Sequence record: SRR31156797_5435
Direction: 5' to 3' (one strand)
Length of the DNA stretch: 42,834 bases
The notes under the pieces were generated by a model that worked only from the letters and a program-made list of their open reading frames with translations, was not told the origin of the DNA and did no database searches. Of this stretch, positions 1 to 42,834 are shown piece by piece. A program made the position numbers and the translations under genes. Every line of letters starts with the position of its first letter. Positions within the stretch are counted from its first letter, which is position 1.

Positions 1-510
1 TGCTTCCGCAGAGTCATTCTCTTCTTCAGTCGAATCAGTGTCTTCGGCCTCCGTATGATCTAAGATCAGCAGGCGCTGCGTAGCAGCCTCGGCAACGATG
101 ATCTCATATTCTCCGATCGTATCCACAAGAATCGGTAAGACAAAAGTCGTTTGTGGGGTCTCGCTGTTCAGCTGCCACACACCTTCGTGGTCTGTTGCTA
201 CCACCGTTAGTTCATCGTTCAAAGCTTCCTGATCAATGCTTATTTCCTGAGGCAACGCGATGTCCACCGTTTCGAGGGCAACTTCTGAGTAGAAAATAAA
301 ATCTATTACGTGCTCGACCTCGCCTTGGATCAGTTCCTCCGCAAAGGAGATTTCTCCACTCACTTCATCGTCGGCCTTCTCCTCGTGTTCTTCCTCTGGT
401 GTCCACGAAAAAATCGTCTCGGCATTCATGATTGTTAATGTTGTAATCAGTGGGAGTAAGGCAAGTAGAACCAGCAACCACTTATTTTTTTTGCGAAAAA
501 ATGAGTTCAT
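1..510 (-). CDS. Secreted cell-surface protein, N-terminal part only (runs off window); probably a WxL/Csc-type cell-surface complex component
   Basis: Hand translation from ATG at 510 (SD AGGAG upstream) gives MNSFFRKKNKWLLVLLALLPLITTLTIMNAETIFSW..., a signal peptide then an acidic domain, open to position 1. It lies directly downstream of a small LPxT-anchored gene, as in Csc clusters. The WxL domain itself is not visible. Confidence 0.6.
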   Translation of the reverse strand, partial: MNSFFRKKNKWLLVLLALLPLITTLTIMNAETIFSWTPEEEHEEKADDEVSGEISFAEELIQGEVEHVIDFIFYSEVALETVDIALPQEISIDQEALNDELTVVATDHEGVWQLNSETPQTTFVLPILVDTIGEYEIIVAEAATQRLLILDHTEAEDTDSTEEENDSAEA

Positions 511-555
511 CGCATTCACTCCTAAATGTCATTTCTCTTATTTTCCCCATGGGAT

Positions 556-921
556 CTAGCCCCACTTAGGGAATGTTGATTTCCCTTTTTTGATAAGTTG
601 TTTTACTACGTATATGTTAAGTGCGGTGATCAGCAAGAGACTTCCGAGAATCACCCAATCCAACCGTTGAATGAAGTTTGTCTGGGGCAGCTGCCCGCCG
701 GGTTTACCCGTGTCTTGCGGTGGACGCGGAACAGGACCGGTTGGTGGAGATGGTTCTGGTTGATCCAAAGGCTCATAAATCCCGGTAAACCCCACTGTCC
801 CCTCCGTTTCCGTTGAACGTCTCTCCTCGCCAAAACTCGTTCTTGTAAACCCGAAAGCGAACAATAAGACCAAACATACTTTCAAAGCCCTTCCTCTAAT
901 AGATGCACCGTTGATATCCAT
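556..921 (-). CDS. Small sortase-anchored surface protein (CscD-like; LPQTN motif)
   Basis: Signal peptide, TEGTVGFTG motif, Pro-rich linker, then LPQTN, a hydrophobic segment and a basic tail. Start moved to ATG 921 because of the strong SD GGAGGAGG. Confidence 0.75.
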   Translation of the reverse strand: MDINGASIRGRALKVCLVLLFAFGFTRTSFGEERRSTETEGTVGFTGIYEPLDQPEPSPPTGPVPRPPQDTGKPGGQLPQTNFIQRLDWVILGSLLLITALNIYVVKQLIKKGKSTFPKWG

Positions 922-946
922 TCTCCCTCCTCCTTGTGAGTTGTTC

Positions 947-972
947 ATTTCGAAAACGATCGTTTTTGAGAC
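947..972. promoter_or_regulatory. Palindromic site 1 (core AAAACGATCGTTTT)
   Basis: Perfect 14-bp palindrome at 953-966; 20/26 identical to the reverse complement of site 2. Confidence 0.6.
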
Positions 973-1064
973 GTGTTATTTTATTAAAGCCAATCTCTTT
1001 ACAAAAGCCTAAATAGTACTGTTTATATGGAATTCATTCTATCTTGATCGTAGTCGTACTTGAT

Positions 1065-1090
1065 ATCTCAAAAACCATGGTTTTCAAACA
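1065..1090. promoter_or_regulatory. Palindromic site 2 (core AAAACCATGGTTTT)
   Basis: Perfect 14-bp palindrome at 1071-1084; inverted copy of site 1. Confidence 0.6.
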
Positions 1091-1372
1091 TGTCATACTA
1101 ATTATATCGATGTTCTACTTAGAATAAAATTCACGATATTCCTCGATCGATGAATATCCTGCATGAAGTTAAAAAAAACATACGTTTCATTCATATGTTA
1201 TTGTTGCAACTATTTTAGAAACTTGCCATCTCCCTTTTATACAACAAAAAGCTCAATGATCTTAGATTACGTTATTCCTTTAATCCTCGACACCTTGAAT
1301 CGACGCTTCATGTCAGGCGTCCCTCTCATTTTCTATAAACAAGACTGAACCGTAATTAGCTTGCTAAAATGC

Positions 1373-1442
1373 AAAAAAACAAACAGGTCCAAAAGTTATC
1401 AAAAGAAAAGTCTCTTGATCCATTAAACCTGTTTGTTTTTTT
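1373..1442. terminator. Long-loop hairpin, probable terminator of the rpiR gene
   Basis: 16-bp perfect arms AAAAAAACAAACAGGT/ACCTGTTTGTTTTTTT with a 38-nt loop, just past the rpiR stop. Confidence 0.55.
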
Positions 1443-1466
1443 CATTTATTAAAGGAAAAATGTAGC

Positions 1467-2207
1467 TTATTCCCCTGCGGATAAAGAAAACTGACGAACC
1501 GTCTCCGACAACGCTTCGACTAAGAAAAGGCAAGGAATTTGCGTCGTCAAATCTTCATACTTGTTGATGCGTTTCACATCAACTGAATAGTCTAAGACAT
1601 AATCGGACATTCGCCCCAGTGTGCTGTTGGCGTCACTGGTGATTGCTACAGTGGTGAAGTCAGGATTATTACGAAAGCCATTGACCACTTCAATGATCTC
1701 GGTGGTCGTTCCGGTGATTGAAAGGACCACGATCATATTGTCTGACGTATGTTTCAGCTTCGCAAAGATTGGATAGGTATTATCCACCAAAGCATAACTG
1801 TTAAATCCGATCGTGGCAAAACGGCGGGCAGCATATTCACACATTGAACCTGACGCACCGATGCCATAAAAAATAATATTCTCACATTCCAGCATTCGTT
1901 CAGCGATTCGCCGGATTTTTCCTTCGATGTCTCGCGGGAAGCGTTCCGGATCCAAAACGGTCATACTGCTAAAAAAACTGACAGCATCTAACTCAGGTGC
2001 TTTGAACTGGGTACGAAATTCTGTAAAGCTCTCATACCCTAATTTACGGATAAAGCGCATAACAGAAGAAGCTGAGGTGTGGGATTCAAGCGCGATCTCA
2101 CGGACCCGCATATAGGGAATCTTATCACTTTGGCTCGACATATAATGATAAATCGCACGATCGGTCTCTGATAACTCATTGAAATCGATTTTTCCAAAAA
2201 AAGACAT
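1467..2207 (-). CDS. MurR/RpiR family transcriptional regulator (HTH_6 + SIS)
   Basis: N-terminal SASSVMRFIRKLGYESFTEF HTH; SIS domain motifs IIFYGIGAS and VLSITGTT. Confidence 0.92.
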   Translation of the reverse strand: MSFFGKIDFNELSETDRAIYHYMSSQSDKIPYMRVREIALESHTSASSVMRFIRKLGYESFTEFRTQFKAPELDAVSFFSSMTVLDPERFPRDIEGKIRRIAERMLECENIIFYGIGASGSMCEYAARRFATIGFNSYALVDNTYPIFAKLKHTSDNMIVVLSITGTTTEIIEVVNGFRNNPDFTTVAITSDANSTLGRMSDYVLDYSVDVKRINKYEDLTTQIPCLFLVEALSETVRQFSLSAGE

Positions 2208-2264
2208 AGTAAACGCTCCTATTTTCTCATTCTCCTATCAATGTACCACAAGCTAGCAAAAACA

Positions 2265-2684
2265 TCACAACTGTTTGATAAGAAATAATTCCATCGGCTG
2301 TTCAAATCCAGGACTTGTCAAAAGTAACCCACCGGCATCTTGGTAACCAAGGTTGCGATAGAAATGCTGTGCCTGCTCGTCGACTTGCGTGGAAGTCAAA
2401 CAAAGAGCATGGCCGGCTGCTTTTTGCTGTTGTTCCCAATAAGTAACCAACCGTTTCCCAAGTCCCTTGCCTTGATGCGCTTCTGCGATCACTAACATGG
2501 TACAAAAAGGAATCGTGTCCCAGAAAAAATTGTAGCGCAGTAACCCTACTGGCTGTTCGTCTGCAACTATCACATAAGCAGTTTTTTCCATTATCTTTTT
2601 GGCGAAGACTTCCTTTGGTAAGTGAGTATCCAAAGAAAACCAAAACGCTTGATCTGCAGCTATTGCCGGTCGAATCGTAATCAC
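2265..2684 (-). CDS. GNAT family N-acetyltransferase
   Basis: Motif A HQGKGLGKRL and C-terminal AQHFYRNLGY. Confidence 0.9.
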   Translation of the reverse strand: MITIRPAIAADQAFWFSLDTHLPKEVFAKKIMEKTAYVIVADEQPVGLLRYNFFWDTIPFCTMLVIAEAHQGKGLGKRLVTYWEQQQKAAGHALCLTSTQVDEQAQHFYRNLGYQDAGGLLLTSPGFEQPMELFLIKQL

Positions 2685-2741
2685 TGATTTTTCGTCCCTT
2701 CCTGCTGTTTTTTTGTCTTATCGTAGAGAAAATGTTCTATT

Positions 2742-4508
2742 TTAGTCACTTTCCGTCTTTTCGTATTCAGAAAGCAATGCTAAAAAGGCATCGCCATACT
2801 TATCCAATTTGTTTTGGCCAACCCCTTTGATCTGTAAAAAATCGATCGGCGTTTTTGGCTGAACTTCCGCCAATTCTCGCAGTGTTTTATCAGAAAAAAC
2901 GACATATGGCGGCAAATTTTGTTCTTGTGCGAGATTCAATCGTAGGGTGCGCAGTTGATCGAACAGTTCATCATCAACCACTAACTGTTTGACTTTGGTT
3001 TGTTTTCTATAAACTTTTGCTTTTCCAAGCAACACATCAATCCCCGCATTGGTCACACTTAACAAAGGGTATTGCCCTTCTGACGGCAAAAGATACCCTG
3101 ATGCTGTTAAATAATCGATCAGCTGATTGACTTCCTTTTGAGACCAATCTTTCATTAATCCATAAGTTGGTAACTTTTCAAAGCCCCACTGTTTGACTTT
3201 TTGGTCGCCAGAGCCCGTTAGCACTTTCCCCACCAAGGCTTTCCCGAAGCGTTCGCCCATTCGTTTCACACATGACAACACTTTTTGTGTATCCACTGTG
3301 ATATCCACTTGTTCTCTTTCATCAAGGCAATTGCTGCAACGACCGCAATCGGGGCCATCTTCTCCAAAATAACGCAAAATATAGCGCTGTAAGCACAGTT
3401 GGGTATGTCCGTATTGGCTCATCTCCCGCAATTTCAAGTATTCGTTTTGGCGATAAAGAATATCTGATTCGGATTGATCGATAAAGAATTGCTGAATCTG
3501 CATGTCTTGTGGAGCATAAAGTAAGATCGCATCACTAGGTTCACCGTCTCGTCCGGCACGCCCGGCTTCCTGATAATAAGACTCCAAATTTCCAGGTATC
3601 TGGGCATGGATCACGAAACGGACATTGCTTTTGTTGATTCCCATCCCGAATGCATTGGTCGCTACCATCACTTGCAGGCGGTCATAAAGAAATTCTTCTT
3701 GGAAAAATGAGCGCTCTTCTTCTGAAAGTCCGCCATGGTAATACCCGACGGACACGCGTTCATGTTTCAACAGGTGATAGATCCGTTCCACTTCCTTGCG
3801 GGTACTGGCGTAAATGATACCTGATTGTCCTTGGTTCATTTTCAAATACGTTGTGATGAAGGTATCTTTTTGATCCTTGACGACTTGAAAAGCCAAATTT
3901 TCCCGAGCAAACCCGGTTTTGACTTGATTTTCTGCCGGAATTGAAAGTAAGTTTTCGATGTCTTCGGCAACTTTGGGTGTAGCTGTCGCGGTAAGGGCAA
4001 CGATCGTTGGCTTCTGCTCCCAGTTTTCGATCGTTTCGGCGAGTCGCAGATAGCTCGGGCGAAAATCATGTCCCCATTGGGAAATACAGTGGGCTTCATC
4101 AACGGCCAATAAAGCGATCGGCATCTGCCGCAATGAGTAGCGGAAAGATTCTGAGTCTAAGCGTTCTGGCGAAACATACAGCAGTTTGATTCGCCCTTGG
4201 CGTGCATCTTGCAAGCGCTGATTGATCTGCGCTCCTGTCAAGGAAGAATTGATATACGCTGCTGGGATCCCCATATCAACGAGGCTATCTACTTGGTCTT
4301 TCATTAATGAAATCAAAGGGGAGATGACCAAGGTCACTCCATCCAGCAAGAGCGCTGGCAATTGATAACAAATGGATTTCCCTCCACCTGTGGGCATGAT
4401 TCCCAAAACATTTTGTTGTGTTAAAATAGATTGAATAATCGTCTCTTGACCTTCACGAAACTGTGAATAGCCAAAATGTTCTTTTAAGACTGTTTGAATA
4501 GTTTGCAT
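2742..4508 (-). CDS. recQ: ATP-dependent DNA helicase RecQ
   Basis: PTGGGKS, DEAHCISQWGHDFRP, QEAGRAGRDG, Zn-binding CGRCSNC, RQC and HRDC (LPPYVVFSDKTL) domains. Confidence 0.97.
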   Translation of the reverse strand: MQTIQTVLKEHFGYSQFREGQETIIQSILTQQNVLGIMPTGGGKSICYQLPALLLDGVTLVISPLISLMKDQVDSLVDMGIPAAYINSSLTGAQINQRLQDARQGRIKLLYVSPERLDSESFRYSLRQMPIALLAVDEAHCISQWGHDFRPSYLRLAETIENWEQKPTIVALTATATPKVAEDIENLLSIPAENQVKTGFARENLAFQVVKDQKDTFITTYLKMNQGQSGIIYASTRKEVERIYHLLKHERVSVGYYHGGLSEEERSFFQEEFLYDRLQVMVATNAFGMGINKSNVRFVIHAQIPGNLESYYQEAGRAGRDGEPSDAILLYAPQDMQIQQFFIDQSESDILYRQNEYLKLREMSQYGHTQLCLQRYILRYFGEDGPDCGRCSNCLDEREQVDITVDTQKVLSCVKRMGERFGKALVGKVLTGSGDQKVKQWGFEKLPTYGLMKDWSQKEVNQLIDYLTASGYLLPSEGQYPLLSVTNAGIDVLLGKAKVYRKQTKVKQLVVDDELFDQLRTLRLNLAQEQNLPPYVVFSDKTLRELAEVQPKTPIDFLQIKGVGQNKLDKYGDAFLALLSEYEKTESD

Positions 4509-4626
4509 AATACCCTCTTTTCCATTTCCTTATTATACGCAATTAAGTACGCAAAGAAAACGGCATTAAGAGAACTTTCGCTTTTTATTCGCTTTTCAAT
4601 GAAATCAAACAAAGGAGTCTTCTACT

Positions 4627-5742
4627 ATGAAAAAAGTTATGATTATCGGCGGTGGGATCATCGGTTTGACCCTCGCCAATTATCTTGATAAAACCAAATT
4701 TGACGTGACTGTCATTGATTCCCTCATCGGTCAAGCAACATCTGCCAGCGCTGGCATCATTTCCCCTTGGCTATCCAAACGCCGCAATAAAAAATGGTAC
4801 CAGTTAGCACAAGACGGAGCCGCTTTCTTCCCGAAATTGGTACGGGATTTTGCTTTAGATGAATCCATCTATGCCCCATGTGGCACTTTGGTAGTGCGAC
4901 CAGAAAAGGCGCTTCAAGAACTGGCAGAATTAGCTGAAAATCGACGTAAGGCGGCACCAGGAATCGGCGAAATCGACTTACTGACGGGCTCACAAACCAA
5001 AGAGGTATTGCCGTTACTAAAAGAAATGCCCTCTTTACGAATCACAGGCGGTGGCCGCTTAGATGGTCAGGCTTATCTTGCCCACTTAAAAGCAAACGCT
5101 CAGCAGCAGCAAGTGACTTTTATTGAAGAAAAAGCTGAGATCGTCAGAACCGACAACCATTGGCAAATCAAAACCAAGGATCACTTTCTTGAAACCGAGA
5201 TTCTTTGCCTGACAGCTGGACCGGGATTACTAGACTTGTTATCACCTTTAGGGTATCAGGTTGATATCCGTCCGCAAAAAGGCCAGTTGCTCTCTTTTGC
5301 CACCAACCTGCCGACAAACAGTTGGCCGGTCGCCATGCTAGAAGGCGAAGGCGACTTGATTCCCTTCTCTAATGGTCAAATGTTATTAGGCGCTACTCAT
5401 GAAAATGATGCTGGTTGGGATTTGACACCTACTGAAGCAGCCCAACAGCAATTGATGACAGGAATCGGTGCTTTTCTTGAAGACCCCGAAGCACTCTTTG
5501 CTGCCCCAATGACTATGCGAGTCGGCACACGCGCTTACACCTCTGATTTTGCGCCTTTCTTTGGGGAAGTGCCTGATGAAACGAATTTGTTCGCCGCCAG
5601 CGGGCTAGGTTCTTCCGGTTTAACGACGGGACCTTACATCGGTTATCTTCTAGCAAATCGGATCAATGAGGTACATGCGCAACCAACAGACTTCTCGTGC
5701 TACACCAAACCGATGACAGAGTATATCAAGAAGCGCCTTTGA
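4627..5742 (+). CDS. FAD-dependent oxidoreductase, D-amino-acid/glycine oxidase (DAO) family
   Basis: GGGIIG dinucleotide-binding fold, ASAGIISPW, RPQKGQ, GLGSSGLTTGP. Confidence 0.88.
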   Translation: MKKVMIIGGGIIGLTLANYLDKTKFDVTVIDSLIGQATSASAGIISPWLSKRRNKKWYQLAQDGAAFFPKLVRDFALDESIYAPCGTLVVRPEKALQELAELAENRRKAAPGIGEIDLLTGSQTKEVLPLLKEMPSLRITGGGRLDGQAYLAHLKANAQQQQVTFIEEKAEIVRTDNHWQIKTKDHFLETEILCLTAGPGLLDLLSPLGYQVDIRPQKGQLLSFATNLPTNSWPVAMLEGEGDLIPFSNGQMLLGATHENDAGWDLTPTEAAQQQLMTGIGAFLEDPEALFAAPMTMRVGTRAYTSDFAPFFGEVPDETNLFAASGLGSSGLTTGPYIGYLLANRINEVHAQPTDFSCYTKPMTEYIKKRL

Positions 5743-5754
5743 TAGGAAACCACT

Positions 5755-5788
5755 AAAAAACCACCAGAACCGTTACGGTCTGGTGGTT
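5755..5788. terminator. Intrinsic terminator between convergent genes
   Basis: AACCACCAGA/TCTGGTGGTT stem with an A6 run on the left (U-tract for the minus strand). Confidence 0.7.
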
Positions 5789-5835
5789 GTGCTGTTTGAT
5801 TCTTGTAAAATTACGGACAATTTCCTAACTACTAG

Positions 5836-6846
5836 TTAAACATATTCTCCTGTTTCCCAATAATCGAGTAAAACTTCATTGATGATCTCACGATCCAGTG
5901 GTTCACGGATATCATCATCAAAGGCATCTTCGATCGGGACATCGCCCACAGCTTTGATACAAACCGGGACGACCGGATTCGGATGATCCTCTGCTGTCAA
6001 CACTTTTTCAATCTTGATCTTATGTGTCCAATCTGCCCCCATATCATAAATATAGGTCATGGACTTACAATACTGAAAATCTTGGTCAATAGCGGACGCA
6101 TCCGTTGGAACGGAATTGCCTAAGCCGATCGATTTCGAGCCGGCAATAAACAAATACAAATGTTGATTCATCCACTCAAAGGCAATCTGGATCAAAATAT
6201 GTAGCTGTTCATAGGTCAGCCCTGCAGGAATAATCAAACGACGCCAAATTGGCGGACGGTATCCTTCTAAATCAATACGGACCTGATAGGCGACCGGCGT
6301 ATCTGCTGCGTCATCAAAGGCCGTATGTTTTGTTGGAAATGGGACGATTTTTGGCGAGATTGCAGCAATCCGTGGGTCATCAACGGGCAATAGATCATGT
6401 TCTTCGGGATCGGTGTCTTTAATCATTGCTAACATCGCTTCTTTCTTTTCAGCTGACCAAAACTGTGGTTTGGACATCCGAGCGAAAAAGATAGGTTGTT
6501 TTTCAGCCAATACAAAGGCAATTTCTAGGTATTGCGATTTGGTAATATGCTTTTCTTTATACATGCAGTAATAAAAGTCTTCAATGGCTGTTTTGGCAAA
6601 CGGAAGAAAATTTAGACTGTACGGTACTTCTTGAGGCAGCATTTCAGTATATACCCATTCAACAAAGACTTTGTCTTTTAGTTTGGTCATGCCGCCATCT
6701 GTTTCCGCGCAAAAGATCAAGTAAAAAACAGGATCTAAGTAATGCTCAAGATCGTCGTCACTAACCACACTGGGTCCGCCATACAAATCAACGTGATCCA
6801 TCATCCGGTCAATCACTTTCGCTAATTTCTTCAATGTTTTTTCCAA
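5836..6846 (-). CDS. pRiA4b ORF-3 family protein with an uncharacterised N-terminal domain
   Basis: C-terminal YQVRIDLEGYRPPIWRRLIIP...LHILIQIAFEW...HLYLF...YIYDMGADWTHKIKIEK. Start set at TTG 6846 (SD AAGGAG), which avoids overlap with adcA. Confidence 0.85.
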   Translation of the reverse strand: MEKTLKKLAKVIDRMMDHVDLYGGPSVVSDDDLEHYLDPVFYLIFCAETDGGMTKLKDKVFVEWVYTEMLPQEVPYSLNFLPFAKTAIEDFYYCMYKEKHITKSQYLEIAFVLAEKQPIFFARMSKPQFWSAEKKEAMLAMIKDTDPEEHDLLPVDDPRIAAISPKIVPFPTKHTAFDDAADTPVAYQVRIDLEGYRPPIWRRLIIPAGLTYEQLHILIQIAFEWMNQHLYLFIAGSKSIGLGNSVPTDASAIDQDFQYCKSMTYIYDMGADWTHKIKIEKVLTAEDHPNPVVPVCIKAVGDVPIEDAFDDDIREPLDREIINEVLLDYWETGEYV

Positions 6847-6911
6847 AAAAATCTCGCTCCTTCCTATCAAGTTTACTTTGACGAAAAGAGCGAGGATTGT
6901 CAATCTTTTTT

Positions 6912-8450
6912 TTAATGGGAGAGCATTTCCTGTGCAATTTCTAATCCGCTCATCCCCGTTGGGTAATAGGTCGGCCAATGCTCCATTTCCTCTAGTAACG
7001 CTTCATGACTCTCGTTGCCAAAGTAGATATGGAAATGATGTGAAGCACCTGGTGCGATCATATGGTCGCTAAATTGGATATATTTGAACGCCGCATCTTC
7101 ATCGGTGCTTTCAAATAAGAAGCGTACGCCACGATTACCAGCTGAGTAGTTCAAAACCTCTTTGCCAGTATACACATACTTGGCTTCTTTCTCTGTACCA
7201 TCATCAAAAATAAATGTCATTGTATTGTCTGTGATCTTGATCTGAGCAACATCCGTTTGATACCCTGTCGTATAATACTCTTTGTATTCGTCAGCTGTCA
7301 TTTTCTTGTCCATTTTTGCTTTATAATCAAACACTTGATCCAATGTTCCGTCTTGTAAAAATGGGTAAACGGATTGCCAGTCTCCTGCCCAGTCAGATAA
7401 AGGACGGTCTTGTACATCGGCATCCTCAAAGTAGCCGTTATAAACTGTTTTTTCTTTTTCGGCTTCAGCCATTTCTTTGTCATTTGCTACATCGGTGGTT
7501 TTTCTCAAGGCATCGCGGTTTTGCTCCATAATTGAAATGTAGTCTTCCCCGTTATCCATCTGCTCTTGGGTCAAGCCTTCTAATGGGTTCAAAACAGCTA
7601 ATTCAACTCCTGCTTCTGACGCTAACGTCCGGGCAATGCTGTCTTTGGCATTTTCTTCAAAATAGATCGTCTGAATGCCTGTTTCTTGAACGAACTCTTT
7701 TAGTTCTGCGATCCGTGAAGCGGAAGGCTCTTCACTTGGTGAAAGACCGGAGATCGGAACTTGGGTCAATCCGTATTCTAAAGCTAAATAACCAAAAGCG
7801 GCGTGCTGCGTTACAAAATGATTTTGCGCCGGATTGCTAAATGCTTCTTCATACGATTCATGAAGATCTTGTAATTGTGCTAAATAATTTGCCGCATTTT
7901 CAGCAAAGGCTGTCGCTTTCGCTGGATAAGCCTCACTCAGCTGGTCACGGATCGCCTCTACTTGTTTCATGGCTAAGCTTGGGGCTAACCAGACATGGGG
8001 ATCTAATTCATGAGAATGACCATCATCGCCGTGGTCGTGATCGTGGTCGTGGTCATCGTCACCGGGTAACAGGACCATTCCTTCTGTGGCTTTAACCACT
8101 GTCACATCCCCGTCATTTAACGTGGCTTCAATCGAAGGAACCCACATTTCCATGTTCTCATTGTTGTAGACGAAAACATCCGCATCTTGGATCTTTGCCA
8201 TATCTTTTGCAGAAGGTTCATAATCGTGGGAATCAGTGCCTGCGGGCATCAATAATTCAACCTCCCCTTCATCCCCTACAACTTGACGAGCAAAATCATA
8301 CATCGGATAAAACGTAGCCATGACCTGGATTTGTTCATTATCAGAAGCAGCGTTGCCTGATTGTTCAGTTGCATCAGAGCCTCCTTGTCCACAGGCCGCC
8401 AAAGCTAGGGCTACTGTTGATAACATCGTTATTTTAAAAAACTTCTTCAT
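6912..8450 (-). CDS. adcA: Zinc ABC transporter substrate-binding lipoprotein AdcA (ZnuA domain + ZinT domain)
   Basis: Lipobox LAAC, DSHDYEPS, His-rich loop then DPHVWL, C-terminal ZinT domain (DWAGDWQSVYP, HFHIYFG, WPTYYP...EMLSH). ATG 8450 with SD AAGGAG. Confidence 0.95.
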   Translation of the reverse strand: MKKFFKITMLSTVALALAACGQGGSDATEQSGNAASDNEQIQVMATFYPMYDFARQVVGDEGEVELLMPAGTDSHDYEPSAKDMAKIQDADVFVYNNENMEMWVPSIEATLNDGDVTVVKATEGMVLLPGDDDHDHDHDHGDDGHSHELDPHVWLAPSLAMKQVEAIRDQLSEAYPAKATAFAENAANYLAQLQDLHESYEEAFSNPAQNHFVTQHAAFGYLALEYGLTQVPISGLSPSEEPSASRIAELKEFVQETGIQTIYFEENAKDSIARTLASEAGVELAVLNPLEGLTQEQMDNGEDYISIMEQNRDALRKTTDVANDKEMAEAEKEKTVYNGYFEDADVQDRPLSDWAGDWQSVYPFLQDGTLDQVFDYKAKMDKKMTADEYKEYYTTGYQTDVAQIKITDNTMTFIFDDGTEKEAKYVYTGKEVLNYSAGNRGVRFLFESTDEDAAFKYIQFSDHMIAPGASHHFHIYFGNESHEALLEEMEHWPTYYPTGMSGLEIAQEMLSH

Positions 8451-8533
8451 TTTCAAAATACACTCCTTTTTATTTTTCCATATTTCCTTTTCCTCGGCAA
8501 AACACTGATAAATCAATTACGATTTACAAAAAC

Positions 8534-8554
8534 AAAACGTAACGTTTACGTTTT
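8534..8554. promoter_or_regulatory. Zur box upstream of adcA
   Basis: AAAACGTAA-CGT-TTACGTTTT, a 9-3-9 inverted repeat resembling the Firmicute Zur consensus AAATCGTAATnATTACGATTT. A further half-site TTACGATTT lies at 8517-8525. Confidence 0.8.
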
Positions 8555-8568
8555 ACCATCGGTTTTCT

Positions 8569-8597
8569 ACTTTACACAACTATTTACTCCTTGTCAA
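8569..8597 (-). promoter_or_regulatory. Sigma-A promoter for adcA
   Basis: TTGACA (8597-8592), 17 bp, TAAAGT (8574-8569), immediately upstream of the Zur box. Confidence 0.65.
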
Positions 8598-8778
8598 CAG
8601 CTTTTCAAGATGTTTTTTTATATGTAAAAACTTTCATATGTACCACTGCTGATATCATTATTAACTTACTGAATGGATCGGTTGATTCGGCAACAATCGG
8701 CAAATGACGAAAATCGCTATCTATTGTCCTTTGTCGCCTCCTGTGCTACACTCGAGGGGTAATTGAATACAAGATTAT

Positions 8779-8861
8779 CCACTAGGGGCGCTTTATGCTG
8801 AGATAGACGTATGTCTGGTCCCTTAGAACCTGATTTGGTTAGTACCAACGTAGGGAAGTGG
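8779..8861 (+). ncRNA. TPP riboswitch (THI element)
   Basis: CCACTAGGGG...GCTGAGA...CCCTTAGAACCTGATTTGGTTAGTACCAACGTAGGGAAGTGG with P1 CCACT/AGTGG; upstream of thiamine transport genes. Confidence 0.95.
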
Positions 8862-8877
8862 CAGCGCATGATTTTTC

Positions 8878-8932
8878 GCGTTCCCATTTTTTCTGTCTAC
8901 GTGTGGATAGAAAAAGGAGGAACGCTTTTTTT
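8878..8932 (+). terminator. Attenuator terminator of the TPP riboswitch
   Basis: GCGTTCC...GGAACGC closing a long stem followed by T7. Confidence 0.75.
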
Positions 8933-8967
8933 GTAGACAGAAAAACCATCGAGAGGAGAAGAGAAAA

Positions 8968-9591
8968 ATGACAAATGAACCAATCGCCTGTGCGGCAGAT
9001 GGGATCGATATCACGGGGTGCCGAGTTAGCTTGTACCCAATGAAAGACCATTTCGCGCAACAAATTTTAACAAGTATCGAAAAAACGAATACGAGCGCTG
9101 TTTGGCAGCAGACCGATCTGTTCAGTACCCTTTTTCGAGGGGAAGCGCCTAGTGTCATAGACGCAGCAGAGGCGCTATTTATCAACGCCTACGAATCAAA
9201 GACACACCTCGTGGGTGAGTTTACTTTTTCCAAAGGCTGTCCCGGAGACAGTGCGGGTGACACATTCTTGAATGGCGAACAGGCGCAACCCAATAAAGGA
9301 AAGAACCTAGCGAATGGTGACTTTTTGGTTGATTGCAAATATTCGTTTTACGTATTTGGCGAAAATCATTATATGGAAGAAATCGCCACGATCGTCCAGC
9401 TGGCAGAGACTCATGGCTTGAGCCCTCGTTCTGCTCACTATGTGACGATGCTGACCGGATCAGCAAGCCAACTCTTTGCTTATTTTGAAGCCGCATTAGC
9501 TTATGCCCATGACCATCTCCCCCACTATGTTCTGGAAGCGACTGTTTCGGTCAACAGCCCTTCAAAAAAGGAGGCGATGCCACGTGACTAA
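8968..9591 (+). CDS. ykoF: YkoF-family thiamine/HMP-binding protein
   Basis: GCRVSLYPM, FSKGCPGD and SVNSPS motifs; first gene after the TPP riboswitch. Confidence 0.88.
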   Translation: MTNEPIACAADGIDITGCRVSLYPMKDHFAQQILTSIEKTNTSAVWQQTDLFSTLFRGEAPSVIDAAEALFINAYESKTHLVGEFTFSKGCPGDSAGDTFLNGEQAQPNKGKNLANGDFLVDCKYSFYVFGENHYMEEIATIVQLAETHGLSPRSAHYVTMLTGSASQLFAYFEAALAYAHDHLPHYVLEATVSVNSPSKKEAMPRD

Positions 9592-10186
9592 GTGGGCTTT
9601 GAAAGATGTCATCATGGTAGGAATTGCTTCGTTGATTTTTGGCGTGATCTATCTTGGGGCTGTCCATTTCGGATTGTTGTTAGGTACGCTTCTAACGCCC
9701 TTTGGTTTATCTGTCTTAGCCAATGAGTTTATCTTTGGTGTTTGGTTCATGGCGGCAGCTTTTGCCGGATATGTGCTACGTAAGCCGGGAGCAGCTACGA
9801 TCACTGAAATGATTGCGGCTCTTTTAGAAGTGTTTATGGGAAATTTTTATGGACCTATCATTTTTATTAGCGGTTTTGTACAGGGGATCGGAACAGAAGC
9901 CGGTTTTGCATTAGGCCGCTACCGACGATACGGGTGGTTCCCTTTAGTTACTGGAGCCGTGGGCGCCACGATCACGAGTTTTCTTTGGGGAATCATTCGG
10001 TCAAATTTCATTAACCTACAATGGCAGTTGCTGTTGGCGATCTTTCTTATTCGCTTGCTTTCTTCGTTATTCTTTTCAGCCTTTTTAGTGAAGATCGTCT
10101 GTGACCACTTGACACGGATGGGGGTCCTCAACAGTTACCCCATTGCTGAAGATCAAACGGTCATCGTCAAACGGAAAACCGCATGA
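9584..10186 (+). CDS. ykoE: ECF transporter S component YkoE (thiamine/HMP)
   Basis: KWALKDVI start (GTG 9584, SD AAGGAGG), GVWFMA, RKPGAA, VQGIGTE; multi-TM. Confidence 0.88.
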   Translation: MTKWALKDVIMVGIASLIFGVIYLGAVHFGLLLGTLLTPFGLSVLANEFIFGVWFMAAAFAGYVLRKPGAATITEMIAALLEVFMGNFYGPIIFISGFVQGIGTEAGFALGRYRRYGWFPLVTGAVGATITSFLWGIIRSNFINLQWQLLLAIFLIRLLSSLFFSAFLVKIVCDHLTRMGVLNSYPIAEDQTVIVKRKTA

Positions 10187-11595
10187 GCCTGTCGGTAAAA
10201 AACGGCAGTTTTTTGGTGGATCAAAAGCGACTTGAATTGACTCTGTCTTTGGCCCCTGGTGAAACAAAAGGGATTTATGGTGCTTCAGGAACAGGAAAAA
10301 GCACCCTTTTCCATCTCTTAGCGGGACTAAATGAGAAGGGGTTTGATGGAGGGACGTATACGATTGACGGCCAAACGATGAACCAGCTTTCCATCCGGGA
10401 AAGAAGCACGTCCGTCAGCTTATTGTTTCAAAATCCTGATATGCAATTTTGCATGGCAACACCGCGAGAAGAGTTGCTTTTCTGTTTAGAGAATCAATGT
10501 ATTTCCCAAAAAGACATGCCAAACAAAGTGGCTGAAGCTTTGGCATTTTGCGAGATTACCCACCTTGCTGATCAACCTTTCACGACCTTGTCTGGTGGTG
10601 AAAAACAGCTAGCCGCATTGGCTTGTTGTCTGATATTAAAAAGTCGTTACTTGCTTTTGGACGAACCCTTTGCCAATTTGGATTCGGACACAAGTCAAAA
10701 AGTCATACGAAAACTGCAGCAAATCCAACACAAAAATGCTCTTGGTATTTTATTGATCGATCATCAAATCAAAGAGACCGCTAACTGGGTCGATGAGTGG
10801 CTGCTGATTGAAGAGGAATTCAGAACGATCAATCAAGCAGCGCTCCGCCAACTTGATCAGCACCTACGCAAGTCGCTGCCGCTTGTGAACATTAAATCGA
10901 CTTCTAACGAAAAACGGCTTTCATTTCAAAATTTCCGATTACCCATCCGAAACCATGAAATTGTTTTCCCAGATCTTGCCTTTGATAAGGGCTCACTGAT
11001 TGGAATCACTGGACGTAGCGGCAGCGGCAAGTCTTCGTTTTTAAAAGCTATTTTACAGCAGCAGGCCTATAAAGGGGATATTCTTTTGGCAGGTAAACTA
11101 ATCAAGAAGTATCCGTCACCTTTTCGCTCCATCAGTTGGATCATGCAAAATCCGCAAGACCAATTTTTGGCAGCTACCGTTGCGCAAGAGCTTAGCCAAG
11201 GAAGCGCCCCGACCGAGAGCGACAAACTACTCGAAAAATTGCGTCTGCAAAACAAGAGTGCCCAGTCGCCTTTTCTACTGAGTCAAGGACAGCAACGGCG
11301 CTTGGCTGTTGCCTCCTTACTGCAGCGCCCGGTCGACCTACTGCTAGTAGACGAGCCGACATATGGTCAAGATGTCACACAAGCTTGGCAGATCATGGAG
11401 CTATTAGCTGCTAAAGCAACCACTGGCACGTTAGTTTTGATCGTTAGTCACGATGTCTTATTGTTGCAACAGTTTTGCTCGCAAATCATTGATTTCAATT
11501 GCTATCAAAAGGAGGTCGCAGATGCGTACACTCAATCCCACAGTCAAGTTATTCGCCATTTTAGGACTCGCCTTAGTGGTTTCTTTTCAAAATAA
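10183..11595 (+). CDS. ykoD: ECF transporter duplicated ATPase YkoD
   Basis: Two Walker A motifs (GASGTGKS, GRSGSGKS), two QNP Q-loops, LSGGEKQ and LSQGQQRR, DEP Walker B motifs. Confidence 0.88.
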   Translation: MSLSVKNGSFLVDQKRLELTLSLAPGETKGIYGASGTGKSTLFHLLAGLNEKGFDGGTYTIDGQTMNQLSIRERSTSVSLLFQNPDMQFCMATPREELLFCLENQCISQKDMPNKVAEALAFCEITHLADQPFTTLSGGEKQLAALACCLILKSRYLLLDEPFANLDSDTSQKVIRKLQQIQHKNALGILLIDHQIKETANWVDEWLLIEEEFRTINQAALRQLDQHLRKSLPLVNIKSTSNEKRLSFQNFRLPIRNHEIVFPDLAFDKGSLIGITGRSGSGKSSFLKAILQQQAYKGDILLAGKLIKKYPSPFRSISWIMQNPQDQFLAATVAQELSQGSAPTESDKLLEKLRLQNKSAQSPFLLSQGQQRRLAVASLLQRPVDLLLVDEPTYGQDVTQAWQIMELLAAKATTGTLVLIVSHDVLLLQQFCSQIIDFNCYQKEVADAYTQSHSQVIRHFRTRLSGFFSK

Positions 11596-12202
11596 TTTCA
11601 GATTGAATTTATTGCTCTCTGTCCTATTCTTCGTTATTACTGTAAAAGAGCGCTCCTTGAAAAAAAGTCTTTTGCTCTTTTCTGCATTAACACTGGCAGC
11701 TGTTGGGGTCTTTTTCACTGGTCTCCTTTACTATCAAGACCATCAAGGCGCTCCCTCCTCAACGGCAGCTATTCACTATGGGCTTGACATGGCGAGCCGA
11801 ATCTACTGCTTCGGTATTCTGGGAAGTTCTTTCAGTGTGACGACCACGATCAATGAATTGATTTATTCGCTGCAGCAACAGCTGCACCTGCCTGCCGTTT
11901 TTGCGTACGGTCTGCTCGCTGCGTTTCAAATTGCTCCGATCATTCCAGCAGAGTATCAAAACATCCGCAATAGCATGCGTTCCAGAGGAATCTCAGTCAA
12001 TTCGTTTTCTTTCAAAATGTTGATTCCTTTACTCGTCAAATCCATTCGCTGGTCCGAACTTTTGGCGACGGCAATGCTTTCAAGAGGTTTCGACGGTGAA
12101 GGAACGCGAACTTATGCCAAGACATTTCGAATCACTTTTATGGATACGCTGTTTTTATCCTTATGTTTGATGGTGGGACTTGGCGGAACACTCATCCTAT
12201 AA
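11522..12202 (+). CDS. ykoC: ECF transporter T component YkoC
   Basis: LNPTVKL start (ATG 11522, SD AGGAGG), RSRG and AMLSRGF...RT coupling motifs. Confidence 0.88.
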   Translation: MRTLNPTVKLFAILGLALVVSFQNNFRLNLLLSVLFFVITVKERSLKKSLLLFSALTLAAVGVFFTGLLYYQDHQGAPSSTAAIHYGLDMASRIYCFGILGSSFSVTTTINELIYSLQQQLHLPAVFAYGLLAAFQIAPIIPAEYQNIRNSMRSRGISVNSFSFKMLIPLLVKSIRWSELLATAMLSRGFDGEGTRTYAKTFRITFMDTLFLSLCLMVGLGGTLIL

Positions 12203-12215
12203 AGGGGAAAGAGAC

Positions 12216-12254
12216 AAAAAGACAAAGAAACGTAAGGGTTTCTTTGTCTTTTTT
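12216..12254. terminator. Bidirectional intrinsic terminator
   Basis: 16-bp stem AAAAAGACAAAGAAAC/GTTTCTTTGTCTTTTT between convergent genes. Confidence 0.85.
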
Positions 12255-12264
12255 CATTGATTTA

Positions 12265-12783
12265 TTAAGAAGTGATCGTCTTTTTTACTGAACCAGATTT
12301 GATTTGGTAAAACGTAACAAACATCGTCGTTGCTAATATATACAAGGCGAAAAGAAGATACATGTTTTTAAACAGCTGGATCGTCGTTTGGTTCAACCAG
12401 GCCCCTACTTTAGGAATATAAAATATCGGCTGGCCAATCAATTGACTTTTTTGAATTTCGTTTGGTTCCATCTGATTTTGATTGTCGCCAATGGTGTAGA
12501 GCACCGATTGATTTTCCCCAACCGCAACGATTCGCCGCGTCCGCATCTGTCTACCTTGATCAACATAATACGTTACTTCGTTGCCAACCACTAAATTATC
12601 TTCAGAAGCTTTTTTTACAAAAAGGAGTGTCCCTTCAGAATATGTCGGTTCCATTGCATCACTAGCAACAATAGCCATTGTGAAACCAAACGCATGTGGG
12701 ATCACCACAATTAGTACAGACAGCAGCATGAACATCAGTACAAAAAGTGAGAGCATGATACTTTGTTTTGGAAAAAGCTTCAT
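12265..12783 (-). CDS. SipW-type (S26B) signal peptidase I homologue, catalytic residues substituted
   Basis: N- and C-terminal TMs; VASDAMEP (cf. VLSGSMEP), GNEVTY (cf. GDVITF), TRRIV (cf. THRIV), TIGDN (cf. TKGDN), IPKVG. Confidence 0.85.
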   Translation of the reverse strand: MKLFPKQSIMLSLFVLMFMLLSVLIVVIPHAFGFTMAIVASDAMEPTYSEGTLLFVKKASEDNLVVGNEVTYYVDQGRQMRTRRIVAVGENQSVLYTIGDNQNQMEPNEIQKSQLIGQPIFYIPKVGAWLNQTTIQLFKNMYLLFALYILATTMFVTFYQIKSGSVKKTITS

Positions 12784-12961
12784 TTTCTATTCTCCTTCTA
12801 AACCTCAGTTTCTTTTATGATTCTATAACATAACTCTATTTTTTTCAAACATTTAAAAACGTTTCGTTGAATTTTTATACGAAGATTACTCGATTATTAT
12901 TTGACTTTATTTAATTATTTATATTATGCTAAAGGCGATTAAAAAACAGAGGAGAAAAAGT

Positions 12962-14803
12962 ATGCCTTTTTTAAATAACAAGTTTTTTTTAAAGCGTTGG
13001 ATTCCCTTCATCCTTCTGGTCCTATTTTTACTGGGAAGTATTGTCTTTTTTCTCGTTCTTTTTTTATTCCCAACTTCTGATATCCATGCAGTGGAGAAAA
13101 AGGAAGACTGGATTTTCTATGCTGAGGACAATCCCGAATCTACTTTTATTAGCCGTTATGTGAAACATTTACCTAGTGTAAAAGCCAATGATCGTTTTGT
13201 GATGAAGCGAAAAATGACCAACGATTATAAATACCCTACAATGTTACTAATTGGCGATCATCAACACATGACTGTCTATCTCGATGATCAAGAAATTTAC
13301 ACCAACGATGAGCCCAATGATCCACTGACTCTCAATCATCCAGGCAAAACATTGTCTTTTATCACCTTGCCTGAGGATTATGTTGGTAAAACCTTGAAAA
13401 TATACGTGACTAGTCCTTTTGACACCTATTCTGGCTTCCCAGCAGAAGTCTTTTTTGGCCCTGCAAATGCACTGATCGGCTATGTCTTCAGTCTGTCAAT
13501 TTTAAATATTTACATTCTTTTATTTACTGGTTTTATTTGTATCATCAATTTATTTTATGTCTTAGTTTCTTTTATCAATCAACGAAGGCTGAAAATATCT
13601 TCTCTCTTATTCAGCGGCTTTGCCTTAACAGCAGGCTTGGAAGCAGGCTTCAGCGATATGCTTGGTGGACTACTGTTTCCCCCAATCGTCAACTCTGTAA
13701 TGTTAAATATTCTTTCTATTATTACACCAATGTTTTTGATCGGCTTTTACTGCACGAATATGCATTTTATTCGCAAGTACTACCAGAAATGGTTATACTT
13801 TCACTATTCATTCGGTCTGTTAGCGATACTTTTCGCACTTTTCCAAGCACAAAGTTTGCCCGTCATCATGAATTATATGTTCTTGTTGAATATTACCAGT
13901 ACCTTCGTTACTTCTTTTGCAGCAATTTATGAAGCATTGAAAAAAAATCCTTTTTATGTCATTTGTGCGCCTTGGATCGTGATTGCGGCTATCGGTCATT
14001 GTTTCTTGTATATTCAGGATATTTTAGTTTTGCCACAATCTGATATCAATTGGCGTTCGATCATCTTTTTCTTATTAATTATCATTTTTACTTGCTACGG
14101 CTTCCTTGAACTCTTTTTTGCCAGCGAGGGTAAAAATAAGCAGATCGATACGGCAGACATCAAAGTGCGTTTATATGAGAATCAACAAGCGATCAGCCCT
14201 GAACAAACGTTAAAATGGCAGCAAGTTTTACGGACCATCAAACAAAGAACCCATACGGTCAAGGATATGTTAGAAGATCAGCAGTTGGCAGCGGCCTATG
14301 AAGGCCTTAGTGAGATTGAAGAACAGATCAAGCAGCAGTTAACGAGTCCTTCCGTTGAAAAAGAATCACTCACGACGATGCTGCTTGCTAATTATAAACA
14401 CACAGCTGCTCAAAAAAGGATCACCTTTGCCTGTGATGGCATCATAGAACCACTGGAACAATTGGCGGAAAATGATCGTCTATCCTTGATCGCTCATTGC
14501 CTAGAGTACGCCATCCGATACACTTGTGCGGTCACTGATCCTCAAAAGCGAAGACTCGCGTTGAGGGTGAATGACACGAACGGCCAGTTGCATATCGACT
14601 GCCAAATGCCGCTTCTCTCAAATGAAGAAGCAGAAAAACTACAGAACAATGAAACCAAACGACAGGCGATGCAGGCTGACATGCAAATGCTAGAACAACT
14701 TTGTTTAGCCTACCAAGGAAGTATCCGGATTGAAGAAACTGACGGGCTTCACCTCTTGCATTTGACACTTAGGGCGAAAATAGATCCGCTGTCTTTCGAC
14801 TGA
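12962..14803 (+). CDS. Membrane sensor-like protein: extracellular domain + about 7 TM + degenerate GHKL (HATPase_c_5-like) domain
   Basis: N-terminal TM, extracellular beta-rich domain (HMTVYLDDQEIY, ITLPEDYVGKTLKI), multi-TM block, coiled region, C-terminal GHKL-like fold (LSLIAHCLEYAIRY...RRLALRV...YQGSIRIE). ATG 12962 with SD AGGAG. Confidence 0.7.
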   Translation: MPFLNNKFFLKRWIPFILLVLFLLGSIVFFLVLFLFPTSDIHAVEKKEDWIFYAEDNPESTFISRYVKHLPSVKANDRFVMKRKMTNDYKYPTMLLIGDHQHMTVYLDDQEIYTNDEPNDPLTLNHPGKTLSFITLPEDYVGKTLKIYVTSPFDTYSGFPAEVFFGPANALIGYVFSLSILNIYILLFTGFICIINLFYVLVSFINQRRLKISSLLFSGFALTAGLEAGFSDMLGGLLFPPIVNSVMLNILSIITPMFLIGFYCTNMHFIRKYYQKWLYFHYSFGLLAILFALFQAQSLPVIMNYMFLLNITSTFVTSFAAIYEALKKNPFYVICAPWIVIAAIGHCFLYIQDILVLPQSDINWRSIIFFLLIIIFTCYGFLELFFASEGKNKQIDTADIKVRLYENQQAISPEQTLKWQQVLRTIKQRTHTVKDMLEDQQLAAAYEGLSEIEEQIKQQLTSPSVEKESLTTMLLANYKHTAAQKRITFACDGIIEPLEQLAENDRLSLIAHCLEYAIRYTCAVTDPQKRRLALRVNDTNGQLHIDCQMPLLSNEEAEKLQNNETKRQAMQADMQMLEQLCLAYQGSIRIEETDGLHLLHLTLRAKIDPLSFD

Positions 14804-14899
14804 CCGTCTTGCTACATTAGTTTTAAAGGAGCGATTTTAAGAAAAAGCGAAAAAACTCTTGCTTTTTTCGCTTTTTCGCTTTAGCATGATAAAGAACAG

Positions 14900-15131
14900 C
14901 AACAAGCATTGGAATAGTAGTTTTATGATGGTCTTAGAGAGTCGATGGCAGCTGAAAAATCGACACCCACTGATAAAATGAACCTACCCAATGGCAATGA
15001 CCGCAAAACGGTCGGTGGAAAGGCCTTATCCTTTACGAGTTGGATTATCCCGATAGATAATCAACAAAGGTGGTACCGCGAAATCCAAGCATTTCGTCCT
15101 TTTTTAGGACGAGATGCTTTTTTATTTTTTT
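14900..15131 (+). promoter_or_regulatory. Proline T-box riboswitch
   Basis: Stem I AGAGAG...GCTGAAA motifs, specifier GAA-CCT-A (Pro codon 14983-14985), T-box AAAGGTGGTACCGCG (15066-15080), terminator AGCATTTCGTCCT...AGGACGAGATGCT with a T-run. Confidence 0.92.
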
Positions 15132-15145
15132 AAGGAGGAAAAAGA

Positions 15146-16579
15146 ATGACACAAAAAAATGATTTTACAGAATGGTATATCCAAACGATCCAAAAAGCCG
15201 AATTGATGGCTTACTCCCCAGTGAAAGGCTCCATTATTTTCCGTCCTGACGGCTTCGAACTTTGGGAGCATATCCAAGAAGAGTTCAATCGATTCTTGAA
15301 AAAAGAGGGCATTCGTAATGCGTACTTCCCAATGCTGATTCCGCAAAATTTCTTTATGAAAGAAGCCGATCATATTGAAGGTTTTGCGCCTGAATTGCCA
15401 TGGGTCACAGAAGTCGGCAATGAAAAATTGGAAGAACCTTTGGCCTTGCGTCCAACCTCAGAAACCATGATTGGCTCTGCCTTTTCTGATTGGATCAACT
15501 CTTACCGTGACCTGCCTTATGAAATTAATCAATGGGCAAACGTCTTTCGTTGGGAAAAGAAAACATTGCCTTTCTTGCGTACCTCAGAGTTTTTATGGCA
15601 AGAAGGCCATACCGCTCATGAAAACGAAGAAGATGCACGTCAACGCACCATGAAAATCTTGGATGAATATGCCCGCCTTTGCGAAGAATTCCTAGCGATC
15701 CCTGTTTATCGCGGACAAAAAACCCCTTCTGAGCGTTTTGCTGGAGCAGTTGATACTTATTCGATCGAAGCGATGATGAAAGACGGCAAAGCAGTCCAAG
15801 CAGGAACCAGCCACTACATGGGGACAAAATTTGCTGAAGCATTTGATATTACGTATTTAACGAAAGAAAACAAGCATGTCCATGCCCACACAACCTCTTG
15901 GGGTGTCTCTACCCGCTTGTTGGGGGCCTTGATCATGACCCATGGCGATGAAAATGGGTTAGTTTTCCCACCAACCATTGCACCAACCCAAGTTGTGTTG
16001 TTACCAGTCGGTCCATGGAAAAAGAATCCAGCCATCTTAGAAAAATTAGAAGAACTGTATGCTAACTTTAAAGCCAAGGGCATTCGTGTTCGATTGGATG
16101 ATTCTGATAACTCACCTGGCTATAAGTTCAATGAATGGGAACTAAAAGGCGCTTGCTTGCGAATCGAATGTGGCCCAAGAGATTTAGAAGCTGGCAAAGT
16201 GATGGTCAAAGTCCGCGACTTGGCTGACAAGCAAACAGTCGCCCTTGAGCACTTGGAAGCCTTCGTTGATCAAGAACTGCAAGCAATGCCCCCACGCTTA
16301 TTGGCAGCTGCGAAGGAACGTAACAAAGATAATGAGTACACCAACATCGATACATTGGATGAACTAAAAGCCCATATCGAAACGTGCAAACAAGAAGACA
16401 AAGTGACTGGCTTTGTTTTGATCGGTTGGGACGGCTCGGAAGAAACGGAAGCGAAAATCAAAGAAGAAACCGGCTTTACTACCCGAAACATTCCGTTTGA
16501 AGCACCAATGGAAAAAACAGTCGATATCGTCAGTGGCAAACCTGCCAAGCATACCGTTTGGATCGCCCGCGCATACTAA
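15146..16579 (+). CDS. proS: Proline--tRNA ligase, archaeal/eukaryotic type (no INS editing domain)
   Basis: DFTEWY, LRPTSET, QWANVFRWE...PFLRTSEFLWQEGHTAH, QAGTSHY, SWGVSTRL, anticodon domain, C-terminal ARAY; 477 aa. Confidence 0.96.
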   Translation: MTQKNDFTEWYIQTIQKAELMAYSPVKGSIIFRPDGFELWEHIQEEFNRFLKKEGIRNAYFPMLIPQNFFMKEADHIEGFAPELPWVTEVGNEKLEEPLALRPTSETMIGSAFSDWINSYRDLPYEINQWANVFRWEKKTLPFLRTSEFLWQEGHTAHENEEDARQRTMKILDEYARLCEEFLAIPVYRGQKTPSERFAGAVDTYSIEAMMKDGKAVQAGTSHYMGTKFAEAFDITYLTKENKHVHAHTTSWGVSTRLLGALIMTHGDENGLVFPPTIAPTQVVLLPVGPWKKNPAILEKLEELYANFKAKGIRVRLDDSDNSPGYKFNEWELKGACLRIECGPRDLEAGKVMVKVRDLADKQTVALEHLEAFVDQELQAMPPRLLAAAKERNKDNEYTNIDTLDELKAHIETCKQEDKVTGFVLIGWDGSEETEAKIKEETGFTTRNIPFEAPMEKTVDIVSGKPAKHTVWIARAY

Positions 16580-16582
16580 TAG

Positions 16583-16624
16583 AAAAAACGAAGCAGCCAG
16601 ATTGAAAAGGCTGCTTCGTTTTTT
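16583..16624. terminator. Bidirectional intrinsic terminator
   Basis: 16-bp stem AAAAAACGAAGCAGCC/GGCTGCTTCGTTTTTT between proS and lplA. Confidence 0.88.
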
Positions 16625-16626
16625 GA

Positions 16627-17631
16627 TTAATAAATCAATGAAAGAAAATCTTCAGGCGTGATGTTGCCAAAATATTTTTTAACATCAATGTTGGCGATGA
16701 CTTGTGCCAAATCTTCCTTGGCATAACGAGTTCCGATCAGGGCTTGTTCGACATCTGCAATGTCCCCTAGTCCGAAAAAGTCGCCAAAGATTTTGGCATC
16801 CGTGATTTTTCCTTCTGCCACATTCAAACGAACTTCGATGGAGCCGATTGGGAAGCGATGACGGCGTTCAATATCAAAAGCTGGTGATTTACCGTAATTC
16901 CAATCCCAGTTGCGATAATACTTATCGGAAATCTCATTGATCTTGACCCAATCCTCTTCAGTCAGTTCATAGGTTTTGACTTCTTCCACGGAATCGACAC
17001 CAAAAATCTTCAATAAGATTTCTTGACGGAACTCTTCAGTCGTCATGTCTTGCTTCTCTTTTGGCAAGAATGGTTTGATGTTTGTCACTCTTGAGCGGAT
17101 CGATTTGATGCCTTTTGATTCGATTTTGTCTTTGCGGACTTTCAAGGCGTTGACCACTTCATTGATGTCACTGTCAAACATGATCGTCCCATGAGCAAAC
17201 ATCCGGCCATTCGTTGCGTACATCGCATTCCCAGAAAACTTCATGTCATTGATCACAAGGTCGTTGCGCCCTTTTAGTTGCGCCCCTTCAACCCCCATCT
17301 CATGCAAGGCTTGGACGATTGGTTTGGTCAGTTTTTCAAAATCTCTGAAAGAATTGCCATCGTCAGGCATAATAAAGCTGAAATTCAAGTTTCCGAAATC
17401 ATGATAGACTGCACCGCCGCCGCTGAAACGACGAACGACATGAATCCCATGTTCATCCACATATTCCTTATTGATCTCTTCGATCGTATTTTGATTGCGT
17501 CCAATGATAATCGATGGTTCATTAATGTAAAAAAGTAAGATGGGTTCATCCACTTTCATTTCTTGAAGAAGAAAAATCTCGATGGCTAAATTGATGCGTG
17601 GATCGTTCAGTTCATTCGGTACAAAAAGCAT
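16627..17631 (-). CDS. lplA: Lipoate--protein ligase
   Basis: IGRNQN, RRFSGGGAVYHD, KFSGNA, HGT, KSIRSRVTNI, WDWNYGKSP, GDFF. Confidence 0.95.
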   Translation of the reverse strand: MLFVPNELNDPRINLAIEIFLLQEMKVDEPILLFYINEPSIIIGRNQNTIEEINKEYVDEHGIHVVRRFSGGGAVYHDFGNLNFSFIMPDDGNSFRDFEKLTKPIVQALHEMGVEGAQLKGRNDLVINDMKFSGNAMYATNGRMFAHGTIMFDSDINEVVNALKVRKDKIESKGIKSIRSRVTNIKPFLPKEKQDMTTEEFRQEILLKIFGVDSVEEVKTYELTEEDWVKINEISDKYYRNWDWNYGKSPAFDIERRHRFPIGSIEVRLNVAEGKITDAKIFGDFFGLGDIADVEQALIGTRYAKEDLAQVIANIDVKKYFGNITPEDFLSLIY

Positions 17632-17649
17632 ACTATTCGTTCCTCCTAA

Positions 17650-18390
17650 TTAGATGATTTCTACTATTTTTTGAACAGCCGCCAACTCAACAGGGATTCC
17701 ATTGGCAGCTAGTGCAGCCTCTTCTCGTAACTGTTCTAAGTCACCATGTTGCGGCAAATGCGTCAACATTAATTTTTTCACCTGCGCTGCATGGGCGATC
17801 TCCCCTGCTTCTTTTGAAGTAAAATGTGCCTTGTGCCGCTCATTTCCTGCAAAAAGATAGGTATCTGCCAAGAATAAGTCAGCCCCTTCAGCAAACGGAA
17901 CGAAAGATTCTAAATAGCCAGAGTCTCCAGTAAAAACAAAGACCTTGCCCGTGCTTTTCTCAACAAATCGCATGGCATAGCAAGTGACTGGATGGATCGT
18001 TTTCATAAAGGTAATCGTGAACGGGCCCAATTCCAACGACTCAGACTGAAGGTAATCAAATCCTTGGGTCACTCCCGGCATCGTCAGACTTTCAAAATGA
18101 ACCCTGTCCTCCCCATGACCGTAGATCGGCAAAACCTGCCGTTCTTCGTTTTCGGGATATAATTGCCAATAGTATTGTAATACCCCCAGATCCGCAATAT
18201 GATCGTGATGGTAATGTGTCAAAATCACTGCATCTAAGTCTAAGGGATCAAGGATCTTTTCTAATTGGACCAAGGTGGTACTTCCCGCATCAAGCAGCAA
18301 ATGAAAGCCATCTGACTCTACTAAATAGCCAGTAGTCCCTTCACCATTATACGGATAGGCACCTAAACAACCTAAGACAGTTATTTTCAC
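17650..18390 (-). CDS. MBL-fold metallo-hydrolase (YhfI/RNase Z-like)
   Basis: THYHHDHIAD motif, HPV, TGDS, LTHLP; adjacent to lipoate ligase as in yhfI-lplJ. Confidence 0.88.
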   Translation of the reverse strand: MKITVLGCLGAYPYNGEGTTGYLVESDGFHLLLDAGSTTLVQLEKILDPLDLDAVILTHYHHDHIADLGVLQYYWQLYPENEERQVLPIYGHGEDRVHFESLTMPGVTQGFDYLQSESLELGPFTITFMKTIHPVTCYAMRFVEKSTGKVFVFTGDSGYLESFVPFAEGADLFLADTYLFAGNERHKAHFTSKEAGEIAHAAQVKKLMLTHLPQHGDLEQLREEAALAANGIPVELAAVQKIVEII

Positions 18391-18507
18391 ATGTGTTTCC
18401 TCCTCTTTGGCTCCAGCTGATTTTCTACTTCTTTTATGCTATCACATCTCAGCTGATTTGACTAAAATCTGACCATTTTTTTTGCGAAAAAGGATCAAGA
18501 AAATGAG

Positions 18508-18595
18508 AAAAAAACGACGTCTATTGATGAATCCCTTGAATGAGTGTTCAACTCTATCCTTAAGGAACCATTCCAATGGTACGTCGTCTTTTTTT
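18508..18595. terminator. Long imperfect hairpin downstream of the DUF975 gene
   Basis: Outer arms AAAAAAACGACGT/ACGTCGTCTTTTTTT with nested pairing (TATTG/CAATG, CCTT/AAGG, GAGT/ACTC). Confidence 0.55.
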
Positions 18596-18597
18596 GC

Positions 18598-19383
18598 TTA
18601 TCTGATCAGCGCTCGTTGTTCATTGATCAATTCTTCATAGAATGCTGCGTTGACCGCATACGCATAGGCGTTTGCCCACAACATCCCAATCATAAGCGCC
18701 AAGAAACCCAGAATAAACCAGCCAATCAATGATAATTGCAGCCAAATGTATTGGCCCAGATGCGGTCGCAAGAGAGCGAAAGCTGCTTTAATTGATTGAA
18801 GAACCCCTAATTCCGGCTGATCATAGCGTAGATAGATTGCTAATTGGATCACACCAGTAACGACTTGCGACAAAAAGAAGAACAAGATGATGGAGAGAAT
18901 CGTCCCAATAACAAAAGCGATCGAACCGTTAAACATCGATACATCAATAGAAATTCCCCGATTAAAATTGAATACCAAGCCCAAATATTGATTAAGGCCT
19001 GATAAGACAAATTGCGGCAAGAAAATCGCAAAACTCAAAAGATAATTTAAAAGCGCGCTCACTAAATTTAGTAGCAAAAACGGTACATACAGACGCTTAT
19101 CAAAGACGAGAAAAATATCCGCCACCTGGATTCCTCTGCCACGAACCAGATAGAGTGCCATAATACTCAATGCTACTGAAAAAGCAAAGAAGACAAAATT
19201 GTCCAAGATCAGATCGATCCAGCTCTCTGCATTGTTTGCACCAAAAGAAGTCCCAATACTACTAAAAAGCGAGCTGACCACCGCTTGTACCGCAACCGTT
19301 GCTAAAATACTCAAGACGAACGTTCCCCAGAATCCGCGCAAGGAGTTTTTAGCCGTCTCTCGAATCATTGTATTTGATCTCAT
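18598..19383 (-). CDS. DUF975 family integral membrane protein
   Basis: IRETAKNSLRGFWG start; LQLSLIGWFIL...LWANAY...AAFYEEL C-terminal signature. Confidence 0.85.
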   Translation of the reverse strand: MRSNTMIRETAKNSLRGFWGTFVLSILATVAVQAVVSSLFSSIGTSFGANNAESWIDLILDNFVFFAFSVALSIMALYLVRGRGIQVADIFLVFDKRLYVPFLLLNLVSALLNYLLSFAIFLPQFVLSGLNQYLGLVFNFNRGISIDVSMFNGSIAFVIGTILSIILFFFLSQVVTGVIQLAIYLRYDQPELGVLQSIKAAFALLRPHLGQYIWLQLSLIGWFILGFLALMIGMLWANAYAYAVNAAFYEELINEQRALIR

Positions 19384-19392
19384 AGACTCACC

Positions 19393-20475
19393 TTAATAAC
19401 TGCGCAATGCTTTAACGGTCTTATCGTCTAAGCGGCGAACCACTTCCGTTACAAGCTTGACTGTATTGAAGTAGTCATCCTCATGAATGACAGAAGTATG
19501 AGAATGCAGGTAACGAACTGGCACAGTAATAGCGATCGAAGGAACCCCATCACGAGTCAAATGCATTTGACCAGCATCGGTTCCCCCACCAGTGATCACG
19601 GTATATTGGAAAGGAATTTCCATCTCTTCGGCGACATCGATCACAAAATCCAATAATTTCTTGTGAGGAATCATGGAAGCATCGAAAATCAAGACTTGTG
19701 GGCCTTTTCCTAACACAGAATCCGCTTCTTTTGGTGTCATTCCAGGTGTGTCCCCAGCGGTACCAGTATCTAGGGCGATAGCGATATCAGGATTCACTAA
19801 GTGAGTGCTTGTTCGCGCACCTCGTAGTCCAACTTCTTCCATCACGTCACTGCCGGCAAACAAGCAGTTTGGATGTCCTTCGGCTGCCAAGGTTTCTAAT
19901 ACCCGTAGTGATACCGCCGTACCAATTCGATTGTCCCATGCTTTGGCTAGCAAAAATTTGCTGTCGTTCATCCGTTTGTATTGGATATAGGGGGTGATCA
20001 TGTCTCCAGGACGGATGCCCCAGCCTTTGGCTTCCTCTTCGCTTGACGCGCCGATATCGATGAACATATCTTTGATATCGTAAGGTTTGTTTCGAGTCTC
20101 TGGACTCAACACATGGGGTGGTTTTGAGCCGACGACACCGTGGATCAATTTGCCATCATTGGTTTTGATCTCCACTTGCTGTGCCAGCATCACTTGCCCC
20201 CACCAGCCACCAAGGGTTTGAAATTCGATAAAGCCTTTTTCCGTAATTTTCGTTACCATAAAGCCGACTTCATCCATATGTCCCGAAATAAAAATTTTCG
20301 GACCGCCGCCATCACCAACATGTTTCGCAATGACACTTCCTAAACCATCAAAAAAGATATCTTCAGCAAAGTCTTTGGCATATTCTTTAAAGACTTCACG
20401 CACTTCCTCCTCATTCCCAGGAACCCCACGTGCAGTCGTTAGGTCTATTAAAAGCTGTTCTTCTTTTTTCTCCAT
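19393..20475 (-). CDS. M42 family aminopeptidase
   Basis: GVPGNEEEV, HMDEVG, KAWDNR, EEVGLRGA, GGGTDAG, RYLHS. Confidence 0.94.
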   Translation of the reverse strand: MEKKEEQLLIDLTTARGVPGNEEEVREVFKEYAKDFAEDIFFDGLGSVIAKHVGDGGGPKIFISGHMDEVGFMVTKITEKGFIEFQTLGGWWGQVMLAQQVEIKTNDGKLIHGVVGSKPPHVLSPETRNKPYDIKDMFIDIGASSEEEAKGWGIRPGDMITPYIQYKRMNDSKFLLAKAWDNRIGTAVSLRVLETLAAEGHPNCLFAGSDVMEEVGLRGARTSTHLVNPDIAIALDTGTAGDTPGMTPKEADSVLGKGPQVLIFDASMIPHKKLLDFVIDVAEEMEIPFQYTVITGGGTDAGQMHLTRDGVPSIAITVPVRYLHSHTSVIHEDDYFNTVKLVTEVVRRLDDKTVKALRSY

Positions 20476-20561
20476 CTTGCTTCCTCCTTTGTCTCATTGA
20501 TTATGATTATACCATTCTCTTAATCTGGTGCCAGAGGGAAATACAAAAAGATTGGTTAAAT

Positions 20562-20596
20562 AAAAAAAAACGATCCTAGTTTCCTAGAATCGTTTT
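20562..20596 (-). terminator. Intrinsic terminator of the ABC operon
   Basis: AAAACGATCCTAG/CTAGAATCGTTTT stem with an A9 run on the left. Confidence 0.65.
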
Positions 20597-20610
20597 ATCG
20601 TATAAATAGA

Positions 20611-22665
20611 TCAAGTTTCAATAATCCGCAGACACAGCTTGACGGTAATCAAATAGGCAAATAGATAGACAACTGCTGCTACTCCTGCAAACAAATGAGC
20701 GACCCAGTACCCGGGACTGTCGATGATCTGTGTGAAAGTATTGATGGCAAATACCGCATGCAAAATCGCCAATAAGGTGCCAGGCATAAAAATCCAAATG
20801 TTTTGCCAGTACACCAACTTGCGCACTTCATTACGGGTGTAGCCTAATTTTGTCAATAGTCGGTAATTGTACTTTTCCCGCTCCGTGTTAGAAAATTGCC
20901 GAACGATCAAACTACTAGACGTGGTGATCAAAACGATCACCCCAACAAATAGCGATACGAACAAAATGATTCCTGCTTGTCGTCGCACCCCGCGCATTGT
21001 TGTAAAGCGATTGGCTAACGTTAGCCGATATGCGGTCGTCTGACCACTATCGCTACTTGAATCCCGAGCGGTCTCTGGATAAAAGCGTACGTTTTTTTGG
21101 TCGTCGCTAAATTCATAGGTCAATGGATGCGCCCACTCGATTGGCAGCTCTTCATCCAACAACTGTGTCAGCGCGTCTGTTTGCACCTTTTCGGTCTGTA
21201 AATAAGCAATGGTATAGGTGAATCCTTTGATTTGTTGGTACGCCTCATCTTGAATGACAAGGACATTGGGTAAAGAATAGCGTAAAGCACTATCACCAAA
21301 ATAATCTTGTTCGGCTTGAATGAGTTTGAACGTATGTTGACTGCCGATTTTGACCTCATCGCGATAGGTGATAAACGAACGAGTCACATCGTATTGACTG
21401 TCAAAAAGCACCGCTTGTTTATCGGTACTCAGTTGAATCTCCGGGGCATCGGGAACCAGTTTTCGCAGACGCTGATAATCAGAAAAAGCGACCAGATTCA
21501 CCATGATATTTTCAATATTTTCGTCTTGCAACTCTCCAAGGTAACGGGTTTGAACCGTCATATTGGTCATTTTATAGGGAATCGATTGTTCGGCAATAAT
21601 CGGTGTATCGGCTTTTTCTAAAAGGTCCCGCAAGGTATCTGTCTGCTCTCCTGACACCTGAAAGGAAGTTGGATAGATACGGTTCGTTGCTTGGTAATTC
21701 AAAGAGATGACCCCCATTGTTCCCCCGATCAATGAAATCGCGATTGCAGTGATGATCGTCAAAAGGGCGTAGCTTTTCCACGTCCTTTGCAAGTAAGCAC
21801 GCACGTTATTGTAAGCAATCAACTTCGCCCCTTTGATAAGGCGTTTTTTTGGTTTACTCAAAAAATACAATAGTGCTGGCAAGGAACAATCAAAAAAGAG
21901 ATAAGTTGCCGTTATACAGCAAAATAGAATCAGTAAAGGGATCCATAGAATCGCTGAAAAATCTTGCGTATACGTGATATAGTTGGTCCATGTTTCCCTT
22001 AGGGTCAATGACAGATAATACCCTACCCCAAGTAAAATCAGACCTAGGACCCCCATCAATGTACGAAACGGAGTCATTTTCATTTTTTTGATCGGTAAGC
22101 GGTATTCGGTCTTGATCAATTCACTCATTGGGGTACGCCAAACAAAAAGGATCACTTGAATACTCAATATAATCATTGCGGCGATAAAGACAAAGACCGT
22201 CGAAAAAATCGATTGCGGTGAATTAAAGAAATGACTGGTCAAATTTAGGCCCATCGCCCGAATCAAAATCATTGAGAAGAATTTTGAAAAAATAATTCCC
22301 ATAAAGATACCGGTCACTAGAGAGAAAAAATTTAGTAAAAACGTTTCCCGTAGCAACAGCCAAGCAAGACGACCTTGCCGCAACCCCAAAAGCTGGTAAA
22401 CACTGATTTCTTTTTGTCGCTGACTAAGAAAAAAATGATTGGCACTCAGCATAAAAAACAAGACGACAAAGGCAACCACACTGCTGCCGAATCCTAAAAC
22501 CCCTTCAATGCGGATGTCTTGCTGGACCCGTTGATTCAGCAGACGATCATTCATCAAGGCGTTAAAGGAATAAAAAATCATCACGGCGGTCATCATACAA
22601 ATAAAATACACCATATAATTGCGAAACTGCCGCAAAAAACTCCGCCAGCCGATTTTAAACAACAT
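20611..22665 (-). CDS. FtsX-like ABC transporter permease (BceB/YxdM type)
   Basis: MLFKIGWRSF...YMVYF start (ATG 22665, SD GGAGG), RQKEISVYQLLG, large extracellular loop, YRLLTKLGY. Confidence 0.88.
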   Translation of the reverse strand: MLFKIGWRSFLRQFRNYMVYFICMMTAVMIFYSFNALMNDRLLNQRVQQDIRIEGVLGFGSSVVAFVVLFFMLSANHFFLSQRQKEISVYQLLGLRQGRLAWLLLRETFLLNFFSLVTGIFMGIIFSKFFSMILIRAMGLNLTSHFFNSPQSIFSTVFVFIAAMIILSIQVILFVWRTPMSELIKTEYRLPIKKMKMTPFRTLMGVLGLILLGVGYYLSLTLRETWTNYITYTQDFSAILWIPLLILFCCITATYLFFDCSLPALLYFLSKPKKRLIKGAKLIAYNNVRAYLQRTWKSYALLTIITAIAISLIGGTMGVISLNYQATNRIYPTSFQVSGEQTDTLRDLLEKADTPIIAEQSIPYKMTNMTVQTRYLGELQDENIENIMVNLVAFSDYQRLRKLVPDAPEIQLSTDKQAVLFDSQYDVTRSFITYRDEVKIGSQHTFKLIQAEQDYFGDSALRYSLPNVLVIQDEAYQQIKGFTYTIAYLQTEKVQTDALTQLLDEELPIEWAHPLTYEFSDDQKNVRFYPETARDSSSDSGQTTAYRLTLANRFTTMRGVRRQAGIILFVSLFVGVIVLITTSSSLIVRQFSNTEREKYNYRLLTKLGYTRNEVRKLVYWQNIWIFMPGTLLAILHAVFAINTFTQIIDSPGYWVAHLFAGVAAVVYLFAYLITVKLCLRIIET

Positions 22666-23419
22666 GGCGCGGACCGCCTCCAATCGTAGCCTGCATATCG
22701 ATGATTTTTTCGAAAAATTCCTGACGGCTGCCTTTTTTGACAACTTCCGCAAAGAAGACACCATCGCGAATGAACAGAATCCGATTGCAGTAGCTGGCGG
22801 TAAAAGGATCGTGGGTGACCATCAAGATCGTCGTTTTTTCTTGTTGATTGATTTGCGCTAAATACCGTAACAATTCTGTTGCCGCTTTTGAATCAAGGGC
22901 TCCCGTGGGTTCATCAGCAAAAAGGACCGCCGGACGACTGATGATCGCCCGAGCAGCAGCGACCCTTTGTTTTTGCCCTACAGACAATTCTTCTGGGTAG
23001 CGATCCAACAAGTGTTCGATCCCTAACAAATTGGCCGTCTCCTCGATACGTACTTGGGTTTCCTTCACGGGCAAGCGATCAATCGCTAAAGGCAGCAAAA
23101 TATTGTCTCTGGCTGTCAATGTCTCTAAAAGATTAAAATCTTGAAAGATGAAGCCAATCTGCTGACGGCGAAAATCGCTGAGGGCTTTTTCCGACATTCG
23201 GGTAATGTCTTTGCCATCGATATAGATCGAGCCTAAGCTAGGTCGCATGATTGAAGACAAAAGATTCATCAAGGTCGTTTTCCCAGCACCGCTTGGCCCC
23301 ATGACCCCAACAAATTCTCCTTGATCCACTGCAAAAGAAAGGTTATCTAATACTTTGGTTTGATTGAAACGGGTGCCGTAACTTTTTGTCAGATGCTTCA
23401 CATCGATCATATTTTTCAC
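22655..23419 (-). CDS. ABC transporter ATP-binding protein (BceA/YxdL type)
   Basis: GPSGAGKTT, GFIFQDFNLL, LSVGQKQR, ADEPTGALDS, VTHDPFTASYC. Confidence 0.92.
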   Translation of the reverse strand: MKNMIDVKHLTKSYGTRFNQTKVLDNLSFAVDQGEFVGVMGPSGAGKTTLMNLLSSIMRPSLGSIYIDGKDITRMSEKALSDFRRQQIGFIFQDFNLLETLTARDNILLPLAIDRLPVKETQVRIEETANLLGIEHLLDRYPEELSVGQKQRVAAARAIISRPAVLFADEPTGALDSKAATELLRYLAQINQQEKTTILMVTHDPFTASYCNRILFIRDGVFFAEVVKKGSRQEFFEKIIDMQATIGGGPRHVV

Positions 23420-23595
23420 ACAGAACCCTCCTTTAAAAAAATTCTCTCCTTATGGTAGCATACTTTATCATTGAATACTTCTGCTTCAAAACAGAGAAAA
23501 AATAAATTTAAAAAAGTTTTTATTCATTATGTGAAACATGGAACAACCAAATCCTTAATCTTATCAAGTTTTCTCGAAAACACCTCAATGAATAT

Positions 23596-23653
23596 ACACC
23601 ATATATTGTGTATATCCAAAACACAAACCCTTTTCGAATACTATATATAGTTG
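23596..23653 (+). promoter_or_regulatory. Tandem NrdR boxes
   Basis: ACACCATATATTGTGT (23596-23611) and ATACTATATATAGTTG (23638-23653), 42 bp apart, upstream of nrdD. Confidence 0.85.
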
Positions 23654-23705
23654 CTCATTTCTACAATTTGTTTTATTATATTGTGGAAGATAAGGAGTGG
23701 TAGAA

Positions 23706-25901
23706 ATGATGAACATTAAGAGAAATCCTGAGCAAGGGTTGGAAAGACAGTCCGCTTTGCGTCAGTTAAAAATCGTAAAACGTGATGGACGGCTTGTCGA
23801 TTTTGATGATCAAAAAATTTATGATGCGTTAGTGAAAGCCCTGAGAAAAATCAACGGTGAGCTTTCTCCCATCGACCACGAAAAAATCACCGAGATCGTT
23901 GACAGTGTCGATCACGAGATCGCGGAACGTTTTCGTACAAATGTAAAAATCTATGAGATCCAAAATATCGTCGAGCATATCTTGTTAGCAAAGAACGAGT
24001 ATGCCTTGGCTGAAGAATATATCAACTACCGGACCCATCGTGATTTCGAACGCAGCAAAGCAACAGACATCAACTTTACGATCAATAAATTGATGAATAA
24101 AGATCAATCGGTCGTCAATGAAAATGCCAATAAGGATAGTAACGTGTTCAACACACAACGTGATTTGACCGCTGGGATCGTAGGAAAATCGATTGGTTTG
24201 AAAATGCTGCCTCCTCACGTGGCAAATGCCCACCAAAAAGGCGACATTCATTACCATGACTTGGATTATCATCCATATACCCCAATGACTAACTGCTGCC
24301 TAATCGATTTTAAAGGCATGCTAAATAATGGATTTAAAATTGGGAACGCCGAAGTGGAATCGCCAAAATCGATCCAAACGGCCACCGCTCAAATCTCACA
24401 AATCATTGCAAATGTAGCATCGAGTCAATATGGTGGCTGTTCTGCTGATCGAACAGATGAATTATTGGCTCCTTTTGCTGAGTTGAATTACCAAAAACAT
24501 TTAAAAGATGCCGAAGAATGGATTGAGACACCCGAACGTCGGGAAGCTTACGCGAAGAGCAAAACCCGCAAAGATATCTACGATGCAATGCAAAGTCTAG
24601 AATACGAAATCAATACGTTATTCACCTCTAACGGACAAACGCCGTTTACTTCCCTTGGCTTTGGTTTAGGAACCAACTGGTTCGAACGGGAAATTCAACG
24701 AGCGATTCTCCAAATTCGCATCAACGGGTTAGGCAGTGAAAAGCGTACTGCTATTTTCCCGAAATTGATTTTTAGTATTCGCCGTGGGGTCAACTTGGCA
24801 CCTACCGATCCGAACTATGATATTAAAGAACTGGCTTTAGAATGTGCCACTAAACGGATGTATCCGGATATTTTGAATTATGATAAATTGGTTGAATTGA
24901 CTGGCAGCTTTAAAGTGCCGATGGGCTGTCGTTCTTTCTTGCAAGGCTGGAAAAACGAACGTGGTGAAGAAATCAATGTCGGTCGGATGAATCTAGGTGT
25001 CGTGACATTGAATATTCCACGGATCGCCTTAGAAGCAAATGGCGATCAAGAAAAATTCTGGTCACTGCTGGAGGACCGTCTGCAAATCGTTAAAGATGCC
25101 CTTGTCTATCGAGTGGAACGCTGTAAAGAAGCGAGTCCCGCCAATGCGCCGATCCTTTATATGTATGGGGCTTTCGGTGAACGTTTGGATCGCAAAGACA
25201 ATGTCAACGAATTATTCAAAAACAAACGTGCCACTGTTTCGCTTGGTTACATTGGTTTATACGAAGCTGCTTCGGCTTTTTACGGTGGAACTTGGGAACA
25301 AGACCCAGAAGCAAAGGCCTTTACGATGGCGATCGTGAAAGAATTGAAAGCTCATGCCGATGCCTGGGGCGATGAATACGGCTATCATTTCAGTGTGTAC
25401 TCGACCCCTAGTGAAAGCTTGACCGATCGTTTCTGTCGCTTAGATACCGAAAAATTCGGTGAAGTTGAAAATATTACCGACAAAGAATATTATACCAATA
25501 GCTTCCACTATGATGTGCGGAAAAATCCGACACCATTTGAGAAACTTGATTTTGAAAAGGACTATCCAAAATACTGTTCTGGTGGCTTTATTCATTACTG
25601 TGAATATCCAGTCTTGCAGCAAAATCCAAAAGCTTTAGAAGCAGTTTGGGATTACGCATATGATCGGGTCGCTTATCTTGGAACAAATACCCCTATCGAC
25701 CACTGTTACGAGTGCGGATATGAAGGAGACTTTAATCCAACCGAACGAGGCTTTGAATGTCCACAATGTGGCAATCACGATCCAAAAAGTTGTGATGTTG
25801 TCAAAAGAACCTGCGGGTATCTTGGAAATCCTCAAGCTCGCCCGATGGTCAACGGTCGTCACAAAGAAATCTCTGCTCGGGTCAAACATTTGCAAGAATA
25901 A
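23706..25901 (+). CDS. nrdD: Anaerobic ribonucleoside-triphosphate reductase
   Basis: ATP-cone IVKRDGR, TNCC, PMGCRSF, CYEC...CPQC, glycyl-radical motif RTCGYLG. ATG 23706 with SD AAGGAG. Confidence 0.97.
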   Translation: MMNIKRNPEQGLERQSALRQLKIVKRDGRLVDFDDQKIYDALVKALRKINGELSPIDHEKITEIVDSVDHEIAERFRTNVKIYEIQNIVEHILLAKNEYALAEEYINYRTHRDFERSKATDINFTINKLMNKDQSVVNENANKDSNVFNTQRDLTAGIVGKSIGLKMLPPHVANAHQKGDIHYHDLDYHPYTPMTNCCLIDFKGMLNNGFKIGNAEVESPKSIQTATAQISQIIANVASSQYGGCSADRTDELLAPFAELNYQKHLKDAEEWIETPERREAYAKSKTRKDIYDAMQSLEYEINTLFTSNGQTPFTSLGFGLGTNWFEREIQRAILQIRINGLGSEKRTAIFPKLIFSIRRGVNLAPTDPNYDIKELALECATKRMYPDILNYDKLVELTGSFKVPMGCRSFLQGWKNERGEEINVGRMNLGVVTLNIPRIALEANGDQEKFWSLLEDRLQIVKDALVYRVERCKEASPANAPILYMYGAFGERLDRKDNVNELFKNKRATVSLGYIGLYEAASAFYGGTWEQDPEAKAFTMAIVKELKAHADAWGDEYGYHFSVYSTPSESLTDRFCRLDTEKFGEVENITDKEYYTNSFHYDVRKNPTPFEKLDFEKDYPKYCSGGFIHYCEYPVLQQNPKALEAVWDYAYDRVAYLGTNTPIDHCYECGYEGDFNPTERGFECPQCGNHDPKSCDVVKRTCGYLGNPQARPMVNGRHKEISARVKHLQE

Positions 25902-25903
25902 TC

Positions 25904-25941
25904 ATAAAAGGAGTGTTAGATTTCTTCTACACTCCTTTTAT
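25904..25941 (+). terminator. Intercistronic hairpin between nrdD and nrdG
   Basis: 13-bp stem ATAAAAGGAGTGT/ACACTCCTTTTAT with a short T-run. Confidence 0.55.
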
Positions 25942-25981
25942 CGAACAACCCCTGTAATTCACAATAGAAAGAAGTTTTCTT

Positions 25982-26578
25982 ATGAGAAATCCTAAGCCCC
26001 AAGAATGGAAAGCAAACGAGTACAGTCAAAATTATATCGCTGATTACAAAGCCTTCAACTTTGTGGACGGTGAAGGCATCCGAAATAGTTTATATGTGAG
26101 CGGCTGCCTGTTTGCTTGTGAAGGCTGTTTCAACAAAGCCGTCCAAAACTTTCGCTACGGCACACCTTTTACCCAAGAGCTAGAGGATCGAATCATTGAG
26201 GATCTGCGACATGACTATGTTCAAGGACTGACCCTCCTAGGCGGCGAACCTTTCTTGAACACGACGGTCTGTCTGAAAGTTGTTGATCGCGTTCGCGCCG
26301 AATTTGGTCATAGCAAGGACATTTGGAGCTGGTCAGGCTACACTTACGAAGAACTGCTCTTGGAGACCCCTGACAAACTAGAACTTTTATCCAAAATTGA
26401 TATTTTGGTGGACGGCCGTTTTGAACTCAGCAAGCGAAACCTAAACTTGCAGTTTCGTGGTAGCAGCAATCAACGAATCATTGATCTTGCTGCATCTCGA
26501 GAACAAGGAAAAGCGGTTATCTGGGCAAAGTGCAAAGATGCTGAAGCAAGTTACGAACAAATCAAAAAACAAATTTAA
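25982..26578 (+). CDS. nrdG: Anaerobic RNR activating enzyme (radical SAM)
   Basis: VDGEGIR, CLFACEGC, GGEPF, DILVDGRF, FRGSSNQRI. Confidence 0.96.
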   Translation: MRNPKPQEWKANEYSQNYIADYKAFNFVDGEGIRNSLYVSGCLFACEGCFNKAVQNFRYGTPFTQELEDRIIEDLRHDYVQGLTLLGGEPFLNTTVCLKVVDRVRAEFGHSKDIWSWSGYTYEELLLETPDKLELLSKIDILVDGRFELSKRNLNLQFRGSSNQRIIDLAASREQGKAVIWAKCKDAEASYEQIKKQI

Positions 26579-26584
26579 CGACTC

Positions 26585-26686
26585 AAAACACCGTGCATCT
26601 TGAGATGACCCCAAAAGTTAGACCAAAAAATCGAACTTTTGGGGTCACCACATCTTCCTTCAAAGATGATGCACGGTGTTTTTTTT
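26585..26686. terminator. Bidirectional terminator (nrdG/alkD) with an insertion in its loop
   Basis: 15-bp stem AAAACACCGTGCATC/GATGCACGGTGTTTT followed by a T-run. Confidence 0.75.
26601..26652. mobile_element. 52-bp empty IS3-family-like element (MITE/IS footprint)
   Basis: TG...CA ends, 22-bp imperfect terminal inverted repeats (19/22) around an 8-bp spacer, flanking TCT direct repeat. CCCCAAAAGTTAGAC resembles IS3/IS150-group ends of Firmicutes (from recall). Confidence 0.65.
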
Positions 26687-26714
26687 GTTATATAAAAATC
26701 AGTGACCGAGCTTT

Positions 26715-27371
26715 TTAAAGGTACTTACTTGCTTCACGAACCGTCAAAGGCGCCAGACTTTTTTGATGGCGTAGAAGAAAATCTTGGACCCACAGAGGAT
26801 TCGTCTTGGCATAGTCTCGCAAGCTCCAGCCAATGGCTTTGTTGATAAAGAATTCAGAACTCCCCAAATTGTTGACAAGGATCTCTTCAAGGAATGGTCG
26901 ATCCATCTGTTCTTTTTGCAACAATTGGTGAAGAATCGCCACTCGCCGTAGCCAAAGATTATCCTCAAGACTCCAACGAAGCATCTCAGCCTTTAACGCT
27001 GGCAGTCGGCGAACAAGCTTTCTGACGACCTCACTTAGTGCGTCCACGCTATCCCACCAAGATTTCGTTATGACTAACTGTTCAATTTTTCCTAGATCAA
27101 CGGCTGATAAAAAGGGCTCCAGCGCCACTAAATAATCAATCGCAAGGTACTGGTGTTCCCGATAGCTGCTTTGCCAACATTGATCGATAAATTCCCAATC
27201 GATTCGTTTCATTTGTTTTGCTACTTTAAAGGCTGCTTTTTCCTGCTGACGGCGCAACGGTGTAGGGATGCCTAAAAACTCAAACTGATGCCGCATATAG
27301 GCGGCCATTTTTTCCCTTCGTTCTTCATCAGCCAAAGCAATCATCGTTTCATATACTTGATAGATCGTCAT
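26715..27371 (-). CDS. alkD: DNA alkylation repair glycosylase, AlkD family
   Basis: MAAYMRHQFEFLGIPTPLRR, KSWWDSVD, WLRRVAILHQL, EFFINKAIGWSLRDY. Confidence 0.9.
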   Translation of the reverse strand: MTIYQVYETMIALADEERREKMAAYMRHQFEFLGIPTPLRRQQEKAAFKVAKQMKRIDWEFIDQCWQSSYREHQYLAIDYLVALEPFLSAVDLGKIEQLVITKSWWDSVDALSEVVRKLVRRLPALKAEMLRWSLEDNLWLRRVAILHQLLQKEQMDRPFLEEILVNNLGSSEFFINKAIGWSLRDYAKTNPLWVQDFLLRHQKSLAPLTVREASKYL

Positions 27372-27391
27372 ATTGGTCCTCCTTTTTAGGT

Positions 27392-28516
27392 CTACTGATC
27401 GTCAGATGTTTGCCATAAAGGCAGTACGATATTTTCATAGGTCAGAGGATCGAGATTTGTGACGGTGATTCCCAAAAGACGAATGCCTTTTTCAAGACCT
27501 AAAATCTCTTCCCAAATGAGACTGGCTTCCGAAAATAACTGTTCTTTTTTATGAACGTAAATCGGCAAAGTCACTCGTTTAGTGATCGTAGAGTAATCAC
27601 TGTAACGGACTTTCAACACGACTGTTTTGCCATGTTTCTGTGTGCGCTTTAGTGATCTCTCAACTTCTTCTGCGATGGCGCGTAATTGACTTAAGACTTG
27701 TTCTTCACTCGTTAATGGATTGCCGTATGTATGCTCCTTACCGACTGATTTTCGTTCTCTGGTCACACTGACTGGTGAATCATGGATTCCTCTAACTTTG
27801 CGATACAAAGAATACCCCATTTTGCCAAATTCGCGGATCAACGCCATCTCACTCCAAGCGTATAGATCTGCTCCTGTAAAAATGCCTAACTCATGCATCC
27901 TGGGGACAGTTTTCTTCCCGATCCCATGAAATTTATCGATGGGTAGTTGTTGTAAAAAGGCCACTGCCTCATCCGGCATCACCACTGTTAACCCTCGTGG
28001 TTTATGATAATCCGAGGACAATTTTGCCAAAAACTTGTTGTAACTGACGCCTGCCGAACAAGTCAAATGGGTCTCATGCCAGATGTCTCGCTGAATCAGA
28101 CGAGCGATCTTAATTGCTGAAGGACAGTTGATTTTGTTCACTGTGACGTCCAGATACGCTTCATCAATTGAAACTGGTTCGATGATGTCGGTGTATCGGT
28201 GAAAAATTTCTCTGACTTGCTGGGACACTTCACGATACTTTTGATGATTCCCCGGTTTAAAAATCGCTTGCGGACAAAGCTCGTAGGCTTTTTGTGCGCT
28301 CATTGCCGAATGGATGCCATATTGTCGCGCCTTATAATTCGCTGTCGTGACCACTCCTCGGCCGCCGGTATCACTTGGGTGACGGGCAATGACAAGGGGA
28401 TGCTTGGCCAGCTCAGGATCATCCCGTTCTTCCACCGAAGCAAAAAAAGCATCCATATCAATATGAATAATTTTGCGGCTCGTATCATTTTTTAAGGGAA
28501 ATTGCAGTTCCGACAT
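27392..28516 (-). CDS. dinB: DNA polymerase IV (Y family)
   Basis: IIHIDMDAFFASVE, SIDEAYLD, NKFLAKL..D..KP, little-finger RKSVGKEHT. Confidence 0.96.
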   Translation of the reverse strand: MSELQFPLKNDTSRKIIHIDMDAFFASVEERDDPELAKHPLVIARHPSDTGGRGVVTTANYKARQYGIHSAMSAQKAYELCPQAIFKPGNHQKYREVSQQVREIFHRYTDIIEPVSIDEAYLDVTVNKINCPSAIKIARLIQRDIWHETHLTCSAGVSYNKFLAKLSSDYHKPRGLTVVMPDEAVAFLQQLPIDKFHGIGKKTVPRMHELGIFTGADLYAWSEMALIREFGKMGYSLYRKVRGIHDSPVSVTRERKSVGKEHTYGNPLTSEEQVLSQLRAIAEEVERSLKRTQKHGKTVVLKVRYSDYSTITKRVTLPIYVHKKEQLFSEASLIWEEILGLEKGIRLLGITVTNLDPLTYENIVLPLWQTSDDQ

Positions 28517-28536
28517 CGTTGCTCACCTCGCTTCTT

Positions 28537-28565
28537 ATTATAAACGAACAGAAGTTCCCTATCAA
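28537..28565 (-). promoter_or_regulatory. dinB sigma-A promoter with a LexA (Cheo) box in the spacer
   Basis: TTGATA (28565-28560), 17 bp, TATAAT (28542-28537); CGAAC-AGAA-GTTC at 28545-28557. Confidence 0.85.
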
Positions 28566-28666
28566 GCAAGGAATCAAGACAAAGACGCAAAAAGGACCAA
28601 TTTTCATTGGCCCTTCCCTATACGTTCGCTACTTTTGCTGCACGGTTCATGACCCAAGAAGTTCTG

Positions 28667-29008
28667 CTATAAGGCAGCTTCTCCTCGTTCATTGGTGCGA
28701 ATCCGAATCGCTTCTTCCAAAGGGTAGACGAATATTTTGCCATCACCGACTTCATCTGTCCGACAGATCGATACAATCAGCTCAATCACGGCATCGACTT
28801 TTTCATCTGCCAAAACAAAGCGGACATTTACTTTCGGTAAGAGAGTCGTGATCACTTCTTGGCCACGAATAAACTCTTTTAACCCTTTTTGATTGCCACA
28901 CCCGAGAACTTGACTGACCGTCATCCCACTGATCAGATCCGATTGATCCAAAGCGGCTTTTAGCTCCTCTAATTTTTCTTGGCGAATAATCGCTTCAACT
29001 TTTTTCAT
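28667..29008 (-). CDS. glnK: P-II nitrogen regulatory protein
   Basis: [18 protein letters not shown]..., [21 protein letters not shown]; directly downstream of amtB. Confidence 0.93.
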
Positions 29009-29024
29009 GACTGCTCCTCCACTC

Positions 29025-30242
29025 TTAAGAATCTAACCCCATAAAGGTAGGATAGGCCGTTTCATCATGTTCGATCCGATCCATCCCCACCGCTTCTTCT
29101 TGCTGAGATACGCGAATCGGCATCACCCATTTGATCAAGGTAATTATGACAAAGGATAGGATACCAGCGAACAAAATCGTAAATACGATACTTTCGGCTT
29201 GTGCGATAAAAAGATCAACACCGCCATAAAGCAATCCTGAATGTCCACCAACAGCGGGATCGGCAAAGATCCCGGTCATCAAACCACCGAAGATTCCGCC
29301 TACCCCGTGACAACCAAAGGCATCCAATGCATCATCTAACCCTAATCGATGTTTGATGACGGAAATAAAGAAGTAACAAAACGGACTGACTAAAGCGCCA
29401 ATGATAAAGGAAGACCAAAGGGAGACAAACCCCGCCCCTGGTGTGATGGCAACTAAGCCCACCACTGCACCTGTACAAGCACCGACGATTGTCGGTTTTC
29501 CCACGACGATTTTTTCGATCAGCATCCAAGAAAGCATCGCACTGGCTGCTGCTGTATTCGTGGTCATTAGGGCGTGGATCGCTAGACCATCAGCTGCTAA
29601 CGCAGAGCCAGCATTAAAGCCAAACCAGCCAAACCATAAAAGACCGGCACCTAGTACAACAAAGGGAATATTATGAGGACGATATTCGGTTTGATGAAAT
29701 TCTCGTCGCTTACCGACAACGATCGCTAAGACTAGCCCACTGATTCCCGAACTGATGTGAACGACATTGCCTCCTGCAAAGTCGATCGAGCCGATCGCAT
29801 CTAAGAAGCCACCGCCCCACACCATATGCGCCATTGGAAAATACACGAAAACCAGCCAGAAGCCAATAAATAGAAAAATAGCAGAGAACCGCATTCTTCC
29901 AACGACTGATCCAGTGATAATCGCCGTTGTGATCAAAGCAAACATCATTTGAAAGGCAGCAAACAACCCTTCTGGAATTCCCTCTCCTTCTGACATCGAA
30001 ACATGATTGAAAAAGACTTTGTCTAAATTGCCAATAAATGATCCTGTCCCGCTAAAGGATAATGTATACCCTAGAGCGACCCAGAGGACGGACGCCAAGC
30101 CCATCGTACAAATCACCATCATCATGGTATTGAGGATGTTTTTGCGTCGTTCCAATCCTCCATAAAAAAATGCCAATGCTGGAGTCATTAGAAAAACCAT
30201 ACCGCTACAAATTAAAATAAATGCAATATTCCCTGTATCCAT
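29025..30242 (-). CDS. amtB: Ammonium transporter
   Basis: [49 protein letters not shown]. Confidence 0.96.
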
Positions 30243-30264
30243 TTTACACGCCTCCCTTTCTATA

Positions 30265-30281
30265 TGTTAGCTATCCTAACA
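30265..30281. promoter_or_regulatory. GlnR box 1
   Basis: TGTTA-GCTATCC-TAACA matches TGTNA-N7-TNACA. Confidence 0.85.
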
Positions 30282-30349
30282 CCATATTTTCGAATAATCT
30301 AGATTTTTCTGAGAAAAACATGAATTTTCTGAAAATAGCTGACTTTATA

Positions 30350-30366
30350 TGTTAGGTAATATCACA
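30350..30366. promoter_or_regulatory. GlnR box 2
   Basis: TGTTA-GGTAATA-TCACA matches TGTNA-N7-TNACA. Confidence 0.85.
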
Positions 30367-30384
30367 TAAGCGAGCGTGTGGCAC

Positions 30385-30412
30385 AAAAAAATACCGAGAG
30401 AAGTCTCGGTAT
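30385..30412 (-). terminator. Terminator after rsmI
   Basis: ATACCGAGA/TCTCGGTAT stem with an A-run on the left. Confidence 0.75.
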
Positions 30413-30414
30413 GA

Positions 30415-31275
30415 TTACTCTTCTATTTGGTGATACGCTTGATAGACAAGCTGTTTCTTTACTTGATTACGTTTAGCCACTTCTTTGATTGCTTCTTTTG
30501 AGGACATTTCGGCCTCTTCCATCAAGGCAGCTACTTGTTCTGCGTAACTTCCTTCATAAACAATTTCATGTATTTCAGAAGAGCCTTCCACCAACAGACA
30601 GCATTCTCCTTTGATTGGCTGCTGCTCTAAATAGTCGATCAATTCAGAAAAGGTCCCTCGCAAGTATTCTTCATGGATTTTTGTCAATTCTCGGCAAATG
30701 ACTGCCTGACGTTCACCAAATACCTCTAGCATTGTTTCAATCGTCGCTGCGATTCGATAGGGTGACTCATAAAAAATCATCGTTGCTTTCTGGGTCGCTA
30801 ATTCACTCAAGGCTTGTTTTTGTTCTTTTTTCTTACGAGGTAAAAAGCCATAAAAAAGATTTGGTTGCGGCGATAAGCCTGAAGCAATCAACGCTGTCAA
30901 ACCTGCCGTAGGTCCCGGAAGCGCAATCACCGCGATTCCTTCAGCTAGACAGGCCTTGACTAATTCATGCCCCGGATCACTGATGGAGGGCATACCAGCA
31001 TCGCTGCATTGGGCAATGGTCTTGCCCATCTGCAGCTGTTCTACCAAATGCGGAACTCGCTCTTTATAATTGTGTTCATGTAAGCTTTTTTGCGGTGTCG
31101 AGATCTCAAAATGATTCAACAATTTCTGGGTATTGCGAGTATCTTCACTTGCAATCAGGTCCGCTTCTTTTAAAATTTTGACACAACGGACCGTCATATC
31201 TTCCAAGTTCCCGATCGGTGTCGGAACAAGATACAGTTTTCCAGTGTCTTGTTTATAACTTTGTTGCTTTTGCAT
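30415..31275 (-). CDS. rsmI: 16S rRNA C1402 2'-O-methyltransferase
   Basis: LYLVPTPIGNLEDM, EDTR, SDAGMPSISDPG, FYESPYR, RELTKIHEE. Confidence 0.96.
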   Translation of the reverse strand: MQKQQSYKQDTGKLYLVPTPIGNLEDMTVRCVKILKEADLIASEDTRNTQKLLNHFEISTPQKSLHEHNYKERVPHLVEQLQMGKTIAQCSDAGMPSISDPGHELVKACLAEGIAVIALPGPTAGLTALIASGLSPQPNLFYGFLPRKKKEQKQALSELATQKATMIFYESPYRIAATIETMLEVFGERQAVICRELTKIHEEYLRGTFSELIDYLEQQPIKGECCLLVEGSSEIHEIVYEGSYAEQVAALMEEAEMSSKEAIKEVAKRNQVKKQLVYQAYHQIEE

Positions 31276-31349
31276 GTACTGCTCCTTTCGAAAAAAAGAC
31301 CAGTGGAAACTGATCTTTTTTCTAACGAACCTATTAGACTGTCAGTCAG

Positions 31350-31703
31350 TTATTTGCCGCTTTCACGATAGATCACTTCTAGACAAAATGCACAAGGTTC
31401 ATCATGTTCTCTGCGAGAACCGTATAAGTCATAACAAACATGAAATCCTTCTTCGTAAATCTTTTCTAAATTCATTCGTGATTTAGAAAGTTCTTGTTTG
31501 ACCGATTCAGCGGGTGCATCTGCCACTTGGTTCAACTCACGAATGTGTTCACGTAAGCGTTGATTTTCCAATTCTAATGTCGTATTTTTTTCGACGATTT
31601 CTTGCAAAGACTGCTTCATTTCCGCTAGATTATTTAAGGAATTTTGCAACTCCGATTCTAACTGATTCAATCCGTCATATATTGATCGTTTGTCCATGCT
31701 CAT
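31350..31703 (-). CDS. yabA: DNA replication initiation control protein YabA
   Basis: Coiled coil LELENQRLRE; C-terminal Zn motif YEEGFHVC...CAFCL. Start position uncertain. Confidence 0.92.
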   Translation of the reverse strand: MSMDKRSIYDGLNQLESELQNSLNNLAEMKQSLQEIVEKNTTLELENQRLREHIRELNQVADAPAESVKQELSKSRMNLEKIYEEGFHVCYDLYGSRREHDEPCAFCLEVIYRESGK

Positions 31704-31716
31704 TATGGTCACCTAC

Positions 31717-32517
31717 TTATTTTGTCACTAGTTCTTCATAATCATATTCGATTGGTGTTTGCCGATCATGCAAACGGACTTTGATCACTCGGCTCAACAG
31801 ATCCAGCCCAACCACACGTCCTTTGCCATCTGGCGTTTCAACTTCCTTGCCGCGATCCGGCAATTCTTTTTTCGCCCGCTCATATTCTTCACTTTCATAC
31901 TTAAGACAGCACATCAAACGACCGCATAATCCTGAGATTTTCGCAGGATTCAAGGAAAGTCCTTGATCTTTAGCCATCTTGATGGATACAGGGATAAAAT
32001 CCCCTAAAAACGTCGCACAGCATAGTTTGCGACCACAGGGCCCAACTCCGCCTAGTGCCTTCGCTTCATCCCTGACACCGATTTGGCGCAGTTCAATCCG
32101 GGTATGAAATTCACTTGCCAAGTCTTTGACTAATTCGCGAAAGTCAACACGGCTTTCTGCAGTAAACGAAAAAATCAGTTTTGTCCGCTCAAAGGTATAG
32201 GCTACTCGAATCAGTTTCATTGGCAACTGATGTGCGCGGATTTTTTCTTTTCCAATTTTTAACGCTTCATCTGCCGCCTTTTGATTGGCTGCTGCCTGTT
32301 CCAAATCTTTCTTCGTCGCCCGACGTAAGATAGGTTTGACTACCTGAGGCAAATCGCTCTCATTCATTTCTCTGCTTTTGGTGACGACTGTGGCAAGACA
32401 TTTAGCATCTTGTGATTCCACGATGACTTGGTCATTTATAGTATAGGTCTGTTTTTTCGGTGTGTAAAAATAAATCTGGCCTACGTCATGATAACGCACT
32501 CCGACAACTTCGATCAT
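31717..32517 (-). CDS. ricT: RicT/YaaT (PSP1 domain) protein
   Basis: RVDFRELVKDLA, ELRQIGVRDEAK..GG.GPCGR.LCC, KISGLCGRLMCCL. Confidence 0.93.
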   Translation of the reverse strand: MIEVVGVRYHDVGQIYFYTPKKQTYTINDQVIVESQDAKCLATVVTKSREMNESDLPQVVKPILRRATKKDLEQAAANQKAADEALKIGKEKIRAHQLPMKLIRVAYTFERTKLIFSFTAESRVDFRELVKDLASEFHTRIELRQIGVRDEAKALGGVGPCGRKLCCATFLGDFIPVSIKMAKDQGLSLNPAKISGLCGRLMCCLKYESEEYERAKKELPDRGKEVETPDGKGRVVGLDLLSRVIKVRLHDRQTPIEYDYEELVTK

Positions 32518-32546
32518 CTCTGGTCTCCTTTTCCGGCTGCTGCGTT

Positions 32547-33479
32547 TTATCCATAGATGATTTTCACGGAAAATTGTTCTGCCACACCTTGGAAAGACAC
32601 ATTGGCTTGCAACTTTTTTTGTGCTTGCAATGCGGCTTCAATGGCACGATTGATCTCTTTTCCCCATAAACCTTGCCCCAACAATCGATCCCGCTCCTCT
32701 TGAAAGTAAAATAACAAGAGCAAAAAGATTTCTGATTGCTGATTTTTTTCTTTTGCTAGACCCAATAATTTTTTCTGAACAAAAATAAATGCTTGCGGGT
32801 CTTTCTTCAAAAGGTAATTCACCCAACGCTTAACAGCATCCTTAGTTTCATTAAACCATTCATCTTGCGAGATTTCAACTGCTTTATGATAACTATTGGT
32901 CAAGTGGCTTAGAAGTCGGCTTGTCTCTTTAGAAAGTCCCTCTTCTTGTAACTTTTCTTGCAGTTTTTCTTTTGACAAAGGAGAGAAATGAATGATCTGA
33001 CAGCGAGACTGGATGGTTGGCAAAATACGACCAAGGCTCTCCGTTTCTAAGATCGCCAGAAAGTTTCCCACTGGTTCTTCTAAAAACTTTAGTAAACTGT
33101 TGGCAGCGCTGTTGTTCATTTTGTCAGCTTGAGACAAAATAAAGATTTTCAAACGGCTTTCAAAGCCGCTTTTTGAGAACTCCTCTTGCAGCTGTCGAAT
33201 CTGGTCGACTTTGATCATCTGCCCATCAGGTTCAATTTGGATAACGTCAGGATGCTCTCCTTGGGCGATCCGTAGACAATTGCTGCATGCACCACATGGC
33301 GCTTCTTCTTGTACATTGGCACAAAAAAGGCGTTTTGCGAGCCATAGACTTAGTTCATGCTTGCCAGTCCCCTTGTCCCCTTCAAAAAGATAAGCATGAG
33401 CAATGCGCCCATGCTTGATACTTTTTTTTAGTTGGGCAAAAACAAGAGGCTGGTATTCTTGTAGAAATAACTCCTCCAT
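32547..33479 (-). CDS. holB: DNA polymerase III subunit delta'
   Basis: HAYLFEG, CGACSNC, HPDV, ANSLLKFLEEP, TIQSRC. Confidence 0.95.
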   Translation of the reverse strand: MEELFLQEYQPLVFAQLKKSIKHGRIAHAYLFEGDKGTGKHELSLWLAKRLFCANVQEEAPCGACSNCLRIAQGEHPDVIQIEPDGQMIKVDQIRQLQEEFSKSGFESRLKIFILSQADKMNNSAANSLLKFLEEPVGNFLAILETESLGRILPTIQSRCQIIHFSPLSKEKLQEKLQEEGLSKETSRLLSHLTNSYHKAVEISQDEWFNETKDAVKRWVNYLLKKDPQAFIFVQKKLLGLAKEKNQQSEIFLLLLFYFQEERDRLLGQGLWGKEINRAIEAALQAQKKLQANVSFQGVAEQFSVKIIYG

Positions 33480-33493
33480 GAAATGCTCCTTTT

Positions 33494-33841
<348 letters not shown>

Positions 33842-33855
33842 TTATCCAACCTACC

Positions 33856-34503
33856 CTAGATTGATTTGAAGTAAGCAGGATACGATTCAACGATTGCTGA
33901 ATAGCTGGATTCAACAACTTCTTGTAACCCCATTCTAGCATCAATCTTATGAATGCGTACAGGATTTTCTTCCGCTAGCTTTAGATACGCATGACGAACC
34001 CGTTGATGAAACTCCAATCCTTCCGAATCTAGTCGGTCATATTGATGTGCACGATTTTCTTGGATGCGACGCAAGCCAGTATCAGAGTCAACATCTAGAT
34101 ACAAGGTAAAATCAGGGGTCGTTCCTTCCGTCGCAAACTCGTTGATCCGTGCGATCTCAGGAATCCCGATGCGACGTCCAGCTCCTTGATAGGCAAGCGA
34201 ACTGTCAACAAAGCGGTCACAGATCACGATGTGTCCGGCGTTCAATGCCGGCAGGACAACCTCAATCAAGTGTTGGCGGCGTGCCGCTGCATAAAGTAAG
34301 GCTTCGGTCCGCTCATCCATTTCTTCATTTCGCGGATCTAAAATAATTTTACGAATTTTTTCAGCGATTTTAACTCCGCCAGGTTCTCTTGTTTTAACGA
34401 TTTTTCTTGTTGCTTCAAGCTGTAACCGAGGATACAATTCTTCGATCACACTGGTTTTTCCAGCACCATCCGGTCCTTCGATGGTTATAAACAATCCATT
34501 CAC
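33856..34503 (-). CDS. tmk: Thymidylate kinase
   Basis: FITIEGPDGAGKT, TREPGG, DRFVDSSLAYQG. GTG 34503 with SD GGAGG. Confidence 0.96.
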   Translation of the reverse strand: MNGLFITIEGPDGAGKTSVIEELYPRLQLEATRKIVKTREPGGVKIAEKIRKIILDPRNEEMDERTEALLYAAARRQHLIEVVLPALNAGHIVICDRFVDSSLAYQGAGRRIGIPEIARINEFATEGTTPDFTLYLDVDSDTGLRRIQENRAHQYDRLDSEGLEFHQRVRHAYLKLAEENPVRIHKIDARMGLQEVVESSYSAIVESYPAYFKSI

Positions 34504-34523
34504 CCTAATTGCCTCCAATATCT

Positions 34524-35120
34524 TTATAATTCTCGGCGACCTTCTACTGCTTTTAGCAAGGTCACTTCATCCGCGTATTCAATATCGCTGCCCACAGATA
34601 AGCCATGAGCCAAACGCGTGACTTTAATACCGGCAGGCTTGATCAAACGCGACATATACATCGCCGTCGCTTCGCCTTCCGTGGTCGCATTGGTCGCAAT
34701 GATCACTTCTTTGACCTGATCATCATGCAGCCGCTGTATCAGGGATGCAATGTTGATATCTTCTGGACCTGTCCCTTCCATCGGGGATAACACGCCATGC
34801 AGCACATGATAAAGTCCATGATACTCGCGGACTTTTTCTAATGCCATGACATCTTTAGGCTCTTCAACTACTAAAATCGTTTCTTTGTCTCTTGTGGGAT
34901 CACTGCAGATTTCACAAGGATCTTCTTCCGTTATATTTCCGCAAATACTGCAAAAGTGCAAATCTCGTTTAACACTAAGCAACGATTTAGCAAACTCATT
35001 GACGACTTCTTCTTTCATATCAATCGTATAAAATGCCAAACGTGTTGCGGTTTTTTGTCCAATTCCCGGCAGTTTCATGTAACTGTCGATCAATCGGGCG
35101 ATCGGTTCAGGATATTGCAC
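34524..35120 (-). CDS. recR: Recombination mediator RecR
   Basis: [19 protein letters not shown]...CEIC, TOPRIM motif EGEATA. GTG 35120 chosen for SD spacing. Confidence 0.96.
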
Positions 35121-35134
35121 CGTCATTTCTCCTT

Positions 35135-35449
35135 TTATAGACCCGGAATGTTTCTTGTATATTTGCCCATTGTTTGTTCCGATTCTTTTTCAATTTTCTT
35201 TAATCCGTCATTGATGGCTAAAATGATCATATCTTGCAGCATTTCCACATCGTCAGCATCAACGATTGCTTCATTGATAGCAATGTCTTGTAACGTCTTA
35301 TCGCCAGTAAAGGTCGCTTTGACATAGCCATTTGTCGATTCGCCGATAAATTCTTTGCTGTTTAGTGCTTCTTGTTCTTTCATCATTTCTTTTTGCATTT
35401 TTTGCATTTGTTTCATCATGCCTTGCATATTTCCCATGCCTCGCATCAT
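35135..35449 (-). CDS. ybaB: YbaB/EbfC nucleoid-associated protein
   Basis: [22 protein letters not shown]; located between dnaX and recR. Confidence 0.93.
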
Positions 35450-35469
35450 TATTCATCACTCCATGTTCA

Positions 35470-37191
35470 TTAATTTTCTTCAATGCTGGTTAATTCACCA
35501 AATAACTCTTGCGCTTTTGTTACTAAGTCATCATTTTCTGGTTCGACAGGAGCGGCTTCGGTCTCTTCTTGCTCTACTTCAATTTCTGACTCTTCCGTTG
35601 CTTGACCGCCAGCCAAAAACTCTTGTCGTAGCGTCGGCCAACTTTCTTTTGTAATAAAGACAGCCTGTGGGGCGTAGTCTTTGATCATACGGGACAATTG
35701 ATTATGGATCATCAATTGAAACTCTTGGTCGTTACTTGCTCGCTGACATAAGATCTCATAGTCAAAAGCGATCACGACGCCCGATTCGCTGGCAGCTTTT
35801 GCTTCACTGGAGTGCAGCATAGCTCTTTGCGTCACGGAAAGAGACATCAAAAGATCGTCCCAAACATTACGAACATTTGCCAAGTCTTTCTTCGTTGCAC
35901 TTTTCAGCACTTGGAACACGCGTTCCTTTGGTAAACGGAACGTAGTGGTCGCCTTGGTTTTCTTCACTGGCGCGGTGGTTTCAGCAACGGCACCCGTCGG
36001 TCGATTCTCTTGCAGTCGTTGCACCTCTGCCTGAAGTTTTTGCAGTGCTTGACGTAACTGCGCCACTTCTTGACTATTGTCAGCTGAATTGCTGGCAACA
36101 GCAGCACTTTCTGGATCATTGGCTAATTTGACCACAGCCACTTCCAAATAGATCGTAGGATTGTTCGTAAATCGTACTTCATTTTGCGTATCGTTTAAGA
36201 CCGTGATCCAGTGATAGATTTTTGCTGGCGGGGTAATTTTTGCCAGTGTTTGAAACGCTTCAGTCAACTGCAGAGACTTTTCAGATAGCAGCTGCGGCGC
36301 TTGTTGATACATCAGCAAGTCTCGACAATAAACCAACAAGTTTTCCAATAAACGGCGGGCTTCTTTACCAGAGGCTAATAACTCCCGCAAGGTCGCTAAC
36401 GCATCGGCAACTTCTTTTTCCCCACAAGCCTGCATCAGACGGTCCATCATTTCATAGGACAAGCTGCCCGTCACTTCTAAAGCATCTTGGGTCGTTACGG
36501 TTCCATCACTAAAAGCGATCGCCTGGTCGGTGATACTCAAGGCATCCCGCATACCGCCTTCTGCGGCTCGCGCAATGATCTGTAAAGCTTCTGCTTCGTA
36601 ATTGATCTCGCTAGTAGTAAGGACCGTTTCCAAATGACCCACGATGTCTTGCGTATTGATCCGTTTGAAATCAAATCGTTGGGTTCGGGAAATAATCGTT
36701 GCTGGAATCTTATGGGGCTCTGTTGTTGCCAAAATAAAGACAACATTTTTCCGTGGTTCTTCCAATGTTTTTAGTAATGCATTAAATGCGCCTGTTGACA
36801 GCATGTGCACTTCATCAATGATATAAACTTTGTATTCTGCTTGGGTCGGTGCATAGTTCGCACGATCACGAATAAAGCGAATTTCTTCTACACCGTTGTT
36901 ACTTGCCGCATCGATTTCGATCACGTCTTCTTGCGTTCCTGCTGTGATTGAGCGACACATGTCACACTCATTGCAAGGCTCGCCATTGACTTGGTTCGGA
37001 CAATTGATGGCTTTGGCAAAAATTTTCGCTGCACTTGTTTTCCCGGTTCCTCGAGGGCCCGTAAACAAGTAAGCATGCGAGATTTGATTTTGATCGATTG
37101 CATTTTTTAAGGTTTGGGTAATTGCTTTTTGTCCGACAACATCATCAAAACGCTGAGAACGCCAAACACGATATAATGCTTGATAGGCCAT
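35470..37191 (-). CDS. dnaX: DNA polymerase III subunit gamma/tau
   Basis: YQALYRVWR, GPRGTGKT, EIDAASN, DEVHML, SRTQ, GGMRDA. Start could alternatively be GTG 37203. Confidence 0.97.
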   Translation of the reverse strand: MAYQALYRVWRSQRFDDVVGQKAITQTLKNAIDQNQISHAYLFTGPRGTGKTSAAKIFAKAINCPNQVNGEPCNECDMCRSITAGTQEDVIEIDAASNNGVEEIRFIRDRANYAPTQAEYKVYIIDEVHMLSTGAFNALLKTLEEPRKNVVFILATTEPHKIPATIISRTQRFDFKRINTQDIVGHLETVLTTSEINYEAEALQIIARAAEGGMRDALSITDQAIAFSDGTVTTQDALEVTGSLSYEMMDRLMQACGEKEVADALATLRELLASGKEARRLLENLLVYCRDLLMYQQAPQLLSEKSLQLTEAFQTLAKITPPAKIYHWITVLNDTQNEVRFTNNPTIYLEVAVVKLANDPESAAVASNSADNSQEVAQLRQALQKLQAEVQRLQENRPTGAVAETTAPVKKTKATTTFRLPKERVFQVLKSATKKDLANVRNVWDDLLMSLSVTQRAMLHSSEAKAASESGVVIAFDYEILCQRASNDQEFQLMIHNQLSRMIKDYAPQAVFITKESWPTLRQEFLAGGQATEESEIEVEQEETEAAPVEPENDDLVTKAQELFGELTSIEEN

Positions 37192-37415
37192 AGTTTTCCA
37201 CACTCATTTCAAAATTCGCTACCTTCTATTATACGTAATATCAGCTAAAAAAACCACCGTTTGCGTGGTGGAATCTCAAAAGAAATGGAAATTTAATTCG
37301 AAGAGCCATTCCGCGCGCTTTCACTCACTATATCCTTTTATTCCTCCCTATTTTCAAGAAAAAAGACCATTCCTCTTCTCCAACTTTAGACTGATAACGT
37401 AAATCTCACCTCCTA

Positions 37416-37424
37416 TGGTATAAT
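37416..37424 (+). promoter_or_regulatory. Extended -10 promoter for the SPFH operon
   Basis: TG-G-TATAAT about 50 bp upstream of the ATG. Confidence 0.55.
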
Positions 37425-37474
37425 GAATCTACGTTCATCTATTGTGATGAAAACAATTTAAAGGAGGACTGAAA

Positions 37475-38704
37475 ATGGGTATTATCAAAGCGGCAACAAG
37501 CGCAATTGGCGGCGGATTAGCAGATCAATGGCTAGAGGTGATCGAGCCTGACAATATGAGCGATTCGACAGTAATGACAAAAGGTGTCAAAGTGCGGCGT
37601 AATGACAAACGCGGTTCTAACAGAAAAGGCACGGAAGATGTCATCACTGATGGGTCAGTGATCCATGTCTATCCGAATATGATGATGTTATTGGTTGATG
37701 GCGGGCGAATCATCGATTATACCGCTGAAGAAGGCTACTATACCGTCAAAAATGAATTAGCGCCTTCGATGTTGAATGGTTCATTGAAAGATGCGATTTC
37801 TGAAACCTTCGACCGCTTTAAGTTTGGCGGCGTTACACCACAAAAACAACAAGTTTTTTATATCAATCTTCAAGAAATCAAAGGAATTCGCTTCGGTACT
37901 TCATCGCCTTTGAACTATTTTGACAACTTTTATAACGCAGAACTATTCTTACGGGCGCACGGAAACTATTCCTTACGAATTACCGATCCAATTTTATTCT
38001 ATACGAATGCGATCCCAAAAAACAAAAGTCAAGTCGATATCAACGACATCAATGAGCAGTACTTAGCTGAATTTTTGACCGCCCTACAAACAGCGATCAA
38101 CAAAATGTCCGCTGATGGCGAACGAATTTCTTACGTTCCATCTAAGAGCATGGAATTAAGCAAATATATGGGAACAGTTCTTGATGACAGCTGGCGAGAA
38201 CTCCGCGGCATGGAAATCGTTTCTGTTGCCGTAGCGAGCATCTCTTATACGGATGATTCCGTAAAACTGATCAACATGCGGAACCAAGGGGCAATGTTAG
38301 GCGACCCTTCGATTCGTGAAGGCTATGTTCAAGGTTCGGTTGCTCGTGGTATGGAATCTGCCGGTAGCAATGCCGCTGGGGCTACGACTGGGTTTGTTGG
38401 CATGGGCATGGGGATGAACGCTGGCGGCGGTTATTTGAACCAAGCGTCTCAAAACAACCAGCAGCAGATGCAGCAGCAACAGGCTTCCGCACAAAACAGC
38501 GCAGATCATTGGGACTGTCCACAATGCGGCACCTCTAATACTGGTAAATTCTGCAGCAATTGCGGGACGCCAAAACCAACGAGCGATGGACCAAGCCTGA
38601 AAATGAAATGCAGCGATTGTGGTGAAGTGATCGATTTAGCCAACGGCATTCCAAAATTCTGTCCGAATTGCGGCAAACCTTTCAAAGGTGTCCCAGTAGA
38701 CTAA
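37475..38704 (+). CDS. SPFH/Band7-like (YdjI-like) protein with C-terminal double zinc ribbons
   Basis: VITDGSVIHV, FYINLQEIKGIRFGT, Gly/Met- and Gln-rich linker, four CxxC pairs (CPQC, CSNC, CSDC, CPNC). Confidence 0.8.
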   Translation: MGIIKAATSAIGGGLADQWLEVIEPDNMSDSTVMTKGVKVRRNDKRGSNRKGTEDVITDGSVIHVYPNMMMLLVDGGRIIDYTAEEGYYTVKNELAPSMLNGSLKDAISETFDRFKFGGVTPQKQQVFYINLQEIKGIRFGTSSPLNYFDNFYNAELFLRAHGNYSLRITDPILFYTNAIPKNKSQVDINDINEQYLAEFLTALQTAINKMSADGERISYVPSKSMELSKYMGTVLDDSWRELRGMEIVSVAVASISYTDDSVKLINMRNQGAMLGDPSIREGYVQGSVARGMESAGSNAAGATTGFVGMGMGMNAGGGYLNQASQNNQQQMQQQQASAQNSADHWDCPQCGTSNTGKFCSNCGTPKPTSDGPSLKMKCSDCGEVIDLANGIPKFCPNCGKPFKGVPVD

Positions 38705-38720
38705 TTGAGGAGGATTGCTG

Positions 38721-39842
38721 ATGGATGTTATCACACATAAGTGCCCCAATTGTGGTGGCGCTTTAACCTTTGATCCTGGCGATCAAAAATTTCATTGTCC
38801 ATTTTGTCTGAGTATTTTTACTGAAGACGAAGTCACTGCCTTTGAAGAAAAGCAAAAAGAAGCGCAGATGGCCGATACTCCTGTCTCAGATCCTTCTGCA
38901 GCGACCGAGACCGAACCGTCCCTTCAAGAAGAAGTTAGAGAGCAAGCCGATGCACAAGCGGGGCAGATGGACCTTTTCACCTGCCCCAGCTGCGGTGCTG
39001 AAATCGTGACGGATGCGACTACAGCCGCAACCTATTGCTACTTTTGCCATAATCCGGTCGTTTTGTCGGGACGGCTTTCAGGAGAATTTTTACCTAACAA
39101 AGTCCTCCCTTTTGCCATCGAAAAGGAAGAAGCAACTACGAAATTCTTAGAATGGGCGCAAAAGAAAAAATTTGTGCCACGGGATTTCTTCGATCAAGCA
39201 CAAGTAGAGAAATTGACTGGTGTGTACTTCCCTTATTGGGTCGTCGATGCTGAGATGAATGGCTTGCTTTCAGGTATGGGTACCTCTTTGCGTATTTGGC
39301 GCGTTGGTGATATTGAATATACTGAGCACAAACAATACGATGTCTTGCGACGAGGAAAAATCAAGGTGAATGAATTGCTCAAGCATGCGCTGTCAAAAAA
39401 CGTTCAGCAAAAAATGGTGACTGGCGTTCAGCCGTTTCCCCTTGAAAAAGCTGTTAATTTTCGCAGTCAGTATTTAGCCGGCTTCCAAGCAGAAAAAAGA
39501 GACATTGAATACATTGATCTTTCTGACGAAGTCAAAAACGAATTATCGGGTTATGCTGAAAATCTGCTAGCAGGTACCGTCAATGGCTATACTAGTTTTA
39601 AACGCAACAATCGTTCCATCAATCTAACAAAAGAAGAAAACAACTACGTTTTGCTTCCTGTATGGCTAGTGACCTATCGAGCCGATGATGAAAACAAGAG
39701 TGCCTTTTATTATGCGATGAATGGGCAAACCGGAAAAGTCAGCGGTGTTTTACCGATTAGTTACAAGCGCTTGGGAATCGTCAGTGGCGCAATTTTCGCG
39801 GCAACGACCATCCTCGCATTGATTGGAGCGTATTTCTTATGA
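38721..39842 (+). CDS. Zinc-ribbon membrane protein (YdjG-like)
   Basis: CPNC...CPFC, CPSC...CYFC, YFPYW, LLPVW, MNGQTGKVSG.LP, C-terminal TM. ATG 38721 with SD GAGGAGG. Confidence 0.8.
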   Translation: MDVITHKCPNCGGALTFDPGDQKFHCPFCLSIFTEDEVTAFEEKQKEAQMADTPVSDPSAATETEPSLQEEVREQADAQAGQMDLFTCPSCGAEIVTDATTAATYCYFCHNPVVLSGRLSGEFLPNKVLPFAIEKEEATTKFLEWAQKKKFVPRDFFDQAQVEKLTGVYFPYWVVDAEMNGLLSGMGTSLRIWRVGDIEYTEHKQYDVLRRGKIKVNELLKHALSKNVQQKMVTGVQPFPLEKAVNFRSQYLAGFQAEKRDIEYIDLSDEVKNELSGYAENLLAGTVNGYTSFKRNNRSINLTKEENNYVLLPVWLVTYRADDENKSAFYYAMNGQTGKVSGVLPISYKRLGIVSGAIFAATTILALIGAYFL

Positions 39843-40660
39843 AAAAACTATCTTATTTGTTGTTACTGCTGGTTGGCTTTTTCTTAACCGCCCTGCCCGC
39901 CTTCGCAGCCGAAGAGACAGTCGCAGACCACGCTGGACTCTTTACCGAACAAGAGATCCAGAAGTTGAACGAAGAAGCAGAAGCGCTGAATGCAAAGATC
40001 AAAGGCGAAGTTTTTATTCAAACAACAAACAGCAATACGGGAGATATCGAGTTGTACACTGATCGATATCTTTCAAGACGGATCGGCAACGACAACAACG
40101 GTTCGGCATTGGTGATCGATATGGCGCAACGGAAATTTCACGTTTCGACTTCCGGAAATATGATCGATTATCTTACCGATTCACGTCTAGATAAGCTACT
40201 TGATGCGGTATTTGACCAGATGGCAGAGGGAAATTATTATCAAGCTGCATTGGTCTATCTGCAAAAAGCAGAGGGTTTTGTGGAAGCAGGTGTTCCTGCC
40301 GATCATTATCGTATCGATCGTGATACCGGAAAAATTACTTATTACAAAGTGATAACACCACTAGAAATTGCTATTTGCTTAGCGATCGCGGCAGTGATCA
40401 GTATCGCTTTTTTCATCATTGTTAAATCCCGTTACCAATTAAAAATGGGCGGCTACAAATTTAACTATCTAGAAAAATCAAGTATTGATCTGACCCAAAA
40501 AGAAGATCGCTTAGTCAATTCCTTTGTCACAACCAGACGCATCCCCCGTCCTTCGAATAATGGTGGAGGCGGTGGTGGCGGTTTTTCTGGCGGCGGCGGT
40601 GGCAGTACGACCCACTCTTCTGGTGGCGGAACATTCGGCGGCGGCGGACGCAGCTTTTGA
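39839..40660 (+). CDS. TPM-domain membrane protein with Gly-rich tail (YdjH-like)
   Basis: Signal peptide, VADHAGLFT TPM start, TM, tail GGGGSTTHSSGGGTFGGGGRSF; ATGA overlap with the upstream gene. Confidence 0.85.
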   Translation: MKKLSYLLLLLVGFFLTALPAFAAEETVADHAGLFTEQEIQKLNEEAEALNAKIKGEVFIQTTNSNTGDIELYTDRYLSRRIGNDNNGSALVIDMAQRKFHVSTSGNMIDYLTDSRLDKLLDAVFDQMAEGNYYQAALVYLQKAEGFVEAGVPADHYRIDRDTGKITYYKVITPLEIAICLAIAAVISIAFFIIVKSRYQLKMGGYKFNYLEKSSIDLTQKEDRLVNSFVTTRRIPRPSNNGGGGGGGFSGGGGGSTTHSSGGGTFGGGGRSF

Positions 40661-40666
40661 TTTTTC

Positions 40667-40697
40667 AAGAGTTCCTTTAATCAGGAACTCTTTTTTT
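40667..40697 (+). terminator. Intrinsic terminator
   Basis: AAGAGTTCCT/AGGAACTCTT stem followed by a T-run. Confidence 0.85.
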
Positions 40698-40698
40698 G

Positions 40699-40745
40699 TT
40701 GACAATTTCCATAAAAACATCTACTATTTAGGAAAATATAGGAAA
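40699..40745 (+). promoter_or_regulatory. Sigma-A promoter with phased TAGGAAA direct repeats
   Basis: TTGACA (40699-40704), 17 bp, TACTAT (40722-40727); TAGGAAA at 40729-40735 and 40739-40745; inverted TTTCC at 40706-40710. Confidence 0.7.
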
Positions 40746-40757
40746 TGAGTTGATTTT

Positions 40758-42308
40758 ATGTTTGAAATTATTAGAAACAATAAACTTTTTATCAGTTTGA
40801 GTAGTTTGCTAGTTTTTTTGACTGTCCTGACAAACCTCGCTTTCCCTTTGCTTCTACAAGAAGATCACGCACTGCGCTTTGATCATCTCGTCGGCTTATT
40901 AGCGTTCATATTAAGTATCACTTATTGCGCGCAATTCTTATTGATTGTGATGAAAGAGCGCTATGCAGCTTCGATGAATGTTCGCCATCTCTTAGAATTG
41001 TTAAAAAAAATGAAAAGGAAGAGTTATGTAGAACTCTCTGAAAAGGAGCCCACTTATCTATTAAACCGCATCTTTGGCGTTGTTGATTCCTTATACTTGT
41101 TTATTTGCGGTAGTTTTAGCGAAGCCATTCGCTGCTTTTTCTTATTGCTGATCCCACTTTTTTTGTGTTTCCAATTGCATTATTTACTGGGTTTCATTTT
41201 ACTATCGCTATTTCCCATCAATGTTTTTGGGTTTCGATGGATCAATCAACAGTTGAGTATTAAGATGAAAAATATGCAAGAAGCATTTTCTCTTAGCAAT
41301 AAGGAAATGTTAACAACATTGTCCCATATTGATACAATGAAGCAATGGAGTGACGCTGTTCTTGAGCAGCTGTTTTCCTCTCAATTGACATCGATGTATC
41401 AAACATTAGCAAACACCAATACTTTTGCCCAAACGACTAGTTTAGTCCTTAATGCGATCAATCAGATCGCCCAGATCGGCGTCTATTTGTTTATGATTCA
41501 AGGAATATTACAAGATGAACTGCCAACCTCTGCGTTGATTTTGATTGGCGTGCTATTACCCATTTACTTTTCTGCATTAAGTGGTTTAACGAAAATCAAT
41601 CTTGATACAGCTACTCTGAGGACCAATCAACGTTTTGTTAACGAAGAATTGGCTGCTCCCGATGACCGCTGGAACCAAACGTGTGAAGCTACTCTGAGTC
41701 TTACTTTCGACCACCCTGTCGTATCCATTGGCAACCACAGCTTTTCCTTTCCCATTGAAGAAACCTTGAAACCTGGTGAACATATTTACTTGGCTGGCGC
41801 TTCAGGAAAAGGAAAATCAACGTTTTTAAAGGCAATTGCTGGCCTTTATCCATCAGAAGGAATTTCGCTTTCAACGAAGAGTAAACGCATCAAGCCAAGA
41901 AACCCTGAAACAGATAAAACCCTCTACCTTGCTCAAGACCCTACGATTCTCTCTCGGACAATTGAAGAAAATCTTGTATGGGGAAGAAAAATGACGAGAG
42001 AAGAAAAAATAATTATCGAAACCTCTGGTATTTTAGCGCCCATTTTTCAACAGCGCTCATGGACTAGCAGGCTTACGGAAAATGGTGCCGACTTGTCTGG
42101 AGGAGAAAAGCAAAGAATCGCTCTAGCTCGCATATTATTAAGTGATGCCGAAATCATTCTTTTAGACGAAGCTACCAGCAGCCTTGATGATGAAGCTGCC
42201 GAAAAGATTATGAAGTATTTAAAAAAACATGCAGAAAAACGCATTATCATCTATACTAGTCATAAGAAAGAGGAGCAACGCTTTTGTGATCGTACAATCG
42301 CTTTGTAG
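40758..42308 (+). CDS. ABC exporter, fused TMD + NBD
   Basis: About 6 N-terminal TMs; GASGKGKST, LSGGEKQRIALAR, ILLDEATSSLD, SH. Confidence 0.88.
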   Translation: MFEIIRNNKLFISLSSLLVFLTVLTNLAFPLLLQEDHALRFDHLVGLLAFILSITYCAQFLLIVMKERYAASMNVRHLLELLKKMKRKSYVELSEKEPTYLLNRIFGVVDSLYLFICGSFSEAIRCFFLLLIPLFLCFQLHYLLGFILLSLFPINVFGFRWINQQLSIKMKNMQEAFSLSNKEMLTTLSHIDTMKQWSDAVLEQLFSSQLTSMYQTLANTNTFAQTTSLVLNAINQIAQIGVYLFMIQGILQDELPTSALILIGVLLPIYFSALSGLTKINLDTATLRTNQRFVNEELAAPDDRWNQTCEATLSLTFDHPVVSIGNHSFSFPIEETLKPGEHIYLAGASGKGKSTFLKAIAGLYPSEGISLSTKSKRIKPRNPETDKTLYLAQDPTILSRTIEENLVWGRKMTREEKIIIETSGILAPIFQQRSWTSRLTENGADLSGGEKQRIALARILLSDAEIILLDEATSSLDDEAAEKIMKYLKKHAEKRIIIYTSHKKEEQRFCDRTIAL

Positions 42309-42317
42309 GAGGAACCG

Positions 42318-42755
42318 ATGAAAGATTATTATACCGTTGAAGAAGTCGCTGAAAAACTGGGCGTAACGACTCGAACCATCCGAAATTATCAAAAGACCAA
42401 CCAACTTAAAGGGACAAAAATTGGCGGGCAGTGGCGCTTTTCTTACAAAGATGTGGCTTCGTTGATGGGCGAACCATTTGAAGATCCCCTGCTTTCTTTT
42501 GCTTCAATACGTTCAGAAAAACAGATACCCGAAAGCTTACTTGCCATTGATTTCTTTATTGAATCAGAGGAATTGCTACAACAGCAAAAAAAAATCGTTA
42601 TTGATGAGTTCAATGCACTTTACTCAGGGGAAAGTCGGCGTTTTTACTTTGAAAAAATCAACCCAACGATGGCACGATTTACATTGGTCGGACCGTTGAA
42701 ATATGTAACAACCTTTGGACAGTGGATCGAAACAATACTTTCTCTCCCAAAGTAA
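42318..42755 (+). CDS. HTH_17 (excisionase/MerR-like, BldC-like) DNA-binding protein with a C-terminal domain
   Basis: YYTVEEVAEKLGVTTRTIRNY...LKGTKIGGQWRF; SD AGGAGG; 9 bp after the ABC gene stop. Confidence 0.85.
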   Translation: MKDYYTVEEVAEKLGVTTRTIRNYQKTNQLKGTKIGGQWRFSYKDVASLMGEPFEDPLLSFASIRSEKQIPESLLAIDFFIESEELLQQQKKIVIDEFNALYSGESRRFYFEKINPTMARFTLVGPLKYVTTFGQWIETILSLPK

Positions 42756-42834
42756 TCATCTGAGCGCCTGCTTTGAATTTAAAAGAAGAGACCCAATTAG
42801 GAGAATTGCTGGGCTCCCCGTCAAGTGGACAATG

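What the first reader, a model, noticed from the sequence alone, without database searches (positions are those of the whole stretch)
12265..14803. Divergent pseudo-peptidase/pseudo-kinase cassette: candidate undescribed non-catalytic membrane signalling module
Seen: the two apparently dead enzymes are head-to-head across a 178-bp very AT-rich spacer. They are bounded by a bidirectional terminator on the left and the proS T-box promoter on the right, so they form a self-contained two-gene unit between housekeeping loci. Neither has a frameshift or premature stop. Inference: losing active-site residues in both while keeping 172 and about 613 codons intact suggests selection for a joint non-enzymatic function. 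One possibility is a co-receptor pair that binds signal peptides or pilin/TasA-like precursors and modulates a paralogous SipW + GHKL/LytTR surface-fibre system elsewhere. This is my best candidate for a new system in the window.
Basis: inference. Interest (0 to 1): 0.78.

Follow-up and report, generated by a model that had tools for sequence, protein, structure and literature searches.

The report
Dead peptidase beside dead sensor kinase
Two neighbouring Enterococcus membrane-protein genes descend from a signal peptidase and a sensor kinase, have lost their catalytic residues yet are kept by selection, and whether they work together remains unproven.

Summary
At 12265-12783 (-) lies a 172-aa SipW/SEC11-type signal peptidase I homologue. 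Its nucleophile Ser is Ala and its general-base His is Arg. At 12962-14803 (+) lies a 613-aa, 8-helix membrane receptor. Its cytoplasmic end is a decayed AgrC-class (SPOB_a + HATPase_c_5) histidine-kinase core with no phospho-acceptor His, N-box Asn or G-box glycines. The genes diverge across a 178-bp spacer (24% GC) holding two conserved sigma-A-like promoters, between a bidirectional terminator and the proS T-box leader.

Both are under purifying selection (dN/dS 0.04-0.05 and 0.07-0.10). The kinase-like gene belongs to an Enterococcus-wide clade that lost the His first, then the ATP motifs, then in one branch the DHp helices. The ectodomain and 7TM core stayed constrained throughout.

Evidence that the two act jointly is thin:
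- They are adjacent in 9 of 9 loci, but inside a fully syntenic block.
- Both carry nonsense mutations in one E. gallinarum strain.
- The complex prediction gives only weak support.
- There is no gene-specific co-evolution signal.

I rate this a new variant of known kinds (SipA-like pseudo-peptidase, DivL-like pseudo-kinase), of moderate interest.

The parts
12216..12253 (.). Bidirectional intrinsic terminator. A 16-pair hairpin with an A run on one side and a T run on the other closes the ykoF-ECF operon and the peptidase-like gene.
   Evidence: One search reports the same stem-loop as terminator-like on both strands.
12265..12783 (-). 172-aa non-catalytic homologue of ER/archaeal-type (SipW/SEC11) signal peptidase I. 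It has an N-terminal anchor helix, an extracytoplasmic peptidase-fold domain, a C-terminal helix and a short conserved basic tail.
   Evidence: (TIGR02228 55.2 bits vs 51.85). dN/dS is 0.04-0.05.
12655..12657 (-). Codon for Ala43, at the position of the catalytic Ser (box B, SGSMEP in active enzymes, SDAMEP here).
   Evidence: Alignment to SEC11A and to active SipW-type enzymes. Ala in 9 of 9. In loci, Ala in 6 of 7 and Tyr in 1 of 7.
12535..12537 (-). Codon for Arg83, at the position of the catalytic His (box D, xHR in active enzymes, TRR here).
   Evidence: Arg in 9 of 9 and in 7 of 7 loci.
12784..12961 (.). 178-bp divergent control region at 24% GC. Two back-to-back sigma-A-like promoters are conserved; the sequence between them varies and carries insertions in other species.
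   Evidence: (alignment of 8 spacers, 178-208 bp, GC 0.20-0.24).
12820..12848 (-). Promoter-like site for the peptidase-like gene (TTGAAA, 17 nt, TAGAAT; 10 of 12 matches).
   Evidence: Both hexamer blocks fall in the conserved columns.
12901..12930 (+). Promoter-like site for the kinase-like gene (TTGACT, 18 nt, TATGCT; 9 of 12 matches). Its -10 box overlaps the upstream ATG at 12926, which argues for the start at 12962.
   Evidence: TTGACTT and TATTATxCTA are conserved in 8 of 8 spacers.
12962..14803 (+). 613-aa membrane receptor with a decayed histidine-kinase core (a pseudo-kinase). AGGAG lies at 12950-12954.
   Evidence: dN/dS is 0.07-0.10.
12989..13459 (+). N-terminal anchor helix (residues 10-35) and an all-beta extracytoplasmic domain (residues ~44-166).
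   Evidence: AlphaFold2 secondary structure. dN/dS of residues 41-166 is 0.02-0.06.
13463..14137 (+). Seven-helix membrane domain (residues 168-392). It is the most conserved part and is distantly related to 7TMR-DISM_7TM receptors.
   Evidence: The family profile aligns over the 7TMR-DISM_7TM domain of P0173. One search gives a lead only. dN/dS is 0.05-0.08.
14198..14341 (+). DHp-like helical hairpin (residues 413-460) without a phospho-acceptor His.
   Evidence: (DesK DHp+CA as top fold matches).
14369..14773 (+). CA-like alpha/beta domain (residues 470-604). The N-box reads AHCLEYAIRY in place of NLLDNAIEA. The G-box reads QADMQ in place of HGYGL.
   Evidence: Selection is relaxed but still purifying: dN/dS 0.22-0.32.
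14843..14880 (+). Hairpin followed by a U run. It is the likely terminator of the kinase-like gene.
   Evidence: MFE -24.2 kcal/mol for 14800-14895, z -2.2. The consensus scan did not flag it.
14900..15104 (+). T-box leader of proS. It marks the right boundary and is not part of the pair.
   Evidence: RF00230, 101.8 bits.

Best explanation
SHOWN. The locus encodes two intact, separately promoted, divergently transcribed membrane proteins. Both are catalytically dead descendants of enzymes, and selection keeps both.

(1) The first is a SipW/SEC11-type signal peptidase I homologue. Its nucleophile Ser is Ala (Tyr in one species) and its general-base His is Arg. The fold-defining boxes, both membrane helices and a basic cytoplasmic tail are conserved.

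(2) The second is an 8-helix receptor: anchor helix, beta-rich ectodomain, then a 7TM bundle distantly of the 7TMR-DISM kind. Its cytoplasmic end is a decayed AgrC-class kinase core that cannot accept phosphate (no His) and lacks the ATP/Mg-binding N- and G-box residues.

INFERRED. The pair forms a non-enzymatic membrane module.
- The peptidase-like subunit acts as a binder that cannot cleave. Its Ser-to-Ala change is the same substitution used in the laboratory to trap a signal peptide on SEC11A. Its ligand would be a signal-peptide-like or secreted peptide segment.
- The receptor's ectodomain and 7TM core do the sensing or scaffolding.
- Any output goes through protein-protein contacts of the kinase remnant, not through phosphotransfer.
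For: Peptidase-like protein:
- It matches TIGR02228 above cut-off and aligns to SEC11A/C (E 1e-6 to 3e-5).
- Ser->Ala and His->Arg hold in 9 of 9 orthologues. In loci the nucleophile position is never Ser (0 of 7) and the His position is Arg in 7 of 7.
- Active SipW-type enzymes aligned alongside keep SGSM and xHR.
- The SEC11A triad is Ser56/His96/Asp122 (passages read). SEC11A S56A co-purifies with a signal peptide (passages read).
- dN/dS is 0.040-0.047. The C-terminal tail residues Y159 Q160 I161 K162 S165 K167 I170 are invariant in 9 of 9.

Kinase-like protein:
- The profile search gives 1883 relatives at E<=1e-3.
- Of 31 full-length relatives scanned, 26 carry HATPase_c_5.
- The fold of residues ~410-604 matches DesK and other DHp+CA cores (60 PDB matches at E<=1e-3).
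- His, Asn and Gly motifs are replaced in all 11 close homologues and in 4 further relatives.
- dN/dS by domain: ectodomain 0.02-0.06, 7TM 0.05-0.08, CA-like 0.22-0.32.

Expression: both promoter blocks are conserved across 8 spacers while the rest of the spacer varies.

Coupling:
- The genes are adjacent and divergent in 8 of 8 genome-contig loci that have upstream DNA (L007 is cut off) and in one E. gallinarum record.
- In that record both genes carry a single-base nonsense change (TGG->TAG and CAA->TAA) against a 97.4% identical strain, with no indels in either coding region.
- Complex prediction (receptor residues 1-400 with the peptidase-like protein) returned 'weak support': score 0.37, best of 3 controls 0.04. 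The runs agree in at least 55% of contacts and partner pLDDT is at least 69. The mark was reached by 51 of 78 solved complexes and 2 of 108 mismatched pairs. At 0.60 or under it was reached by only 5 of those 78 and by all 4 mismatches that passed (of 180). Of neighbouring genes drawn blind, 7 of 44 reached it.
Against: The whole block (ykoF, ECF S/A/T, pair, proS, lplA) is syntenic in every locus examined. Adjacency therefore gives no independent evidence of coupling.

Distances of the two proteins correlate (r 0.94), but the partial correlation given the neighbouring ecfT is only 0.19.

By the tool's own calibration, a complex score this low is more often wrong than right unless the guess was already likely. 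No contacts were reported and the alignments were not used.

The genes are not in one operon. No ligand, partner regulator or target is visible in the window.

The double nonsense strain shows the pair is dispensable in at least one background. Truncated members also occur in the E. faecium cluster.

The kinase remnant is eroding: CA-like dN/dS is 0.22-0.32, and three other Enterococcus species have forms lacking the DHp stretch. That argues against an output role for it.

I could not find out whether the orthologues in E. faecium, E. canis, E. nangangensis, E. florum and others have a peptidase-like neighbour.

The structure model of the peptidase-like protein was poor (pLDDT 54), so a retained binding groove is assumed, not shown.
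Confidence: 0.42

Rival explanations
1. Two unrelated pseudoenzymes are neighbours only by descent. Each has its own non-catalytic job. The receptor's ectodomain and 7TM core might act as a sensor, scaffold or transporter-like protein. The peptidase-like protein might act as a chaperone or regulator of secretion. The divergent arrangement is an inherited accident of a stable chromosomal block.
For: The entire ykoF-ECF / pair / proS / lplA block is syntenic in all loci. The genes have separate promoters and are not an operon. There is no gene-specific co-evolution signal (partial r 0.19). The complex prediction is only weak. The receptor family is Enterococcus-wide (E. faecium, E. canis, E. nangangensis, E. 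florum and others), whereas peptidase-like relatives were found only in the casseliflavus/gallinarum-related group. That search is word-limited, so it cannot show absence.
Against: Both genes carry nonsense mutations in the same E. gallinarum strain, within 2.8 kb that is otherwise 97.4% identical. The pair survives intact at 45-60% protein identity. The complex score is 0.37 against 0.04 for the best control (weak).
Confidence: 0.36
2. The genes are relics in slow decay. They are the remains of an ancestral signal-peptidase and sensor-kinase system, now without function and not yet erased.
For: The kinase core decays stepwise along the tree: His lost first, then the N and G boxes, then a DHp deletion. 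The CA-like domain is relaxed (dN/dS 0.22-0.32). One strain has both genes knocked out by nonsense changes. Truncated cluster members exist.
Against: dN/dS is 0.04-0.10 for whole genes, and 0.02-0.08 for the ectodomain and 7TM, at unsaturated dS (0.42-0.44 for window vs L002). These values are similar to the neighbouring ecfT (0.07-0.09). The reading frames are intact in 7 of 7 and 8 of 8 genomic loci at up to 55% protein divergence. The promoters are conserved.
Confidence: 0.08
3. One or both proteins are still enzymes using other residues. The peptidase might use a different nucleophile. The kinase-like domain might bind a nucleotide in a non-canonical way.
For: Several polar residues are invariant near the former sites: D42, T47, Y48, E106 and S113 in the peptidase-like protein; H512, R519, D526 and D573 in the CA-like domain. 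Two early-branching relatives (P0029 and E. canis P0032) keep the N and G boxes and may still bind ATP.
Against: Ser41, two residues before the lost nucleophile, is not conserved (S/R/T/N). The nucleophile position tolerates Ala or Tyr. No Pfam or NCBIfam kinase model matches at E<0.07. Both G-box glycines and both N-box asparagines are gone in 15 of 15 close relatives.
Confidence: 0.07

Closest known systems
SipA (LepA) of Streptococcus pyogenes pilus islands
   Same: Both are signal peptidase I homologues that keep the fold and a peptide-binding cleft but lack the catalytic residues, and both act non-enzymatically at the cell surface. [quoted passage not shown]
   Different: SipA is a P-type (bacterial Ser-Lys) homologue. 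The window protein is ER/archaeal type (Ser-His, TIGR02228) with a C-terminal membrane helix. SipA sits among pilin and sortase genes, and none are here. The replacements also differ (Ala/Arg here).
SipW of Bacillus subtilis and SEC11 of eukaryotes (active ER-type signal peptidases)
   Same: They belong to the same family by sequence and share the N-anchor, luminal domain and C-terminal helix architecture. SipW is reported to have a second, regulatory role in surface-adhered biofilm formation. I saw only the title of Terra et al. 2012 in a reference list, the paper is not held, and the detail that this role is independent of catalysis is recalled. SEC11A S56A holds a signal peptide without cleaving it.
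   Different: The window protein scores 49 bits against the SipW equivalog model, whose cut-off is 190. It lacks the Ser and His of the triad. It has no TasA-like neighbour, unlike the E. faecium plasmid SipW-TasA pair.
AgrC-class (HPK10) sensor kinases: ~600-aa ectodomain + 7TM + SPOB_a + HATPase_c_5 proteins of Clostridia and other Bacillota
   Same: Homology runs the full length (E down to 7e-54 for intact members such as the Vallitalea kinase P0036). Domain order and the predicted fold of the cytoplasmic core are the same.
   Different: The H-box His, the N-box Asn residues and the G-box glycines are replaced. No Pfam kinase domain is detectable. No response regulator lies nearby.
DivL of Caulobacter and other histidine-kinase-derived pseudokinases
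   Same: Both are kinase-derived proteins that signal by protein contacts rather than phosphotransfer. For DivL I saw the search listing and abstract starts of PMC4211667 and PMC5361649. RetS signalling by binding GacS is recalled, and its kinase region was among the fold matches (6dk7).
   Different: DivL keeps an ATP-binding domain and has known partners. Here the ATP motifs are gone, the domain is eroding, and no partner is known.
7TMR-DISM receptors
   Same: Both have an N-terminal extracytoplasmic domain followed by seven membrane helices and a variable cytoplasmic output. The family profile aligns over the Pfam 7TMR-DISM_7TM domain of a GGDEF-HD protein (P0173, E 1.7e-9). The same sensor module is found with SpoIIE and HisKA outputs.
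   Different: The window protein itself has no Pfam 7TMR-DISM match at E<=1. No 7TMR-DISMED2 ectodomain was detected in any relative scanned.

Membership tests
Signal peptidase I, ER/archaeal type (TIGR02228; MEROPS S26B by recall) | Sequence match to the family model above its curated cut-off | tested here: met
   TIGR02228 gives 55.2 bits against a cut-off of 51.85, over residues 11-151. Pfam Peptidase_S26 gives 25.5 bits against 22.9, but only over residues 16-62.
Signal peptidase I, ER/archaeal type (TIGR02228; MEROPS S26B by recall) | Box B catalytic Ser (SEC11A Ser56) | tested here: not met
   SDAMEP aligns to SGSMEP. The position is Ala in 9 of 9. In loci it is Ala in 6 of 7 and Tyr in 1 of 7. 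The triad is defined.
Signal peptidase I, ER/archaeal type (TIGR02228; MEROPS S26B by recall) | Box D catalytic His (SEC11A His96) | tested here: not met
   TRR aligns to VHR/SHR/THR. The position is Arg in 9 of 9 and 7 of 7.
Signal peptidase I, ER/archaeal type (TIGR02228; MEROPS S26B by recall) | Box E GDN motif and the acidic third triad residue | tested here: inconclusive
   GDN is kept (D100 N101 invariant). The SEC11A alignment places the Asp121/122 stretch in a gap. The alignment with bacterial SipW-type enzymes puts the invariant Glu106 at their Asp.
Signal peptidase I, ER/archaeal type (TIGR02228; MEROPS S26B by recall) | Cleavage of signal peptides | not testable with these tools
   This needs an enzyme assay.
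SipW (NF046067 equivalog) | Score above the equivalog cut-off | tested here: not met
   49.1 bits against a cut-off of 190.
SipW (NF046067 equivalog) | Neighbouring TasA/camelysin-type substrate gene | tested here: not met
   The window has none. A true enterococcal SipW-TasA pair on an E. faecium plasmid serves for contrast.
SipA/LepA-type pilus-assembly pseudo-peptidase | P-type signal peptidase fold, encoded among pilin and sortase genes | tested here: not met
   The best model is the ER/archaeal type; TIGR02227 (bacterial type) gives 35.9 bits against 47. No sortase or pilin gene lies beside it. An LPXTG surface-protein gene sits 11 kb away at 556-948.
AgrC-class (HPK10) histidine kinase, HATPase_c_5 (PF14501) with SPOB_a-type DHp | Detectable HATPase_c_5 / HATPase_c domain | tested here: not met
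   No Pfam match at E<0.07. 26 of 31 full-length relatives have one.
AgrC-class (HPK10) histidine kinase, HATPase_c_5 (PF14501) with SPOB_a-type DHp | Homology and fold of the DHp + CA core | tested here: met
   Profile hits to ~430-aa and ~600-aa kinases cover residues ~350-605. Foldseek finds DesK and other cores at E 1e-5 upward, with target TM-scores of 0.4-0.57. The model's mean pLDDT is 70, and 80-91 over the CA-like part.
AgrC-class (HPK10) histidine kinase, HATPase_c_5 (PF14501) with SPOB_a-type DHp | Phospho-acceptor His in the H-box | tested here: not met
   The column holds T/R/Q/D/L/K and others, never His, in the 11 close homologues and in 10 further His-less relatives.
AgrC-class (HPK10) histidine kinase, HATPase_c_5 (PF14501) with SPOB_a-type DHp | N-box Asn and G-box Gly-x-Gly (ATP/Mg binding) | tested here: not met
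   AHCLEYAIRY and QADMQ stand in place of NLLDNAIEA and HGYGL.
AgrC-class (HPK10) histidine kinase, HATPase_c_5 (PF14501) with SPOB_a-type DHp | Cognate (LytTR) response regulator encoded nearby | tested here: not met
   The 42.8-kb window has no response regulator, and the tblastn map shows none between ECF and lplA in the related loci. The rest of the genome was not seen.
7TMR-DISM receptors | Pfam 7TMR-DISM_7TM match | tested here: inconclusive
   The window protein has no match. Five kinase relatives (P0051, P0053, P0054, P0061, P0099) match below the gathering score, and P0173 passes (30.6 bits against 29). The Atlas gives a lead at 0.94, where 11% of a cluster carry the family.
7TMR-DISM receptors | Extracytoplasmic domain followed by seven membrane helices | tested here: met
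   In the AlphaFold2 model, strands span residues 50-166 and helices span 168-392.

The most novel reading that the evidence does not exclude
The pair is a dedicated two-pseudoenzyme receptor of Enterococcus. A natural Ser-to-Ala 'substrate-trap' signal peptidase holds a signal-peptide-like ligand without cleaving it. The ligand could be a secreted peptide or pre-protein, or the receptor's own N-terminal signal-anchor with its conserved Pro and short c-region-like stretch. The bound or unbound state passes through the 7TM bundle to a kinase remnant that signals by binding, not by phosphorylation. That would be a way of monitoring secretion or peptide signals that has not been described.
Probability: 0.15. 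Interest if true: 0.75.

Novelty: new variant of a known kind. Interest (0 to 1): 0.5.

Why it matters
Pseudoenzymes kept under selection mark functions that annotation hides. Here the peptidase-like gene passes the NCBIfam signal peptidase I model, so it would likely be named an active enzyme (my inference). The receptor is named 'hypothetical', 'ATP-binding protein', 'sensor histidine kinase' or even 'MFS transporter' in different species.

The receptor family is present across Enterococcus, including E. faecium, where its cluster has 1576 member sequences. It shows an unusually clean stepwise decay of a kinase core while the sensor half stays constrained. That makes it a good natural case for asking what a sensor kinase does after it stops being a kinase.

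If the two proteins do form a complex, it would extend the SipA precedent for a non-cleaving signal peptidase to the ER-type branch and link it to signalling. If they do not, the finding is two separate, ordinary-sized annotation corrections.

Tried and rejected
- Structure of the peptidase-like protein. AlphaFold2 on the 9-sequence alignment gave mean pLDDT 54, below 50 over residues 59-117. I ran no fold search on it and make no claim about its groove.
- PDB sequence-profile search with the receptor family found nothing meaningful (best E 0.09).
- Mirror-tree test over 7 species and 21 pairs. The two proteins correlate at r 0.94, but so does everything in the block. The partial r given ecfT is 0.19, so the test is uninformative.
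- More distant peptidase-like relatives, for example in E. faecium. The word-limited profile search gave 17 hits. All are close relatives except one active-type enzyme, P0207. This cannot show absence.
- tblastn against plasmid records, looking for a paralogous SipW + kinase system. It found only the same locus in an E. gallinarum record, an E. faecium plasmid SipW-TasA pair without a kinase, and a weak Acetoanaerobium hit that I did not follow.
- The receptor's N-terminus as a cleavable signal peptide. The hydrophobic stretch is about 24 residues long. The short stretch after the conserved Pro ends in A/S/T only in the casseliflavus/gallinarum-related group, not in E. faecium or in the intact kinases. 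I kept this as speculation only.
- The careful tree search did not finish in 300 s, so I used the quick IQ-TREE tree with SH-aLRT support. Rows left out of the tree: P0008 (N-terminally short), all fragments, and 15 of the 45 intact full-length relatives.
- dN/dS for distant species pairs is saturated (dS above 1.5 or undefined), so I did not use it.
- Literature. Searches turned up no paper on this pair or on an ER-type pseudo-signal-peptidase in Enterococcus, judged from listings and abstract starts. The one 'GHKL' hit in E. faecium concerns a different, Pfam-positive kinase, fsrC'.

Full report
WHAT IS THERE. The window comes from the Enterococcus casseliflavus group: the receptor protein is 100% identical to an E. 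entomosocium entry, and locus L001 of that species is 99% identical. Between a TPP-riboswitch-controlled ykoF-ECF transporter operon (8774-12202) and a T-box-controlled proS (leader 14900-15104) lie two intact genes on opposite strands. One is a 172-codon ORF at 12265-12783 (-). The other is an ORF at 12926-14803 (+).

All 11 homologues of the long ORF begin at the ATG at 12962, giving 613 aa. An AGGAG lies 8 nt upstream of that ATG. The conserved -10 box of its promoter overlaps the ATG at 12926. I therefore take 12962 as the start, which leaves a 178-bp spacer at 24% GC. On the left, a 16-pair hairpin at 12216-12253 scores as a terminator on both strands. On the right, a hairpin with a U run at 14843-14875 follows the stop codon.

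THE PEPTIDASE-LIKE GENE. The protein passes the NCBIfam model for archaeal/ER-type signal peptidase I (TIGR02228, 55.2 bits, cut-off 51.85). It falls far below the SipW equivalog (49 bits against 190) and below the bacterial-type model. A profile of nine orthologues finds human SEC11A and SEC11C as the only meaningful solved relatives (E 1.4e-6 to 3.4e-5).

In those alignments the box B SGSMEP reads SDAMEP and the box D IVHRV reads RTRRI. SEC11A works through Ser56, His96 and Asp122 (passages read). The best-scoring PDB chain is the S56A mutant. Ala43 and Arg83 are invariant in 9 of 9 orthologues down to 59% identity. Taken from genomic loci, the nucleophile position is Ala in 6 of 7 and Tyr in 1 of 7, never Ser. 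The His position is Arg in 7 of 7. Two active SipW-type enzymes aligned alongside keep SGSM and S/T-H-R.

GDN and an invariant Glu106 at the likely acid position remain. The protein keeps an N-terminal and a C-terminal hydrophobic helix and a basic tail, YQIK-G-xK, that is largely invariant.

THE KINASE-LIKE GENE. No Pfam or NCBIfam model matches. The AlphaFold2 model (mean pLDDT 70) has these parts:
- an anchor helix (residues 10-35);
- a beta-rich ectodomain (~50-166);
- seven membrane helices (168-392);
- two long helices (413-460);
- an alpha/beta domain (470-604, pLDDT 80-91).

Foldseek matches the cytoplasmic end to DesK and many other DHp+CA kinase cores (60 PDB matches at E<=1e-3).

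A profile search of 1.84 billion representatives gave 1883 hits at E<=1e-3. I scanned 50 of the 150 listed against Pfam:
- 26 of 31 full-length ~600-aa proteins carry HATPase_c_5, often with SPOB_a and a weak 7TMR-DISM_7TM match;
- 12 of 12 proteins of ~430 aa carry HATPase_c_5;
- three others join the same sensor half to SpoIIE, to HisKA-REC, or to GGDEF-HD outputs.

In a motif alignment the intact kinases read l-R/K-H-E/D, LLxNLLDNAIEA and HG-Y/F-G. The window protein reads VLRTIKQ, LIAHCLEYAIRY and QADMQ. Of 80 full-length proteins (540-660 aa) aligned, 45 have all three motifs. All 11 close homologues and 4 further relatives have none.

A quick tree of 51 rows places all 21 His-less proteins on one side of a branch (SH-aLRT 99). 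The three that keep the ATP motifs, or part of them (P0029; E. canis P0032; E. nangangensis P0049, partly), branch first. The 18 fully decayed ones form a clade with support 100. Inside that clade a sub-branch (Enterococcus sp. CSURQ0835, Ca. E. moelleringii, E. florum) has also lost the DHp stretch. Every named member of the His-less side is an Enterococcus, including E. faecium with a 1576-member cluster.

SELECTION AND EXPRESSION SIGNALS. Among the three closest species, NG86 dN/dS is 0.040-0.047 for the peptidase-like gene and 0.070-0.096 for the receptor. dS is unsaturated for the nearest pair (0.42-0.44). By domain, the ectodomain gives 0.02-0.06, the 7TM 0.05-0.08, the DHp-like part 0.04-0.08 and the CA-like part 0.22-0.32. 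The neighbouring ecfT gives 0.07-0.09 and proS 0.03-0.10. Both frames are intact in all genomic loci examined, at up to 55% protein divergence.

In the alignment of eight spacers the two promoter blocks are conserved, while the sequence between them varies and carries insertions. Expression itself was not tested.

ARE THEY A PAIR? For:
- The genes are adjacent and divergent in 8 of 8 genome-contig loci that retain upstream DNA (the ninth is cut 180 nt upstream), and in an E. gallinarum record.
- In that record both genes carry one nonsense substitution each (TGG->TAG near Trp277; CAA->TAA at codon 76), relative to a 97.4% identical strain in which both are intact. There are no indels in either coding region.
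- Complex prediction returned 'weak support' for receptor residues 1-400 with the peptidase-like protein. The score was 0.37 against a best control of 0.04; runs agreed in at least 55% of contacts; partner pLDDT was at least 69.
- For calibration, the mark was reached by 51 of 78 solved complexes and 2 of 108 mismatches. Scores of 0.60 or under were seen in only 5 of those 78 and in all 4 passing mismatches (of 180). Of blind neighbour pairs, 7 of 44 passed.

Against:
- The whole ykoF-ECF / pair / proS / lplA block is syntenic in the same loci.
- The two proteins' distances track each other no better than they track ecfT (partial r 0.19).
- They are not co-transcribed.
- I could not determine whether the receptor's orthologues in E. 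faecium, E. canis and others have such a neighbour.

I put the joint-module reading at about 0.4 and independent functions at about 0.35.

MECHANISM. Shown: neither protein can carry out its ancestral chemistry by the canonical route, and both are constrained. In the receptor the constraint falls mainly on the ectodomain and 7TM half.

Inferred: the peptidase-like protein binds but does not cleave. This draws on S. pyogenes SipA, which has lost its catalytic residues, keeps its cleft and is essential for pilus assembly (abstract). It also draws on SEC11A S56A, which co-purifies with a signal peptide. The receptor senses or scaffolds through its outer and membrane parts. Any output is by contact, as in kinase-derived pseudokinases such as DivL (listing only). 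The eroding CA-like domain and the DHp-less forms suggest the cytoplasmic remnant may matter least.

COMPARISON AND NOVELTY. Each half has precedents: SipA for dead signal peptidases, and DivL or RetS for non-phosphorylating kinases. Neither half is a member of its parent family by the defining catalytic features, which were tested and not met.

Three things I found in no paper listed or 69:
- an ER-type (SipW/SEC11-branch) pseudo-peptidase;
- the Enterococcus-wide stepwise decay of a 7TM-GHKL kinase;
- their conserved pairing.

I rate this a new variant of known kinds.

Noticed in passing
L011 (NZ_CP116511.1, E. gallinarum K205-4a) 4247-6812; compare L008 5247-7800: Both genes of the pair carry a single-base nonsense change in this strain (TGG->TAG and CAA->TAA). 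They are annotated as four 'hypothetical proteins'. The 484-kb record is typed as a non-mobilizable plasmid yet carries the adcA / ykoF-ECF / pair block that lies on multi-Mb chromosomal records in other species (L005 3.2-Mb scaffold, L009 complete chromosome). It may be a chromid or a mis-assigned chromosome piece.
   Followed up: partly
window 10183-14803 against 15146-17631; L002, L003: Between the three closest species, synonymous divergence of the ECF genes and the pair (dS 0.42-1.26) is about 3-5 times that of the adjacent proS and lplA (0.11-0.23). The boundary falls near the T-box leader. Possible causes are recombination that homogenised proS-lplA, or an older and more diverged left-hand segment. 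This remains unexplained.
   Followed up: no
L004 (JBMDXW010000376.1, 1840 bases): A contig labelled as a Chryseobacterium MAG encodes the same pair at 95% protein identity to the window. It is most likely an Enterococcus contig binned into the wrong genome.
   Followed up: no
L010 (E. faecium plasmid NZ_CP040905.1) 6565-9420: A real SipW-type signal peptidase I (SGSM, SHR) lies directly upstream of a TasA family protein and near a sigma-70 family factor on a mobilizable 198-kb plasmid. This suggests an enterococcal TasA-type fibre module on a plasmid.
   Followed up: partly
window 8774-12202: A TPP riboswitch (83.6 bits) is followed by ykoF, an ECF S component, a fused double ATPase and a T component. 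This is a thiamine/HMP-salvage ECF operon. The T-component ORF overlaps the ATPase gene by 143 nt as listed, but its real start is probably the internal Met near 11522.
   Followed up: partly
window 15146-16579: The T-box-controlled ProRS is of the archaeal/eukaryote-like 'family I' type (TIGR00408, 531 bits), not the usual bacterial type.
   Followed up: no
window 37475-40660: A three-gene cluster of unnamed proteins: an SPFH/Band-7 protein with a C-terminal zinc ribbon, a zinc-ribbon protein, and a TPM-domain protein. An ABC exporter and an excisionase-type HTH gene follow at 40758-42755.
   Followed up: no
window 5836-6978 and 556-948: A PRiA4_ORF3-domain protein and a small EF2685/EF0750-family sortase-dependent surface protein. 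Neither is near the pair.
   Followed up: no
P0035, P0039 (Enterococcus sp. CSURQ0835, Ca. E. moelleringii): The short, DHp-less orthologues of the receptor are named 'MFS transporter' by their source, although they share the ectodomain + 7TM sensor architecture. This is probably a mis-annotation.
   Followed up: partly
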